From Desulfobulbus propionicus DSM 2032 (GTDB taxonomy: Bacteria; Desulfobacterota; Desulfobulbia; Desulfobulbales; Desulfobulbaceae): a stretch of 32,000 nucleotides of DNA. The position numbers and the translations under genes are program-made. Of this stretch, positions 1 through 32,000 are shown piece by piece. The notes under the pieces were generated by a model, which saw only the letters and a program-made list of their open reading frames with translations, was not told the origin of the DNA and searched no databases. Within the stretch, counting starts at the first letter, position 1, and every line of letters begins with the position of its first letter. The DNA is taken from positions 900,001 through 932,000 of the forward strand of contig NC_014972.1 in NCBI RefSeq assembly GCF_000186885.1, written 5' to 3'.

Positions 1-359
1 AGGGCATGATCCTGAACCTGGCCCTGAGTTATGGCGGCCGCAGCGAAATTGTCGGGGCGGCGAGGGAGCTAGCCCGACAATGCCAGCAAGGGCGATTGGA
101 TTGGCAGGACATCTCCGAGAGTACTCTCGGCGAGTATCTGTTCACCGCTGGTCAATCCGATCCCGATTTGCTGATTCGTACCGGGGGTGAACATCGCCTG
201 TCCAATTTCCTTCTTTGGCAGGCCTCCTACGCGGAACTGTATTTTACCGAGGTCAAGTGGCCTGATTTCAGGAAGGAACAATTCTTGGAAGCCATCCAAA
301 CATTTCAGCACCGACAGCGACGTTTTGGCAAAACCGGTGCACAACTGCAGGCAGAGTAG
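1..359 (+). CDS. uppS: Undecaprenyl-diphosphate synthase (cis-prenyltransferase), C-terminal part; 5' end lies outside the window
   Basis: The reading frame is open to the window edge. The translation (LLIRTGGEHRLSNFLLWQASYAELYF ... RRFG) carries the conserved C-terminal UppS motifs. It sits in the conserved uppS-cdsA-dxr-rseP neighbourhood. Confidence 0.9.
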   Translation, partial: GMILNLALSYGGRSEIVGAARELARQCQQGRLDWQDISESTLGEYLFTAGQSDPDLLIRTGGEHRLSNFLLWQASYAELYFTEVKWPDFRKEQFLEAIQTFQHRQRRFGKTGAQLQAE

Positions 360-365
360 GCCGCG

Positions 366-1160
366 ATGAATCGTGTGATCCCAGGGGTGCTCATGGCCGT
401 CGGCTGGGTGCTTCTGCTTTTTTGGGGCTCGGCTGCATTGTTTTGGGGGGTAGGGGTCTGCGGAGCCGGTATCGCCCTCCACGAGTATTTTCGCATGACC
501 TGTCCCACCTTGACAGGTCCCCGTCTTGCGACAACGCTGTTGCTTTCCCTGTTGCCGGTTCTTGCCGCGCTGTCCGGTTCGGGCGAGGCTGTCTTGGCCG
601 CTCTGGTGGCCAGCCTCATGGCGATCGTCGCGATGGCTCTTCACGGATATACCGTTATTCCGGATGTGTTTCGTTACCTCTGTGTCAGCGGTTTTGCCAG
701 TCTTTATATCGCGGTCTGTCTGGCCCATGTGGTGCTCATTCGCTTTCTGCCCCAGGGGCCCTTCTGGTTGATCTTGCTGATCGCCATTGTCGCCGGTTCT
801 GATACCGGTGCCTATTACGCCGGCAAGACATTTGGCAAACGCAAACTTTTCCCGCAAATTAGCCCGAAGAAGACCATAGCCGGTGGCGTGGGCGGTCTTG
901 TTTTCGGTATTGCCGCCGCCGAGGGCATCAACCTGCTGTTTCCCGAGAAAACCGACCCCCTCCTGCTTCTCCCAGTGGCCGCCCTGCTCATCGTGGTGGG
1001 CATTGTCGGTGATCTGACCGAATCGATGATTAAACGCTCGGTGGGCGTCAAGGATTCGGGCACCATTCTTCTTGGTCACGGCGGATTGCTCGATCGCATT
1101 GACAGCTTGTTGCTTACCGGGCCCGTGCTTTACTACTTGCTCCGCTTGGGCGTGCTTTGA
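366..1160 (+). CDS. cdsA: Phosphatidate cytidylyltransferase (CDP-diglyceride synthase)
   Basis: ATG at 366. The product is a 264-aa polytopic hydrophobic protein with the C-terminal CdsA signature [28 protein letters not shown]. Synteny with uppS and dxr supports the call. Confidence 0.9.
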
Positions 1161-2314
1161 TGAAGGCGTTATCCTTGCTGGGATCGACCGGGTCCATCGG
1201 CACCAATGTGCTGGCGGTGGTGCGACAGTTTCCCGAACAGTTCCGGATTGTAGGCCTTGCGGCCGGCCGCAATGTCGCCCTGTTGGCCGAGCAGGTGCTG
1301 GAGTTTCAGCCGGAATGCATTTCGGTGGCTGAGCCAGCGTTAGTCTCCCCTCTTGCACAACGGCTGCCCCCGTCCTATCATTCCCGTATCGTTTGCGGGA
1401 CCGAGGGCAACTGCGCGGTGGCCTCGCTAGCCTCTGCTCACATGGTGGTTTCTGCCGTGGTTGGTGCGATTGGCCTGCTGCCAGCCTTGACCGCCATTCG
1501 GGCTGGCAAGGATGTGGGCCTGGCCAACAAGGAAACCTTGGTCATGGCTGGTCGACTGGTGATGCGGTCTGCACAGCAGCATAAGGTTCAGTTGCTGCCC
1601 ATTGATTCCGAACACAGCGCCATCTTTCAAGCCTTGGAGGCTGGACGCAAACAGGACGTGGCCCGGATTATTCTCACCGCCTCCGGTGGTCCGTTTCGGA
1701 CCTGGAGCAAGGACGATCTGGCAACCGCTGCCCCCGCGCAGGCTCTTGCCCACCCCAATTGGAGTATGGGGCGCAAGATCTCCATCGATTCCGCAACGTT
1801 GATGAACAAGGGGCTTGAAGTAATCGAGGCCCGCTGGCTTTTTGACGTCGAACCTGAGCAAATCGAGGTAGTGGTGCATCCGCAATCGATTGTTCATTCA
1901 CTGGTGGAATATCAGGACGGTTCGGTGGTTGCCCAGTTAGGGATCCCGGATATGCGGATCCCCATCGCCTATGCGCTGTCCTATCCCAAGCGGCTTGAAT
2001 TGGGCCTTTCACGGCTTGATCTGGCGCAGTGCGGTGGGCTTGCCTTTGAACAACCCGATCATGAACGATTTCCGGCCCTGCGCATGGCCTATGACGCCTT
2101 GGCAATGGGCGGCGTTAAACCGGCTGTTCTTAATGCCGCCAACGAGGTTGCCGTCGAGGCCTTCCTCAACGGCCGGATTGGTTTCACCCGCATCGCCGAA
2201 GTGGTTGACAGGGCTTTGCAGGAGACCGCCCAAGGGGATGAACTGGACCTGGACGCCATTCTCGCGGCTGACCAGGCAGCCCGTGCCATGGTCACCCGTG
2301 CGCTCCAGGCCTGA
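1160..2314 (+). CDS. dxr: 1-deoxy-D-xylulose 5-phosphate reductoisomerase
   Basis: N-terminal NADPH-binding motif LLGSTGSIG, plus LANKE and the SEHSAIFQ and HPNWSMG motifs typical of Dxr. The ATG at 1160 overlaps the cdsA TGA by 1 nt (TGATG). The track start at 1157 is a TTG one codon upstream. Confidence 0.93.
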
Positions 2315-2381
2315 ACTCATCCGCGATTGTCGACCGCAACCCTCTCGTTTTTTCTGTTAGTGACTATTCCGTAGGTTGTTC

Positions 2382-3467
2382 ATGAATTCCGTTCTGTCAT
2401 TCATTCTCGTTCTTGGCGTACTCATTTTTGTGCACGAACTCGGCCATTTCTTGCTGGCAAAGGCCTTTGGCGTCAGGGTCCTTAAATTTTCCCTCGGCTT
2501 TGGCAACAAACTGGTCGGAAAGAAATGGGGGGAGACCGAGTACCTGATCAGCGCCTTTCCCCTTGGCGGGTACGTGAAAATGTACGGAGAGCAGCAGGAG
2601 GAAGAAGTTCTTCCCGAAGACCGACATCGTTCTTTTTCCCATAAACCGGTGTGGCAGCGTTTTGGCATTGTTTTTGGCGGACCGCTGTTCAATCTCCTGT
2701 TTGCCGTGGGATTGTTTTTTCTGCTGTTTGTCGTCGCGGGCATGCCTGAACCGGTGGATTCCACCAAGATCGGTGAAGTCAACCCCGAATCGGCCGCCGC
2801 GCAGGCAGGGCTGAAGGCCGGCGATGCGGTGTTGTCCATCAACGGTAAGCCGACGACCTCCTGGGAGCATGTCTCAGAGGCTATCAGGGACAGCCAGGGC
2901 AACGAGGTGACCCTGGTGGTGCTCCGTGAGGGACAGGAATTGACCATAGGCGCCAAACCCACCATCCGCGAGGTGAAGAACCTGTTCGGCGAGACCACAG
3001 GCGAGCGGTACATGCTTGGAATCGTTCGCAGCGAGGAAATCCGTTACGTGGATGCGTCGATCGCAGAGTCGGCCAAAGCCGCTGTGGTGCAAACCTGGAA
3101 TCTCGGCTATCTGACAGTGATGGGCATTGTCAAGATGATCCAGCGGGTGATCCCGGCCAGTGAATTGGGGGGGCCGATCCGCATCGCCGAACTGGCCGGC
3201 CAGCAGTTGGAGGCCGGATGGATGAACCTGTTGTATTTCATGGGCCTGCTGAGCGTCAACTTGGGTATTCTCAACCTGCTGCCCATTCCGGTACTCGATG
3301 GCGGCCATCTGGTGTTTCTTTCCCTGGAAGCGGTTCGCCGCCGGCCCTTGAGCGAGCGAACCATGGAAATCAGCCAGCGGGTCGGCATCGCCATCCTCGG
3401 GACGCTGATGATTTTTGTCTTCTACAATGATATTCTCCGGCTGGTCAAACGATGGCTGATGTCCTGA
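2382..3467 (+). CDS. rseP: RIP site-2 zinc metalloprotease (RseP family), single PDZ-like insert
   Basis: HELGHF zinc motif in the first hydrophobic helix, a PDZ-like stretch (AQAGLKAGDAVLSINGKP), and the C-terminal NLLPIPVLDGGH motif. ATG at 2382 gives MNSVLSFILVLGVLIFVHELGHF. The track start at 2376 is a TTG. Confidence 0.9.
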   Translation: MNSVLSFILVLGVLIFVHELGHFLLAKAFGVRVLKFSLGFGNKLVGKKWGETEYLISAFPLGGYVKMYGEQQEEEVLPEDRHRSFSHKPVWQRFGIVFGGPLFNLLFAVGLFFLLFVVAGMPEPVDSTKIGEVNPESAAAQAGLKAGDAVLSINGKPTTSWEHVSEAIRDSQGNEVTLVVLREGQELTIGAKPTIREVKNLFGETTGERYMLGIVRSEEIRYVDASIAESAKAAVVQTWNLGYLTVMGIVKMIQRVIPASELGGPIRIAELAGQQLEAGWMNLLYFMGLLSVNLGILNLLPIPVLDGGHLVFLSLEAVRRRPLSERTMEISQRVGIAILGTLMIFVFYNDILRLVKRWLMS

Positions 3468-4156
3468 TCCTGGCGATCGAGACCGCAACCGGATGCGGCG
3501 GAGTCGCCTTGACCAAGGGAGACAGGGCAAACGGCAAGGTCTTGGCCGAATACACCCTCCAACCCGAGCAGACCCACTCCCGCCGCCTGCTGGGGTCCGT
3601 GGCGACGATGATGGCGGCGGTTGGCGTCGGGTGGGCCGAGCTTGACGCCGTGGCCGTCAGTTTGGGCCCGGGATCCTTTACCGGTCTTCGGATCGGCTTG
3701 GCGGCAGCCAAGGGGATCGCCATGGCTGCCCGGCGGCCTCTACTCGGCGTGCCGACCCTCGATGGACTGGCCGCGCAGGTGGCAGCCAGCGAATTGCCGC
3801 TCTGCTGTCTCCTGGATGCGCGAAAGCAGCAGGTGTATGCCGCCTTTTACCGTGTCGACGGACAGTCGCAATACCTGCGGACCAGCGAATTTCTCGTCCT
3901 GTCGGCCGAGCAATTGGTCGCCTCCATCCAAGAGCCGACCCTGGTGGTTGGCCCGGGGGTCAGAGCCTGCCAGCCGCAGCTTGCCAGCCATCCCCAGGCA
4001 CGGCTGGTCGCCACCGCCATGTTGCATCCACGGGCCGCCGTCGTCGGCCTGTGCGCGGCCTCCATGTTGATCCAAGGGCAGGCGGACGTGGACGCGGACA
4101 ACCTCGTGCCCCTCTATGTACGCGCCTCCGAGGCCGAATTGAGCCTACGGCATTAA
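3452..4156 (+). CDS. tsaB: tRNA t6A37 threonylcarbamoyl-transfer complex dimerisation subunit TsaB (YeaZ family)
   Basis: The N-terminus ILAIETATGCGGVAL and the motif SLGPGSFTGLRIGLAAAKG are typical of TsaB/YeaZ. The ATG at 3452 overlaps the rseP 3' end by 16 nt. Confidence 0.85.
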   Translation: MADVLILAIETATGCGGVALTKGDRANGKVLAEYTLQPEQTHSRRLLGSVATMMAAVGVGWAELDAVAVSLGPGSFTGLRIGLAAAKGIAMAARRPLLGVPTLDGLAAQVAASELPLCCLLDARKQQVYAAFYRVDGQSQYLRTSEFLVLSAEQLVASIQEPTLVVGPGVRACQPQLASHPQARLVATAMLHPRAAVVGLCAASMLIQGQADVDADNLVPLYVRASEAELSLRH

Positions 4157-4174
4157 AATCAGAGAGAGACAGCG

Positions 4175-5260
4175 ATGATTGAACGCAAGACAACGCGCCA
4201 GATTCATGTCGGGCCGGTGGCCATTGGTGGCGGGGCGCCCATTGCGGTGCAGTCAATGACCAACACCCTGACCAGCGAGGTCGAGGCCACCGTGGCCCAG
4301 ATTCGACGACTGGAGCAGGCCGGATGCGAGATTATCCGGGTGGCGGTTCCGGATCAAGCGGCGGCCGAGTCCATCACCGCCATCCGTGAGCAGATCACCA
4401 TCCCCCTGATTGCCGACATCCATTTCGATTCCCGTTTGGCGGTGGCTGCCATGGAGCATGGCGCCCAGGGCGTCCGCATCAATCCCGGCAATCTGGGTGG
4501 ACCGGACAAACTGGCGCGGGTGGTGGCCGCGGCCACGATGCACCGGGTACCCATCCGGGTCGGGGTCAATTCCGGCTCCATCGAGAAGGATCTGCTCAAG
4601 CAATTTGGTTACCCCACCCCGGAGCGCCCTGATGCGCTCATCGAAAGCGCGCTGGGCAATGTCCGTCTGCTGGAAGAGCAGGGATTTTTCGACATCAAGA
4701 TTTCGATTAAATCCTCGGACACCCTGACGACCATCGCCGGGTACCGCCAGTTGGCGCAGCGGACCGAGTATCCGCTCCACCTTGGGGTTACCGAGGCGGG
4801 GGGGCTGATCGCCGGTACGGTCAAATCGAGCGTAGCCCTGGGCATTCTGCTGTCCGAGGGGATCGGCGACACCTTTCGCATTTCCCTGACCCGCGACCCG
4901 GTGGAAGAGATTCGGGTCGGCTATGAACTGCTGCGCTCCTTGCGCATCCGCGAGCGCGGTCCCGAGCTGATCTCCTGCCCGACCTGCGGCCGCACCCGCA
5001 TCGATCTCTTTACCCTGGCCGAGCAGGTGGAGCAGCGGCTGCAGACCATGGAGAGCAACCTCAAGGTGGCGGTCATGGGCTGCGTGGTCAATGGTCCGGG
5101 CGAGGCGCGCGAGGCCGACATCGGCATTGCCGGCGGTCATGGGGTCGGCATTGTCTTTAAAAAAGGCGAAATTTATAAAAAGGTTCCGGAGGCGGATCTG
5201 CTGCCGGTCTTTCTTGAGGAACTGGAACGACTGGAAGCGGAGCGCAAAACCAAGGCGTGA
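4175..5260 (+). CDS. ispG: 4-hydroxy-3-methylbut-2-en-1-yl diphosphate synthase (flavodoxin), MEP pathway
   Basis: VQSMTNT near the N-terminus. The Fe-S ligand context matches GcpE/IspG: SCPTCGRT, then MGCVVNGPGEAREADIGIAGG. Confidence 0.95.
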   Translation: MIERKTTRQIHVGPVAIGGGAPIAVQSMTNTLTSEVEATVAQIRRLEQAGCEIIRVAVPDQAAAESITAIREQITIPLIADIHFDSRLAVAAMEHGAQGVRINPGNLGGPDKLARVVAAATMHRVPIRVGVNSGSIEKDLLKQFGYPTPERPDALIESALGNVRLLEEQGFFDIKISIKSSDTLTTIAGYRQLAQRTEYPLHLGVTEAGGLIAGTVKSSVALGILLSEGIGDTFRISLTRDPVEEIRVGYELLRSLRIRERGPELISCPTCGRTRIDLFTLAEQVEQRLQTMESNLKVAVMGCVVNGPGEAREADIGIAGGHGVGIVFKKGEIYKKVPEADLLPVFLEELERLEAERKTKA

Positions 5261-5323
5261 CCGAGACGCCGCCAACCGAACCGTCAACCTTATCCCTGAT
5301 TTCTATTCGAACGGAGATTCGAG

Positions 5324-7036
5324 ATGCGTTATTCACAGATGCTGTTGCCCACCACCAAGGAAACCCCGTCGGAGGCGGAGGTCGTCAGCCATCAGCTGTT
5401 GGTGCGGGGCGGATTCATTCGCAAACTGACTTCGGGCATGTACACCTACTTGCCCATGGGATTTCTCGCCCTGCAGAAGGTGACCGAGATCGTCCGCCAG
5501 GAGATGAACCGCGCCGGCGCCCAGGAGATTCTCATGCCCATGGTGCAGCCGGGCGATCTGTGGGAGGAGTCGGGGCGGTGGAAGAAGTATGGTCCGGAAC
5601 TGCTCCGCTTCCGTGATCGTCATGACCGCGATTACTGCCTCGGGCCGACCCACGAGGAGGTGGTGACCGATGTCGCCCGTCGCGAACTGCAATCCTACCG
5701 GCAGTTGCCGATCAATCTCTACCAGATCCAGACCAAGTTCCGCGACGAAATCCGGCCGCGTTTCGGCCTGATGCGCGGCCGCGAGTTCGTGATGAAGGAT
5801 GCCTATTCCTTTGACGTCGACGATGCCGGCGCCAGTCGCAGCTACGAGATCATGCGCCAGGCCTACCATCGCATCTTCGAGCGCTGCGGTCTGGAATTTC
5901 GCGCGGTCGAAGCCGACAGCGGCGCCATCGGCGGCTCCTTTTCCCATGAATTCATGGTGTTGGCCGAAACCGGCGAGGATACCCTGGTGATTTGCGAGTC
6001 CTGCAGTTATGCCGCCAATGTCGAGAAGGCAGCCATTGCCCTTGCCGAGGCCGCTCCTTCGATGGAAGTTCTGCGGGAGCTGGTCAAGGTCGAAACTCCC
6101 GGGATGAAGAAGGTCGACAAGGTGGCCGAGTTTCTCAAGGTGGAGCCGGCTGCGGTGATCAAGACCCTGTTCTACCTGGCCGACGGTGTGGTGGTGGCGG
6201 CCCTGGTGCGGGGCGATCGCGAGGTGCAGTCGGTCAAACTGAAGAACCTGCTGGGCGCCACCGATGTCGAGCCCCTGGACGAGGAGCAGATCTGGCAGCA
6301 GACCCGTCTGCCCGTGGGCTATCTCGGGCCGGTGGGCCTGGAGCTGAAGATGGTGGCCGACCAGGAGGTGATGCGCATGGTCAACGCCGTGGCCGGGGCC
6401 AACGAGAAGGGCTGCCATCTCACCGGCGTCAATCCGGGCCGCGATTTTACCCCCGATGTGGTCGGCGACCTGCGACAAATCACGGTGAATGACCGCTGCC
6501 CCGTCTGCGGCGGCGGCTTGCGGCTCAAGGAGGGTATCGAGGTCGGCCATATCTTCAAGCTCGGCACCAAATATTCCGAGGCCATGAAAGCCAACTTCCA
6601 GGACAGTGACGGCCAGGAAAAACCCTTTGTCATGGGTTGCTACGGTATCGGCGTCAGCCGGGTGGTGGCCGCGGCCATCGAGCAGAACCACGATGCCAAG
6701 GGTATCATCTTTCCGGTGCCGCTGGCCCCCTTCCAGGTGATTGTCCTCAACCTCGGCCCCAAGGATGAAGGCTACTGCACGGCGGCTGAAGACCTGTACA
6801 CTCAACTCCGGGCCCAGGGGTTGGACGTGCTTCTCGACGACCGTGACGAGCGGCCGGGGTCCAAATTTGCCGATGCCGATCTGCTCGGCATTCCCTACCG
6901 GCTTACCGTGGGCAAGACCTTCGAGAAGGAAGGCAAGGTGGAGATCCGTTCCCGCAAGACCGGGGAAACGCAGGTCCTCTCCCTGGAGGAGGCGACGGCA
7001 TATCTCGCCGAACGCGTTCACCTGGCTCTTTCCTGA
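5324..7036 (+). CDS. proS: Proline--tRNA ligase, bacterial type with insertion (editing) domain
   Basis: 570 aa. Class II aaRS motifs are present (FRDEIRPRFGLMRGREFVMKDAYSF; GCYGIGVSRVVAA), followed by a C-terminal anticodon-binding region. GGAG lies 8 nt upstream of the ATG. Confidence 0.95.
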   Translation: MRYSQMLLPTTKETPSEAEVVSHQLLVRGGFIRKLTSGMYTYLPMGFLALQKVTEIVRQEMNRAGAQEILMPMVQPGDLWEESGRWKKYGPELLRFRDRHDRDYCLGPTHEEVVTDVARRELQSYRQLPINLYQIQTKFRDEIRPRFGLMRGREFVMKDAYSFDVDDAGASRSYEIMRQAYHRIFERCGLEFRAVEADSGAIGGSFSHEFMVLAETGEDTLVICESCSYAANVEKAAIALAEAAPSMEVLRELVKVETPGMKKVDKVAEFLKVEPAAVIKTLFYLADGVVVAALVRGDREVQSVKLKNLLGATDVEPLDEEQIWQQTRLPVGYLGPVGLELKMVADQEVMRMVNAVAGANEKGCHLTGVNPGRDFTPDVVGDLRQITVNDRCPVCGGGLRLKEGIEVGHIFKLGTKYSEAMKANFQDSDGQEKPFVMGCYGIGVSRVVAAAIEQNHDAKGIIFPVPLAPFQVIVLNLGPKDEGYCTAAEDLYTQLRAQGLDVLLDDRDERPGSKFADADLLGIPYRLTVGKTFEKEGKVEIRSRKTGETQVLSLEEATAYLAERVHLALS

Positions 7037-7075
7037 TTCCGGAGCTCGCCTCCATCGACTGGAAACCGCGTAACC

Positions 7076-9241
7076 ATGCCGAACATTCAACCGCTTCTCT
7101 CCCTGGCTTCCGGGTATTTGCACGGGGTCGACCTGACGCCGCTTGCCAAGGCCTACGAGTTCGTCTGCGAACGCCACGCCGGCCAGTATTACGATACCGG
7201 CGAACCCTATGTCGATCATCTCCTGGCCGTGGCTTCGAGCCTGGCCTCGATGAAGCTCGACCTGGACACCATTGTCGCCGGTCTGCTCCACGGCACGCTC
7301 AAGGAGCAGGTGGCCACCCATGAGGAACTGAAAAAAAAGTTCGGCAACGATGTCGCCAATATCGTCGATGGCGCCACCCGCATCACCAACGTCCGCTACA
7401 ACTCGCAGCTGGCCCACGAGGCGGAGAACATTCGCAAGCTGCTCCTGGCCATGGGCGCGGATATCCGCGTGCTTCTGGTCAAACTGGCTGACCGTCTGCA
7501 GGACATGCTCAACCTCGATGCGGTCAGGGAGGAAGAAAGGCGGGCCAAGTCACGGGAGACCATGGACCTCTATGCGCCGCTGGCCAGTCGTATCGGTATC
7601 GAATGGCTGAAGCGCGAGCTGGAGGATCTGGCCTTCAAGTATCTGCTGCCGGTGGAATATGCTGACCTGACCGCCCACCTGGAGAGCACCCTGGCCGAGC
7701 GTCAGGCCTACGTGGACGAGGTTATCGAGATCCTGCACGAAAAGCTGCGGGCCAACAAGATCGTGCCGGTGCGGATCATCGGCCGGCCCAAGCACATCTA
7801 CTCGATCTACAAGAAGCTGGTGGCCCAACGCATTCCCCTGGAGCGGGTCTACGACAAGGTGGCCTTCCGCATCATCGTCCGCACGGTCAAGGAGTGCTAC
7901 CAGGCCCTGGGCACGGTGCATGCCGACTGGACGCCGGTGCCCGGACGGATCAAGGACTGGATCAGCGCGCCCAAGTCCAACAACTATCAGTCGTTGCACA
8001 CCACAGTCGCCGGACCGCACGGCCATTTCATCGAGATTCAGATCCGTACCGAGGAGATGGATCGGGTGGCCCAGGAGGGCGTGGCCGCCCATTGGGCCTA
8101 CAAGGAGGGGCAGAAGATCACCAGCGGTGATGCCCGGCTGTTCAAGGAGATCAAGAGGCTGGTGCAGTCGCTGCAGGAGGTCGAGGACCCGGGCGAATTC
8201 ATGGAATCGTTGCGCGGCGAACTGTTCGAACCCGATGTCTTCGCCCTGACTCCCACCGGCGAGGTGCGCGAACTGCCCCGAGGGAGTACGCCGATCGATT
8301 TCGCCTATTCGATTCATTCGGCGGTCGGCGACACCTGTGTCGGCGCCAAGGTCAACGGTCAGATCGTCCAGCTCAAGCATGAACTGCAGAGCGGCGACAT
8401 CGTCGAGATCCTCACCCAGAAGAACCAGCACCCCCGCCGTGCCTGGTTGCAGCTGGTCAAGACCAGCCGGGCCCGCACCCGCATCCGCCAGTACCTGCGA
8501 CGCGAGGAAAAGGAACGCTCGCTCAAGCTCGGCCGGGAGATCTGCGAGCGGGAACTGAAGAAGTACGATGTCAACCTGCGCGGTCTGCTCAAGAGCGGCC
8601 ATTTGCGTCTGCTGCTCAAGCAGCTCAACTGCAGCTCGCTGGAGGACATGCTCGTGCGGGTGGGCAGCGGCTCGATCACCGTGCCCCATCTCATCCGGAC
8701 CCTGCAGCCTGAAGAATTTCGCGAGGCCGAGGAGAAACGGCGGATCGCGGAGATGGTCGAGCGGGCGCAGCGCGCCGCCGAGGAGAGCCGGGCTGGCGCC
8801 ACCCGAAGCGACATCATCGACATTGACGGCGTCGACAACATGCTGGTCAAGATCAGTCAATGTTGCCGGCCGGTCCCCGGCGATCCGATCATCGGTTTCA
8901 TCACCACCGGTTCCGGCATCTCGGTGCACAAGGCCGACTGCCACAACCTGCAGGCCACCGATCCCACCCGCTGGCTGGAGGTTTCCTGGGCCGGTTCGCC
9001 GCAGAGCACCCACCGGGCCGGACTGCTGATCCGGGCCGAGAATCGCAAGAATCTGCTGGCCGATATCAGTGGCACCATCAGCGCCGACGATGCCGATATC
9101 GTCGAGCTGAACGCCCGTACCACGGTGGAAAACATCGCCGAATTGGAGGTGCTGCTTGAAGTGGTCAATCTCAAACACCTGCAGCTCCTGCAGCAACACC
9201 TGCTGCAGATGCCGGAGGTGATCGAGGTCCGGCGGAGATAG
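7076..9241 (+). CDS. relA: Long RelA/SpoT homologue ((p)ppGpp synthetase; the hydrolase-like N-domain appears degenerate, see findings)
   Basis: 721 aa. Synthetase motifs are present: GRPKHIYSIYKKL, RIKDWISAPKSNNYQSLHTTV, EIQIRTEEMDRVAQEGVAAHWAYKEG. A TGS-like region (VFALTPTGEVRELPRGSTPIDFAYSIHSAVG) and a C-terminal ACT-like region follow. Confidence 0.9.
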   Translation: MPNIQPLLSLASGYLHGVDLTPLAKAYEFVCERHAGQYYDTGEPYVDHLLAVASSLASMKLDLDTIVAGLLHGTLKEQVATHEELKKKFGNDVANIVDGATRITNVRYNSQLAHEAENIRKLLLAMGADIRVLLVKLADRLQDMLNLDAVREEERRAKSRETMDLYAPLASRIGIEWLKRELEDLAFKYLLPVEYADLTAHLESTLAERQAYVDEVIEILHEKLRANKIVPVRIIGRPKHIYSIYKKLVAQRIPLERVYDKVAFRIIVRTVKECYQALGTVHADWTPVPGRIKDWISAPKSNNYQSLHTTVAGPHGHFIEIQIRTEEMDRVAQEGVAAHWAYKEGQKITSGDARLFKEIKRLVQSLQEVEDPGEFMESLRGELFEPDVFALTPTGEVRELPRGSTPIDFAYSIHSAVGDTCVGAKVNGQIVQLKHELQSGDIVEILTQKNQHPRRAWLQLVKTSRARTRIRQYLRREEKERSLKLGREICERELKKYDVNLRGLLKSGHLRLLLKQLNCSSLEDMLVRVGSGSITVPHLIRTLQPEEFREAEEKRRIAEMVERAQRAAEESRAGATRSDIIDIDGVDNMLVKISQCCRPVPGDPIIGFITTGSGISVHKADCHNLQATDPTRWLEVSWAGSPQSTHRAGLLIRAENRKNLLADISGTISADDADIVELNARTTVENIAELEVLLEVVNLKHLQLLQQHLLQMPEVIEVRRR

Positions 9242-9272
9242 CAGACGCCGTGTGCGCGGGAAGAGGGGCGTG

Positions 9273-9722
9273 ATGGGAGTGACGCTCTGTTCGGTATGCG
9301 GCAACGAGGTTGCACCTGGGCCGTTGCAGTGCCCGTACTGCCAGGCCGCGTGTGGCGTCAACCTGCCACGCCCTGCCGAGGTGCTGCACCGCCAGGTCAA
9401 TTTGAAACAGGGCATGCCGCTGGTCCAGCAGGCGCTCGATCGCCTGGAAAGTGCAATTCGCCAGAACGCCGCCGAAGGGTGCAAGGTCTTGACCCTGATT
9501 CACGGCTACGGTTCAAGCGGCACCGGCGGGGCGATCAAGACCGCTGTCCAGCACCAGTTGCAGTTCCTGCGGCATCAGGGTCGGATCGAGGCGATTATTC
9601 CCGGGGAACACTTTGAAGGCCGCTCCGGCCGCGGCCGTCAGTTGTTGCGCCGCTTTCCCTTTCTCGCTGCCCACCGTGATCTCAATCGCGCCAACCCCGG
9701 CGTTACCCTGGTCGTACTGTAA
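9273..9722 (+). CDS. Smr-domain protein with N-terminal zinc ribbon
   Basis: CSVCGNEVAPGPLQCPYC (CxxC-x10-CxxC) is followed by an Smr-like core (LTLIHGYGSSGTGGAIK). The ATG at 9273 is preceded by AGAGGGG. The track start at 9252 is a GTG seven codons upstream. Confidence 0.75.
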   Translation: MGVTLCSVCGNEVAPGPLQCPYCQAACGVNLPRPAEVLHRQVNLKQGMPLVQQALDRLESAIRQNAAEGCKVLTLIHGYGSSGTGGAIKTAVQHQLQFLRHQGRIEAIIPGEHFEGRSGRGRQLLRRFPFLAAHRDLNRANPGVTLVVL

Positions 9723-9790
9723 CCGATAGTCTTACCGTGCCGAGGTGGTCCCGGTGTCATCCAGAGCAATAGATCAACCAAGGAGGATGT

Positions 9791-10498
9791 ATGCGCAGCG
9801 GTGAACGTTCGGCCGATGCATTGCGGCCGTTCAGTGTGGAATACGGGGTTCAGCCCCATGCCGACGGCTCGGTGCTGATCCGCATGGGCAATACCCATGT
9901 GCTGTGCGGGGTTACGGTGGAGGATCGGGTGCCGCCTTTTCTCAAGGACAAAGGTCAGGGCTGGATCACCGCCGAGTACGGCATGTTGCCCTGCGCCACC
10001 CACAGTCGGGGGCGGCGGGAAGCGGTTTCCGGTCTGTCCGGGCGGACCCATGAAATCCAGCGGCTGATCGGGCGCTCCCTGCGGATGATGGTGGACTTGA
10101 GCCTCTTGGGCGAGCACACCCTGCGGGTCGATTGCGATGTGCTCAACGCCGACGGCGGCACCCGCTGCGCATCGATTACCGGCGGCGCGCTCGCGGTAAA
10201 AATGGCCCTGGCGCGCATGGTCGAGCGCGGTCGATTGCCGGCCCTGCCGCCGTTGCTGCCGGTGGCGGCGATCAGCGCCGGGGTGGTGGCTGGTCAGCCG
10301 GTGCTCGATCTCGATTATGCCGAGGATTCGTCCGCCGAGGTGGACGCCAACTTCGTCATGAGCGGCGACGGCCGCTGGATCGAGGTCCAGAGCACGGCCG
10401 AGGGCGGACCCTTCCATCCACAATTGTTCACCGCCATGGCGGAACTGGCTGCACGGGGCACTGGCCAGTTGTTTGGTCTATGGGAAACGAGGGGATAA
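9791..10498 (+). CDS. rph: Ribonuclease PH
   Basis: 235 aa with RNase PH motifs ([58 protein letters not shown]). A perfect AGGAGG lies at 9781-9786. Confidence 0.95.
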
Positions 10499-10621
10499 GC
10501 AGCTGCGGGGCAGGCCGGGAGGGTGGACGGAGCAGCCAGATATCCATGGAATCGGTGGCCGACTGCACCCAGGGAGGCTGCGTGGGGGAAAATCAGATTT
10601 TGGACCAGACCATCCCGCAAC

Positions 10622-11122
10622 CTAGCGCGGCAGCCGCTGGAGCAGTACCAGGCCGTCCGGAGTGACCGGCTCGATCTGATGCAGCTGTTCAATCTGGCCC
10701 AAGGGGATAAACCGGCCGTGCTCGATCTCGCTTGCCTGCAGGGTGAACGGGCCGTTGCTGGTACAGGCAAAGATGCGGCCCCAGACGCGGTTGCGATCGT
10801 CCTCGTAGTACTGATCAAAGAGGGGGCGGAGTTTGAGTCCTGTTATGCCCAGCTCTTCATGCAGTTCCCGCCGCGCTGATTCCTCGTAGCTTTCCCCGTC
10901 CAGGACCACGCCGCCGGCGGCCAGGTCCCAGTAGCCGGGATAAATGTCCTTGTTCATCGACCGTTTCTGGATGAACAGCTCGCCAGCGGTGTTGAAGACC
11001 AGGATGTAACTGGCCCGGTGGATGAGGCGTTGCTGGCGCATGATCCGGCGGGTGACCGCGCCCAGGGGAGTGTTGTCACGATCAACGATGGTCACGATCT
11101 CGTCGGCGGGATTGGTGAACAT
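10622..11122 (-). CDS. NUDIX hydrolase, YfcD-like
   Basis: Nudix box GGVVLDGESYEESARRELHEELGI. The flanks (IHRASYILV, NRVWGRIFACTSNGPFTLQ) resemble E. coli YfcD from memory. With ATG at 11122 the AGGAGG sits 8 nt upstream and the rlmKL stop overlaps it (TGATG). An alternative ATG at 11128 lies only 2 nt from the SD. Confidence 0.8.
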   Translation of the reverse strand: MFTNPADEIVTIVDRDNTPLGAVTRRIMRQQRLIHRASYILVFNTAGELFIQKRSMNKDIYPGYWDLAAGGVVLDGESYEESARRELHEELGITGLKLRPLFDQYYEDDRNRVWGRIFACTSNGPFTLQASEIEHGRFIPLGQIEQLHQIEPVTPDGLVLLQRLPR

Positions 11123-13326
11123 CAGCATGCCTCCTGGGGCTCCGAGGGGCTGAACGGGTGACGCATCTCCCAGCAGCGGTGGATGCGGCGGTTGCGCTGG
11201 AAATCCAGAGGCACGGTCTGGTCGCTGATTTCGCGCACGTCGAATTCCTGCTCAAGGGTCGGGTCCAGTTTGAACTTGCGAAAATTGGTGGAGAAGATCA
11301 GCACCCCGGCCTTGGTCAGATGCTGCATGGCCAGGCGGAGCAGGGCAGGGTGATCGTTCTGGATGTCGAACGTTTGCTTACGGTGGCGGGCATTGGAAAA
11401 GGTGGGCGGATCGACAAAGATCACCCCGAAGCGGTCGTGGTTGCGCTTGAGCCAGTCCATGCAGTCGGCCTCGACACACTGGTGCAGCGGTCCGCCAAAG
11501 CCGTTGAGCGCCAGGTTGGCCTGGGCCCGACTCAGGTAGGTTTCGGAAACATCCACCGTGGTGGTGGCGGTGGCGCCGCCCATGGCGGCATAGACGGTGG
11601 CCGAGCCGGTATAGGCGAACAGGTTGAGAAAGGTTTTGCCGTGGGTCAACTGGCCCAGTCGCGTCCGGGTCAGTCGATGATCGAGAAACAGACCGGTATC
11701 GAGGTAGTCGGTGAAGTTGACCAGAAATCGGCCGCCGCCCTCGCGCACTTCGTACAGGGTGCCGGTTCCCGGTTTTTTCTGGTACTGTTGCGCCCCTTTC
11801 TGTTTCTGCCGCGTCTTGATAAAGAGCCGGCTGCGGGGCACGTCGAACACGGCGCGGATGACCTGCAGGGCCTGCTGGAATCGCTCCTCTGCCTTGGCGG
11901 GATCGATGGTGGCCGGCGGGGCGTACTCCTGAACATGGAGCCATTCCTCGTAGCAATCGATGGCCAGGTTGTATTCCGGGATGTCGCCATCATAGAGGCG
12001 AAAACAGGTGATGCCTTCGGCCTCGGCCCACGGCAGGAGGGTGGTGCAGTTCTTGATCAGGCGGTTGGCCAGATCCTCACCGGGGCTGCCGGCCGCCAGG
12101 GCGACCGGGGCCCAGCGGTGCACGGCCTTTTCTCCCATCTGACTCTCCTGACCTACCAGCAGCTGGCACTTGATCGGGCCATTGAACAGCCGGTGCCGCT
12201 CTTGCCACTGCATGCCGGTCATCTCGGCAAGATCGGGGTTGGCGGTGAAAAAGCCGAGCGTCCAGCCGGAAAACTGGCTACGGAATACCCGGCCCAGGCA
12301 GCGGTAGAGATATTTGACCGCCTCTTTTTCCGACAAACGCTCGCCGTAGGGCGGATTGGTCAGCAGGCATCCCCTGGGGCCCGGGCTCTGCAGGCGGGCC
12401 AGTTGCCGTTGTTTGATGACGATCACATCACGCAGTCCGGCGGCGATCACGTTTTTGCGGGCCGCGGCCACCACCTTGGGGTCGGCGTCGTAGCCGATGA
12501 ACTGTGGCCAGGTTTCGGGCAAACTCCGACCTTCGCGGTCCAAGGCCTCCTGGACCAAGCGTTCCCATAACAGCGGGTCATGTTTGTTCCAGGCCATGAA
12601 GCCAAAAGTTTTGCGCAGCAAGCCGGGAGCGCTGTCGCTGAGCATCAGGGCCGCCTCGATCAGCAGGGTGCCGCCGCCGCACATCGGGTCAAGCAGGATG
12701 GGTTCCGCTTGCCGACGATCCAGCCAGCCCGAAAGGCGGACGATGGCCGCGGCCAGGGTCTCCTTGAGCGGCGCCTCACCGCTGCCGGTGCGATAGCCGC
12801 GCCGGTGCAGGCTCTCCCCCGAGAGATCCAGGGAGAGCGATGCGCCGGTACCCTGGACATGGAGGTTGAGACGAATGTCCGGGGCAAAGGCGTTGACATC
12901 CGGACGCTTGCCGAACCGTTTGCGAAATTGGTCGACAATGGCGTCCTTGATCCGCAGCGAGGCGAATTGGCTGTGGGTGAGGGAGGCGTTGACCAGGGTG
13001 GTGTGGACGGCAAAGGTCTGTTGAGCGGTGAAATGCTCGTCCCAGAGGATGTTGCCGGCATGGGCATACAGGGCGTCCGGATTGGGGGCGTCGAACCGGG
13101 CCAGTTCCAGCAGGATGCGCGAGGCAAAACGCGACCACAGACAGGCGCGGTAGCCGCTTTCCAGGTGGCCGCTCCAGGTGACCGCACCGGGATGGGCGTC
13201 GATCTGTTCGCCGCCGAAGGAGGCTATTTCCTCACTGACCAGCGGTTCCAGGCCAAAGCCGCAGGTGGCGGTGAATCTCAGGGGCTGCTTTTTCTTTTTT
13301 TTCGATGTCGGGCGGATGCGGTACAT
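11122..13326 (-). CDS. rlmL: Bifunctional 23S rRNA (G2445-N2 / G2069-N7) methyltransferase RlmKL
   Basis: 734 aa measured from the ATG at 13326. A THUMP-like N-terminus is followed by two SAM-methyltransferase cores (LDPMCGGGTLLIEA ... LLTNPPYGERL; FAYTGSATVYAA ... IFVDPPTFSN). The 472 codons upstream of 13326 in the 1206-aa track ORF are open frame antisense to real genes, not coding. Confidence 0.9.
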   Translation of the reverse strand: MYRIRPTSKKKKKQPLRFTATCGFGLEPLVSEEIASFGGEQIDAHPGAVTWSGHLESGYRACLWSRFASRILLELARFDAPNPDALYAHAGNILWDEHFTAQQTFAVHTTLVNASLTHSQFASLRIKDAIVDQFRKRFGKRPDVNAFAPDIRLNLHVQGTGASLSLDLSGESLHRRGYRTGSGEAPLKETLAAAIVRLSGWLDRRQAEPILLDPMCGGGTLLIEAALMLSDSAPGLLRKTFGFMAWNKHDPLLWERLVQEALDREGRSLPETWPQFIGYDADPKVVAAARKNVIAAGLRDVIVIKQRQLARLQSPGPRGCLLTNPPYGERLSEKEAVKYLYRCLGRVFRSQFSGWTLGFFTANPDLAEMTGMQWQERHRLFNGPIKCQLLVGQESQMGEKAVHRWAPVALAAGSPGEDLANRLIKNCTTLLPWAEAEGITCFRLYDGDIPEYNLAIDCYEEWLHVQEYAPPATIDPAKAEERFQQALQVIRAVFDVPRSRLFIKTRQKQKGAQQYQKKPGTGTLYEVREGGGRFLVNFTDYLDTGLFLDHRLTRTRLGQLTHGKTFLNLFAYTGSATVYAAMGGATATTTVDVSETYLSRAQANLALNGFGGPLHQCVEADCMDWLKRNHDRFGVIFVDPPTFSNARHRKQTFDIQNDHPALLRLAMQHLTKAGVLIFSTNFRKFKLDPTLEQEFDVREISDQTVPLDFQRNRRIHRCWEMRHPFSPSEPQEAC

Positions 13327-13599
13327 GAGAATAGGTGTATTGGGGGCAGAACAATCTGTGAGCAATAGACCCGGTTCCGTCGCGGCGAGAGCAACCGGGG
13401 GAACGGGCGGGGCGGGAATCGTGCTGGCCGGTGAATATCTTGACAAGGTGTGCCGCCTGGCTGCGACATCCCCTCCGAAGTCCGCACTCCGGGGACACGT
13501 CCGCCAGAGGACAGGCGAATTGCCCCGCGCGGCGCTGTCATCCGCCGGCAGGCGCCTCGCAACATAGCCATTCTTGGTGGGGAAGTAAACAAGAACACG

Positions 13600-14355
13600 A
13601 TGAGGGATGAGGGATTCGTTGCGCCGACGGCCAAGGTCGCTCTGGTCAGCGCCGCCATGCCACGCCAACGACCGCCGTCTCCGGGAGAGATCATGGACGA
13701 GCACAATGCAGCACCACACGCACGCGACACGGAGGACAGCCGGCTCAACCGGGAACACGGGCATGCCCTGCACAATATTTTCAGCATCATAATCGCCAAC
13801 GCGGAAATGATCGGCGAGGAATCGAGGGGCATGGAGACGCTGCAACGGCGGCTCGACCGGATCATCGCGGCCAGCCGCCGGGGCGAGCAGTTGGTGGACG
13901 GGATACGCTCCCTTTCCAAGGCACGGCATGCGCCCCGGCCCGAACCCACGGAGCAGGCATCGCTTCCCACCGTTGCCGACGGGAGATTGGGCCGTGTGCT
14001 GATCGTCGACGATGAACCCGATGTGGTGGAGATTCTCCGGAGGTACCTTGAACGGGCCGGGTTGCAGGTTCATGGTTTCATCGACAGCCGCGAGGCCTTG
14101 AACGGGCTGCGCCGGGAACCGTTGGCCTACGATCTGGTGATCACCGACCTCGATATGCCGAACCTGGGTGGAATCGAGTTGCGCGAGCAGCTGCGGACCA
14201 TCCGTCCGGACCTGCCAGTCATCGTCATCACCGGCCATGAAGGGCAGTGTTCCGGGGGGCCGTTCTCGCTGTCCGGTGTCACGGAGTGGTTGTCCAAACC
14301 GATCAACCGGAACCACCTGTTGGACACGGTGGGGCGTCTTTTGCCGCCGGCTTGA
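13600..14355 (+). CDS. HisKA (DHp)-like phosphotransfer domain fused to a receiver domain; no HATPase_c domain
   Basis: The H-box-like helix EHGHALHNIFSIIIANAEMIGEE...LQRRLDRIIAASRRGEQLVDGIRSLSK aligns with the H-box region of the hybrid kinase at 24321-25946 (IAHDFNNLLAAILGYAEL...). An intact REC follows directly (VLIVDDEPD, LVITDLDMP, VIVITG, LSKP). The start is uncertain: ATG 13600 or ATG 13693. Confidence 0.7.
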   Translation: MRDEGFVAPTAKVALVSAAMPRQRPPSPGEIMDEHNAAPHARDTEDSRLNREHGHALHNIFSIIIANAEMIGEESRGMETLQRRLDRIIAASRRGEQLVDGIRSLSKARHAPRPEPTEQASLPTVADGRLGRVLIVDDEPDVVEILRRYLERAGLQVHGFIDSREALNGLRREPLAYDLVITDLDMPNLGGIELREQLRTIRPDLPVIVITGHEGQCSGGPFSLSGVTEWLSKPINRNHLLDTVGRLLPPA

Positions 14356-14467
14356 CATTTTCCGGGACAGCCTGTGTAATGGGCGTATGTGGTAGGTGTT
14401 GTGGGCAGAGTTTCTTGAAAATGTTAGACAATATTCCATGTTCCCGTGCTGTGGAACCGGAGAATGG

Positions 14468-15847
14468 ATGGCTGAAATCCTGATTATCGACGATGACCCC
14501 CTGTTCGCGGAAACCGTGGCCGACAAGCTCGACAGCCTGCGGCACACGTCCCGATGCGCGCACACCTTGACCGCCGGCCTTGCCGCGGCGGTCGAGGGCC
14601 GTTTTGACGTGGTACTGCTCGATGTCTGTCTTCCGGACGGCAACGGCCTGCTGGCCATCGATCGGCTGCGTTCCGTGGCCTCGGACCCGCAGGTGATCAT
14701 CATCACCGGCCAGGGAGATCCGGATGGGGCCGAGCTGGCCATCCGTCACGGCGCTTGGTGCTATCTGGAGAAGAGCTCGATTGTCAAGGAGATCACCCTG
14801 CCATTGACCCGGGCCTTGCAGTACCGCCAGGCCCTGAGCGGACAGAAGGCCGTGCTCAAGACGGTGGAGCGCGACCAGCTGGTCGGCGAAAGTCCCCGTT
14901 TCCTCCAATGCCTGGATATGCTGGCCAAGGCGGCGGCAGCCGATGCCAGCGTCCTTGTTTCCGGGGAGTCAGGAACGGGCAAGGAGGCCTTTGCCCGGGC
15001 CATCCATGCCAACAGCCGCCGCAGGAGCGGCAACTTCGTGGTGGTCGACTGCACCGCCCTGCCGGAACAACTGGTGGAAAGCGTGCTTTTTGGCCATGTC
15101 AAGGGTGCCTTCACCGGCGCCGATCGGGCCAATCGCGGTCTGATCCGCCATGCCGACAAGGGAACGCTTTTTCTCGACGAGATCGGCGAGCTGCCGCTGG
15201 CCACCCAGAAAAGTTTCCTCCGTGTCCTTCAGGAACGCACCTTTTGTCCGGTGGGCAGCCAGGAGGAGTGTCACAGCGATTTTCGCCTGATTTGCGCCAC
15301 CAACCGCGATCTGGTGGCCATGACCGAGAAGGGGGTGTTCCGCGAGGATCTGCTCTACCGTCTGCGGGGACTGTCCCTGCACCTGCCGCCCCTGCGCGAG
15401 CGCGACGGCGACATCCCCCGGTTGGTGGAACATTTCCTCAGCCGCTTGGTGCAGCGGTATGGCCAGGAGAGAAAAGAGTGCTTGCCCGATTTCATGGACT
15501 ATCTCACCAGCTACGCCTGGCCGGGCAATGTCCGCGAGCTGTCCCAGGCGATGGAATCCGCCTTTGCCCATGCGGTCTATTCGCCGGTGCTCTTTCCGCA
15601 ACACCTGCCGGTGCATATCCGCACGGCCCATGCCCGAGCCAACGTTCGCGGCCATGAAACGATCCCGGCCGATGTTCCGAGTTCCGAGGCCATTCTTGCC
15701 TGGCGGGAGGCCAAGGATGCCTTTGAGCGCGAGTACACCCAACGGCTTCTCCGCCACAGTGCTGGCAATATCATGGAAGCCGGCCGACTGTCCGGCCTCT
15801 CCCGCACCCGCCTCTACCAGTTGATCAGGAAGTTTCAGCTTGGCTGA
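14468..15847 (+). CDS. Sigma-54-dependent transcriptional activator (REC - AAA+ - Fis-type HTH; NtrC family)
   Basis: REC domain (ILIIDDD, VVLLDVCLPDGNG, IIITG, LEKS). AAA+ domain with Walker A GESGTGKE, the sigma-54 contact loop GAFTGA, ELPLATQKSFLRVLQE and FREDLLYRL. C-terminal HTH GNIMEAGRLSGLSRTRLYQLIRKF. The ATG at 14468 has GGAG 5 nt upstream. The track start at 14396 is an upstream extension. Confidence 0.9.
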   Translation: MAEILIIDDDPLFAETVADKLDSLRHTSRCAHTLTAGLAAAVEGRFDVVLLDVCLPDGNGLLAIDRLRSVASDPQVIIITGQGDPDGAELAIRHGAWCYLEKSSIVKEITLPLTRALQYRQALSGQKAVLKTVERDQLVGESPRFLQCLDMLAKAAAADASVLVSGESGTGKEAFARAIHANSRRRSGNFVVVDCTALPEQLVESVLFGHVKGAFTGADRANRGLIRHADKGTLFLDEIGELPLATQKSFLRVLQERTFCPVGSQEECHSDFRLICATNRDLVAMTEKGVFREDLLYRLRGLSLHLPPLRERDGDIPRLVEHFLSRLVQRYGQERKECLPDFMDYLTSYAWPGNVRELSQAMESAFAHAVYSPVLFPQHLPVHIRTAHARANVRGHETIPADVPSSEAILAWREAKDAFEREYTQRLLRHSAGNIMEAGRLSGLSRTRLYQLIRKFQLG

Positions 15848-15958
15848 ATCCTTGGCTGGCTCTTCGCTCTGATCGACCCTGCCGCCGGCGCTTGTGTGCC
15901 GCTATCTCCTGCTCTACCGATGCAGGCCAGGTCGTGTACCGGTTGTTTGTTCCGAACT

Positions 15959-15993
15959 GTTCACTTTTCGGCACACTGTGCTTTTTTGTGAAC
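15959..15993. promoter_or_regulatory. Nested palindrome GTTCAC-N6-GCACA-C-TGTGC-N6-GTGAAC; candidate upstream activator site for the adjacent sigma-54 activator
   Basis: Read directly from the sequence. The outer arms GTTCAC (15959-15964) and GTGAAC (15988-15993) and the inner arms GCACA/TGTGC (15971-15981) are perfect inverted repeats. The centre lies about 115 bp upstream of the -24 element. A further inverted copy of CGGCACAC (as GTGTGCCG) lies at 15894-15901. Confidence 0.35.
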
Positions 15994-16090
15994 GATTGCC
16001 CGCTTGTCGATCCCCATTCATCCCCTCGCCAGATCGGTCGTATCCCGCGCCAACGCCGGCTATCGGCATTTTTCTTCTTTTTGCTCCAGG

Positions 16091-16106
16091 CGGCATGATC
16101 CTTGCC
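16091..16106 (+). promoter_or_regulatory. Sigma-54 (RpoN) -24/-12 promoter candidate: cGGCATgatccTTGCc
   Basis: GG (16092-16093) and GC (16104-16105) are spaced exactly as in the consensus TGGCAC-N5-TTGC. The element lies about 58 nt upstream of the ATG at 16164. It sits immediately downstream of a sigma-54 activator gene and of a T-rich tract (16069-16083). Confidence 0.6.
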
Positions 16107-16163
16107 AATGAGGAGCAGCGGACAGGCACATCGCGGTCCGTGGAGAACAGTGAGGAACTATGC

Positions 16164-16568
16164 ATGAACGTGCTGTTGTATGCGGCCAAACAGACGGCAA
16201 GCGGTGAACGGCTGAAACAGTCCATCGAGACATTGACGTCCCTGGAATCCCTGACCGATTGCGGGAGCATCGCGGAATTGATCCAGTATCTGCGAAACCC
16301 CGATCCGTTGCCGGAAACCGTGGTGCTCCAGGCGACAAGCCATCAGGATTTGCAGGTGTTCGAACCCTTCCGTTTTCGGCTGGAAATGGTGTTTTTTGTT
16401 CTGGTGCTGCCGGATGCCGATACAGAGACCGTGGCGCGCGGCCATCAGTTGCGGCCGCGTTTCATCGCCTACCAGGACAGCGATTTCAGCGAGGTCGGCG
16501 CCGTGCTGGCCCGGTTGGAATCCCGCCAGGACCATCGTTTTGGCGCCGGCTCTTCGCGCAATCCTTAG
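16164..16568 (+). CDS. Small hypothetical protein (134 aa); possible degenerate receiver-like alpha/beta fold
   Basis: The ATG at 16164 has GAGGA 7 nt upstream. The alternating hydrophobic-strand pattern (NVLLYAA / TVVLQA / FFVLVLP / RFIAYQD) resembles a CheY-like fold, but the acidic pocket and Lys are absent. The track ORF start at 15894 runs through the promoter region. Confidence 0.55.
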   Translation: MNVLLYAAKQTASGERLKQSIETLTSLESLTDCGSIAELIQYLRNPDPLPETVVLQATSHQDLQVFEPFRFRLEMVFFVLVLPDADTETVARGHQLRPRFIAYQDSDFSEVGAVLARLESRQDHRFGAGSSRNP

Positions 16569-16582
16569 ACGGGGTACTCCCA

Positions 16583-18103
16583 ATGAGTCAGGAACAACTC
16601 TTTGCCTCTTTTCTCCTTGACCGTCAGGCCGATCTCGAGATCGCCCTGCCCGCGGAACAGGTGGTCGAGGCCATGCCCCTCGCGGCCCCGATCCAGCCCT
16701 TGCCCACCGGGGCCTTTTTTCTTGAGGGAATCATGCCGTTGCGGGGCGATGTGATCCCGGTAATCAACCTGAAAAAACGGTTGGCCTTGACGGAAACCGC
16801 ATACGGCGACGATGCCAAGGTGGCAGTGATCCAGTTCAACCGCAAGCGGTACGGCCTGTTGGTGGACGATATCCGCGAAGTGCTGCGGGTTTCCCCCCAC
16901 GCTGTCCAGCCTCTCGATCCCTTTCTTCTCACCGAGGAGACGGTGATCGTCGACCTGATCAAGCTGGACCAGGGGCGGCGGACCCTGGAGCTGCTCGATC
17001 TGCGGCGGCTTTTTCCCACGGGCGGGTCCGGCGTCGACGAGGCCCTTGACCATGACGAGCCGCCACCGGCGGTGCAGCGCAGTTATTCGCAGTTCGTCGT
17101 TTTTTCCTGCCGCCAGCAGATTTACGGCATTCCGGTGGGCGATTCGCGGGAGATCTGCTTTTTCAGCGACATTGACCAGACCTTCAAGAGCGGCAAGGTG
17201 GAAGGCGCCCTGCAGCTGCGCGGTCAGACCATCCCGGTGCTGTGCAGCGCGACCCTGCTCGGTTGCGCGGAAGAAACGATCACCCCCACCGAGGAGACCC
17301 GCATCCTGGTGATGCAGTCGGGGCTTCTGTCCTTTGGTTTGATTGTCGACAAGATCCATCAGATTTTGGTGGTGGCCGACGATGCCATCATGGCCATTCC
17401 GGGGCGTCACCTGCCGCATCTGCGGGGCGTGTGCACCTGCGCGCCCTACAACGACATCATGCTGCTCGATGTTCAGGGGTTGATCGGTTCCCAGGCCGAC
17501 AGAATCAGCGCCATGACGCGGCTGCGCAAGAACAACGGCTCGACCGAGGCGGAGGAGGAATCGGCGGCCCGCCACCTCATCACCGAGCACTGCTATCTCG
17601 TGTTTGCCATCGGCAAGCATTATGCAATTGAACTCAAGGATGTGCAGGAAATCATCGGCTGCGGCGATTGCATGCCGATTGCCGGCGATGGCCTGGTGCA
17701 GGGAATCATCAACCTGCGTGGCCGGATCGTGCCGGTGATCCGCCTGCGCAACTTTTACGCCTGTCCAGACCACAACGTGGTGAGCCGGGACCCCAGCCCG
17801 GAGGACAAGCTGATCATCGGCCGGGCCAATGGCAACCTGGTGGCCTTGCTGGTCGATGAAATTATCACTATCTACAAACAGGAACGGTACCACGCCACCC
17901 CGTCGCTCAGGCCTGAGTTGCAGGCGAAAAAGGACACCCTGGACCGGTTGATCGAGTTCATCAACGGCGAGGGGCTGAAGGAGCATGTGCTGGTTGTCAA
18001 TGTCGCCAATTTGCTGCGTCACCATCTCCTGATCGCGGACCAGGAGACGGTGACGCCCGTGGCGGCGCCGGCGGATTTGATCGATTCGCCGCCAATCAAG
18101 TAA
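16583..18103 (+). CDS. Protein with three tandem CheW-like domains
   Basis: 506 aa from the ATG at 16583, 14 nt after the previous stop. Three copies of the CheW core pattern are present: FLEGIMPLRGDVIPVINLKKRL, VEGALQLRGQTIPVLCSATLLG and LVQGIINLRGRIVPVIRLRNFY. Each is followed by a ...GLLVD/GLIVD/ALLVDEI segment. Confidence 0.85.
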   Translation: MSQEQLFASFLLDRQADLEIALPAEQVVEAMPLAAPIQPLPTGAFFLEGIMPLRGDVIPVINLKKRLALTETAYGDDAKVAVIQFNRKRYGLLVDDIREVLRVSPHAVQPLDPFLLTEETVIVDLIKLDQGRRTLELLDLRRLFPTGGSGVDEALDHDEPPPAVQRSYSQFVVFSCRQQIYGIPVGDSREICFFSDIDQTFKSGKVEGALQLRGQTIPVLCSATLLGCAEETITPTEETRILVMQSGLLSFGLIVDKIHQILVVADDAIMAIPGRHLPHLRGVCTCAPYNDIMLLDVQGLIGSQADRISAMTRLRKNNGSTEAEEESAARHLITEHCYLVFAIGKHYAIELKDVQEIIGCGDCMPIAGDGLVQGIINLRGRIVPVIRLRNFYACPDHNVVSRDPSPEDKLIIGRANGNLVALLVDEIITIYKQERYHATPSLRPELQAKKDTLDRLIEFINGEGLKEHVLVVNVANLLRHHLLIADQETVTPVAAPADLIDSPPIK

Positions 18104-18136
18104 TCGCGAACACGAAAGGAACAAAGGAATCAGGGA

Positions 18137-20863
18137 ATGGAGGAAACAATGACAACTGGAGCGCAACCACCGATGGGCATGGATCTGACCGTACTGGAGA
18201 CCTGGGAAGAGCCCGGATTTATGGTCGACGGCAAGCGGATCATCACCTGGGCCAACGCGGCGTTTCTCCAAGCCTTCGGTTTGGAGGCGCACGAGGTGAT
18301 CGGCAAGATGACCTGCGAGGAGAGCTGTAATCTGCATCTCTGCGGCACCAAGGACTGTCCGGTGGACAAGGCCGGCCGGATGCACAAACCGGTGGCGGCC
18401 GAGGCAATACGCAACCACGGTGCCAGCATCCGCTATTACCGTTCACTGGCCCGGCCAGTGGGCGAGGATGGCGGTCAAACCCTGGTCACCATGACCGACA
18501 TAAGCGACAGAAAACTGCTGGAAGCGCGGTTACGGCAGATGGAAACCGACCTCAACGTCATCCCTACCCCTGTGCTTGAGATTGACGACAAGTTCACCAT
18601 TACCTTCATGAACCCCGCCGGTGCGGCCGTGGCCGGCCTGACCCCGGACGAGGCCGTGGGCAGGAAGTGCTACGATCTGTTCAAGACCCCCCATTGCCGG
18701 ACCGAGAAATGCGCCTGCGCGCGGGCGATGAAGACCGATTCGGTTGTTTCCGAGCAGACCATCGCCCGTCCCCGGGACGGGGTGATCGTGCCGATCAAGT
18801 ACACCGGCGCGCCGATCAAGGATGCCAAGGGCAACATTGTCGGGGCGATTGAATATGTGCTCGATGTCACCGAAGAAAATAAGCAGCAGCGGCTGGCCGA
18901 GGAGAAGATCGAGAACCTCAATGCCATTCCCACGCCGATCATGGCCATGGACACTGATTTTACCATCACCTTCATGAACCCCGCCGGTGCGGCCGTGGCC
19001 GGCCTGACCCCGGACGAGGCCGTGGGCAGGAAGTGCTACGATCTGTTCAAAACCCCCCATTGCCGGACCGAGAAGTGCGCCTGCGCGCGGGCGATGAAGA
19101 CCGATTCGATTGTTTCCGAGCAGACCATTGCCCGTCCCCGGGACGGGGTGATCGTGCCGATCAAGTACACCGGCGCGCCGATCAAGGATGCCAAGGGCAA
19201 CATCAAGGGTGCCCTGGAGTTTATCCTCGACATCACCGAGGAGGCGCGGCAACGCCACGATGCCAACACCAAGATCGAGAACCTCAACGCCATTCCCACG
19301 CCGATCCTGTCCATCGACACCGACTATACCATCACCTTCATCAATCCCGCCGGTGCGGCCGCCGTCGGCCTCACCCCGGACAGCGCCATCGGCCGCAAAT
19401 GCTTTGACCTGTTCAAAACCCCGCATTGCCAGACCGAACGATGCGCCTGCGCGCGGGCAATGAAGTCCGACACGGTGGTCAGCGAGGAAACCATTGCCCG
19501 GCCCCGGGAAGGCATGATCATGCCGATCAAGTACACCGGCGCGCCGATCAAGGACGCCAAGGGCAACATCACCGGCGCGCTTGAGTTCGTCCTCGACATC
19601 ACCGACGAGGCCCGGCAGCGACAGGAGGCCAACGAAAAGATCGAGAATCTCAACGCCATCCCCACGCCGATCTTCTCCATCGACACCGAGTTCGCCATCA
19701 CCTACATCAATCCGGCCGGCGCCAGGGTTTTGGGGGCGAGCGTCGATGAGTTGATCGGTAAAAAATGTTACAGCCTGTTCAACACCACCCACTGCAACAC
19801 CGAACACTGTGCCTGCGGCCAGGCGATGAAAAGCGATAGCGTGGTCGCGGCCAAGACCGTGGCCAGGGTCAACGGCCGCGAGATCCCGCTCAAGTACACC
19901 GGCGCGCCGATCAAGGACGCCAAGGGCAACATCAAGGGCGCCCTGGAGTTTGCCCTCGACATCAGTGCCGAAACCGGGGTTGAGCAACTGGTGAGCCGGG
20001 CCAGTCAGGAGGTGGCCGAGTTGGTGGCCGATTCCCAGCAGCAGATGGAGGAGGTGCGCGGCAACATGCGGTTGATGGGCGATTCGCTCAACCAGGAAGT
20101 AATCCGCCTCGACGAGTCGGAGACGACCATTCGCAGAATGCTCGAATCGTCCACCGAAATGCTCGGGGTGAGCGAGCAGGTCAACAAGCTGGCCGGCTCG
20201 ATGTCGCGCGAGGCGGAAAATGGTCGCAAGGCCGGAGCCGAGGCCGGCGACAAGATGCGGCAGATCAACCGATCGATGCAGCAGAACAACGAGATGGTCG
20301 CCACCCTGGTGTCCCAGGTGGAAAAGATCGGCGGCTTTGTCGATATCATCAAGGAGATCGCCTCGCAAACCAACTTGCTGGCCTTCAACGCCGCCATCGA
20401 GGCCGCGCGCGCCGGCGATGCCGGCCGGGGGTTCGCCGTGGTTGCCGACGAAGTGCGCAAGCTGGCCGAGAACAGCTCGCGCTCGGCGGTGGATATTTCC
20501 AATATCGTCAAGATGGTGGAGAACGACAGCCGGCAGACCATCGCCGCCATGCAGGAGGGCATGCGCATGCTCGATGACGGCTCCCAGGTGATCAGTACCG
20601 CGCTTTCGGCCATGGACGAGATCTCTTCCGGCATCATGACGATCTCGACCTCGGTCGAGGACGTCAGCGGCCGAGCCGCAGCCTTGGCTGACCACGGCCA
20701 CAAGGTGATGGAGCAGATTCAAGCCGTGGTCACGTCCTCCGGCGAGAACCAAAGGACCACGGAAACCGTGCAGACCTCGGTCGGTGACACGGTCAAGGCC
20801 CTGGACCGGTTGATGGCCTCGAGCAGTTCGTTGCAAGAGGCGGTCAACAGTCTGTGCAAATAG
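18137..20863 (+). CDS. Soluble methyl-accepting chemotaxis protein with five N-terminal Cys-rich PAS-like modules
   Basis: The C-terminal signalling domain has the invariant hairpin tip [37 protein letters not shown]. No hydrophobic TM-length segment was seen by eye. The N-terminal ~620 aa are repeated PAS-like units. The alternative ATG at 18149 has a better SD (GGAGGA, 4-5 nt spacer). Confidence 0.9.
18542..20005 (+). repeat. Four in-frame tandem repeats of 366 bp (122 codons) inside the chemoreceptor gene
   Basis: The anchor TTCATGAACC/TTCATCAATC/TACATCAATC recurs at 18605, 18971, 19337 and 19703, exactly 366 bp apart. The block TACACCGGCGCGCCGATCAAGGA(T/C)GCCAAGGGCAACAT is conserved in all four units. 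Confidence 0.92.
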
Positions 20864-20872
20864 GGTGCATTC

Positions 20873-20910
20873 GGCGCGGCCGGAGCCCGAGAGTCGGGTC
20901 CCGCCGCGCC
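20873..20910 (+). other. GC-rich intercistronic stem-loop between the chemoreceptor gene and the GNAT gene
   Basis: GGCGCGG-CC-GGA-G-CCCGA-GAG-TCGGG-TCC-CG-CCGCGCC gives about 16 possible base pairs and a GAG loop. It starts 10 nt after the TAG stop. No U-tract follows it, and the GNAT SD (GGGAGGA) starts at 20918. Confidence 0.5.
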
Positions 20911-20933
20911 GCCCAGTGGGAGGATATGGTGTC

Positions 20934-21497
20934 ATGACCATTTTTGGCAACAGGATCTTCACCGTGCGTTTGCAGCTGCGGCGCATCGAGCTCGAAGACC
21001 TGCAGCTTTTGGCGCGATGGAGCGGCGACCCCCAGGCCCATGGACAGTACCTGACGCCGGAAAACCATTCCGTCGATCATCTGGGCATGCAGCTACGGGC
21101 GGGGGTATTGTGGAACGAGCGGAACAAGACGTTTTTGATCGAGCTGCGCGACGGCGAGCCCATCGGCACGATCCAATACTGGATTCGCTCCGAGGACCCG
21201 GGAGCGGCGGTGATTGCGGTGAAGATTGCACGGACCGAGGAGCGGAACAAAGGCTACGGGACCGAGGCGCAGAAATATTTGATCCTGTTTCTCTTCAACC
21301 GGCTCGCCATCCGTCGGATCGAGATGTACACCGATGTCAACAACCTGGCCCAGCAGCGCTGCCTGCGCAAACTCGGCTTCGAACTCGCCCAGTCCCTGTC
21401 CTACGCCGATCAACAGGTTCAGCGGCTGGGCTCCCTCTACCGGCTGGATCGGCAGCGATTTGTCCATGAGCCCATCTACCAGTATCCCGATGCCTAA
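20934..21497 (+). CDS. GNAT-family N-acetyltransferase (RimJ/RimL-like)
   Basis: 187 aa from the ATG at 20934, with GGGAGGA 9 nt upstream. The acetyl-CoA-binding motif context is present (RNKGYGTEAQKYLILFLF; NNLAQQRCLRKLGFEL). The track start at 20865 would run through the stem-loop. Confidence 0.85.
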   Translation: MTIFGNRIFTVRLQLRRIELEDLQLLARWSGDPQAHGQYLTPENHSVDHLGMQLRAGVLWNERNKTFLIELRDGEPIGTIQYWIRSEDPGAAVIAVKIARTEERNKGYGTEAQKYLILFLFNRLAIRRIEMYTDVNNLAQQRCLRKLGFELAQSLSYADQQVQRLGSLYRLDRQRFVHEPIYQYPDA

Positions 21498-22521
21498 GCC
21501 GCCAGGGCTTCTTTTTGACCGCAGGTACTACGAGCACGGCATCCCGCAGGTGTCGCTGGAGAACGCGGGCCGGGTGCGCGGCCTCTATCGTACCCTCGAA
21601 GGACCGCAATATGCCGGCCAGCTGCGCACATTCCTCCCGCGCGAGGCCTCGTCGGCCGACATTGAAGCCGTCCATTCGGCCTTTTACCTCGAACAGCTGC
21701 GCGAGCATGTCAATATCGACGATCCCTATTCCTACGACCGCGATACCTATCTGATGGAGCAGAGCCTCTATACGGCGGCCTTGGCCGCCGGCGGCTGCCT
21801 GGAGCTGGCCGATCGGATCCTCGACGGCGAGATCGACTATGGCTTCGCCCTGATCCGCCCTCCCGGACACCATGCCGAACCGGGTCGGGGCATGGGGTTC
21901 TGCGTGTTCAACAATGTGGCGATCACCGCTCAATATCTGCGCCGGGTGTATGGCCTGCGGCGGATTCTCATCGTCGATTTCGACGTCCATCACGGCAATG
22001 GCACCCAGACAGTTTTTTACGAGACCGATCAGGTTTTTTTCGTTTCGATCCATCAGGAAAAAATTTTCCCTTTTTCCGGATCGGCGCGCGAGACCGGCAG
22101 CGACAAGGGACGGGGCTACACCATCAACCTGCCGGTGCACCCGCAGTTCAGCGACCAGGAGTACCTGTATCTGCTCAGCCGGGTTCTCGGCGGGGTGGTG
22201 GAACAGTATCTGCCGCAGATCATCCTTGTTTCCGCCGGATTTGACGGCCATTGCGACGACCCGATCAGCCGTGTCCTGCTGTCCACCCAATGGTATGCCA
22301 CCGTGACGGAACTGCTCAAATACCTGGCCCACGAGGCGTGCAACGACCGGCTGCTGTTCGTGCTGGAAGGAGGGTACAATCCGGACTCGCTGCAGGCCTC
22401 GGTGCTGGTCACGGTGGACAGCCTGCTGCATCCCGCCAGCCGCCGGCCGGGAGTGGTCCATTCCCAACGGGCGGCCAAGATCCTTGAGAATCATCCCCTG
22501 CATGCTTTCTGGACGGTATGA
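21490..22521 (+). CDS. Histone-deacetylase-family zinc amidohydrolase (deacetylase; AcuC / acetylpolyamine amidohydrolase-like)
   Basis: Catalytic motifs are present: RPPGHHA, DFDVHHGNGTQ, SAGFDGH, LEGGY. The ATG at 21490 overlaps the GNAT stop (ATGCCTAA, 8-nt overlap). Confidence 0.9.
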   Translation: MPKPPGLLFDRRYYEHGIPQVSLENAGRVRGLYRTLEGPQYAGQLRTFLPREASSADIEAVHSAFYLEQLREHVNIDDPYSYDRDTYLMEQSLYTAALAAGGCLELADRILDGEIDYGFALIRPPGHHAEPGRGMGFCVFNNVAITAQYLRRVYGLRRILIVDFDVHHGNGTQTVFYETDQVFFVSIHQEKIFPFSGSARETGSDKGRGYTINLPVHPQFSDQEYLYLLSRVLGGVVEQYLPQIILVSAGFDGHCDDPISRVLLSTQWYATVTELLKYLAHEACNDRLLFVLEGGYNPDSLQASVLVTVDSLLHPASRRPGVVHSQRAAKILENHPLHAFWTV

Positions 22522-22556
22522 GAATTGAGCGATGATCCCCCTTTTTCGCTGCAATT

Positions 22557-23006
22557 ATGACAAAAAACACAACCGTTGATACCACGTCGCTGCGGACGAT
22601 CTTCGCTGAATGCCGCCAGTGCGGCACCTGTTGCACCTCTTATCGCAAAATCGCCCTCCAGCCCGACGAGGTGGAGTTTATACGAAAGATGGGCGGCCAT
22701 GTCGGGGTGGACATCAGCTTGTCCCAGCTGCGCGGCAAAACCATGGACGAGTTGGTGGCCGAGGCCCGTGCCGACGGCAAGGTGTTCATGATCCACCCCG
22801 ACGACAGGGGATGTATTTTCCTTGAGAAAAGAAATGACAAGCATGTCTGCCGGATCTATCACCACCGGCCGCGCGCCTGTCGAGGATTCCGCTGCAATAT
22901 GGCCGATTCCAGCTTTCTCGCCCTGTTCGGCGCCGACAGCATTTTCCTGCTCGGTCAGGATCGTTTCGGCCTGCCGTTGGCCAGGGACAAGGAGGTGATC
23001 CGCTAG
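22557..23006 (+). CDS. YkgJ-family cysteine-cluster protein (CxxCxxCC; putative Zn/Fe-binding)
   Basis: An N-terminal CRQCGTCC motif plus a second Cys group (CIFL...HVCRIYHHRPRACRGFRC), as in the UPF0153/YkgJ family. No obvious SD was seen. Confidence 0.75.
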   Translation: MTKNTTVDTTSLRTIFAECRQCGTCCTSYRKIALQPDEVEFIRKMGGHVGVDISLSQLRGKTMDELVAEARADGKVFMIHPDDRGCIFLEKRNDKHVCRIYHHRPRACRGFRCNMADSSFLALFGADSIFLLGQDRFGLPLARDKEVIR

Positions 23007-23063
23007 CGGCATCCTCCGGACGAGATGGTCGCGAATCAGGGGCAATCCTGGCGAGTAAAGGTG

Positions 23064-23092
23064 TTTGACGGGGACCGCGTTTTGCCATAGGA
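23064..23092 (+). promoter_or_regulatory. Sigma-70-like promoter candidate (TTGACG - 17 nt - TAGGAT) upstream of the ADH gene
   Basis: -35 TTGACG at 23064-23069 and -10 TAGGAT at 23087-23092 with a 17-nt spacer. It lies in the only sizeable gap (150 bp) of the co-directional gene string. Confidence 0.3.
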
Positions 23093-23156
23093 TAGACCAA
23101 AGAACAAGGACGAAGACACGCTGTTGCCGTCAGGGGCCATTTCGGGGAGGGACGCC

Positions 23157-24317
23157 ATGCTGACCGAGTTGAACATTCGTAAGTTTCTTGCTCCCGAGAT
23201 TGTTTTTGGCGATGGCGCCATTGAACTGCTCGGGCGCTATGCCCTTAATTTTGGCGCAAGCCGGGTTTTTGTGGTCACCGATGCAGGTATTGCCCAAGCC
23301 GGTCTCGTGGAGCGGGCGATTCAGATTTTGCAGTCCTCCGGGGTGCAGGCGGTGGTGTATGATCGGGTCAGCGCCAATCCCCGCGATTTTGAGGTGATGG
23401 AAGCGGCCGCCCTGTACCGTGAGTCCGGCTGCGACATCATTGTCGCCCTCGGGGGCGGCAGCCCCATGGACTGCGCCAAGGGCGTCAGTATCGTGTCCGC
23501 CAACGACAGGCATGTGCTCGACTTTCAAGGCGTGGACAATGTGGAGGTGCCCGGTCCGCCCTTGATCTGCATTCCCACCACCTCCGGCTCCTCGGCCGAT
23601 GTCTCCCAGTTCGCCATCATCAACAACAGCCAGGAACAGGTCAAGGTCGCGATCATCAGCAAGACCATGGTGCCTGACCTGGCCTTGCTCGACCCTGGGC
23701 TGACCCTCAGCATGGACCGGCATCTGACCCTGTGCACCGGGGTGGATGCCTTGGTGCATGCCATCGAGGCCTATGTGAGTTCAGCCAGTTCGCCGCTGAC
23801 CGACCTGCATGCCTTGGAGGCCATCCGTCTGATCCGCCGTTTCCTCCCCCAGGTGGTGGAGCGGCTCGACGATATCGATCTGCGTGAACAGGTCATGCTT
23901 GCCAGCCTGGAGGCTGGTCTGGCTTTTTCCAACGCCAGTCTGGGCGCCGTGCACGCCATGGCCCACAGTCTGGGGGGCCTGCTCGATCTGCCCCACGGCG
24001 AGTGCAACGCCCTGTTGCTTGACGCGGTGATTGCCTTCAACTACAGTGCGGCGCCGGAACGCTACGATCGCATCGGCGAAATCTTTGGCGTGCAGACGAA
24101 CGGGCTGACGGAGCAAGAACGGCGGCAGGGCTTGCTCCAAGCGATCCGCTCCTTCAAGCGGGACCTGGGTCTGGAGCCCGGGCTCGGTATTAGGGGGGTG
24201 CGGCGGGAGGATATCAGCGTGCTGGCCCGCAAGGCCGTTGCCGACCCCTGCGTGGCCACCAACCCGAAACGTATTCAACTTCGCGATATCGAGGAAATCT
24301 ATGGGGAGGCCTTCTGA
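23157..24317 (+). CDS. Iron-containing (group III) alcohol dehydrogenase
   Basis: GGGSPMDCAKG and the metal-binding histidine context (VDALVHAIEAY; AVHAMAHSLGG). The ATG at 23157 has GGGGAGGG 5 nt upstream. The track start at 23124 is a non-ATG extension. Confidence 0.9.
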   Translation: MLTELNIRKFLAPEIVFGDGAIELLGRYALNFGASRVFVVTDAGIAQAGLVERAIQILQSSGVQAVVYDRVSANPRDFEVMEAAALYRESGCDIIVALGGGSPMDCAKGVSIVSANDRHVLDFQGVDNVEVPGPPLICIPTTSGSSADVSQFAIINNSQEQVKVAIISKTMVPDLALLDPGLTLSMDRHLTLCTGVDALVHAIEAYVSSASSPLTDLHALEAIRLIRRFLPQVVERLDDIDLREQVMLASLEAGLAFSNASLGAVHAMAHSLGGLLDLPHGECNALLLDAVIAFNYSAAPERYDRIGEIFGVQTNGLTEQERRQGLLQAIRSFKRDLGLEPGLGIRGVRREDISVLARKAVADPCVATNPKRIQLRDIEEIYGEAF

Positions 24318-24320
24318 GCA

Positions 24321-25946
24321 ATGAGCCATCGCACCGATGAACACGATCAGTGGGATCACCTCAAGGATGCCATTGTCGGCTTGGGCGAGCGCTCCATCCG
24401 CAAGAGTTATTATCCCGAACTCAAGGCGAAGATCAAAGACCTCGATCAGCAGCGCGTTTTTTTTCAGTCCATCCTCAACAGCATCCCCGACGGGGTGGTG
24501 GTGATGGACCCCTCCGGCAAAATCAGGCAGGCCAACCCCGCCCTCTGCAGGATGTTCGGCTACAGCAACGAGGAGTTGGCAGGACTCGATCCTTCGGTGC
24601 TCTATGAAAACAACTGCGCAATTTTTCGCCATGACGATTTTCCCACCACCTGGTGCCGCCGCTTTGTCCGCAAGGATGGCCGCGTTTTCCTCGGCGAGAC
24701 CCTGAACAGCGAGATTCGAGACGATCAGGGAGGGTTGCTGGGTACCTTGGAGTTGATCCGCGATGTAAGTGAACGACTGAAGGTCATCCGGCAGCAGCGG
24801 CAATTGGAGGAACAGCTGCGCCAATCACAGAAAATGGCTGCCATTGGTACCTTGGCTGGAGGTATTGCTCACGATTTCAATAACTTGCTTGCGGCAATCC
24901 TCGGCTATGCCGAGCTGGCGCTCCTCAAGCTTCCCCCGGGTGGGGCGTTGCAGCGGGAGATTCGTCAGATCCTCAAGGCCGGCGGCAAGGCCTCGGAGCT
25001 GGTCAATCAGATCCTCGCCTTCAGCCGCAAGGAAACCACCAAACGCATCCCCATTCAACCCGGCGTCCTGATCAAGGAGGTCATCAAGTTGCTGCGGGGC
25101 ACCATCCCGTCGACCATCACCATTCGTGAACGAATTGCCGCCACCGACCGCATGATCCTTGCCAATCCCACCCAGTTGCATCAGGTGGTGATGAATCTCT
25201 GTACCAATGCCTTTCATGCCATGGAAGAACAGGGAGGAGAAATGACCCTGAGCCTGGAATCGGTCAGGAAGCTATTGCGGGAAAAGGAAGAAGAGCGCGA
25301 GTGGATCAGGATCAGTGTTGCCGATAATGGCTGCGGGATCGAACCTGCGACCCTGGAACGTATTTTTGAACCCTATTTCACCACCAAACCCAGCGGCAAG
25401 GGAACCGGCATGGGCTTGGCTGTGGTCCACGGAATCGTCGAAAGTCACGGGGGACGGATCGAGGTGAAGAGCACTGTGGGGCAGGGCACCACGGTGCAGG
25501 TCTACTTCCCGGTGGTGGCCGGGGTTGAAGCCCAGCGGCCGTGCAAGGAGGAACAGTCGCTCGTCGGCGGTGATGAATCCATTCTGGTGGTCGATGACGA
25601 ACAGATGGTGGCCGATTATCTCAAGGGTTTTCTTGAGCAACTAGGCTATCGGATCACGATTTGTAACGACGGCAGCAGCGCCTTGGCGTTGTTTGAGCAC
25701 AATCCCCAAGCGTTTGATTTGGTGATCACCGATCAGACCATGCCCGGCAAGACGGGTTTTGAGATGGCCCGCAACATGCTGGCCCTGCGGCCCGACCTGC
25801 CGATCATCCTTTGCTCGGGCTACAGCTCGGCCCTTTCGCCCGAGCGGGTCGCCAAGGCCGGCATCCGCGAGTTCATGATGAAGCCGGTCTCCCTGCATGA
25901 CCTCGCCCCGGTCATCCGCGCGGTTTTACCGAACAGACCATCCTGA
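24321..25946 (+). CDS. PAS-domain hybrid sensor histidine kinase (PAS - HisKA - HATPase_c - REC), apparently cytoplasmic
   Basis: PAS (FFQSILNSIPDGVVVMDPSGKI...), H-box GIAHDFNNLLAAILGYAEL, N-box VMNLCTNAFHAM, G-boxes VADNGCGI and GKGTGMGLAVV, and REC (ILVVDDE, LVITDQTMPGKTG, LCSGY, MKP). It starts 3 nt after the ADH stop. Confidence 0.9.
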   Translation: MSHRTDEHDQWDHLKDAIVGLGERSIRKSYYPELKAKIKDLDQQRVFFQSILNSIPDGVVVMDPSGKIRQANPALCRMFGYSNEELAGLDPSVLYENNCAIFRHDDFPTTWCRRFVRKDGRVFLGETLNSEIRDDQGGLLGTLELIRDVSERLKVIRQQRQLEEQLRQSQKMAAIGTLAGGIAHDFNNLLAAILGYAELALLKLPPGGALQREIRQILKAGGKASELVNQILAFSRKETTKRIPIQPGVLIKEVIKLLRGTIPSTITIRERIAATDRMILANPTQLHQVVMNLCTNAFHAMEEQGGEMTLSLESVRKLLREKEEEREWIRISVADNGCGIEPATLERIFEPYFTTKPSGKGTGMGLAVVHGIVESHGGRIEVKSTVGQGTTVQVYFPVVAGVEAQRPCKEEQSLVGGDESILVVDDEQMVADYLKGFLEQLGYRITICNDGSSALALFEHNPQAFDLVITDQTMPGKTGFEMARNMLALRPDLPIILCSGYSSALSPERVAKAGIREFMMKPVSLHDLAPVIRAVLPNRPS

Positions 25947-26054
25947 GCGGCGCAAGGAGCAAAGAAGGCCGGGCGATTTTCCCTTTTTTGGGGTGCCGGA
26001 GCAACCGGCGCACCGCCTCCGTGGCCCATGGCTCATTCTTTGAGAGGCGCATGA

Positions 26055-26912
26055 TTACAGGGATTGGGCGCCAAAGGTATCGCAGCTGGACACCGTTCCC
26101 GTCTGGTAGCCCCGATGGAACCAACGCACCCGCTGGGCGGACGTTCCATGGGTGAAGGAATCAGGGGTGACGTATCCCCGGTGTTGTTGCTGCAAACGGT
26201 CATCGCCGATCTGGCTGGCGGCGTTGAGGGCTTCCTCGATATCGCCCGGCTCCACCACCTGCCTGACCCTGTCCGCATGATGCGCCCAAATGCCGGCAAA
26301 GCAATCCGCCTGCAGTTCCATTTTCACCATCAGCCTGTTGTACTCGACCTCGGCCACCTGTTGGCGTAGCGCCTGGACCTTGTTGGCTATTCCGAGCAGG
26401 TTCTGCACGTGATGCCCCACCTCGTGGGCAATGACATAGGCCTGGGCAAAATCGCCGGGAGCGTTCATCTGCTGTTTCAGGTCGTGGTAGAAAGAGAGGT
26501 CGATATAGACCTTGGAGTCCGCCGAACAGTAGAAGGGACCCATGGCCGCCTGGGCAAACCCGCAGGCCGAGTGGACCGCACCGCTGAACAGCACTAGGGT
26601 CGGTTCGGCGTATTCCCTGCCGCCGGAGCGGAAAATCTGGTGCCAGGTATCCTCGGTGTCCGCCAGGACCACGGAGACAAAATCGGCCAACTGCTGTTCT
26701 TCCTGGGAATAAGGAGATTTTTCGAGGCGTCCCGGCTGACTGACCTGGGACGTCTCGCCCATGTTGAGGATGAGCGAGGGATCGATGCCGAAATACATGG
26801 CCACCAGGGCGAGGAGAAGAATGCCGAAGCCGCCGCCCTTGACCTTTCCCGGAATCCGGACCCTGCGTTGATCCTCCACGTTGCTTGATCTCCGTCCGTC
26901 ACGCCATAACAT
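26055..26912 (-). CDS. ypfJ: YpfJ-family putative neutral zinc metallopeptidase
   Basis: The N-terminus MLWRDGRRSSNVEDQRR is followed by one hydrophobic segment. An HEVGHH zinc motif and the overall layout match E. coli YpfJ as recalled. Confidence 0.85.
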   Translation of the reverse strand: MLWRDGRRSSNVEDQRRVRIPGKVKGGGFGILLLALVAMYFGIDPSLILNMGETSQVSQPGRLEKSPYSQEEQQLADFVSVVLADTEDTWHQIFRSGGREYAEPTLVLFSGAVHSACGFAQAAMGPFYCSADSKVYIDLSFYHDLKQQMNAPGDFAQAYVIAHEVGHHVQNLLGIANKVQALRQQVAEVEYNRLMVKMELQADCFAGIWAHHADRVRQVVEPGDIEEALNAASQIGDDRLQQQHRGYVTPDSFTHGTSAQRVRWFHRGYQTGTVSSCDTFGAQSL

Positions 26913-27055
26913 GTCTGTCCCTCCCCTTGATTGGTTGAGCTTGCCGATCTTCGGCCCCGTGTGCTGATAGGTTCCGGTGTCCGGAGTTCACGGGGCATCT
27001 TGGGTCGTCGCGGTTGGCGACGTTCCCTGAACGTCACCTTTGCTTCTCTGTATCG

Positions 27056-27093
27056 AAAGAAAAATCGTGCCCGTTCCTCGTTGCGAGCGGGCA
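27056..27093 (-). terminator. Rho-independent terminator candidate after the RND efflux operon
   Basis: The minus strand reads TGCCCG-CTCG-CAA-CGAG-GAA-CGGGCA followed by CGATTTTTCTTTC. It begins about 35 nt after the RND stop codon. Confidence 0.5.
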
Positions 27094-27128
27094 TTGTTCG
27101 CGCCGACATTTCAAGGGATGCGGGCTTG

Positions 27129-30100
27129 TCATCGCTGTCTGGCCCTGACCAGATAATACAGGACCGGCACCGCCATCCGGCTGATGAGCAATGAAGCGAT
27201 TTCACCGAACATCAGGGAGATGGCCAGGCCCTGGAAAATCGGGTCGGCAAGAATGACCGAAGCGCCGACCACCACTGCCAGCGCGGTCAGCAGCATCGGC
27301 CGGAAACGGATGGCCCCGGCCTCGACCACCGCCTCGGCGAGCGAGAGACCGTGGCTGAGGCGCAGTTCGATGAAATCCACCAGGATGATCGAGTTGCGGA
27401 CCACGATGCCTGCTCCGGCCATGAAGCCGATCATCGAGGTGGCGGTGAAAAAGCCGTTCAGCGCCCAATGGGCGGGCAGGATGCCGATCAGCGAGAACGG
27501 GATGGCGGCCATCACCACCAGCGGGGTGACGTAGTCCTTGAACCAGCCGACCATCAGCATGTAGATCAGCACCATGACCACGCAGAAGGCTAGTCCCAGA
27601 TCGCGGAAGACCTCCAGGGTGATGTGCCACTCGCCGTCCCATTTCATCGCCGGCTGGTTTTCCAGAAAAGGTTGGTTGAGGTTGTACACGGTCACCGGTC
27701 CGGCCTGGCCGCCGAAGTCGGCCGCATCCAGTTGCTTGAGCCGCTGGTTCATCTGCAGAATCGGGTATACCGGGCTTTCCGCCGCGCCGGCGACGTCGCC
27801 GGTGACGTAGACCACCGGTTTGAGATTCTTGCGGTAGATCGGCTGATCAACCGGCTGCTCGCTGACCCGCACCAGTTCGCGCAGGGGCACCAGCGGCGCC
27901 TGGGGCTGGGTCGCCGGCCGCAGGGAGATGTTGAGCAGGTTGTCGATCCGGGCCCGCTGTGCTTGCGGCAGCTGCACCACGATATCGATCTCCTCCTTGT
28001 CGCGGGGCTGGTGAAACAGGTCGAGGGAACGGCCGGACAAGCCCATCTCCACCGCCTGGGCGATTTCAGCCTCGGACAGGCCGTTGAGCGCGGCCTTTTC
28101 CTTGTCCACCTTCAGCACCAGCTTGGATCGTTCCTGCTCGCGGTACCAATCGATATCCACCACACCGTCGGTGGTGGCAAAAATATTCTTGACTTCGTTG
28201 GCCAGTCGTACCCGGCTGCACTCATCCGGACCGTAGATTTCGGCCACCAGGGTTTGCAGCACCGGCGGACCGGGCGGTACTTCGGCCACCGCCACGGCTG
28301 CCCCGTAGTGGGCCGCGATCCGCGCGATTTCCGGCCGCACCCGTTTGGCGATGTCGTGGCTCTGACTGTCGCGGTCCGCCTTGGGACGGAGGTTGATCTG
28401 GACATCGGCCACGGTCGGGCCGGAACGCATGAAGTAGTGGCGGACCAAGCCGTTGAAATTGTAGGGAGAGGCCGTGCCGGCATAAATCTGGTAATTGACC
28501 ACCTCGGGCTCGCGGCCGGCCGCCTCGGCCATTTTCATGGCTACGTGAGCGGTCTGTTCCAGGGTCGACCCCTCGGGCATGTCGAGAATGATTTGAAATT
28601 CCGACTTGTTGTCAAAAGGCAGCATTTTCACCTTGACCTTGCCCAGGTACACCAGGGAACAGGAGGCGAGCAACAGCATCACGATCAGGGCGAAAAATCC
28701 CAGCCGCCAGGCGGCATGGGCCAGGAGCGGGTCCATGATCCGGTGATAGAGGCGGGTGAACCAATCGTCCGGGGCGTGGTCCGGATCGTGGCCAGCCTCG
28801 TTGCCGGCTCCTTTGGGCGGGCGCAGGATGCGGATGGCCGCCCAGGGGGTGACGGTGAAGGCGATGGCCAGGGAAAAGACCATGGCCGCCGAGGCGCCGA
28901 TCGGGATGGGCCGCATGTAGGGACCCATCAAGCCGCCGACAAAGGCCATGGGCAATATGGCGGCGATCACCGCCCAGGTAGCGAGAATGGTGGGGTTGCC
29001 GACCTCGATCACCGCCGCCACGGCAATGTCCTTGAGGGAGGCGCGCTGGCTGGCTGGCAGCCGCAGATGGCGGACGATATTCTCGACCACCACGATGGCG
29101 TCATCCACCAGGATGCCGATGGAGAAGATCAGGGCGAACAGGGTGATGCGGTTGAGGGTGTAGCCGTACAGGTAGAACAGGAGCAGGGTCAGCGACAGGG
29201 TCGAGGGAATAGCGAGGAGGACAATGATCGATTCGCGCCAGCCAAGGAAAAACAGGATGAGCAGGGCCACGCCGAAGACCGCGATGCCCATGTGGAGCAG
29301 CAGTTCATTGGATTTTTCGGCCGCAGTCTCGCCGTAGTCGCGGGTGACGGTTACCGAAACCTCGGGTGGGATGAGCGTGCCCTTGAGGCTGTCCACCTTG
29401 CGCAGCACCGTCTCCACCACGTGGACCGCATTGGCGCCGGGCCGCTTGGCCACCGACAGGGTGACCGCCGCTTCGGGATCGCCGTCCTGCCTGCCGAACA
29501 GCACGTAGGATTGGGGCTCCTCCGGGCCGTCGATGACCGTTGCGACCTCGTGCAGATAGACGGGCCGGCCGCCGTGGACCCCGACCACGATCCGCCCGGC
29601 CTCCTCGGCGGAATCAAGGAAGGTGCCGGTCTGCAGCAGCACCTCGTTGTTCAGGGCGCGCAGGGTGCCGGACTGGGATTGCCGGTTGGCCTGCTGCAGG
29701 CGCTGAACCAGATCCCCGGGACTGAGGTCGCGGGCCGCCAGCAACAGGGGATCGAATTGCACCCGCAGTTGTCTGCGGGTACCGCCGATCAGCCGGGTTT
29801 CCGCCACCTCGAAGATCGATTTGATGGCATCATCGACCTCGGCGGCCAGACGGCGCAGGGTGAAATGATCGGAGGTGGTGGAATGGAAGGTCAGGGCCAG
29901 GATCGGCACATCGTCAATGGAGTGCGGTTTGATCAGCGGCAGGGATACCCCGTGGGGGATGCGGTCGAAGTTGGTCTGCAGCTTCTGGTTGAGACTGACG
30001 ATCGCTTTCTCGAAATCCTCGCCCACGTAGAAACGGGCGATCAGCAGGCACTGGCCGGGCATGGAGGTGGAGTAGATGTACTCGACGCCGGGCAGTTCAT

Positions 30101-30344
30101 AGAGCAACTTCTCCATGGGGACGGCCAAGCGCTGCTCGACTTCCTTGGCGGTGGCGCCGGGCATGGAGACCATCACGTCGATCATCGGTACCTTGATCTG
30201 CGGCTCCTCCTCGCGCGGCAGCAGGGAAAGGGCCAGCAAGCCCAGCAGCAGCGAGGCGATCAACCCGATTGGGGTCAACTTGGAACCGACAAAGGCCGCG
30301 GCCAGCCGTCCGGCAAAACCAGGATGGGTCGAGTTGCCGCTCAT
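27129..30344 (-). CDS. RND-family efflux transporter, inner-membrane permease subunit (AcrB/CzcA superfamily)
   Basis: 1071 aa. Two large hydrophilic loops each follow a hydrophobic helix, with clusters of TM helices in between. Conserved RND stretches are present ([15 protein letters not shown]; [14 protein letters not shown]). It follows an adaptor gene with a 4-nt overlap. Confidence 0.9.
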
Positions 30345-31375
30345 GGCTGAACCTGCAATGCCTGACCATGGACCAGCAGGCGGTTGTTGGTGGTGACCAC
30401 GGTTTCGTCGGGCGCCAAGCCGGCGAGAATCTCGACCATGCCATCATGGCTGGCGCCAACCCTGACCAGACGGAGCTGGGCACGTGCGTTCTCGACCACG
30501 AACACACGGTCCATCTGTCCGGACGGGACAAGGGCGCTGGCCGGCACCAGCAGGGATGGGGTTCTGGTGCCGGGCAGGAGAACTCGAGCGAACTGCCCGG
30601 TGCGCAGGTCGGGATGGGCGGGCAAATCAATGATCACCGGGGCGGTCCGTGAATCCGGATCAGCCGCCGGCGCTACCTCGGCCACCGTGCCTTGGACCGT
30701 CACCCCAGCCGCCGGAATCCTGACAGTGAGGACATCACCGGGCCGGATCTGCAGGACCAAACTTTCCGGAACCGCCGTGCGCACCTGTAGCAGGCGGTTG
30801 TTTTCCAGCTGGAGAAGCGCGGTTCCGGGTGTGGCCAGATCGCCGCTGTGCGCATGCTTGCGGGTCACCACGCCGTCAAAGGGGGCGGTGAGGGTGGTGT
30901 AGCCGAGCATGGTCTTGGCCTCGCGGTATCCGGCTTGGGCGATGTTGTACTGATCGGTCATCGCCTTGACCATGTCCGGCGTGGCGGCATTTTTTGCCAG
31001 CAGGTTCTGTTCCCGTTCCAGATTGCGGCGGGCCTGCGCCAGCTGGGCCTCCGCCTGGTTGAGCCGCGCGGTGATCTCCTCGGCGCTGATCGCCACCAAC
31101 AGTTCTCCAGCCTTGACCGTGGAGCCGAGCACCACCGGCATGCGGGTGATCACGCCGGTGATCTTGGCGGCGATGGAGGCACGCTCGGCCGCCTGCAGGG
31201 TCCCGGCCAGCTCGATGAGGGCCGCCACCTCGCCTGTCCGCACCTTGGTTACGGTCACCGGTACCGCGGGTGTTGCGGGTGGCGGCGCGCTCGCAGCCGA
31301 ACCGGGGACGAGGAACAGGATGGCGATGATCAGCGCAAGCAGGCGGATCTGCAAAGGAGGCATGACACGGGACAT
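30341..31375 (-). CDS. RND efflux periplasmic adaptor (membrane-fusion protein)
   Basis: Signal-like N-terminus ([19 protein letters not shown]). A coiled-coil hairpin ([24 protein letters not shown]) is flanked by lipoyl and beta-barrel-like segments. Its stop overlaps the RND start. Confidence 0.85.
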
Positions 31376-31377
31376 GG

Positions 31378-32000
31378 TTATTTCCCCTGATTGAATTGGC
31401 TCAGGCCGACCGCGCGGCGGAGATCGGCTATGGCGATTGCATGGGCGGCGGTGGCCAAGGTATGGCTCAGGCGGGCATCGGTGAGACGGTTTTCGGTGTC
31501 GATCAGCTCCGAGGAAAGGACCACTCCTTCCTTGAAGCGCAGGCGGGACAAACGGGCGCTTTCCTCGGCTGATTCCACCATCTTGCCGGTGACCGCGAGC
31601 CGTTCGGTTTCCTGCTGCAGGGCGAGCGCCGCCTGCTCCACCTCCAGATTGAGGGCGAGTTCCAGCTTGTGTTGCTGCTCCTTGGCCTCGCGCAGTTGGG
31701 CATCAGCCCGTTCGGTGGCGGCGCTGGTCTGCCCGCCGTTGAATAGGGTGTAGTTGAGGCGGACGCCCGTGGTCCAGGAGTTGCCGGAACCGTCGTCCAA
31801 TTCCGTGCCCTTGTCGACCTGGTAGCTGCCAAAGGCATCGGCGGTGGGGTAATAGCCGGCGCGGGCTTGACGCGCCTGGGCCTCCCGAGCTTTGACCAGG
31901 GCGGCCATGGCGGTCAGTTCCGGGCGGTTGTGGGGATCGCGCTCCCCCGGAATCTCCTGGGCTGGTGTGGCGGAGGGGTCGAGGGTCACGGTCTCGCCCG
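31378..32000 (-). CDS. Outer-membrane efflux protein (TolC/OMF family), C-terminal part; 5' end outside the window
   Basis: The frame is open to the window edge. OEP-repeat features are present (YYPTADAFGSYQ, LNYTLFNGGQTSA, long coiled helices, LRRAVG near the C-terminus). The stop lies 2 nt before the adaptor ATG. Confidence 0.8.
   Translation of the reverse strand, partial: GETVTLDPSATPAQEIPGERDPHNRPELTAMAALVKAREAQARQARAGYYPTADAFGSYQVDKGTELDDGSGNSWTTGVRLNYTLFNGGQTSAATERADAQLREAKEQQHKLELALNLEVEQAALALQQETERLAVTGKMVESAEESARLSRLRFKEGVVLSSELIDTENRLTDARLSHTLATAAHAIAIADLRRAVGLSQFNQGK

Follow-up and report, generated by a model that had tools for sequence, protein, structure and literature searches.

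In Desulfobulbus propionicus DSM 2032, the gene at positions 13693-14355 of the window (the whole stretch of 32,000 nucleotides analysed here) encodes a protein in which a HisKA-type DHp hairpin leads through a short linker into a receiver (REC) domain, with no catalytic (CA) domain between the two. On balance, and judging from sequence comparisons, this protein, DHp-REC, probably derives from a CckA-like hybrid kinase that has lost its CA domain; through His24 and Asp152 it would govern the phosphorylation state of the adjacent activator, as a relay step of the Spo0F/Spo0B kind in a single fused protein, with a probable second role as phosphatase. The features on which the argument turns are the following:

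13408-13602, + strand: operon leader and promoter region, with TTGACA at 13440-13445 and the conserved motif GCAACATAGCCATTCTTGGTGGGGAAGTAAACAAGAAC at 13559-13596; homologous to the region 5' of the upstream kinase of relatives
13693-14355, + strand: DHp-REC gene, most likely CDS (220 aa plus stop), from homologue starts and the own-genome match 913693-914352
13738-13920, + strand: DHp (HisKA-type) helical hairpin, residues 16-76, helix 1 at 20-43 and helix 2 at 48-76 (Pfam HisKA, AlphaFold2, hhalign)
13762-13764, + strand: codon of His24, the invariant H-box histidine and presumed phospho-acceptor (alignments)
13774-13776, + strand: codon of Asn28, His+4 (alignment)
13921-13992, + strand: variable linker, residues 77-100, predicted to be disordered, where the hybrid kinase has its CA domain (alignment, AlphaFold2)
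13993-14346, + strand: receiver of the hybrid-kinase type, residues 101-218, with D106, D107, D152 (codon 14146-14148), T180 and K202 (Pfam, alignment, AlphaFold2)
14468-15847, + strand: REC-sigma54 AAA+-HTH_8 activator of the NtrC type, proposed target (Pfam; constant downstream neighbour)
24321-25946, + strand: PAS-HisKA-HATPase_c-REC hybrid kinase without an HPt domain, candidate phosphodonor (closest relative of both DHp-REC halves)

The ORF listing of the window gives an open frame on the + strand from 13444 to 14355, with three in-frame start candidates for the ORF that ends at 14355 (GTG 13450, ATG 13600 and ATG 13693). The sequence-only reading of this DNA that preceded our analysis had begun the protein at 13600 (251 aa), which is in frame, but the N-termini of homologues (M-D-E...) match the equivalent of ATG 13693, a GGGAGAG Shine-Dalgarno sequence lies 3 nt 5' of this codon, and neither GTG 13450 nor ATG 13600 has homologue support. 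The start is therefore most likely ATG 13693 and the product 220 aa rather than 251 aa long, a shift that leaves the finding unaffected. The gene is free of stops and frameshifts, the genome is complete on one contig of 3.85 Mb, and the 112-nt gap to the activator that had been read from the sequence is confirmed, with the activator ATG at 14468.

Pfam at E<=1 returned Response_reg and HisKA for the DHp-REC protein and nothing more, with no match to HATPase_c, to Hpt (PF01627) or to a Spo0B-type domain. The HisKA (PF00512) score lies close to the curated cut-off of 26.9 bits, at 24.1 bits in the 251-aa protein, 26.1 bits in a genome-wide scan and 27.4 bits for the 69-aa DHp piece scanned alone, and the DHp pieces of the family all match HisKA (22/22, best 3e-08). 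The H-box and two-helix DHp recognised by the sequence-only reading indeed recur in the invariant His24 and the two AlphaFold2 helices, and its residue-for-residue alignment with the hybrid kinase of the window was reproduced by hhalign, which set the hairpin without gaps on kinase residues 176-234 (the AHDFNNLL... region) at E 2.2e-5. A sequence profile search of the PDB with the DHp piece returned designed helical hairpins only and is thus uninformative for the hairpin.

In an AlphaFold2 monomer built with 39 homologues (mean pLDDT 80), the hairpin is followed by disorder at 78-96 and by a receiver at 101-216. The receiver begins 24 residues after the DHp, where about 25 had been counted before, and because the linker has only these 24 residues, there is no space for N, G1, F or G2 boxes, as had also been stated. 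Foldseek searches of the model against the PDB returned receivers only (TM-score 0.8-0.88, normalised by target length), so that neither a cryptic ATPase fold, which the sequence-only reading had named as a finding that would overturn it, nor another fold was detected by Pfam, modelling or structure comparison. Across the genome, 2/81 HisKA matches have no downstream HATPase_c, and DHp-REC is one of the two. Two features of functional histidine kinases are absent from DHp-REC: the GHKL CA domain and an acidic residue at His+1.

The receiver half is an unambiguous Response_reg domain (PF00072; E 1.6e-23, 83.5 bits versus a cut-off of 30.2) and was rightly described as intact: of the pocket residues, D106, D107, D152 and K202 never vary among 39 homologues and T180 hardly does. 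Aligned without gaps, it shares 34% identity with the hybrid-kinase receiver of the window. Phosphotransfer-intermediary receivers (the 'FATGUY' receivers CckA-Rec, CpdR, MrrA and SdrG) have F/x-A-T/S-G-Y after beta4, a weak or absent alpha4 and no aromatic beta5 switch (Brüderlin et al., PMC9981736). Among the members of the DHp-REC family, xTGY follows beta4 in 41/49 and the beta5 switch position (K-3) is aliphatic in 43/49, alpha4 was not predicted in the AlphaFold2 model of the DHp-REC receiver (at low confidence there), and CpdR is the fourth best NCBIfam match for DHp-REC, far under its cut-off. These family traits are among those described for intermediary receivers; the window copy deviates from them with VITGH instead of TGY and Trp at the K-3 switch position.

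Both halves place DHp-REC next to CckA-like hybrid kinases, as represented by the kinase at 24321-25946: the DHp domains align gaplessly and the receivers have the pattern RPDLP...[ST]GY...GIRE..KP in common. DHp-REC differs from this class in that it lacks the PAS sensor and the entire CA domain and has Ala at His+1, where the kinase has Asp. The specificity positions also differ, reading S..I..AN in DHp-REC and A..A..GY in the hybrid kinase. This kinase is syntenic in 12/14 of the genomes that carry DHp-REC, and in two genomes it lies beside rlmL without DHp-REC or the activator, which weakens the case for it as an obligatory partner; the link between the two proteins is frequent but not obligatory. 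The genome encodes 15 HPt domains elsewhere that could serve hybrid kinases.

The same architecture recurs in about 45 homologues from isolates and metagenomes, with lengths of 205-224 aa. A word-indexed search yielded ~41 proteins at 40-57% identity, 206-297 aa long but mostly ~216 aa. More distant members of 205-224 aa came from an exhaustive profile search; with the full-length profile against 1.84 billion proteins it was dominated by multi-receiver proteins, its single-stretch matches alone being useful. The named relatives are Desulfobulbus species; one distant member, in Desulfogranum japonicum, is annotated as 'response regulator', and the database labels of all members are either this or 'CheY-like'. 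When 119 genomes of the Desulfobulbaceae were scanned with a DHp-only profile, 14 contained true members (>=57 bits, frames of 213-376 aa), separated by a clear score gap from ordinary kinases (<=45 bits); these 14 comprise 11/46 genomes of the own genus, 2/8 of a second genus and 1/13 of a third. On the evidence of these searches the DHp-REC family is confined to the Desulfobulbaceae. Family members have dN/dS values of 0.17-0.46, with or without the upstream kinase described below, which indicates purifying selection, and the window copy departs from the conserved columns by five mild deviations only.

The next gene encodes the same NtrC-type activator in 14/14 genomes and at all metagenomic loci, the position immediately upstream of a REC-containing sigma-54 activator, noted before for this window, being constant throughout. 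Identity among loci is 66-88% for the activator and merely 35-55% for DHp-REC. Onward, most loci encode a small protein, a triple-CheW protein, a PAS chemoreceptor, GNAT, HDAC and Fe-ADH proteins and a hybrid kinase; just behind its own gene, near 16091-16106, lies a sigma-54 promoter that the activator seems to drive. The conserved leader motif upstream of DHp-REC reads GCAACATAGCCAWWCTC-N5-GGAAGTAAACAAGAAC; the leader has no Rfam match to a known RNA and no consensus sigma-70 promoter. The 8-mer GTGTGCCG was considered as a regulator site and discarded: it occurs in four copies between 13448 and 15976, but 13/100 shuffles also reach four.

According to the favoured reading, the DHp would dimerise into a four-helix bundle in a protein that itself does not autophosphorylate. 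A kinase encoded elsewhere would load a phosphoryl group onto Asp152 of the receiver, this donor being the upstream PAS kinase in relatives and, as the most likely candidate in the present genome, the hybrid kinase at 24321-25946. The phosphoryl group would then pass from Asp152 to His24 within DHp-REC, and His24 would exchange it with the receiver of the NtrC-type activator, whose gene follows after a gap of 112 nt, so that the module would amount to Spo0F and Spo0B merged in a single protein. Dephosphorylation of the activator is probably a further function of this DHp surface, which carries the conserved His+4 Asn, and DHp-REC would thus set the phosphorylation of the activator in both directions.

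The residues of the hairpin are consistent with such a scheme. In an alignment of 39 homologues, His24, Phe30, Ser31, Ala35, Asn36, Glu38, Met39, Arg56, Ala60, Arg63, Gly64 and Glu65 are invariant, and across 44 family sequences His+7 is Ser (44/44), His+11 Ala (44/44), His+12 Asn (44/44) and His+15 Met (43/44). The specificity residues of EnvZ and HK853 are the DHp positions that contact the partner receiver, and His+7, His+11 and His+12 of DHp-REC we take to be the equivalents of EnvZ T250, L254 and A255. Their invariance fits a highly conserved docking partner, for example the activator receiver, and the specificity positions differ from those of both locus kinases (T/A..G/A..GY), so that DHp-REC would be a module with its own partner specificity. 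Moreover, His+4 is Asn or Thr in 44/44 family sequences, while His+1 is acidic in 8/44 and mostly Ala, as it is in the window protein. In four HisKA kinases, the acidic His+1 is required for kinase activity only and Thr/Asn at His+4 for phosphatase activity only (Willett & Kirby 2012, PMC3510030).

A further line of evidence comes from the only genome (G079, 100% complete) that has an ortholog of the activator but no DHp-REC. Its locus retains rlmL, the leader motif, the activator and the CheW synteny, and the genome also lacks an ortholog of the hybrid kinase. The receiver of this activator reads IIDKD for IIDDD (DD to DK) and IIIADQ for IIITGQ (Thr to Ala), so that two of the five pocket residues are changed, and precisely these residues are kept in every activator that follows a DHp-REC gene. 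This co-loss is a single event in one genome, and a phosphatase, or indeed any role directed at the receiver, would account for it just as well.

Phosphotransfer and phosphatase activity, the two roles put forward by the sequence-only reading, are both compatible with the linkage, the co-loss, the invariant docking face, the conserved His+4 Asn/Thr and the unconserved His+1. One alternative is that DHp-REC is a dedicated, receiver-gated phosphatase: the hairpin would only dephosphorylate the activator, phosphorylation of its own receiver would switch this activity, and no net phosphate would reach the activator. We regard this as rather unlikely, although it accounts directly for a phosphatase-type His+4 in every family sequence and for the loss of the kinase-specific acidic His+1 in 36/44 (residue roles as in PMC3510030), for the invariant docking face and for the perfect linkage to the activator, and although such a role has been proposed for 'HisKA, no HATPase' proteins in Galperin's census (PMC5847659). 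Most of the operons encode no kinase for the activator, and a phosphatase alone would leave the activator input unexplained. Nor does loss of a phosphatase obviously predict decay of the phospho-pocket of its target, as seen in G079. His mutants of several HisKA kinases retain phosphatase activity, and an absolutely invariant His is unexpected in a pure phosphatase.

The operons of relatives bear on a second alternative. At 8/19 informative genome and metagenome loci, the gene directly before DHp-REC, which overlaps its start, encodes a PAS-HisKA-HATPase_c kinase of 412-425 aa; among the 14 species genomes, 3 have it and 11 do not. Its presence requires at least three changes on the activator tree, which argues that it was lost repeatedly. 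In D. propionicus, the leader (13408-13602) stands directly 5' of DHp-REC, and the kinase ORF is thus cleanly absent; a search for an ortholog elsewhere in the genome found none, the best match (36% identity) being the hybrid kinase of the window. Since the activator pocket is intact in the 11/14 genomes without the upstream kinase, the partner that constantly accompanies a phosphorylatable activator is DHp-REC, not this kinase.

In one clade (represented by L001 and L035), the upstream kinase has ARRFNN where its relatives have AHQFNN (AHxFNN), the phospho-acceptor His being replaced by Arg; its N, G1, F and G2 boxes are intact. Identity between the two copies is 79% and dN/dS 0.14; the kinase has thus been selected despite the loss of its His, and a catalytic domain without His is maintained beside a His without catalytic domain. 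DHp-REC could accordingly be the substrate half of a split kinase, in which the CA domain of a separate kinase phosphorylates His24 in trans, through a DHp heterodimer or by docking, and the phosphate moves on to the receiver of DHp-REC itself. The strong selection on the His-less kinase speaks for it, as does the fact that the DHp of DHp-REC is the sole one with a His in the L001/L035 operon. There are also precedents: the DHp and CA of EnvZ are functional as separate polypeptides, and CheA3/CheA4 of Rhodobacter sphaeroides likewise pair a catalytic domain without His with a neighbouring His without catalytic domain, although these belong to the CheA P1/P4 class rather than to DHp/CA, and the D. 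propionicus genome has no such partner. The acidic His+1 that serves autophosphorylation chemistry is, however, absent in 36/44 members, including those beside the His-less kinase, which read GHAL with a non-acidic His+1; the upstream kinase of other clades still has its His, and most genomes, D. propionicus included, have no upstream kinase at all. We consider the split-kinase arrangement improbable on these grounds. Were it true, a DHp/CA kinase would be an obligate two-protein enzyme whose catalytic partner has been swapped in evolution while the DHp-REC/activator pair was kept, the CA partner being the His-less PAS kinase in some Desulfobulbus and an unlinked or downstream kinase in D. propionicus, for instance the hybrid kinase of the window.

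It is more doubtful still that the hairpin has no phosphoryl role and serves as a dimerisation or decoy module, either in a RetS-like heterodimer that blocks a kinase or as a stoichiometric binder of the activator receiver, the protein then being a common single-domain response regulator whose N-terminus is extended by helices. The simple annotation of the members as 'response regulator' or 'CheY-like' and a whole-protein HisKA score slightly under the Pfam cut-off would agree with this, but His24 is invariant, Asn28 nearly so, and the receiver-contacting residues are kept, none of which a decoy needs. The domain order, that of a hybrid kinase minus PAS and CA, would agree with an artefact or a decaying remnant, be it a hybrid kinase that was frameshifted or truncated or an error of assembly. 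Such an origin has a negligible probability, and the truncated pseudogene that had been named as a possible refutation is contradicted by some 45 independent sequences of conserved length and architecture with invariant His24 and Asp152, by purifying selection, by the few mild deviations of the window copy and by its uninterrupted frame in a complete, single-contig genome.

Genome censuses contain thousands of 'HisKA without HATPase' proteins, which are named 'incomplete HKs' in P2CS, and we know of no characterised one with the DHp-REC architecture. DHp-REC resembles these census proteins in having a HisKA domain with a conserved His and no HATPase_c; it differs in that they form categories only, whereas DHp-REC is a defined fusion that is always linked to a single sigma-54 activator. 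Galperin 2018 suggested that the 'HisKA, no HATPase' group might act as phospho-acceptors, in phosphotransfer or as phosphatases, and also noted an RHH-HisKA-REC architecture (PMC5847659); Amin et al. 2013 found 3.66% of SMART HisKA proteins to lack HATPase and proposed split kinases (PMC3591291), and incomplete kinases are also described in preprint 10.64898/2026.02.27.708494. We found DHp-REC modules without CA inside larger proteins as well, for example in REC-PAS-PAS-HisKA-REC and in a REC-DHp-REC-REC-HisKA-HATPase protein of Magnetococcales.

Within this group, the DHp-REC family offers a compact and tractable case, with 220 aa, one His, one Asp and a fixed putative target, and its natural variants mimic key genetics: the operon occurs with a normal kinase, with a His-less kinase and with no kinase, and G079 has neither DHp-REC nor an intact activator pocket. 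The direction of phosphate flow would define how kinase-less DHp modules work, and knowing it would correct the blanket annotation as 'response regulator'.

Accounts of phosphorelays mostly feature HPt domains or the two special cases Spo0B and ChpT. With these two, DHp-REC shares a kinase-derived DHp hairpin that bears a phospho-acceptor His (the presumed acceptor in DHp-REC), has no ATP-dependent autophosphorylation and is placed between receivers, and ChpT in particular is a DHp-type transferase for AHDFNN CckA-like hybrid kinases without HPt, the class of the candidate phosphodonor here. Spo0B and ChpT differ in that they carry a degenerate CA-like alpha/beta domain where DHp-REC has its 24-residue linker, and in that they are separate from the intermediary receiver to which DHp-REC is fused. 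As they keep a pseudo-CA domain and have no fused receiver, DHp-REC is not a member of those families, and its likeness to them, from which the sequence-only reading had argued, is best taken as functional only. The isolated DHp of EnvZ (domain A) is likewise a DHp-only module and by itself dephosphorylates its cognate regulator OmpR, but it is an experimental fragment. PhyT, described as both phosphotransferase and phosphatase (PMC5898713), combines the two activities proposed here, but does so in a ChpT-like two-domain fold with no fused receiver.

In nearly all loci, the first gene of the operon is preceded by a conserved motif of roughly 38 nt, GCAACATAGCCAWWCTC-N5-GGAAGTAAACAAGAAC, which is intergenic and flanked by the divergent rlmL on one side and the signalling genes on the other:

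13559-13596, motif in the window
6685-6722 of L001, motif in a relative
4584-4622 of L023, motif in a relative
between rlmL and the activator gene, motif in L095

Rfam searches with this motif returned zero matches, and it contains neither a sigma-70 nor a sigma-54 consensus promoter; it may represent a candidate operator or a leader RNA. At the Desulfobulbus locus L003, an IS66-family transposase (6128-7567) separates the conserved leader motif from the DHp-REC gene, and that genome also lacks the kinase gene that lies upstream of DHp-REC in some relatives.

A short repeat, GTGTGCCG/CGGCACAC, occurs near the DHp-REC and sigma-54 activator genes:

13448-13455, repeat copy
14540-14547, minus strand, repeat copy
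15894-15901, repeat copy
15969-15976, minus strand, repeat copy

All four copies of the 32-kb window are confined to one 2.5-kb span, which takes in the DHp-REC promoter, the beginning of the activator gene and sequence 5' of the sigma-54 promoter. The repeat may be an activator binding site; the copy number by itself is not significant (four copies also in 13 of 100 shuffles).

The content of the locus varies among relatives. Two Desulfobulbus genomes carry the flanking genes joined directly:

L112 (G051), Fe-ADH and hybrid-kinase pair directly adjoining rlmL
L114 (G045), Fe-ADH and hybrid-kinase pair directly adjoining rlmL

Since the entire block from DHp-REC to HDAC (DHp-REC, activator, CheW, MCP, GNAT and HDAC) is missing in both, it behaves like an insertable or deletable island. 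At the metagenomic locus L040 (2284-4192), the match to the DHp-REC gene is limited to its receiver part and the activator gene is broken across two frames, reflecting either a decaying copy or sequencing error. G079 lacks the DHp-REC gene and retains an activator ortholog:

L095 (G079:C1:17675-22051), 1483-2877, minus strand, ortholog of the window's sigma-54 activator

The phospho-pocket of its receiver is changed (DD to DK, T to A), and this activator is therefore probably independent of phosphorylation.

In one clade, the DHp-REC gene is adjoined on its 5' side by a PAS-HisKA-HATPase_c kinase that lacks the H-box His:

6779-8017 of L001, His-less kinase
1400-2647 of L035, His-less kinase

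Both copies read ARRFNN where the His is expected, with all ATP-binding boxes intact and a dN/dS of 0.14 between them; this is a His-less kinase maintained by selection.

Besides DHp-REC, its own genome (G000) holds a sole HisKA match without HATPase_c downstream:

G000:C1:2308170-2308331, minus strand, HisKA match in a 578-aa open frame outside the window

A receiver gene lies alongside it, as does a complete kinase at about 2309840-2310921. Beyond Desulfobulbaceae, the CA-less DHp-REC module is found again inside larger proteins, namely P0160 (Magnetococcales MAG, 802 aa; REC-DHp-REC-REC-HisKA-HATPase_c) and P0268 (631 aa; REC-PAS-PAS-HisKA-REC).

Follow-up and report, generated by a model that had tools for sequence, protein, structure and literature searches.

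A putative chemoreceptor, triple-CheW and acetylation operon without a neighbouring CheA gene in Desulfobulbus propionicus and other Desulfobulbales

Introduction

[quoted passage not shown] The locus of Desulfobulbus propionicus DSM 2032 described here shares with these pathways an MCP hairpin with a canonical tip and the CheW Glu/Arg pair, whereas it differs from them in having no CheA, CheY, CheR, or CheB gene in the operon or within ±10 kb (about 60 loci), in its single scaffold protein with three CheW domains, in a receptor without the methylation consensus, and in its conserved partners: a GNAT acetyltransferase, an HDAC-type deacetylase, and a CxxCxxCC protein. Cytoplasmic arrays, such as those of Rhodobacter sphaeroides and of Vibrio cholerae cluster I, resemble it in their soluble PAS-type receptor and conditional expression. 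Dedicated adaptors (extra CheW or CheV paralogues) are also alike, in that a CheW-domain protein is found beside the receptor to which it is presumably coupled, but here three CheW domains stand in tandem in a stand-alone protein; in the literature matching a phrase search, multiple CheW domains were described only inside CheA proteins (PMC10782961).

For the enzymes, a parallel is offered by acuABC of B. subtilis, where the GNAT AcuA and the HDAC-type AcuC control AcsA by lysine acetylation (PMC8556138). In both systems a writer and an eraser, namely a GNAT and a classical Zn-dependent deacetylase, are encoded next to each other; however, the GNAT of our locus is of the Acetyltransf_3 type and not demonstrably AcuA-like, its deacetylase resembles class IIb, in contrast to the class I enzyme AcuC, and there is no acetyl-CoA synthetase gene nearby, the partners being a chemoreceptor and a CheW scaffold.

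Regarding regulation, M. xanthus Che3/CrdA likewise couples a chemosensory-type module, without CheY, to a sigma-54 activator of the NtrC family (PMC3147164). Che3 includes CheA, CheB, and CheR and has CrdA as its output, whereas our locus lacks CheA and its activator seems to act on the cassette's own promoter. Finally, ErcA/ErcS of P. aeruginosa (PA1991/PA1992), whose genes have been described as adjacent (PMC12997753), combine an Fe-alcohol-dehydrogenase-like regulatory protein with a cytoplasmic hybrid histidine kinase. In our case, in contrast, a similar pair ends a chemoreceptor/acetylation operon, in an anaerobe, and is limited to the Desulfobulbus-like members of the cassette.

Results

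Genetic organization and the five-gene core

The stretch of DNA analysed (the window, 32 kb of the genome of this sulfate-reducing bacterium) holds 26 genes. Within it, and like all the features below on the forward strand, genes for a small protein of 134 aa (16164–16568), a triple-CheW scaffold of 506 aa, CheW3 (16583–18103; three Pfam CheW matches, E = 1.8e-56), and a soluble chemoreceptor (MCP) of 908 aa (18137–20863; five PAS domains plus MCPsignal, E = 3.3e-37) follow one another, separated by 14 and 33 nt, in agreement with the start positions and spacing of the original prediction. Next come the genes for a GNAT acetyltransferase of 187 aa (20934–21497; Pfam Acetyltransf_3, E = 4.2e-20), a class IIb HDAC-type Zn deacetylase of 343 aa (21490–22521; Pfam Hist_deacetyl, E = 4.2e-94), and a CxxCxxCC protein, putatively Zn- or Fe-binding (22557–23006; Pfam PF03692, E = 2.5e-9). 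All the cassette proteins are predicted to be soluble.

The functional unit, initially drawn around the first three genes, had to be redrawn around five, as all 26 complete loci, those reaching far enough to show all five genes, share the order CheW3-MCP-GNAT-HDAC-CxxCxxCC. These loci correspond to 23 clusters at 85% CheW3 identity and to 7 at 55%, with a minimum identity of 41%, and the genes flanking the core are unrelated between loci. Judged from sequence and gene order, the five-gene core appears to be a conserved operon of Desulfobulbales. Outside it lie the small protein, the activator, and the alcohol dehydrogenase-type protein with its kinase, all of them lineage-specific.

Sigma-54 control and the adjacent two-component genes

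A putative sigma-54 promoter (CGGCAT-N5-TTGCC, 16091–16106) precedes the small-protein gene. The match itself, CGGCATgatccTTGC at 16091–16105 (CGGCAT-N5-TTGC), has its GG at 16092–16093 and its GC at 16104–16105, and the ATG lies 58 nt further on. As a single site it is at chance level, with 41 sigma-54 matches at two mismatches across the window against 41.9 expected. However, 34 of 53 related loci, across genera, carry a -24/-12 element (counted if scoring at least 9 of 11; background, 0.116 sites per kb) at the corresponding site, versus about 4.6 expected, and it is this positional conservation, not the match, that bears out the promoter claimed in the original prediction. Position 15959, at which the region of the original prediction starts, is not the promoter but the first base of a conserved pair of palindromic sites. 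These degenerate GTNCAC-N4-GTGNAC units (15959–15974 and 15978–15993), 132 and 113 bp 5' of the -24 element, form a conserved alignment block (15959–15993) and are probable upstream activator sites; in 18 of 36 loci, units of this type occurred between -111 and -136, the background rate being 0.065 per kb.

The gene directly upstream (14468–15847) encodes, as anticipated, a REC-AAA+-HTH activator of the NtrC type, with Pfam matches to Sigma54_activat (E = 4.7e-64), Response_reg, AAA_lid_14, and HTH_8 and with a GAFTGA motif (GHVKGAFTGA). With promoter and upstream sites conserved and GAFTGA present, the cassette is predicted to be under sigma-54/bEBP control, as previously proposed. This control would be widespread but not universal: locus L058 has a NarL-type system instead. 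One sub-clade (L027, L028, L032, and L039) has neither activator nor kinase near the core. A further gene 5' of the activator (13450–14355, start codon uncertain), kept at that place solely in Desulfobulbus-like loci, encodes an orphan HisKA-like plus receiver protein with no ATPase domain (Pfam Response_reg, E = 2.4e-23; HisKA, 23.7 bits, under the cut-off).

At the other end of the cassette, an ErcA-like Fe-alcohol-dehydrogenase-type regulatory protein (23157–24317) scored 612.6 bits against NCBIfam NF041833 ErcA (cut-off 550), and 3 nt past its stop codon begins the gene for a PAS-HisKA-HATPase-REC hybrid kinase identified with Pfam (24321–25946), its ErcS-like partner. The ErcA-like protein is present in the close, Desulfobulbus-like loci only; in distant loci, the orthologous kinase is encoded directly upstream of the activator gene, overlapping it. 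From this arrangement, the hybrid kinase is the probable kinase for the NtrC-type activator, and the Fe-alcohol dehydrogenase and hybrid kinase look like input or regulation and not like a conserved output. The original idea that the downstream enzymes could provide the output is supported for GNAT and HDAC, co-conserved with CheW3, the MCP, and the CxxCxxCC protein in 26 of 26 complete loci, but not for the Fe-alcohol dehydrogenase or the hybrid kinase, the ErcA/ErcS-like pair being confined to Desulfobulbus-like loci.

A related scheme, in which the receptor/CheW3 complex would modulate the neighbouring hybrid kinase and, through it, the NtrC-type activator, with transcription as the output, appears improbable to us. 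Activator and hybrid kinase do adjoin the cassette in most related loci, and Che3 of M. xanthus, feeding the NtrC homologue CrdA, offers a precedent (PMC3147164). However, the hybrid kinase lacks a CheW-like P5 domain on which the complex could dock, and the core persists in the sub-clade where activator and kinase are absent, as well as in L058 with its NarL-type pair. In addition, the position of the activator sites, 5' of the cassette, argues that the activator is the cassette's own regulator and counts against such an output.

Receptor, scaffold, and small accessory protein

Four of the five PAS domains of the MCP carry a Cx7HCx4CxC motif, which was found in two to seven copies in every receptor orthologue. 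The signalling hairpin comprises about 21+21 heptads, and its canonical tip is almost identical to that of TM1143. A strict methylation consensus was detected in none of the 26 family receptors, compared with four in the control Tar and three in TM1143, and the receptor adaptation region showed no conserved lysine specific to the family.

CheW3 belongs to a family of proteins of about 500 aa distributed across Desulfobulbales. It matches CheW structures in the PDB, the first domain being a good CheW match, and its three domains (residues about 1–146, 164–314, and 335–487) each contain the invariant Glu/Arg pair. In the AF2 model the linkers are disordered or flexible, and the inter-domain arrangement is without confidence (pTM 0.47). 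Because the three domains sit on flexible linkers, a pair of CheW3 molecules could complete a CheW ring of six members. The canonical tip and the CheW salt-bridge pair would be equally expected if CheA were the partner, an observation that counts against a CheA-free reading.

The small protein gave no Pfam or NCBIfam match and, specifically, no match to Response_reg. Its AF2 model (pLDDT 92.7) retrieved with Foldseek only receiver domains as top matches (TM 0.65–0.70), although the profile comparison with the REC domain was not significant. The acidic pair, phospho-Asp, Thr/Ser, and Lys positions of the receiver pocket are absent and, given this loss in a predicted CheY-like fold, the protein is likely a pseudo-receiver. 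Its family is characterized by the motif LPD..T..GH.LRPRF and is missing in one sub-clade, and we regard it as a lineage-specific accessory outside the core. The cassette had been called CheY-less, which is right in the strict sense, as there is no phosphorylatable CheY, but less so considering the CheY-like fold modelled for this protein.

Absence of Che partners in cis

As originally noted, none of the 26 window genes encodes CheA, CheY, CheB, CheR, CheC, CheD, or CheZ or a flagellar or pilus component. The 10 kb past each window end contain none of these Che genes, no che operon, no other CheW-domain gene, and no flagellar or pilus gene either, which disposes of a complete che operon lying just outside the window. 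Likewise, no CheA motif and no additional CheW-like domain was detected within ±10 kb of about 60 related loci by screens (CheA motif and CheW HMM) that were positive in control loci L003 and L004, and the cassette is, as claimed, CheA-less in cis.

On the other hand, according to the published account of the D. propionicus genome, its flagellar genes form a comprehensive set and 106 of its genes belong to cell motility (COG N) (PMC3072085), which makes a distant CheA plausible. The MCP and its dedicated adaptor CheW3 might then be an inducible add-on module joining the arrays of a CheA encoded elsewhere, with GNAT, HDAC, and the CxxCxxCC protein merely co-regulated and acting on unrelated targets. 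This proposal would fit the frequent occurrence of orphan MCP and CheW genes, as well as that motility gene content, the canonical tip, the quality of the first CheW3 domain, and the Glu/Arg pair retained in each CheW domain (PMC3828127). We consider it a serious alternative, only somewhat less probable than the reading favoured below, but it leaves unexplained why GNAT-HDAC-CxxCxxCC remain linked to CheW3-MCP amid changing surroundings in all 26 loci, with identities as low as 41%, the short gaps and overlaps of the core genes, and the missing methylation sites of the receptor; the lack of CheA within ±10 kb of about 60 loci also speaks against it.

The acetylation enzymes

The GNAT and HDAC genes share an 8-nt overlap in this locus as well as in L005 and L006. 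The GNAT has an acetyl-CoA motif, RNKGYG (RxxGxG), and weakly resembles small-molecule and N-terminal acetyltransferases (AAC(6')-Ib and RimL). Aligned to HDAC6/HdaH, the HDAC shows intact catalytic motifs (GHH, DxHHGNG, D, and GGY), and it scores closest to HDAC6 and HdaH/PA3774-type enzymes, described as protein deacetylases (PMC8556138). A GNAT and a Zn-dependent deacetylase that is, by its motifs, catalytically intact are thus encoded together.

Such a pair could instead run an acetylation cycle on small molecules, e.g., polyamines, with the receptor sensing a related metabolic state and no protein being modified. The best named relatives of the GNAT are indeed aminoglycoside and spermidine acetyltransferases, and HDAC10 and the bacterial APAHs, from the same superfamily as the HDAC, deacetylate polyamines (PMC8556138). 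Nevertheless, this cycle seems unlikely, in view of the best HDAC scores being those of the protein deacetylase types, of the absence of any acetylpolyamine amidohydrolase entry among the best 60 structures, and of polyamine transport or synthesis genes not being conserved in the cassette.

Discussion

The reading that we favour, tentatively and at slightly less than an even chance, is that the cassette encodes an inducible cytoplasmic receptor-scaffold assembly without a cis-encoded kinase, tied to reversible acetylation through GNAT and HDAC. In this proposal, built on sequence and gene context, the ErcA/ErcS-like sensor pair would signal to the NtrC-type activator, presumably by phosphotransfer, and the activator would bind the two upstream palindromes, allowing the sigma-54 promoter to fire and the operon to be expressed. 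Receptor and CheW3 would then come together as a cytoplasmic receptor-scaffold complex lacking a cis-encoded kinase, in which a metal or iron-sulfur centre is probably bound by the Cys4His PAS modules, through which they would report redox or metal state. The GNAT/HDAC writer-eraser pair would take the place of CheR/CheB, in adaptation, or of CheA/CheZ, in output: the two enzymes could acetylate and deacetylate a component of the complex, or the state of the receptor could set their activity on a target.

The putative acetylation role is read from gene context, namely from strict co-conservation and translational coupling. The lack of a family-specific conserved lysine in the receptor adaptation region, the weak small-molecule/N-terminal likeness of the GNAT, and the option that a CheA elsewhere is the output are observations that go against it.

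We found no description in the literature of such a receptor-CheW3-acetylation cassette. Its conservation suggests an undescribed wiring of chemoreceptor-type signalling, in which an acetyltransferase/deacetylase pair may stand in place of CheA.

Gene Content and Search for Chemotaxis Genes

Pfam scans covered all 26 plausible genes of the window. The housekeeping genes uppS-cdsA-dxr-rseP-tsaB-ispG-proS-relA-Smr-RNase PH were found on the plus strand, whereas a NUDIX gene and rlmKL, on the minus strand, precede a plus-strand string encoding a HisKA-like+REC protein (13450–14355), an NtrC-type REC-AAA+-HTH activator (14468–15847), a small protein without Pfam or NCBIfam match (16164–16568), a triple-CheW protein, CheW3 (3xCheW, 16583–18103), a soluble chemoreceptor (5xPAS-MCP, 18137–20863), a GNAT of the Acetyltransf_3 type (20934–21497), an HDAC-type deacetylase (21490–22521), a CxxCxxCC protein (PF03692, 22557–23006), an Fe-ADH (23157–24317), and a PAS-HisKA-HATPase-REC hybrid kinase (24321–25946). 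A Zn-peptidase and an RND efflux system, on the minus strand, lie 3' of this string. A 1206-aa minus-strand ORF (11122–14742) is over-extended: every Pfam domain of the rRNA methyltransferase RlmKL lies in the part scanned, 11122–13260, and the rest, past 13260, overlaps the plus-strand regulator genes.

The original prediction had described a sigma-54-driven cassette of the small protein, CheW3, and receptor genes at 15959–20863, and the gene positions and the gaps of 14 and 33 nt between them were exact. Its claim that the 32 kb lack chemotaxis, flagellar, and pilus genes was borne out too, as Pfam detected no CheA, CheY, CheB, CheR, CheC/D/Z, flagellar, or pilus gene among the 26. Neither was a che operon, which the same prediction had named as refuting it if co-transcribed just outside the window, found in the 10 kb past either end, one side carrying ribosomal genes with rpoA, tsf, pyrH, and frr, and the other OEP, beta-CASP, OmpA, HD, URO-D, radical-SAM, and Usp genes.

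In addition, two independent screens for CheA and CheW were run on six-frame ORFs of all the loci compared (about 687 kb in total), the first with CheA N-box and G2-box motifs, and the second with HMMs derived from each of the three CheW domains. Both detected the CheA and CheW genes of the unrelated control loci L003 and L004, and they revealed no CheA motif or additional CheW-like domain in the six-frame ORFs of any cassette locus. A reading of the locus as a defence system was dropped, since the PADLOC matches were not credible (E about 0.003, with no passing stretch).

A Conserved Five-Gene Unit

The window proteins were compared by tblastn with related loci, of which a genome scan supplied four, contig look-ups two, and a metagenome scan using a CheW3 alignment 56. 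The order CheW3, PAS-MCP, GNAT, HDAC, CxxCxxCC was kept without exception in the 26 loci reaching far enough downstream (25 plus the window), which fall into 23, 11, and 7 clusters at CheW3 identities of 85%, 70%, and 55%, respectively, with a minimum pairwise value of 41%. The flanks are mutually unrelated: L005 is bordered by transposases and an autotransporter, L006 by YchF and a glycosyltransferase, L032 by MatE and a nitroreductase, and L058 by iPGM and AzlC. The GNAT and HDAC genes overlap by 8 nt in the window, L005, and L006. These five genes form a unit maintained throughout a bacterial order, in most cases preceded by a sigma-54 promoter with activator sites, and neither kinase nor methylation genes accompany it in cis.

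The three-gene cassette as first proposed held across genomes for CheW3 and the receptor, present in all 26 loci, but not for the small protein, which is missing nearby, together with the activator, in one sub-clade (L027, L028, L032, and L039). Fe-ADH was found only in Desulfobulbus-like loci, and the hybrid kinase lies downstream in these loci and directly 5' of the activator in other genera. Also restricted to Desulfobulbus-like loci, 5' of the activator, is the 13450–14355 protein, which combines a good receiver domain with a weak HisKA-like segment and lacks an ATPase domain. It may act as an intermediate in phosphotransfer, or it may be what remains of the hybrid kinase found at that position in other genera. 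On the metagenome contigs L057 (33–4081) and L036 (2–2474), a second CheW3 gene follows the MCP-GNAT-HDAC set, in L057 at a distance of 490 nt, without a CxxCxxCC gene in the gap; this arrangement indicates tandem or paralogous cassettes in some genomes.

The constant gene order bears on a reading in which the receptor and scaffold form an inducible add-on serving a CheA from elsewhere in the genome, and in which the GNAT, the HDAC, and the CxxCxxCC protein are merely co-regulated. We regard this reading, the main rival of the explanation preferred below, as plausible, though on the improbable side. The genome of the strain was reported as comprehensively equipped for flagellar assembly, with 106 cell-motility (COG N) genes (PMC3072085), and the strain is non-motile despite its flagellar gene set (PMC3608642); however, the add-on leaves the unbroken linkage of the enzymes to receptor and scaffold unexplained.

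Sigma-54 Promoter and Upstream Sites

The sequence CGGCATgatccTTGC (16091–16105), 58 nt 5' of the ATG, is the sole correctly spaced -24/-12 match of the intergenic region. Judged alone it is insignificant within the window, where 41 two-mismatch matches were observed vs 41.9 expected, and it was taken up only after a footprint across loci was seen. In the alignment with two other Desulfobulbus loci, GGCA(T/C)G-N4-(C/T)TTGC was kept in an otherwise poorly alignable spacer, and elements at the same place were found in distant genera (TGGCAC-N5-GTGCT in L006 and TGGCAT-N5-GTGCT in L005). A site scoring at least 9/11 was present in 34 of 53 loci, whereas a background of 0.116 sites/kb would give about 4.6 loci by chance. 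These sites fall within two narrow positional bands, one about 480–600 nt 5' of CheW3, just upstream of the small gene, and the other about 90–114 nt 5' of CheW3, in loci without the small gene. The predicted promoter was thus upheld by its conserved position, but not by the match itself, which is at chance level.

Units of the form GTNCAC-N4-GTGNAC were found at -111 to -136 from the promoter in 18 of 36 loci (background, 0.065 per kb), with three perfect copies in L049 and two degenerate ones in the window (15959–15974 and 15978–15993), the first of which coincides with the start coordinate originally assigned to the cassette. Because of the conserved promoter, these upstream units, and an activator with GAFTGA and a complete receiver pocket, sigma-54 control of the cassette is well supported by sequence, and the operon qualifies at that level as a sigma-54 operon. 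Such control is not universal: L058 lacks a sigma-54 site and has, directly 5' of CheW3, a REC-PAS-HisKA_3 kinase and a NarL/GerE-type regulator (7704–9841) in place of the sigma-54 activator.

Other candidate signals were discarded, namely a GGCAC...GCT near 15970 as a promoter, which is wrongly spaced and lies inside the upstream palindromes, and a hairpin at 15970–15982 as a terminator, which is weak, with 5 pairs and a 3-nt loop, and runs into the conserved activator sites. The sole zero-mismatch match of the window, a perfect TGGCAC-N5-TTGC on the minus strand (18411–18425), is antisense in the 5' part of the receptor gene.

Scaffold, Receptor, and Small Protein

The AF2 model of CheW3 showed three CheW folds (1–146, 164–314, and 335–487) joined by disordered linkers of 17–20 residues; the orientation of the domains was of low confidence (pTM 0.47), a value at which the inter-domain geometry is uninterpretable. 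Each domain has a G..LRG..PV motif and an invariant Glu 23–25 residues N-terminal to an invariant Arg, domains 1 and 3 being the most conserved. The pairs (E29/R54, E190/R213, and E356/R379) match the Glu38-Arg62 salt bridge of E. coli CheW, which aligns its receptor- and kinase-binding sites (PMC3828127). One CheW3 could represent half of a six-membered ring.

No hydrophobic segments were found in any cassette protein, compared with 117 such windows in the AcrB control, so the receptor is taken as cytoplasmic. Its tip is canonical, nearly the same as that of T. maritima TM1143, and its C-terminal arm has 146–148 residues, about 21 heptads, in all 26 orthologues; no heptad class was assigned, as alignment to 44H and 40H receptors needs heptad indels. 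The strict methylation consensus [ASTG]2-x2-[EQ]2-x2-[ASTG]2 was detected in none of the 26 receptors, whereas the controls contained four (Tar) and three (TM1143). The protein ends in ...NSLCK, unlike the NWETF-type CheR-tethering tail. Candidate lysine acetylation sites were sought in the adaptation region, and no family-specific conserved Lys was found there.

The PAS region corresponds to a 366-nt tandem DNA repeat (18596–19964; 3.1–3.7 copies, 79–85% identity), each unit encoding Cx7HCx4CxC, a motif found in 2–7 copies in every orthologue. The repeat and the variable number of modules suggest repeated expansion and contraction of the sensor array. The first PAS domain (18137–18530) has a distinct cysteine pattern, C-x3-C-x4-C-x4-C, unlike the repeats. 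By sequence, the best structural relatives of the modules are LOV domains, with the first Cys aligned to the LOV Cys, although a LOV/flavin sensor was rejected because the flavin-binding residues appear lost in the alignment. A metal or Fe-S site in these modules is no more than a reasonable guess.

The AF2 model of the small protein (pLDDT 92.7) is a (beta-alpha)5 fold, and its top Foldseek matches are all receiver domains (TM 0.65–0.70). It was nevertheless rejected as a true receiver, as profile comparison was not significant and the pocket residues (the acidic pair and the phospho-Asp, Thr, and Lys positions) are absent; the family has its own motif, LPD..T..GH.LRPRF. Nor is it a Che-specific factor: the family, without a Pfam or NCBIfam model, comprises 1283 clusters at 50% identity, and the two distant relatives examined, on short contigs (L007, 466–843; L008, 410–817), adjoin no CheW gene, their neighbours being an exported-looking protein and a histidine-kinase fragment, respectively.

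Modifying Enzymes and the ErcA/ErcS-Like Pair

The HDAC-type enzyme presents all of the GHH, DxHHGNG, AGFD..DP, and EGGY motifs, with HDAC6 domains and HdaH-type enzymes (Bordetella/Alcaligenes FB188 HdaH and P. aeruginosa PA3774) as best matches. The GNAT has an RNKGYG acetyl-CoA motif and is weakly similar to AAC(6')-Ib, RimL, and SpeG. Together they qualify as a GNAT/deacetylase pair, a writer and an eraser both predicted to be catalytically intact. For the CxxCxxCC protein, the flagellin lysine methylase FliB, presumably a member of PF03692 as well, is a lead. A cycle of small-molecule acetylation appears improbable to us; the HdaH-type bacterial enzymes have been described as deacetylating proteins and as not acting on polyamines (PMC8556138).

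The Fe-ADH scores 612.6 bits with the NCBIfam ErcA equivalog model, above its cut-off of 550 bits. P. aeruginosa regulates its use of ethanol through an adjacent pair, ErcA (PA1991) and the hybrid kinase ErcS (PA1992) (PMC12997753), and the window likewise has an ErcA-type Fe-ADH followed by a hybrid kinase (23157–25946). On these two grounds, the last two genes are best interpreted as a sensor pair particular to the lineage, which feeds the activator, and not as an output. D. propionicus grows on ethanol and propanol, and alcohols may therefore induce the operon in the Desulfobulbus-like lineage. The original prediction had suggested an output through the downstream enzymes or the hybrid kinase; the former gains from the linkage of GNAT, HDAC, and CxxCxxCC in the 26 loci, whereas the latter, with Fe-ADH, now appears on the input side. 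Control of the neighbouring two-component system, in the manner of Che3/CrdA, seems to us a reading of little probability.

A Possible Link between Chemoreceptors and Protein Acetylation

CheW domains and MCP signalling hairpins are viewed as components of pathways built on CheA. Lacking CheA, a phosphorylatable CheY, and methylation, the cassette does not amount to a full chemosensory pathway, at least in cis. Its parts belong to known families, and their combination was not found described: full-text searches returned nothing relevant on CheW with an acetyltransferase or deacetylase, on CheA-independent chemosensory systems, or on stand-alone triple-CheW proteins, and the literature retrieved on these topics discussed multiple CheW domains only within CheA proteins.

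Our preferred explanation, held tentatively and at slightly less than an even chance, is a receptor-CheW3 assembly tied to acetylation by the GNAT/HDAC pair. The receptor and CheW3 would assemble in the cytoplasm, the Cys4His PAS modules would report redox or metal state, and the two enzymes, functionally tied to the assembly, would either modify one of its components, in an adaptation-like manner, or act as a receptor-controlled output. This explanation and the add-on to a distant CheA are compatible, as acetylation-based adaptation of a receptor signalling to that kinase would satisfy both. A bolder version, which we consider unlikely, is a chemoreceptor-CheW lattice signalling by protein acetylation and not by His-Asp phosphotransfer, in which GNAT activity or access would depend on the state of the receptor, the HDAC-type enzyme would be the eraser, and the protein targeted could belong to the cassette or be a distant CheY-like one.

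The pairing of receptor and CheW parts with an acetyl writer and eraser points to a new chemistry of chemoreceptor adaptation or a new array output; if true, lattice signalling by acetylation would make a chemosensory pathway independent of a kinase, in which output or adaptation runs on a new chemistry. The cassette, one inducible operon in a cultured and sequenced organism, is a genetically tractable handle on the role of bacterial HDAC-type deacetylases and on whether receptor arrays function without CheA. Finally, the Cys4His PAS modules are candidates for a new kind of redox or metal sensor, relevant to Desulfobulbales at oxic-sulfidic interfaces.

Follow-up and report, generated by a model that had tools for sequence, protein, structure and literature searches.

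Gene organization of the locus

The window analysed here is a stretch of 32,000 nucleotides from the genome of Desulfobulbus propionicus DSM 2032 (contig NC_014972.1, positions 900,001 to 932,000), and all coordinates are counted from its first letter. It contains a gene, referred to in the following simply as cheW3, which encodes three CheW-like domains in one protein and is followed by the gene of a soluble chemoreceptor (MCP). The features of this region are:

13450-14355, plus strand: HisKA(DHp)-receiver protein, its gene preceding that of the activator (Response_reg 82.9 bits; HisKA 23.7 bits, below the cut-off of 26.9)
14396-15847, plus strand: sigma-54 enhancer-binding protein (REC-AAA+-HTH by Pfam), candidate activator of the operon
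16092-16106, plus strand: sigma-54 -24/-12 promoter-like element GGCATGATCCTTGCC, 57 nt ahead of the pseudo-receiver gene
16164-16568, plus strand: small pseudo-receiver gene, with 14 nt between its end and cheW3
16583-18103, plus strand: cheW3, 506 aa, three CheW-like domains and nothing else (translation, three Pfam CheW matches, orthologues)
16595-17038, plus strand: CheW domain 1 (D1), residues 5-152, 79.1 bits alone, the most canonical-looking unit
17075-17518, plus strand: CheW domain 2 (D2), residues 165-312, 64.1 bits alone
17579-18043, plus strand: CheW domain 3 (D3), residues 333-487, 59.2 bits alone
18137-20863, plus strand: partner receptor, a soluble MCP in which Pfam finds five PAS domains and a single signalling domain
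20934-21497, plus strand: GNAT acetyltransferase (Pfam Acetyltransf_3), start uncertain between GTG at 20865 and ATG at 20934
21490-22521, plus strand: HDAC-family deacetylase, whose start overlaps with the GNAT gene (Hist_deacetyl 315.7 bits)
22557-23006, plus strand: CxxCxxCC protein (Pfam, putative Zn/Fe-chelating), the last conserved gene of the cassette

Domain structure of cheW3

Translation of cheW3 gives a stop-free frame of 506 residues. The ATG at 16583 is supported as its start, because the N-terminus M..EQLFASF is kept across 25 aligned orthologues. The Pfam CheW model (PF01584, 138 positions, gathering cut-off 23.5 bits) matched three stretches of the protein with a total of 190 bits. 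Scored one by one, all three units lie above the cut-off and each of them spans almost the whole model, and neither Pfam nor NCBIfam gave a significant match in cheW3 besides these domains. A preliminary description of this DNA had proposed three CheW-like units in one 506-aa frame, and this count is confirmed with each unit significant on its own. The limits given there (residues 1-150, 170-310 and 335-500) lie close to ours, which were set with an HMM built for the analysis, and the core motifs it named are present, one per unit, as GIMPLRGDVIPV, GALQLRGQTIPV and GIINLRGRIVPV. Its statement that the middle unit is the most divergent does not hold for the Pfam scores, as the lowest value belongs to the third unit and not to the second. 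In domain trees, both D2 and D3 are derived. D3 is the most conserved of the three domains among orthologues and has a surface of its own (H437, S441 and L442).

Full-length orthologues of about 500 residues with 42-80% identity were found at 74 loci of the Desulfobacterota (Desulfobulbales and Desulfobacterales), so that cheW3 is not a fusion artefact. That three separate cheW genes were joined through an error of sequencing or assembly is next to impossible, with a frame that runs uninterrupted in a complete genome of 3.85 Mb on a single contig, the same triple architecture of about 500 aa in more than 100 independent assemblies, and linkers between the CheW units that are conserved in length among the orthologues. 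Altogether, cheW3 is a genuine three-domain CheW protein.

Fold and receptor-binding residues

In the AlphaFold2 (AF2) monomer model of cheW3 (mean pLDDT 85.5), three well-folded CheW-like domains were obtained, with pLDDT values mostly above 85 and the two-subdomain beta-barrel fold of CheW and CheA-P5. The domains are separated by disordered linkers at residues 148-160 and 319-334, the second of which follows a helix (297-313) after D2. The best PDB matches of the domains in Foldseek were CheW and CheA-P5 (target-normalised TM 0.77-0.84), the CheW entries being 2qdl, 6s1k_C, 8c5v_E and 2ch4. The geometry between the domains is not fixed in the monomer model (pTM 0.45).

To describe the domains at the residue level, the lists of CheW contact residues in PMC13098124 were used. 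The equivalents of E. coli E38 and R62 are invariant in D1, D2 and D3, and the equivalents of I33, V88, V105 and V108 remain hydrophobic in all three. Among 118 orthologues, E29, R54 and G49 of D1, E190, R213 and G208 of D2, and E356, R379 and N377 of D3 are invariant. By these residues, all three domains of cheW3 keep the core that binds the receptor tip. The equivalent of G57, which belongs to interface 1, is invariant in D1 and D2; in D3 it corresponds to G374, a Gly in 50% of the orthologues and in 88% across 36 CheW3 proteins.

The partner receptor

The preliminary description had placed a soluble multi-PAS receptor 33 nt downstream of cheW3. Both the distance to the MCP start at 18137 and the pairing are correct, and the latter is conserved, as an MCP lies downstream of cheW3 in 64 of 64 related loci. 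In the receptor of D. propionicus, MCPsignal matches once (residues 685-864), and a single tip motif is present. Conservation of the stretch LAFNA...EVRKLAE reaches at least 90% across 55 partner MCPs. LAFNA itself occurs in all partner MCPs of the lineage that were examined and is absent from the other MCPs examined; in the D. propionicus genome it is carried by one MCP out of 15. It represents a Leu-to-Phe change at a residue of the receptor tip, and the replaced Leu corresponds to L138 of T. maritima TM14, a CheW contact mapped by NMR (PMC13098124).

The arms of the receptor measure about 151 and 147 residues, i.e. 21-22 heptads each and about 42-44H by counting; the heptad class is not separable by arm length alone, because 11 of the 15 MCPs of the genome (the partner and 10 others, including those of both F5 clusters) have the same 147 aa from tip to C-terminus. 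A C-terminal arm shared in this way would permit mixed arrays rather than a separate one. Among the 55 partner MCPs, neither conserved methylation-consensus sites nor, as an acetylation counterpart of these, a conserved lysine in the adaptation region could be detected.

Conservation of the cassette

The cassette has the order pseudo-receiver, cheW3, multi-PAS MCP, GNAT, HDAC and CxxCxxCC protein. After the MCP, the GNAT gene is found in 51 of 52 loci, the HDAC gene in 47 of 48 and the CxxCxxCC gene in 45 of 48, and these three also follow the MCP in a cassette with a CheW3 of just 28% identity. Judged by gene order, the cassette shows no decay but is widely distributed and stable. A homologue of the sigma-54 enhancer-binding protein lies upstream in 33 of 58 loci, and a sigma-54-type motif was detected at a similar position in 27 of 67 related loci, compared to about 0.07 expected per locus. 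The cassette is probably driven from a sigma-54 promoter.

The pseudo-receiver belongs to a family of upstream ORFs conserved at 38 loci. Its AF2 model shows a (beta-alpha)5 fold (pLDDT 87.4, pTM 0.81) with receiver domains as best Foldseek matches; there is no Pfam match, including none to Response_reg, and at the strand ends where an acidic pocket, Thr and Lys would be expected, none of them is found. An assignment to CheV, a fusion of CheW and receiver, was rejected, as the receiver-like protein is encoded by a separate gene and is devoid of phospho-acceptor residues.

Adjacency of CheW3 and PAS-MCP extends to distant relatives with 24-33% identity in Dyella, Bdellovibrio, Undibacterium and metagenomes. 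These sister cassettes share the D1-D3 clades of CheW3, the LAFNA tip and a soluble multi-PAS MCP, and in the contigs that were read no cheA is linked to cheW3. They differ in their reversed order, with the MCP first, and in having CheR and CheD instead of GNAT and HDAC. Their receptors have a shorter C-terminal arm of 126 aa and keep methylation-consensus sites at fixed positions. No description of PAS-MCP/CheR/CheD/CheW3 cassettes was found in the literature searched.

Relation to the F9 class

The triple architecture, which the preliminary description implied to be novel, has already been catalogued. As CheW.III, proteins of the type CheW-CheW-CheW have been assigned to the F9 class, reach about 1-3% of the abundance of single-domain CheW and were proposed to serve unusual MCPs (Vass, Branscum, Bourret and Foster; bioRxiv 10.1101/2022.05.07.491035 and 10.1101/2022.05.07.491037). 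Consisting of three CheW-like domains with nothing else detected, cheW3 fits this definition exactly. These papers are based on architecture, and the kinase-less lineage linked to PAS-MCPs and the GNAT/HDAC cassette are not described there.

In the case of V. cholerae, the triple CheW VC1402 (cluster I, F9) builds the baseplates of cytoplasmic arrays, whose assembly does not depend on CheA (PMC7534058, PMC9321776). Like VC1402, cheW3 consists of three CheW domains only and its gene lies beside that of a cytoplasmic chemoreceptor. The features that define the F9 class were taken from Wuichet and Zhulin 2010 and Mo et al. 2022 (PMC9321776); they include a receptor of heptad class 44H and double-layered arrays in the cytoplasm. 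The F9 partner DosM has two signalling domains in tandem and usually no sensor, whereas the MCP next to cheW3 has five PAS domains and a single signalling domain. The F9 cluster furthermore carries CheB, HEAT, CheR, CheY and CheA in the order DosM-W3-B-.-R-Y-A, an order seen in the comparison loci L111 and L107, and the cheW3 cassette is without these genes; of CheA, CheY, CheB and CheR, none occurs within 8 kb in 73 of the 74 related loci.

Partial F9 sets with dosM, cheW3 and cheBR, and without cheA and cheY, have been reported for Nitratiruptor, Nautilia and others (8 of 2781 species; PMC9321776), and were proposed to borrow the CheA of another class (Mo et al. 2022, PMC9321776). They resemble our cassette in combining a CheW3 with a cytoplasmic receptor and no kinase gene in the cluster, and unlike it they keep DosM and CheB/CheR. 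The same DosM-based survey lists 2 of 54 Desulfobacterota, both of other lineages (PMC9321776); the cheW3 cassette remained uncounted because DosM was required.

Maximum-likelihood (ML) domain trees resolve the cheW3 lineage into position-specific clades (support 98/98 for D1, 91/86 for D2 and 99/90 for D3), and the domains of three CheW3s that are bona fide or likely F9 members form clades of their own (98/98, 99/96 and 99/95). This bears on the question whether the locus could be the remnant of a classical F9 cluster that degenerated through the loss of DosM, CheA, CheY, CheB and CheR, so that cheW3 would be a plain F9 CheW3 by descent. The identical architecture and the recorded partial sets without CheA and CheY are consistent with such an origin, and trees uniting both lineages are not rejected in the AU tests (p = 0.27 for D2 and 0.06 for D3). 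Nevertheless, we regard a remnant as unlikely: the ML trees place D1-D3 of F9 apart from those of the cheW3 lineage, the partner is a sensor-bearing PAS-MCP with a single tip and not DosM, and the cassette is widespread and stable instead of decaying. By its sequence, cheW3 appears to represent a separate, previously undescribed CheW3 lineage locked to a soluble multi-PAS receptor, with the restriction that the AU tests do not reject joint clades with F9. This lineage may stem from a CheW triplication independent of that of F9.

Kinase genes

A Pfam search of the window around cheW3 found no CheA, CheY, CheB or CheR gene. Within 8 kb of cheW3, no CheA was detected in 73 of 74 loci, the single exception lying on the opposite strand; in the same 74 loci there were no CheR matches, and CheB matches spanned the receiver domain only. 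Elsewhere in the genome, CheA (PF02895, the dimerisation domain) is encoded in 12 of 12 cassette-bearing genomes checked, so a 'kinase-free' mode of working, as raised in the preliminary description, is not required. D. propionicus itself has four CheA kinases, each in a cluster with its own single-domain CheW. Two of these CheAs gave three CheW matches in HMMER and have two such domains each, one of them split by an insertion, a reading that agrees with bioRxiv 10.1101/2023.09.19.558490. One cassette-bearing genome has a single detected CheA, which is orthologous to the F5-type CheA of D. propionicus (77% identity) and adjoined by CheW, CheB and CheR. The F5-type CheA with two CheW-like domains is the best candidate for a borrowed kinase.

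Proposed function

We propose, with a probability of roughly 60%, that cheW3 is a dedicated trivalent coupling or scaffold protein of the five-PAS receptor and nucleates a cytoplasmic array. Each domain would hold one receptor dimer tip, in which case one CheW3 could clamp the three dimers of a trimer-of-dimers or supply half of a six-membered CheW ring. The pTM of 0.45 and the disordered linkers allow no choice between these two pictures. Either assembly would then nucleate a cytoplasmic hexagonal receptor array, like the triple CheW of V. cholerae with DosM, and the output would come from a CheA borrowed from elsewhere or from an array that works without a kinase. Hexameric rings made of CheW only are known from E. 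coli arrays, where they bind receptors and raise cooperativity (Cassidy 2015; Pinas 2022; reviewed in PMC13098124). Those rings consist of six separate monomers, whereas two CheW3 molecules could make such a ring; in the residue comparison, the E. coli ring-interface residues R117, E121 and F122 are not conserved in cheW3. That a multivalent scaffold may build a lattice without kinase is a reasonable idea, because the receptor-binding core is kept in all three domains, CheA is missing within 8 kb in nearly all loci, and the V. cholerae triple CheW and its receptor form arrays without CheA.

Alternatively, CheW3 might link the PAS-MCP in trans to one of the four CheAs, the triple domain only raising avidity. 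The kinase would then most likely be the CheA of F5 type encoded in the cluster near 2.09 Mb, and the pair would be a further redox or energy-taxis input to the normal chemotaxis pathway. CheA in all 12 cassette-bearing genomes, one of these with no CheA detected other than the F5-type orthologue, the 147-aa arm common to the PAS-MCP and the MCPs of both F5 clusters, and the invariant G57 equivalent in D1 and D2 are in line with such a coupling. We nonetheless consider it possible but doubtful, given that cheW3 is unlinked to cheA in 73 of 74 loci and in the distant cassettes, that the tip of the PAS-MCP is unlike all other MCPs of the genome, that every CheA cluster already has its own CheW, and that the 55 partner MCPs show no conserved methylation-consensus sites, although the genome has CheR and CheB.

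The dedicated scaffold that we favour leaves the output to either route. A more radical proposal would dispense with phosphotransfer and methylation, with the output or adaptation of a lattice of CheW3 and PAS-MCP carried by the GNAT, HDAC and CxxCxxCC proteins and with the pseudo-receiver as an adaptor. The nearly constant presence of the first three genes after the MCP, also beside the 28%-identical CheW3, could be read in this way, as could the sister cassettes, in which CheR and CheD are the modification genes and the receptors keep the methylation-consensus sites that GNAT-type receptors do not. In the literature searched, no paper joining chemoreceptor, CheW, GNAT and histone deacetylase was found. 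GNAT (Acetyltransf_3)/HDAC pairs can act on polyamines or other small molecules, and the pair could equally do so here; the adaptation region of the 55 receptors has no conserved lysine, and a functional link to the array does not follow from gene linkage alone. Overall, we judge this kinase-independent device quite improbable. Rather improbable, too, is a related and broader reading, in which the lineage would be a chemosensory module of its own and not a broken F9 system, i.e. a kinase-free lattice built by a soluble redox-type receptor and its trivalent scaffold, and read or reset by GNAT/HDAC in the Desulfobacterota, with CheR/CheD taking this role in the sister cassettes. If true, this would be a chemoreceptor array with an output other than phosphotransfer.

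Significance

So far, triple-CheW proteins have been known solely as the hallmark of F9 cytoplasmic arrays, and surveys that require DosM missed the CheW3 lineage linked to PAS-MCPs. The comparisons described here point to a distinct CheW3 lineage tied to sensor-bearing soluble PAS receptors, with at least three cassette types in several phyla and no kinase gene, and with a receptor tip that differs at a CheW-contact residue. It would offer a simple two-gene system for asking in what way receptor lattices are organised by the valency of CheW and if an array can function in the absence of CheA. For sulfate reducers, it adds a conserved redox-sensing cassette that is probably under the control of sigma-54.

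Three CheW domains in one protein

The open reading frame at 16583-18103 on the + strand translates without a stop into the 506 residues of CheW3. CheW (PF01584) is the sole Pfam family matched, in three stretches, and an NCBIfam search of the protein gave nothing further of significance. When the protein was cut into thirds for separate scoring, the units reached 79.1, 64.1 and 59.2 bits (cut-off 23.5 bits), each over nearly the full 138-position model, and a purpose-built HMM set the limits of domains D1, D2 and D3 at residues 5-152, 165-312 and 333-487. The Pfam count thus bears out the three CheW units proposed in the preliminary description, whose coordinates, motifs and 33-nt gap to the next gene were also correct by translation and HMM limits. 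It had called the middle unit the most divergent, but by Pfam score the third is lowest.

The window covers positions 900,001-932,000 of a complete genome, a single contig of 3,851,869 bp. The closest protein relatives of CheW3 belong to Desulfobulbus, and the best 120 of 451 from a word-index search measure about 480-530 aa, with 44-80% identity and at least 92% query coverage. Scanning a single genome from each species gave 74 loci with full-length orthologues in Desulfobulbus, Desulfogranum, Desulfocapsa, Desulfopila, Desulfofustis, Desulfotalea, Desulforhopalus, Desulfosarcina and Desulfobacter. N-terminus, domain boundaries and linker lengths are conserved. This recurrence of full-length relatives with the same boundaries and linkers excludes a fusion artefact. 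The family is patchy, matching in 5 of 401 genomes evenly sampled from the phylum and in none of five other genomes of the genus.

In an AlphaFold2 model (118 orthologues in the alignment; mean pLDDT 85.5) the chain folds into three compact domains; residues 148-160 and 319-334 form disordered linkers, and 297-313 is helical. With a pTM of only 0.45, the model gives no fixed domain arrangement. All structures that Foldseek returned from the PDB were of CheW or CheA-P5, the CheW entries with target-normalised TM 0.77-0.84, and no solved multi-CheW chain was among the structures searched.

A conserved cassette

The genes and elements around cheW3 are the following.

13450-14355, DHp-receiver protein
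14396-15847, sigma-54 activator (REC-AAA+-HTH)
16092-16106, -24/-12 element, GGCATGATCCTTGCC
16164-16568, 134-aa ORF (pseudo-receiver)
16583-18103, + strand, cheW3
18137-20863, soluble MCP of 908 aa with five PAS domains and one signalling domain (PAS-MCP)
20934-21497, GNAT
21490-22521, HDAC-family deacetylase
22557-23006, CxxCxxCC protein
23124-24317, Fe-ADH
24321-25946, PAS hybrid kinase

Synteny was counted over those of the 74 loci long enough to reveal the gene in question. The MCP lies 3' of cheW3 in 64/64, GNAT is present in 51/52, HDAC in 47/48, the CxxCxxCC gene in 45/48, and the sigma-54 activator stands upstream in 33/58. A -24/-12 motif precedes cheW3 in 27 of 67 loci (chance expectation about 0.07 per locus), mostly about 480-590 nt before it and thus immediately 5' of the small ORF; the cassette is probably sigma-54-driven. 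An imperfect inverted repeat (TGTTCAC...GTGAACG, 15959-15993) that encloses a GGCACACTGTGC palindrome lies about 100 nt 5' of the element here and may be where the activator binds.

One metagenome-assembled genome (JAHJNL01) has two separate CheW3/PAS-MCP/GNAT/HDAC cassettes, each on its own contig (L042, L043). On the - strand, a 1206-aa ORF at 11122-14742 has its Pfam RlmL/THUMP/methyltransferase matches from residue 490 onward only, and at its 5' end it runs across the DHp-receiver and activator genes of the + strand; the real rlmKL-like start is therefore probably near 13300.

The small ORF ends 14 nt 5' of cheW3, and its family, for which no Pfam match was found, holds this position in 38 loci. 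AlphaFold2 predicts a five-stranded receiver-like (beta-alpha)5 fold (pLDDT 87.4, pTM 0.81), and the best PDB matches are the receiver domains of Rcp1, TadZ and RcsB (TM about 0.6-0.7). The phospho-acceptor residues, namely the acidic pocket, Thr and Lys, are absent. Most relatives carry four cysteines, CxxxCx(3-4)CxxRC, near the N-terminus after strand 1, a motif deleted in Desulfobulbus and Desulfogranum.

Receptor tip and CheW interface

All examined partner MCPs of this lineage, whether of GNAT, CheR/CheD or pair type, share the tip IASQTN(L/M)LAFNA...EVRKLAE. Other examined MCPs, from the same loci, F9 clusters and a full Che cluster, have LALNA, or LAVNG in one F9-cluster receptor. LAFNA is at least 90% conserved across 55 orthologous receptors, and only one of the 15 MCPs of this genome has it, the partner MCP (residues ~747-775, window 20400-20440). 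The Leu replaced by Phe corresponds to L138 of T. maritima TM14, which is among the NMR-mapped CheW contacts (PMC13098124). This tip is the best evidence that CheW3 and PAS-MCP may form a dedicated receptor-scaffold pair.

Experimentally defined interface residues of E. coli CheW (review PMC13098124) were mapped onto the three domains. The equivalents of E38/R62 are invariant in all of them (E29/R54, E190/R213, E356/R379), and those of I33, V88, V105 and V108 on the receptor face remain hydrophobic. The G57 equivalent is invariant in D1 and D2 and is Gly in just 50% of orthologues in D3; each domain has Lys or Arg at the V87 equivalent. No conservation was found at the ring-contact equivalents of R117, E121 and F122. 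Additionally, a surface peculiar to D3 (H437, S441, L442) is strongly conserved.

Relation to known triple CheW proteins

The architecture is already known and catalogued as CheW.III, with an abundance about 1-3% that of single-domain CheW, and was placed by Wuichet and Zhulin in the F9 class (per bioRxiv 10.1101/2022.05.07.491035 and 10.1101/2022.05.07.491037). In Vibrio cholerae, DosM, a receptor with two signalling domains, joins a double-layered cytoplasmic array whose two baseplates are formed by VC1402, a 'concatenated triple CheW', and the CheA VC1397; the array can assemble without CheA (PMC7534058, PMC9321776). Mo et al. (PMC9321776) take the combination of DosM and CheW3 as the signature of F9, and by this cluster definition the CheW3 of the window is not a member. 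Among the 2781 species they examined, 64 had a full F9 cluster and 8 a partial one without CheA or CheY; Desulfobacterota contributed only 2/54, both of other lineages. Since their survey required DosM, cassettes of the present kind went uncounted. In the literature searched we found no published description of the CheW3/PAS-MCP/GNAT/HDAC cassette, nor any combination of chemoreceptor, CheW, GNAT and histone deacetylase.

An exhaustive HMMER search revealed numerous proteins, about 500 aa long and collinear with CheW3, at 24-33% identity. The distant contexts form five groups: (i) CheW3/PAS-MCP/GNAT/HDAC/CxxCxxCC; (ii) PAS-MCP/CheR/CheD/CheW3, in Dyella, Bdellovibrio, Undibacterium and metagenomes; (iii) the PAS-MCP/CheW3 pair alone; (iv) activator/hybrid kinase/CZB-MCP/CheW/CheW3/PAS protein, in another Desulfobacterota genome; and (v) classical F9 clusters plus one full Che cluster. 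In group (i), locus L105 keeps the three genes that lie at 20934-23006 in the window 3' of its PAS-MCP, with a CheW3 just 28% identical. At the group (iv) locus (L100, G215:C26:1-10708), a sigma-54 activator, a hybrid kinase and a three-CZB MCP are accompanied by one CheW, a CheW3 at 27% identity and a multi-PAS protein; here too there is no CheA.

In a domain tree of 36 CheW3s, D1, D2 and D3 each fell on one side of a branch (support 99/96, 92/92 and 93/93), which indicates, for these proteins, one old triplication with positional orthology. The tree was then enlarged with kinase-linked proteins of known context and a near relative (P0411). The kinase-less PAS-linked D1, D2 and D3 clades were kept (98/98, 91/86, 99/90) and the F9 proteins fell into three other clades (98/98, 99/96, 99/95), with an unresolved backbone. 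These separate clades suggest that CheW3 belongs to a lineage distinct from F9 CheW3. AU tests did not reject joint F9 and PAS-linked clades for D2 (p = 0.27) or D3 (p = 0.06), and shared and independent triplication are both compatible with the trees.

Kinase coupling and adaptation

CheA, CheY, CheB and CheR are all missing from the window. When CheA, CheB and CheR of this genome served as tblastn queries, one of the 74 loci proved to have a real CheA, which lies on the opposite strand; CheB matched in the receiver domain only and CheR not at all. Elsewhere the genome has four CheA clusters, one classical, two of F5 type and one ChpA-like, each with a single-domain CheW. The F5-type CheA has two CheW-like domains and a receiver. 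Both such proteins (G000:C1:2089003-2091876 and 2597117-2599825; loci L018 and L019 of this genome) gave three HMMER CheW matches, the first of the two domains being split by an insertion and the receiver being C-terminal. A DDE transposase lies just 3' of the first F5 cluster (L018:14142-15239).

Coupling of CheW3/PAS-MCP to a CheA in trans is possible, given that each of the 12 genomes tested that carry the cassette has CheA (1-5 matches), that the CheA of the single-match genome is an orthologue of that of the F5 cluster at ~2.09 Mb, and that the 147-aa C-arm of PAS-MCP equals that of the receptors of both F5 clusters. The methylation results, however, point the other way. Receptors of CheR/CheD cassettes have consensus sites for methylation at three fixed places, -88, -81 and +74 relative to the tip, whereas 55 GNAT-type receptors have no conserved site (at most 5/55 at any position) and no conserved lysine in its place. 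The C-arm measures 126 residues in CheR/CheD-type receptors (L101-L103, L106, L108) and 145-147 in the GNAT/HDAC type.

In conclusion, the triple CheW protein is real. From its sequence relations, CheW3 is probably part of a distinct, widespread, kinase-less PAS-MCP/CheW3 lineage, which here sits in a conserved cassette with a predicted pseudo-receiver and a putative acetyltransferase/deacetylase pair. Most likely, CheW3 would be a trivalent scaffold dedicated to its own receptor and holding it in a cytoplasmic array.

Follow-up and report, generated by a model that had tools for sequence, protein, structure and literature searches.

A membrane-free chemoreceptor of Desulfobulbus propionicus with a serial array of cysteine-containing PAS modules that probably hold an iron-sulfur or metal centre

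The window analysed here, 32,000 nucleotides of Desulfobulbus propionicus DSM 2032 (NC_014972.1, positions 900,001 to 932,000), contains a chemoreceptor gene at 18137..20863 within a cluster of conserved order: sigma54 regulator, triple CheW, methyl-accepting chemotaxis protein (MCP), GNAT, HDAC. Window numbering is used throughout, and all features lie on the + strand unless stated otherwise. The sigma54-dependent response regulator (REC-AAA+, 14396..15847; Pfam Sigma54_activat 5e-64 plus Response_reg) is preceded by a HisKA-REC protein (13450..14355), assigned by Pfam and synteny, and is itself syntenic at more than 45% identity in 26 loci. It is followed by a small ORF of 134 aa (16164..16568), which matches no Pfam or NCBIfam model and is conserved at 67–74% in Desulfobulbus loci and at 25–50% in more distant loci. 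A candidate sigma54 -24/-12 promoter element (cGGCATgatccTTGCc, 16091..16106) lies 72 nt upstream of this small ORF, and an element of the same GGCAY-N5-TTGC form is found 68–77 nt upstream of it in 6/8 Desulfobulbus-clade loci. A looser sigma54 promoter pattern did not occur in the window above chance.

Directly downstream of the small ORF, a triple-CheW scaffold protein of 506 aa is encoded (16583..18103; three Pfam CheW matches, 1.8e-56), and a gap of 33 nt separates its gene from that of the receptor. On the other side, the receptor gene is directly followed by a GNAT acetyltransferase (20934..21497, earliest start 20865; Pfam Acetyltransf_3, 4e-20) and by an HDAC-family deacetylase (21490..22521, start between 21334 and 21490; Pfam Hist_deacetyl, 4e-94), which overlaps the GNAT stop codon. 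In related loci, collected with the closer 11-sequence alignment, 67 of 80 have triple CheW upstream of the receptor, many of the others being incomplete in sequence, while GNAT is directly downstream in all 61 loci with enough sequence and HDAC likewise in 61/61. No gene for CheA, CheY, CheB or CheR is found within the 32-kb window.

The receptor ORF encodes 908 aa, comprising by Pfam five PAS domains and an MCP signalling hairpin. An alternative start, Met5 (18149), is used in the near-identical JGI protein P0215 (904 aa), which differs from the window protein by a single substitution, V203I; searches for identical proteins gave no record for the window protein, P0215 or P0307. An antisense ORF (18530..20986, - strand) was rejected as a gene because all domain matches fall on the + strand ORF, which it mirrors in GC-rich DNA. 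The signalling hairpin (19994..20863, aa 620–908) contains the Pfam MCPsignal domain (aa 685–864, 3.3e-37) and a hairpin-tip motif at aa 750–776 (nt ~20375–20473), with the tip at aa 759. In the full-length AF2 model, helices 599–758 and 760–907 (pLDDT ~80–85) form a two-helix hairpin that is connected to the last PAS domain by one continuous helix.

Pfam detects neither HAMP, even at E<=1, nor a TM-associated sensor domain in the receptor, and sequence and hydropathy analysis predicts neither a signal peptide nor a TM segment, Kyte-Doolittle means over 19 residues reaching 1.26 at most. An MCP with neither TM segment nor HAMP should be cytoplasmic. Judged by its sequence, the receptor is thus a membrane-free, cytoplasmic methyl-accepting-type chemoreceptor, and an earlier sequence-only reading of this locus was right in assigning it a C-terminal MCP-type signalling domain, no TM segment or HAMP, a cytoplasmic location and five PAS-like modules in the first ~620 aa. 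The methylation consensus [ASTG][ASTG]xx[EQ][EQ]xx[ASTG][ASTG], strict or relaxed, has no match in the receptor. Pairs of EE or QQ do occur, for example in SQQQMEEV, so methylation may still take place.

The 620-aa sensor consists of one 'type B' PAS module and four 'type A' PAS modules in series, the latter forming a 122-aa repeat. All five PAS stretches are matched by Pfam PAS_4 (7e-83), PAS_9 (8e-68) and PAS and by TIGR00229. The N-terminal type B module (18185..18532, aa ~17–132) carries C60, C64, C69 and C74 (nt 18314–18358), that is, C-x3-C-x4-C-x4-C beginning at aa 60. Each tandem module carries C-x8-C-x4-C-x-C: module 1 (18533..18898, aa 133–254) at aa 178–194 (nt 18668–18718), module 2 (18899..19264, aa 255–376) at aa 300–316 (nt 19034–19084), module 3 (19265..19630, aa 377–498) at aa 422–438 (nt 19400–19450) and module 4 (19631..19993, aa 499–619) at aa 544–560 (nt 19766–19816). 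The motif thus recurs at a spacing of 122/122/122 and falls within the region modelled by PAS_4 (e.g. 261–371). A conserved 14-residue strand motif follows at aa 221/343/465/586. The sensor contains 20 Cys; the signalling half (288 aa) has only Cys907, which is not conserved.

The motif in the four tandem modules, the strand and the count of 20 sensor cysteines agree with the sequence-only reading, in which the tandem was, however, called exact. The period is: TRF finds 366 nt across 18596..19964. The copies are not: modules 1–3 share 74–83% DNA and 70–80% protein identity, and module 4, the most diverged, has a one-codon deletion after the Cys motif. The N-terminal pattern had likewise been seen correctly and taken as re-spaced, whereas in our alignment C60, C69 and C74 correspond to Cys1, Cys2 and Cys3, C64 is an extra Cys and Val occupies the Cys4 position. 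A His next to the same Cys had been described for all five modules; it immediately precedes Cys2 in the four tandem modules, and the N-terminal module instead has H-x-C, its His not being conserved. The repeats are under purifying selection (dN/dS 0.3–0.4). The repeat is not put down to an assembly artefact, as the copies differ by 17–26% in DNA, all five modules recur in the independent JGI protein P0215, and modules are orthologous by position among orthologues.

Conservation of the cysteines was followed in a family assembled by exhaustive profile search and full-length query search. Receptor orthologues span Desulfobulbales and Desulfobacterales and contain 2–8 modules, mostly 5–7. In a 36-sequence orthologue alignment, Cys1–3 are invariant in every tandem module, His before Cys2 is invariant in the first three, and the four N-terminal Cys are at least 90% conserved. 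Middle modules have His before Cys2 in 220/220 cases; the N-terminal module keeps the Cys at +4 in 51 of 58 orthologues and has Leu before Cys2 in 43 of 58. Short-query protein searches gave only fragments of at most 206 aa; the repeat interrupts both assemblies and gene calls, which made these fragments of little value for judging architecture. When plasmids were searched by tblastn with one module, only generic PAS domains at ~35% identity came up.

The wider family shares the core GxKC[YF]DLFKTxHCxTxxC, found mostly in chemoreceptors (MCPsignal in 73 of 94 representatives). Cys1–3 are invariant in 211 modules from 94 diverse proteins, while the other residues fall to ~30% identity, and D/E stands at +2 after Cys1 in 149 of the 211, giving the pattern C-x-(D/E)-x6-C-x4-C. 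That the Cys are so retained, both across diverged repeats and in hundreds of homologues, points to a site for a ligand or cofactor, as had been proposed from the single receptor. The named hosts are all anaerobic sulfur-cycle bacteria (sulfate reducers and sulfur disproportionators). Far from being a singular oddity, the receptor is one orthologue of a large conserved family. The sensor family is widespread in anaerobic sulfur bacteria and, in the literature found, so far undescribed.

The fourth ligand varies. A Cys at +16 occurs in about half of the family modules and can be replaced by a Cys at +4; about a third have neither, so a four-Cys site is not universal. Among 429 distinct modules, Cys+4 and Cys+16 never occur together, and where Cys+4 is present position +8 changes from H/D to L/F/V. 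Residue +8 is H or D in most family modules without Cys+4 and hydrophobic in the N-terminal type. This exclusivity, with the coupled switch at +8, is the pattern expected of alternative ligands of one site. Of the 'Cys4/His' unit described earlier, the conserved Cys therefore stand as a three-Cys unit, C-x8-C-x4-C, with a variable fourth ligand, and the His regarded as conserved is not universal, H or D being found in most modules.

These data bear on two explanations that involve no iron-sulfur cluster. In the first, the cysteines form a metal-free thiol/disulfide or persulfide switch reporting cytoplasmic thiol redox state or sulfur species; PAS conformation would respond to oxidation of the clustered Cys or to their modification by sulfane sulfur or polysulfide. 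The clustering of conserved Cys in a pocket (family alignment and AF2 module model) would suit such a switch, as would hosts for which sulfide and polysulfide are key signals, and the three-Cys PAS domain of Bacillus licheniformis NreB does sense sulfide, though through a [2Fe-2S] cluster. A disulfide, on the other hand, needs two Cys and PAS disulfide switches such as ArcB and PpsR use isolated Cys, while three invariant Cys with a compensating ligand and a coupled H/D fit coordination of one centre better; we regard a thiol switch as decidedly unlikely. In the second, the triad binds a cytoplasmic thiophilic metal or metalloid (Cu(I), Cd/Hg, As(III), Fe(II)) for metal taxis or avoidance. Three invariant thiolates recall the trigonal S3 sites known from ArsR/CadC-type and Cu(I) sensors, and the variable fourth ligand is in keeping with this. 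The conserved cluster, however, includes no gene for metal resistance or transport, we know of no precedent in PAS domains, and a receptor with 5–8 sites per chain that nearly all Desulfobulbales possess is better explained by a housekeeping redox sense than by a response to toxic metals, which makes this reading highly unlikely.

To place the cysteines on the fold, we used AF2 models, in which pLDDT is ~82 for the N-terminal module and 40–70 for the tandem modules in the full-length run. Modelled separately, tandem module 2 adopts a PAS fold (pLDDT 72), with Cys1 starting the E-alpha helix (46–50), Cys2 in the E-F loop and Cys3/4 starting the F-alpha helix (61–68). The top Foldseek matches of the model are the PAS domains of LOV proteins, VqmA and DosP (probability 1.0), and in the PDB alignment Cys1 lands on the LOV adduct cysteine (GRNCRFL). 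The modelled Cys triad thus sits on the cofactor side of the fold, as known from LOV, FixL and other PAS domains. Foldseek against the PDB returned generic LOV/PAS matches only. Many PAS domains have no cofactor, and the profiles that match the modules are generic PAS models, which would suit a reading in which the modules bind an organic small molecule, or only dimerise or act as spacers, with lineage-specific, structural and non-sensing Cys. The invariance of the Cys amid otherwise low identity, the compensatory exchange of the fourth ligand and the predicted location in the canonical cofactor pocket all speak against this, and we find it extremely unlikely.

We compared the modules with known sensors. 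The closest precedent, which the sequence-only reading had missed, is OrpR, a sigma54 activator of Desulfovibrio vulgaris Hildenborough in whose PAS domain C52, C61 and C65, spaced C-x8-C-x3-C, hold a redox-sensitive [4Fe-4S] cluster, with a conserved D/E54 two residues after the first Cys (PMC8359166). OrpR and the receptor share a cytoplasmic PAS domain, an anaerobic Desulfobacterota host, three conserved Cys, the C-x8-C spacing, D/E at +2 and a fourth ligand that is variable or not Cys; OrpR senses redox potential, as we propose for the receptor. By published motif positions, Cys2 and Cys3 are separated by x3 in OrpR and x4 in the receptor family, and the OrpR spacing has no match in 149 family proteins. 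Moreover, OrpR couples a single PAS domain to a sigma54 AAA+ activator, whereas the receptor couples a tandem array to an MCP hairpin, and a sigma54 domain is absent from all 94 family representatives.

A second parallel is NreB, in which a cytoplasmic PAS domain with the motif CX2CX11C(X2C) binds [4Fe-4S] in Staphylococcus carnosus and, in the sulfide-sensing three-Cys form of Bacillus licheniformis, [2Fe-2S] (PMC13478379). The clustered Cys and the labile fourth ligand of three-Cys NreB recall the receptor modules; the Cys spacing, the single PAS domain and the histidine kinase output do not. No CxxC occurs anywhere in the receptor, hence the NreB motif is not matched, and a profile search of PDB sequences did not retrieve NreB. 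The [2Fe-2S] sensor AirS has the motif C-x7-C-x-C-x17-C, which the receptor spacing C-x8-C-x4-C-x-C does not match either.

Zinc is a competing candidate: a structural or regulatory ion in each module, as Zn(Cys)4 or Zn(Cys)3(His/Asp), which either stabilises the E-F region or acts as an oxidant- or redox-sensitive zinc-thiolate switch, as in the CZB domain of TlpD. Three or four Cys with a neighbouring His/Asp are a classical zinc ligand set, the PAS domain of WalK can bind Zn, and zinc-thiolate sensing is already known in chemoreceptors, CZB itself co-occurring in 3 of 64 family members. TlpD is, like the receptor, cytoplasmic and uses a Cys-containing metal site for oxidants. CZB, however, is not a PAS domain but a four-helix bundle at the C-terminus, its zinc site being His3-Cys, and has no Pfam match (PF13682) in the receptor at E<=1. 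[quoted passage not shown] Hosts that are all anaerobes fit an O2-labile cofactor better, although Zn is still compatible with them. We consider zinc unlikely in either form, if quite conceivable.

Other redox and O2 chemoreceptors were compared as well. Aer2 of Pseudomonas and Vibrio is a soluble MCP with in-line PAS-to-signalling coupling, but binds heme b via His and has no Cys cluster, with poly-HAMP and one PAS domain where the receptor has five PAS domains and no HAMP; the NCBIfam Aer2 model aligns only to receptor aa 683–844, at 108.7 bits against a cut-off of 1200. In many family members (HAMP_2 in 45/94), domains do follow the poly-HAMP / PAS / HAMP / MCP order of Aer2, Cys-PAS replacing heme-PAS. 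In AerC, also a soluble MCP, cytoplasmic redox state is sensed by two PAS domains at the N-terminus (PMC13401364). Aer and AerC bind FAD via a conserved Trp and AerC has no Cys cluster, whereas the tandem modules contain no Trp, the only two in the receptor being at aa 23 and 38. DcrA and DcrH of Desulfovibrio vulgaris, redox/O2 chemoreceptors of a sulfate reducer, are both membrane proteins, with a periplasmic c-type heme (CXXCH) and a C-terminal hemerythrin di-iron site, respectively; the CXXCH motif, which marks the heme attachment of c-type heme PAS sensors (DcrA, GSU0582/0935), is absent from the receptor.

The receptor motif had thus been correctly set apart from NreB, CZB and CXXCH. The further claim that no such chemoreceptor sensor was described holds for the literature, families and structures found: Pfam, NCBIfam and the PDB give generic PAS matches only, with no curated family or solved structure among them, we found no paper describing this Cys-PAS sensor in a chemoreceptor, and literature on CX8CX4C and similar spacings concerned only unrelated zinc fingers and dehalogenases.

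Taken with these precedents, the PAS modules probably hold an iron-sulfur or metal centre. The specific model that we favour, with confidence evenly balanced, is an Fe-S-based cytoplasmic redox/O2 chemoreceptor that signals in line from the PAS array to the hairpin. Each module would bind an Fe-S cluster, likeliest [4Fe-4S], held as in OrpR by three constant Cys together with a ligand that can be exchanged, the latter being Cys at +16, Cys at +4 or neither. Cytoplasmic redox potential, O2 and possibly NO or sulfide would cause oxidation, loss or ligand exchange of the cluster and so alter PAS conformation; this change would travel along the helices that link the modules and the one that joins PAS to hairpin, as far as the tip, which would control a CheA kinase encoded elsewhere, in an array probably organised by the co-encoded triple-CheW protein.

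Known O2 and redox cofactors of chemoreceptors are FAD (Aer, AerC), heme (Aer2, HemAT, DcrA), di-iron (DcrH, ODP) and zinc (CZB). Iron-sulfur or cysteine-cluster PAS sensors do not figure in a 2026 review of aerotaxis receptors. Should the modules bind Fe-S clusters, they would represent a new cofactor class in chemotaxis, and would explain how strict anaerobes of the sulfur cycle, relatives of cable bacteria among them, find their place in redox gradients. A large family with so simple a defining motif lends itself to immediate annotation and to tests on a single recombinant 122-aa module.

The invariable linkage of the receptor to the triple-CheW protein and the GNAT/HDAC pair points to an unstudied chemosensory module. 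In a very unlikely extension of the Fe-S model, the small ORF, triple CheW, receptor, GNAT and HDAC would constitute a self-contained, sigma54-controlled unit in which the Fe-S PAS array reads cytoplasmic redox or sulfur state and reversible lysine acetylation by GNAT/HDAC replaces CheR/CheB methylation as the adaptation or output chemistry; the receptors would then be the first iron-sulfur chemoreceptor family.

Finally, the geometry of the array is strictly kept among orthologues. The tandem interval is exactly 122 aa in 742 of 743 cases, and 170 of 177 orthologues keep the last Cys1 at a distance of 211 aa from the tip. Under the Fe-S model, this quantised module length and fixed PAS-to-tip distance would keep the helical register, and module number may set the gain or range of the response. 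Variation by whole 122-aa units at a fixed PAS-to-tip distance provides a natural series for the study of signalling from serial PAS domains to the hairpin.

The chemoreceptor gene (18137..20863, plus strand) encodes a 908-aa protein in which Pfam recognizes five PAS stretches (PAS_4, 7e-83; PAS_9, 8e-68) and a single MCP signalling domain at residues 685-864 (3e-37). NCBIfam returns the generic 'sensory box' model and partial chemoreceptor-model matches confined to the C-terminal half, and so the sensor receives generic PAS matches and nothing more specific, a question that the sequence-only reading had posed. The same reading described a receptor lacking both a transmembrane segment and HAMP; the results agree, with a maximal 19-residue hydropathy mean of 1.26, well under the transmembrane-helix level, and no HAMP match in Pfam even at E<=1. 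The receptor is a cytoplasmic MCP with five in-line PAS domains. P0215, a near-identical protein in a JGI assembly, begins at Met5 and shares all five modules, differing by the single substitution V203I; the repeat number is therefore not an accident of assembly. The strict methylation consensus is absent from the receptor, and its C-terminus bears no NWETF-type pentapeptide. The penultimate residue is a cysteine (aa 907, nt 20855-20857; C-terminus …SLCK), which is unconserved, since orthologue C-termini vary (DAVQNL, VNNMCQ, KAVSEM).

The motif C-x8-C-x4-C-x-C begins at residues 178, 300, 422 and 544, a spacing of exactly 122 aa, TRF reports a 366-nt period in the gene, and [14 protein letters not shown] is found at residues 221/343/465/586. 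The exact 122-codon tandem proposed earlier therefore holds for the period of the cysteine motif but not for the copies, as modules 1-3 show 74-83% DNA and 70-80% protein identity, and module 4 is far more diverged, with one codon lost 3' of the motif. The dN/dS among copies is 0.3-0.4, a sign of purifying selection on each module. The respaced motif ascribed to the N-terminal module, C-x3-C-x4-C-x4-C, does begin at residue 60, but in the five-module alignment it is C60, C69 and C74 that fall on Cys1, Cys2 and Cys3 (the tandem-motif cysteines in order), with C64 lacking a counterpart in the tandem modules and Val in the Cys4 column. A His beside the same Cys in all five modules is not borne out: it immediately precedes Cys2 in the tandem modules and forms H-x-C in the N-terminal module, and the N-terminal module of orthologues has no conserved His and carries a Cys at +4 (counted from Cys1) in 51/58 cases. 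The earlier observation on the sensor is thus confirmed with minor corrections, and its interpretation is partly supported.

Searching PDB chain sequences with the Cys-PAS gave LOV and other PAS domains only (best E 3e-4), with Cys1 aligned to the LOV flavin-adduct cysteine (GRNCRFL). The AF2 model of tandem module 2 presents a PAS fold at a mean pLDDT of 72 (core 75-86), in which Cys1 starts E-alpha (46-50), Cys2 lies in the E-F loop and Cys3/Cys4 start F-alpha (61-68); its Foldseek matches are the PAS domains of LOV proteins, VqmA and DosP. Together, the LOV alignment, the helix and loop placement in the AF2 model and the Foldseek matches indicate that the cysteine cluster lines the canonical PAS cofactor pocket. 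In the full-length AF2 model the tandem modules are weakly modelled and the N-terminal PAS confidently so, and a confident continuous helix leads from residue 599 up to the tip (759) and returns to 907, an in-line connection from PAS to hairpin.

Scanning one genome for each GTDB species gave 304 confirmed loci, the best 80 of which belong to Desulfobulbus, Desulfocapsa, Desulfopila, Desulforhopalus, Desulfogranum, Desulfofustis, Desulfosarcina, Desulfobacter, Geopsychrobacteraceae and Desulfobacterota MAGs. The closest are Desulfobulbus MAGs, with a signalling-domain identity of about 86%, which points to a probable Desulfobulbus-like source for the window and its ~61% GC DNA. A full-length search adds orthologues in Desulfotalea psychrophila, Desulfocapsa sulfexigens and Desulfosarcina ovata, annotated merely as 'PAS domain-containing protein' or 'methyl-accepting chemotaxis protein'. 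Among 177 orthologues the module number varies from 2 to 8 (mode 6), the tandem interval is exactly 122 aa in 742/743 cases, and the last Cys1 lies 211 aa from the hairpin tip in 170/177. One irregular interval, of 291 aa, occurs in D. elongatus (locus L030). All 220 middle modules have His before Cys2, and 199 have Cys+16. The first, penultimate and last tandem modules of the receptor match those of locus L003 at 92, 86 and 91%. The modules are positional orthologues, and differences in copy number therefore arise where whole modules are gained or lost inside the array. The database homologues retrieved with a single module (P0001, P0003, P0007, P0008) are fragmentary and either have a frameshifted tail or stop abruptly; metagenome assemblies and gene callers evidently break in the 366-nt repeat, so that copy numbers from short-read MAGs need caution.

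The receptor belongs to a large, uncharacterised Cys-PAS family, borne mostly by chemoreceptors. When 1.84 billion representatives were searched exhaustively with a profile, 1135 proteins matched at E<=1e-30, and the core C-x8-C-x4-C is present in one to five copies in 94 of the best 150; the remaining ones are giant multi-PAS proteins scoring by summation. Pfam finds MCPsignal in 73/94, common HAMP or HAMP_2 domains that give Aer2-like poly-HAMP layouts, transmembrane sensor domains in a few, histidine-kinase domains (HisKA_2/HWE_HK + HATPase_c) in one and a sigma54 domain in none of the 94, a list that favours multi-copy proteins and may miss single-copy members with other outputs. P0104 and many others hold a Cys-PAS pair inside an Aer2-like chemoreceptor (HAMP_2 x5, PAS x2, HAMP, MCP), where the Cys-PAS appears to occupy the place of Aer2's heme-PAS. 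A sister group (P0056, P0079, P0093, P0103, P0111, P0112, P0151) consists of arrays of modules of the N-terminal kind ('type B') alone (GKMTCADLCKTPLCNTxNCTIKNCM), with up to five Cys per module spaced x3/x4/x4/x4 and a repeat period of 114 or 120 aa. The best match in a profile search of PDB sequences was DosP at only E 8e-6, indicating that no family member has a solved structure.

Across 211 family modules (consensus [24 protein letters not shown]) Cys1-3 are invariant, a Cys occurs at +16 in 100 and at +4 in 18, His occupies +8 in 120 and Asp does so in 46, and +2 holds Asp in 109 and Glu in 40. Cys+4 and Cys+16 are mutually exclusive, with zero co-occurrence in 429 distinct modules, and modules with Cys+4 have a hydrophobic residue at +8 instead of His/Asp. 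Because of this exclusion and this switch, we read the two sets as alternative ligand sets round one predicted site. The receptor Cys-PAS combines an invariant Cys triad in the modelled cofactor pocket, compensating fourth-ligand positions and a quantised geometry. Metal-free thiol or persulfide chemistry on these cysteines is distinctly unlikely in our view, and thiophilic-metal sensing by the modules somewhat less probable still; that the cysteines have no sensing role is, in our estimate, very improbable.

The NreB motif is CX2CX11C(X2C) (PMC13478379), whereas CxxC is wholly absent from the receptor; CXXCH gives zero matches and CZB zero Pfam matches, so that the earlier separation from heme-c, NreB and CZB motifs stands. 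We consider a zinc site in the modules unlikely, though the foremost of the rival explanations. In OrpR of D. vulgaris a PAS domain holds a redox-sensitive [4Fe-4S]2+ cluster, in which conserved C52, C61 and C65 and a conserved D/E54 are implicated (PMC8359166). With C-x-(D/E)-x6-C-x3-C as against C-x-(D/E)-x6-C-x4-C in the receptor, OrpR is, on motif comparison, the nearest precedent. Every Cys-cluster sensor domain found as a precedent binds Fe-S (OrpR and NreB through PAS domains, AirS through its N-terminal sensor domain), and the receptor is hosted by anaerobes; on these grounds each Cys-PAS module may bind an Fe-S cluster, whose state would report cytoplasmic redox, O2, or possibly NO or sulfide, and whose change would travel via helical linkers to the hairpin tip. 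We give this Fe-S reading as a whole, from binding through redox/O2 reporting to transmission, about even chances. Among Fe-S PAS domains, Xing et al. name only the NreB type in their survey of the PAS family (PMC10468136), and a July 2026 aerotaxis-receptor review covers FAD, heme, hemerythrin and other sensors, with Fe-S or cysteine-based PAS absent (PMC13401364). No description of an Fe-S PAS chemoreceptor or MCP was found in the open-access papers searched, and one may exist in a subscription journal. The receptor is best described as a new form of already known kinds, namely soluble chemoreceptors with PAS domains and PAS sensors of the Fe-S type.

The receptor gene is linked with a CheW scaffold gene, and the order HisKA-REC, sigma54 response regulator, triple CheW, receptor, GNAT, HDAC is kept across loci. 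A conserved same-strand cluster (16164-22521, plus strand; loci L001-L080) comprises a 134-aa ORF, the triple-CheW gene, the receptor, a GNAT acetyltransferase and an HDAC-family deacetylase; no CheA, CheY, CheB or CheR gene lies within the 32-kb window. GNAT and then HDAC follow 3' of the receptor in 61/61 loci reaching far enough among the best 80, at a protein identity of merely 45-60% in distant genera. Acetylation could be functionally tied to the receptor, polyamine metabolism being the more mundane possibility.

The HisKA and receiver protein (13450-14355, plus strand), syntenic in many loci, precedes the sigma54 regulator and has no detectable HATPase_c domain; instead of being a full kinase, it may act in phosphotransfer or as a phosphatase. 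The conserved sigma54 response regulator (14396..15847, plus strand) adjoins a candidate sigma54-like -24/-12 element (GGCAT-N5-TTGC; 16091-16106, plus strand), located 72 nt 5' of the 134-aa ORF. In 6/8 loci of the Desulfobulbus clade this element recurs at 68-77 nt; within the window, the relaxed pattern is no more frequent than chance. The 134-aa ORF itself (MNVLLYAAKQ...; 16164-16568, plus strand), conserved in its place after the sigma54 regulator and before triple CheW, has zero Pfam and NCBIfam matches and is 67-74% identical within Desulfobulbus and 25-50% in Desulfogranum, Desulfosarcina and Desulfopila. Long antisense ORFs opposite the receptor (18530-20986, minus strand, 818 aa) and the CheW gene (617 aa) were rejected as genes, being devoid of domain matches and a usual by-product of DNA with the ~61% GC of the window. 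The triple-CheW protein (16583-18103, plus strand; 506 aa) carries three CheW domains in series, an arrangement in a single protein of which we know no description. In a cytoplasmic array, this protein could account for three members of a six-membered CheW ring.

Follow-up and report, generated by a model that had tools for sequence, protein, structure and literature searches.

Chemoreceptor signaling is among the best-understood bacterial sensory systems. The known covalent modifications of chemoreceptors are methylation/demethylation and deamidation; to our knowledge, lysine acetylation of a chemoreceptor has never been shown, and acetylation of the response regulator CheY is established in Escherichia coli. 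Soluble chemoreceptors (MCPs) with their own CheW-type adaptor occur in the TlpT/CheW4 system of Rhodobacter sphaeroides and in the DosM cluster I system of Vibrio cholerae, both of which encode their own CheA, CheY, and CheR/CheB. The polyamine deacetylase ApaH has an extended N-terminal L1 hairpin and an L2 polyamine-specificity loop and forms a head-to-head dimer; we know of no case in which ApaH or the acetyltransferase SpeG is encoded with a chemoreceptor. In acuABC of Bacillus subtilis, the GNAT AcuA and the classical deacetylase AcuC are the writer and the eraser, respectively, of the acetylation of acetyl-CoA synthetase AcsA (PMC11532494).

The locus described here lies in a 32,000-nt window of the Desulfobulbus propionicus DSM 2032 genome (NC_014972.1, positions 900,001 to 932,000 of the forward strand), and all positions given below are those of the window. 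It belongs to a conserved module composed of a triple-CheW protein (CheW3), a multi-PAS soluble MCP, a GNAT acetyltransferase, an HDAC-family deacetylase, and usually a CxxCxxCC protein. As in acuABC, where the pair is dedicated to one protein substrate, a GNAT gene stands together with that of a Zn-dependent HDAC-family deacetylase; however, the module pair is not a member of the AcuA/AcuC system. AcuC falls in the class-I-like sub-cluster 2c, whereas the module HDAC is nearest to class IIb/HdaH; the module GNAT is of the Acetyltransf_3 type, its sequence matches are few and weak, and no AcuA entry is found among them; and the neighbors of the pair are MCP, CheW3, and CxxCxxCC genes, with no AcsA, AcuB, or CBS-domain gene nearby. 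The module resembles CheR/CheB (CheD) in that genes for opposing covalent-modification enzymes, which are probably scarcer than the receptor in view of a predicted hairpin, accompany those for the receptor and CheW; the receptor itself has no conserved Glx methylation pairs. On the other hand, the GNAT and HDAC folds have no homology to the SAM methyltransferase and methylesterase, and the chemistry would be lysine acetylation, whose action on the receptor we infer. The TlpT/CheW4 and DosM cluster I systems share with the module a soluble MCP that has its own CheW-type adaptor and a canonical signaling tip, but the module has no CheA/CheY/CheR/CheB and carries instead GNAT/HDAC and a single three-CheW protein.

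We tentatively propose, with somewhat less than even confidence, that the writer/eraser pair is a dedicated part of the soluble-chemoreceptor module, acetylating a module protein and thereby tuning signaling. The GNAT would transfer the acetyl group of acetyl-CoA to a lysine of the MCP signaling domain or of CheW3, and the HDAC would take the acetyl group off again. This cycle would tune the signaling state of a receptor that has no conserved methylation sites, and the output of the receptor would pass through a CheA whose gene lies outside the module, i.e., it would not be CheA independent.

Organization of the gene pair

The GNAT gene (187 amino acids; Pfam Acetyltransf_3) occupies positions 20934 to 21497 of the forward strand, with its ATG at 20934, a Shine-Dalgarno sequence (GGGAGGA) at 20918 to 20924, and its TAA stop codon at 21495 to 21497. 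The gene of the HDAC-family deacetylase (343 amino acids; Pfam Hist_deacetyl, class IIb/HdaH-like, with a PIS gatekeeper motif) follows on the same strand at 21490 to 22521. Its ATG at 21490 creates an 8-nt start/stop overlap (ATGCCTAA, 21490 to 21497), exactly as an earlier note on this DNA had described. The same note placed the pair 70 nt past the MCP stop on the same strand, which is also correct: the MCP reading frame ends at 20863, and the gap comprises 20864 to 20933. No purine-rich Shine-Dalgarno sequence is present ahead of the HDAC ATG, which fits translation by termination-reinitiation. An overlap persists in 70 of 73 orthologous loci (8 nt, n = 54; 11 nt, n = 13; other lengths, n = 3) and is therefore not due to chance. 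The translational coupling of GNAT and HDAC that had been proposed from this one locus is thus supported by the comparison of orthologous sequences.

A GC-rich hairpin without a U-tract is predicted by folding between the MCP and GNAT genes (20872 to 20911, forward strand). The minimum free energy of the segment from 20858 to 20940 is -40.3 kcal/mol (z = -2.27). Across the orthologous MCP-GNAT gaps, z is below -2 in 50 of 66, with a mean of -3.4. No sigma-70-like promoter was found on the forward strand of this gap. Because the hairpin precedes the pair, it probably keeps GNAT and HDAC less abundant than the receptor and the scaffold.

The GNAT protein

The profile match, the acetyl-CoA motif, and the fold all place the GNAT protein in its superfamily. 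It matches Pfam Acetyltransf_3 (PF13302; 3e-20, 73.8 bits, cut-off 25.4) and also exceeds the cut-offs of PF00583 and PF13523, and all 56 orthologues share the acetyl-CoA motif R104-x-x-G107-x-G109. The top fold matches of the AlphaFold2 model (pLDDT 92.8) are GNATs throughout (TM = 0.72 to 0.79) and include AAC(6')-Ib, SpeG, RimJ, and a lasso-peptide acetyltransferase. At the sequence level, the solved structures that it matches are those of AAC(6')-Ib and of one putative ribosomal-protein acetyltransferase. NCBIfam yielded nothing but models for aminoglycoside 6'-N-acetyltransferase, well short of their cut-offs (33 versus 280 bits); no RimJ/RimL equivalog model was matched, and the protein is not assigned as a RimJ/RimL orthologue.

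The subfamily is sharply bounded: among 1.84 billion representative proteins, scores drop from 156 bits inside the module to about 90 bits outside it, and the GNAT subfamily appears to be confined to the module in the data examined. No fusion to CheW, MCP, PAS, or REC was found among the true subfamily members in these representatives.

The HDAC-family protein and the possible substrate

The HDAC protein matches Pfam Hist_deacetyl (PF00850; 2.6e-94, 316 bits) and has the features of the classical Zn-dependent deacetylases, including class IIb/HdaH likeness and an RPP motif. It contains the motifs RPPGHHA (residues 123 to 129), DFDVHHGNG (163 to 171), GFDGH (250 to 254), and EGGY (293 to 296). 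In 75 orthologues, these motifs, with the H127-H128 dyad, the zinc ligands D165, H167, and D252, and the catalytic Y296, show conservation of 95% or more; the catalytic motifs, previously called intact, are indeed so. [quoted passage not shown] GNAT and HDAC both look catalytically competent.

The best PDB matches of the HDAC are 8szt (3e-61), HDAH (1zz0; 5e-59), and HDAC6 (each domain at about 1e-50). All orthologues found (57% identity or more) belong to the module; the best of the other homologues are approximately 40% identical, and scores fall from 447 to 231 bits outside the module. A second HDAC paralogue of D. propionicus lies beside an MCP gene at 1.74 Mb; this adjacency is absent from 14 related loci and is regarded as a coincidence. 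Residues P258-I259-S260 align with PLG of HDAC6 CD2 and PKG of CD1, and in the 75 orthologues Ile and Ser of this gatekeeper are at least 80% and at least 95% conserved, respectively. An HDAC10-type polyamine deacetylase was rejected because the gatekeeper is Ile and not Glu. The PIS motif has been assigned to bacterial acetylpolyamine amidohydrolases, which are active on both polyamines and lysine (Graf et al. 2024, PMC11532494).

These features bear on another reading, which we consider rather unlikely: the pair would cycle acetyl groups on a polyamine or another amine tied to sensing or complex assembly, and the cassette proteins would not be substrates. The GNAT fold is equally near to the small-amine acetyltransferases AAC(6')-Ib and SpeG, the latter acting on spermidine, and to the protein acetyltransferase RimJ; the NCBIfam and PDB matches of the GNAT given above lean the same way, and no docking domain is recognizable on GNAT or HDAC. 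The HDAC shares RPPGHH, the PIS gatekeeper, and EGGY with ApaH (cluster 4; Graf et al. 2024). All of this speaks for a small substrate; the GNAT fold, the PIS motif, and the want of docking domains also count against the acetylation of a module protein. As a whole sequence, however, the HDAC is far nearer to HDAC6 and HDAH, with ApaH absent among the 60 best PDB matches listed, and its N-terminal region is approximately 30 residues shorter than that of ApaH. Since RPPGHH starts at residue 123 in the module HDAC and at residue 154 in ApaH, the L1/L2 polyamine-specificity loops are probably missing. Moreover, PIS-motif enzymes also deacetylate lysine (PMC11532494), an unregulated writer/eraser of a metabolite would be a futile cycle, nothing links the PAS sensors to polyamines, and the strict co-occurrence with MCP and CheW3 would need a separate explanation.

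Receptor, scaffold, and CxxCxxCC protein

The scaffold protein CheW3 (16574 to 18103, forward strand) matches Pfam CheW in three stretches (1.8e-56), and the soluble MCP (18137 to 20863, forward strand) comprises five PAS domains and a signaling domain (Pfam PAS x5 and MCPsignal). The signaling tip of the MCP is canonical, and the distance from the tip to the C terminus is 148 amino acids, as in 11 other MCPs of the genome. No conserved adjacent Glu/Gln (Glx) pair was found in the module MCP in 75 orthologues; EE/EQ motifs are present in the other MCPs of this length class in the genome. The conserved lysines K706, K730, K739, K775, and K792 are situated near the tip and not in the adaptation region, and some of them are MCP generic. 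This placement counts against acetylation of the receptor. A stricter form of our proposal is one that we regard as unlikely, namely a receptor-specific adaptation in which reversible lysine acetylation of MCP/CheW3 replaces CheR/CheB methylation and couples sensitivity to the acetyl-CoA state; if true, it would make this receptor the first one known to adapt through acetylation.

The CxxCxxCC protein (PF03692, 2.5e-09; 22557 to 23006, forward strand) contains eight cysteines, which are invariant and typical of metal or Fe-S binding. Its AlphaFold2 model is of moderate quality (pLDDT 76.5) and matched no PDB fold at E <= 0.001, and its sequence matches neither solved structures nor any NCBIfam family. 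The gene adjoins the pair in most loci, is shifted ahead of the GNAT gene in L102, L104, and L108, and was not seen to adjoin the pair in L109 to L112; the protein is a frequent, not universal, member of the module. Its cysteines and the co-inheritance of the module proteins would suit an arrangement in which GNAT, HDAC, and CxxCxxCC are maturation or repair factors for the PAS sensors of the receptor (cofactor insertion or protection), with no part in signaling. We consider this improbable: L109 to L112 keep CheW3-MCP-GNAT-HDAC without an adjoining CxxCxxCC gene, opposing activities suit regulation more than one-way maturation, and we know of no cofactor-assembly pathway that uses a GNAT/HDAC pair.

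Conservation of the module

A query with the GNAT alone retrieved 80 loci, in 78 of which an MCP gene lies upstream on the GNAT strand. The receptor genes are divergent in L101 and L103, which represent one lineage; L103 retains CheW3, MCP, and CxxC genes, and the short contig of L101 shows CheW3 only. The HDAC gene follows the GNAT gene in 78 of the 80 loci, and the remaining two contigs end within the GNAT gene. The module occurs in Desulfobulbales, Desulfobacterales, Geopsychrobacteraceae, and Halochromatium, in the last two of which the gene order is altered while the gene set is kept. The flanks of the rearranged and divergent loci are unrelated (purM/purN, LysR, GGDEF-EAL, hydrogenase-like, and RTX genes). 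Among 301 Desulfobulbales genomes, 47 encode the GNAT and 49 encode CheW3; both are present in 47 and neither in 252. Even where GNAT identity has fallen to 40 to 50%, the association of GNAT with the receptor persists; it spans several orders and two phylum-level groups, and neither GNAT nor HDAC of the module subfamilies was found outside the module in the genomes and representative proteins searched.

A functional tie of the pair to the receptor is well supported by these neighborhoods, because retrieval with the GNAT alone always brings the MCP/CheW3 set, despite rearrangement and unrelated flanks, and because GNAT and CheW3 co-occur almost perfectly in the 301 genomes. The link to the receptor and CheW, which the earlier note had offered as speculation, has therefore gained substance, and conservation of the pair elsewhere beside unrelated neighbors, which the note had named as grounds for abandoning the idea, was not encountered in the loci examined.

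Pairwise distances of GNAT, HDAC, CheW3, CxxC, and the MCP C terminus are correlated (r = 0.69 to 0.90). Such correlations are also expected from simple co-inheritance, and related genomes are non-independent samples; both points would accommodate a functionally unconnected pair that hitch-hikes in a block inherited or transferred as one piece. This explanation is already disfavored by the conservation data, and we regard it as highly improbable: the association outlasts two independent rearrangements, full turnover of the flanks, and divergence of the GNAT to 40 to 50% identity, and the GNAT/HDAC subfamilies are not found apart from the module.

Searches of the literature on chemoreceptor acetylation, on GNAT or deacetylase proteins with CheW, and on CheA-less systems found no description of the module. 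In every genome examined, the pair is found only beside one soluble-receptor family and a triple-CheW protein, across several orders of anaerobes, which hints at an acetylation step in bacterial chemosensing that has not been described and points to an extra layer of control by acetylation, whether on the receptor complex, a partner protein, or a linked metabolite. Even with a small amine as the substrate, such an obligate link to a receptor would be a novelty. The proposal is directly testable, since the module has a compact layout of four or five genes, the enzymes look competent, and the host is culturable.

Chemotaxis genes outside the module

No CheA, CheY, CheR, or CheB gene was found in or beside the module in any locus inspected, and the module is thus not a complete pathway with CheA and CheY encoded together with the receptor and CheW. 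The D. propionicus genome contains three CheA genes, located 1.0 to 1.7 Mb from the module (two of them at genome positions 2089003 to 2091876 and 2597117 to 2599825), and two CheR genes outside the cassette, and CheB is likewise encoded outside it. In the Desulfobulbales sample, CheA is present in all 47 module-bearing genomes, compared with 243 of the 301 genomes overall, and 11 Desulfobulbus genomes without CheA also have no module. Among the module genomes reached from the GNAT-retrieved loci, 39 of 40 encode CheA.

The gene content of the module, the prospect that three CheW domains per protein could form kinase-free rings, and the known acetylation of E. coli CheY are consistent with MCP-CheW3 as a CheA-independent scaffold, on which GNAT and/or HDAC would be output enzymes acting on outside targets (CheY, CheA, or metabolic enzymes). 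However, the distribution of CheA just described, the canonical MCP tip, and a tip-to-end length of 148 amino acids, equal to that of the CheA-linked MCPs of the genome, make this distinctly unlikely. A self-contained CheA-less pathway was dropped as the leading idea, as none of the module genomes in the Desulfobulbales sample lacks CheA. A methylation-free genome background was likewise rejected, as CheR is present in five of five single-CheA module genomes checked. Methylation is therefore available in these five genomes, which weighs against our proposal that acetylation of a module protein tunes signaling. Of the view in the earlier note that a cassette free of methylation enzymes would embody a new adaptation or output logic, the absence of CheR/CheB from the cassette stands, whereas replacement of methylation or a new output does not follow in a genome with three CheA and two CheR genes.

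Region upstream of the module

A pattern scan identified a candidate sigma-54 -24/-12 element (CGGCATGATCCTTGCC) at 16091 to 16106 of the forward strand, upstream of the module. Similar TGGCAC-N5-xTGCT elements are located approximately 500 nt 5' of CheW3, with at least 9 of 11 consensus positions in 28 of 56 loci, and a gene for an NtrC-type activator is situated upstream of the module at 14396 to 15847. Between the candidate promoter and CheW3 lies a small open reading frame of 134 amino acids (16164 to 16568, forward strand; tblastn). It has weak tblastn matches in 3 further loci and is kept just 5' of CheW3 in 7 Desulfobulbus/Desulfogranum-type loci (44 to 74% identity by tblastn), and it is possibly an extra member of the module in close relatives.

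Architecture of the acetyltransferase/deacetylase pair

The genome that contains the window is a single contig of 3,851,869 bp from the genus Desulfobulbus, to which the relative D. rhabdoformis DSM 8777 also belongs. The GNAT acetyltransferase ORF (20934-21497, + strand; Pfam Acetyltransf_3, 3e-20) and the HDAC-family ORF (21490-22521, + strand; Pfam Hist_deacetyl, 2.6e-94) share the sequence ATGCCTAA at 21490-21497 (+ strand). The GNAT ATG is preceded by GGGAGGA (20918-20924, + strand), and no Shine-Dalgarno sequence was seen in the window ahead of the HDAC ATG; to judge from the sequence, HDAC translation probably depends on ribosomes that terminate on the GNAT message. Pfam places a protein with three CheW domains (CheW3; 16574-18103, + strand) and a chemoreceptor with five PAS domains (MCP; 18137-20863, + strand) upstream, and a CxxCxxCC (PF03692) protein (22557-23006, + strand) downstream. 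Further neighbors by Pfam are an Fe-alcohol dehydrogenase, a PAS hybrid kinase, and, upstream, a sigma-54 activator. Exactly 70 nt separate the end of the MCP ORF at 20863 from the GNAT ATG. Across 56 to 75 orthologues, the catalytic motifs of the HDAC and the acetyl-CoA motif of the GNAT are either invariant or conserved to at least 95%. The 8-nt overlap, the 70-nt spacing, and the intact catalytic motifs described in the earlier note are borne out by the coordinates, Pfam, and orthologue conservation. Of 73 loci, 54 have a start-stop overlap of 8 nt, 13 have one of 11 nt, and 3 have one of another length.

Conservation of the module

With the GNAT alignment as the sole query, 80 loci were retrieved from 185,579 bacterial and archaeal species, each represented by a single genome; the window proteins were then placed in these loci by tblastn. 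HDAC follows GNAT wherever the contig is long enough, an MCP match lies upstream on the same strand in 78 of the 80, and CheW3 lies further upstream of the MCP where the contig reaches that far. The hosts are Desulfobulbus, Desulfogranum, Desulfofustis, Desulfopila, Desulforhopalus, Desulfocapsa, Desulfotalea, Desulfobacter, Desulfosarcina, two Geopsychrobacteraceae, Halochromatium, and a MAG lineage labelled Cyanobacteria. The gene order in the Geopsychrobacteraceae and Halochromatium is CheW3-MCP-CxxC-GNAT-HDAC, and in the lineage of loci L101 and L103 the receptor genes diverge from GNAT-HDAC on the opposite strand (CxxC, MCP, and CheW3 in L103; CheW3 only on the short contig of L101). The flanks of these rearranged modules, which include purM/purN, LysR, GGDEF-EAL, glycosyltransferase, hydrogenase-like subunit, RTX, and radical SAM genes, resemble neither each other nor those of the window; the Fe-alcohol dehydrogenase and hybrid kinase follow the module in Desulfobulbus-like genomes only. 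A divergent subgroup (L109-L112, at G162:C46, G207:C2, G283:C89, and G215:C48; GNAT 35-39% identical) has the order CheW3-MCP-GNAT-HDAC without the overlap and without an adjacent CxxC gene, so that the constant core consists of four genes. Several MAGs of this subgroup have in-frame stop codons in GNAT and/or CheW3; they might reflect decay of the copies, misassembly, or a separate variant.

An even draw of 301 Desulfobulbales genomes yielded the GNAT subfamily in 47, CheW3 in 49, both in 47, and neither in 252; the two genomes with CheW3 only have a partial match or a match with an in-frame stop. This co-occurrence and the conserved neighborhood make the link to the receptor, which the earlier note had called speculation, the best-supported part of its proposal. 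A search of 1.84 billion representative proteins with the GNAT profile gave approximately 16 clusters, full-length or fragmentary, that score at least 156 bits, with a sharp drop to generic GNATs at approximately 90 bits, and no fusion of a true subfamily member to another domain. HDAC orthologues score at least 447 bits, and the next-best homologues, housekeeping paralogues that almost all genomes carry, score 231 bits. By these score gaps and the co-occurrence, both enzyme subfamilies were found inside the module only. The pairwise distances of the five module proteins correlate (r = 0.69-0.90), as would result from joint inheritance and transfer of the whole block. Within the order, genome G217 has two full GNAT copies (C7:106851-107414 and C101:47998-48561), each with a separate CheW3 within a few kb, which indicates that the module can be duplicated. 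Three proteins of 509-857 aa (P0017, P0018, and P0021) match GNAT profile positions ~100-150 three to five times each and may contain partial repeats in tandem or result from misassembly. The closest HDAC paralogue in the window's genome (42% identity; G000:C1:1739149-1741995) is convergent to another MCP gene; this adjacency is absent from 14 related loci and looks coincidental.

Relation to CheA and receptor adaptation

The cassette contains no CheA, CheY, CheR, or CheB. CheA is encoded three times elsewhere in the genome (at 1.95, 2.09, and 2.60 Mb) and CheR twice, and ORF translations with Pfam matches identify a standard CheA-MCP-CheW-CheB-CheR string at 2.089-2.096 Mb. In the order sample, each of the 47 genomes with the module also has CheA, compared with 243 of 301 genomes overall. 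CheA is likewise present in 39 of 40 further module genomes; the 11 Desulfobulbus genomes that lack CheA all lack the module. A CheA-independent module is disfavored by this co-occurrence across the order sample. We read the cassette receptor as one that would plug into a CheA encoded elsewhere. Its length of 148 residues from hairpin tip to C-terminus is shared with 11 other MCPs of the genome, including neighbors of two CheA genes, which probably puts it in their length class and could allow it to use the same kinase. By contrast, its tip sequence is distinct. CheR was found in each of the five single-CheA module genomes examined. Adjacent Glu/Gln pairs are not conserved in the cassette MCP across 75 orthologues, and the usual EE/EQ motifs are present in the genome's other MCPs; canonical methylation is probably not the means by which this receptor adapts. 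The CheA proteins encoded at G000:C1:2089003-2091876 (957 aa) and 2597117-2599825 (902 aa) each have two or three C-terminal CheW-like matches, which echo the three domains of CheW3; in the array lattice, CheW3 might imitate the portion of these proteins that lacks the kinase.

Intercistronic hairpin and leader region

The 70-nt MCP-GNAT gap folds into a GC-rich hairpin without a U-tract (20872-20911; -40.3 kcal/mol for the 83 nt of 20858-20940), and no sigma-70-like promoter was found on its + strand in the window. Orthologous gaps (median length ~60 nt) are more stable than shuffled sequence at z < -2 in 50 of 66 loci (mean z, -3.4); the conservation, in the window and in loci L029-L107, is structural and not at the sequence level. 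Such a stem appears to be of the kind typical of operons that keep downstream cistrons at lower levels, and it may fix the ratio at which receptor and enzymes are expressed or be a site of RNA processing. In about half of the loci, a candidate, pattern-based sigma-54-type -24/-12 element lies ~480-570 nt upstream of CheW3. In the window and close relatives, the leader between this candidate promoter and CheW3 is filled by a 134-aa ORF (16164-16568, + strand), which occupies the same position in Desulfobulbus/Desulfogranum-type loci (44-74% identity), with three others matching weakly, and may be a further module component. The gene directly preceding the sigma-54 activator, an ORF that could encode up to 301 aa (13450-14355, + strand), has a C-terminal receiver domain and an N-terminal part resembling a histidine-kinase dimerisation/phosphotransfer region, with no ATPase domain detected.

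Substrate and proposed function

The best solved relatives of the HDAC protein are HDAC6 (both catalytic domains), the bacterial HDAC-domain protein 8szt, and HDAH. The RPPGHH and EGGY motifs are reported to distinguish robust deacetylases from long-chain deacylases, and the residue after the conserved DP to serve as a substrate gatekeeper (Graf et al. 2024, PMC11532494). The polyamine deacetylase HDAC10 has PEG, HDAC6 CD1 has PKG, and PIS occurs in bacterial ApaH, active on polyamines as well as lysine (PMC11532494). In the window protein, P258-I259-S260 aligns to PLG and PKG of HDAC6. Its N-terminal region is ~30 residues shorter than that of ApaH and ~16 shorter than that of KpHdaH, and it probably lacks the loops limiting active-site access. 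The GNAT structure is predicted confidently (pLDDT 92.8), with fold neighbors on both the small-amine side (AAC(6')-Ib and SpeG), as the main rival explanation, a polyamine or small-amine acetylation cycle, would have it, and the peptide/protein side (a lasso-peptide acetyltransferase and RimJ). This mixed sequence and fold evidence leaves both protein lysine and a small amine as candidate substrates. Most likely, the pair would reversibly acetylate a module protein and so tune the receptor, with output through a distal CheA. No account of a chemoreceptor-linked GNAT/HDAC pair, or of acetylation of a chemoreceptor, came up in a literature search. The nearest known parallels in logic are AcuA/AcuC, which act on AcsA, and CheR/CheB, which act on receptors; the pair belongs to neither system. 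Outside the catalytic domain, each enzyme has a conserved C-terminal tail (HDAC residues 320-343, ...RAAKIL.NHP.H.FWT; GNAT residues 178-187, ...PIY.YHY); these tails might be docking or autoregulatory motifs.
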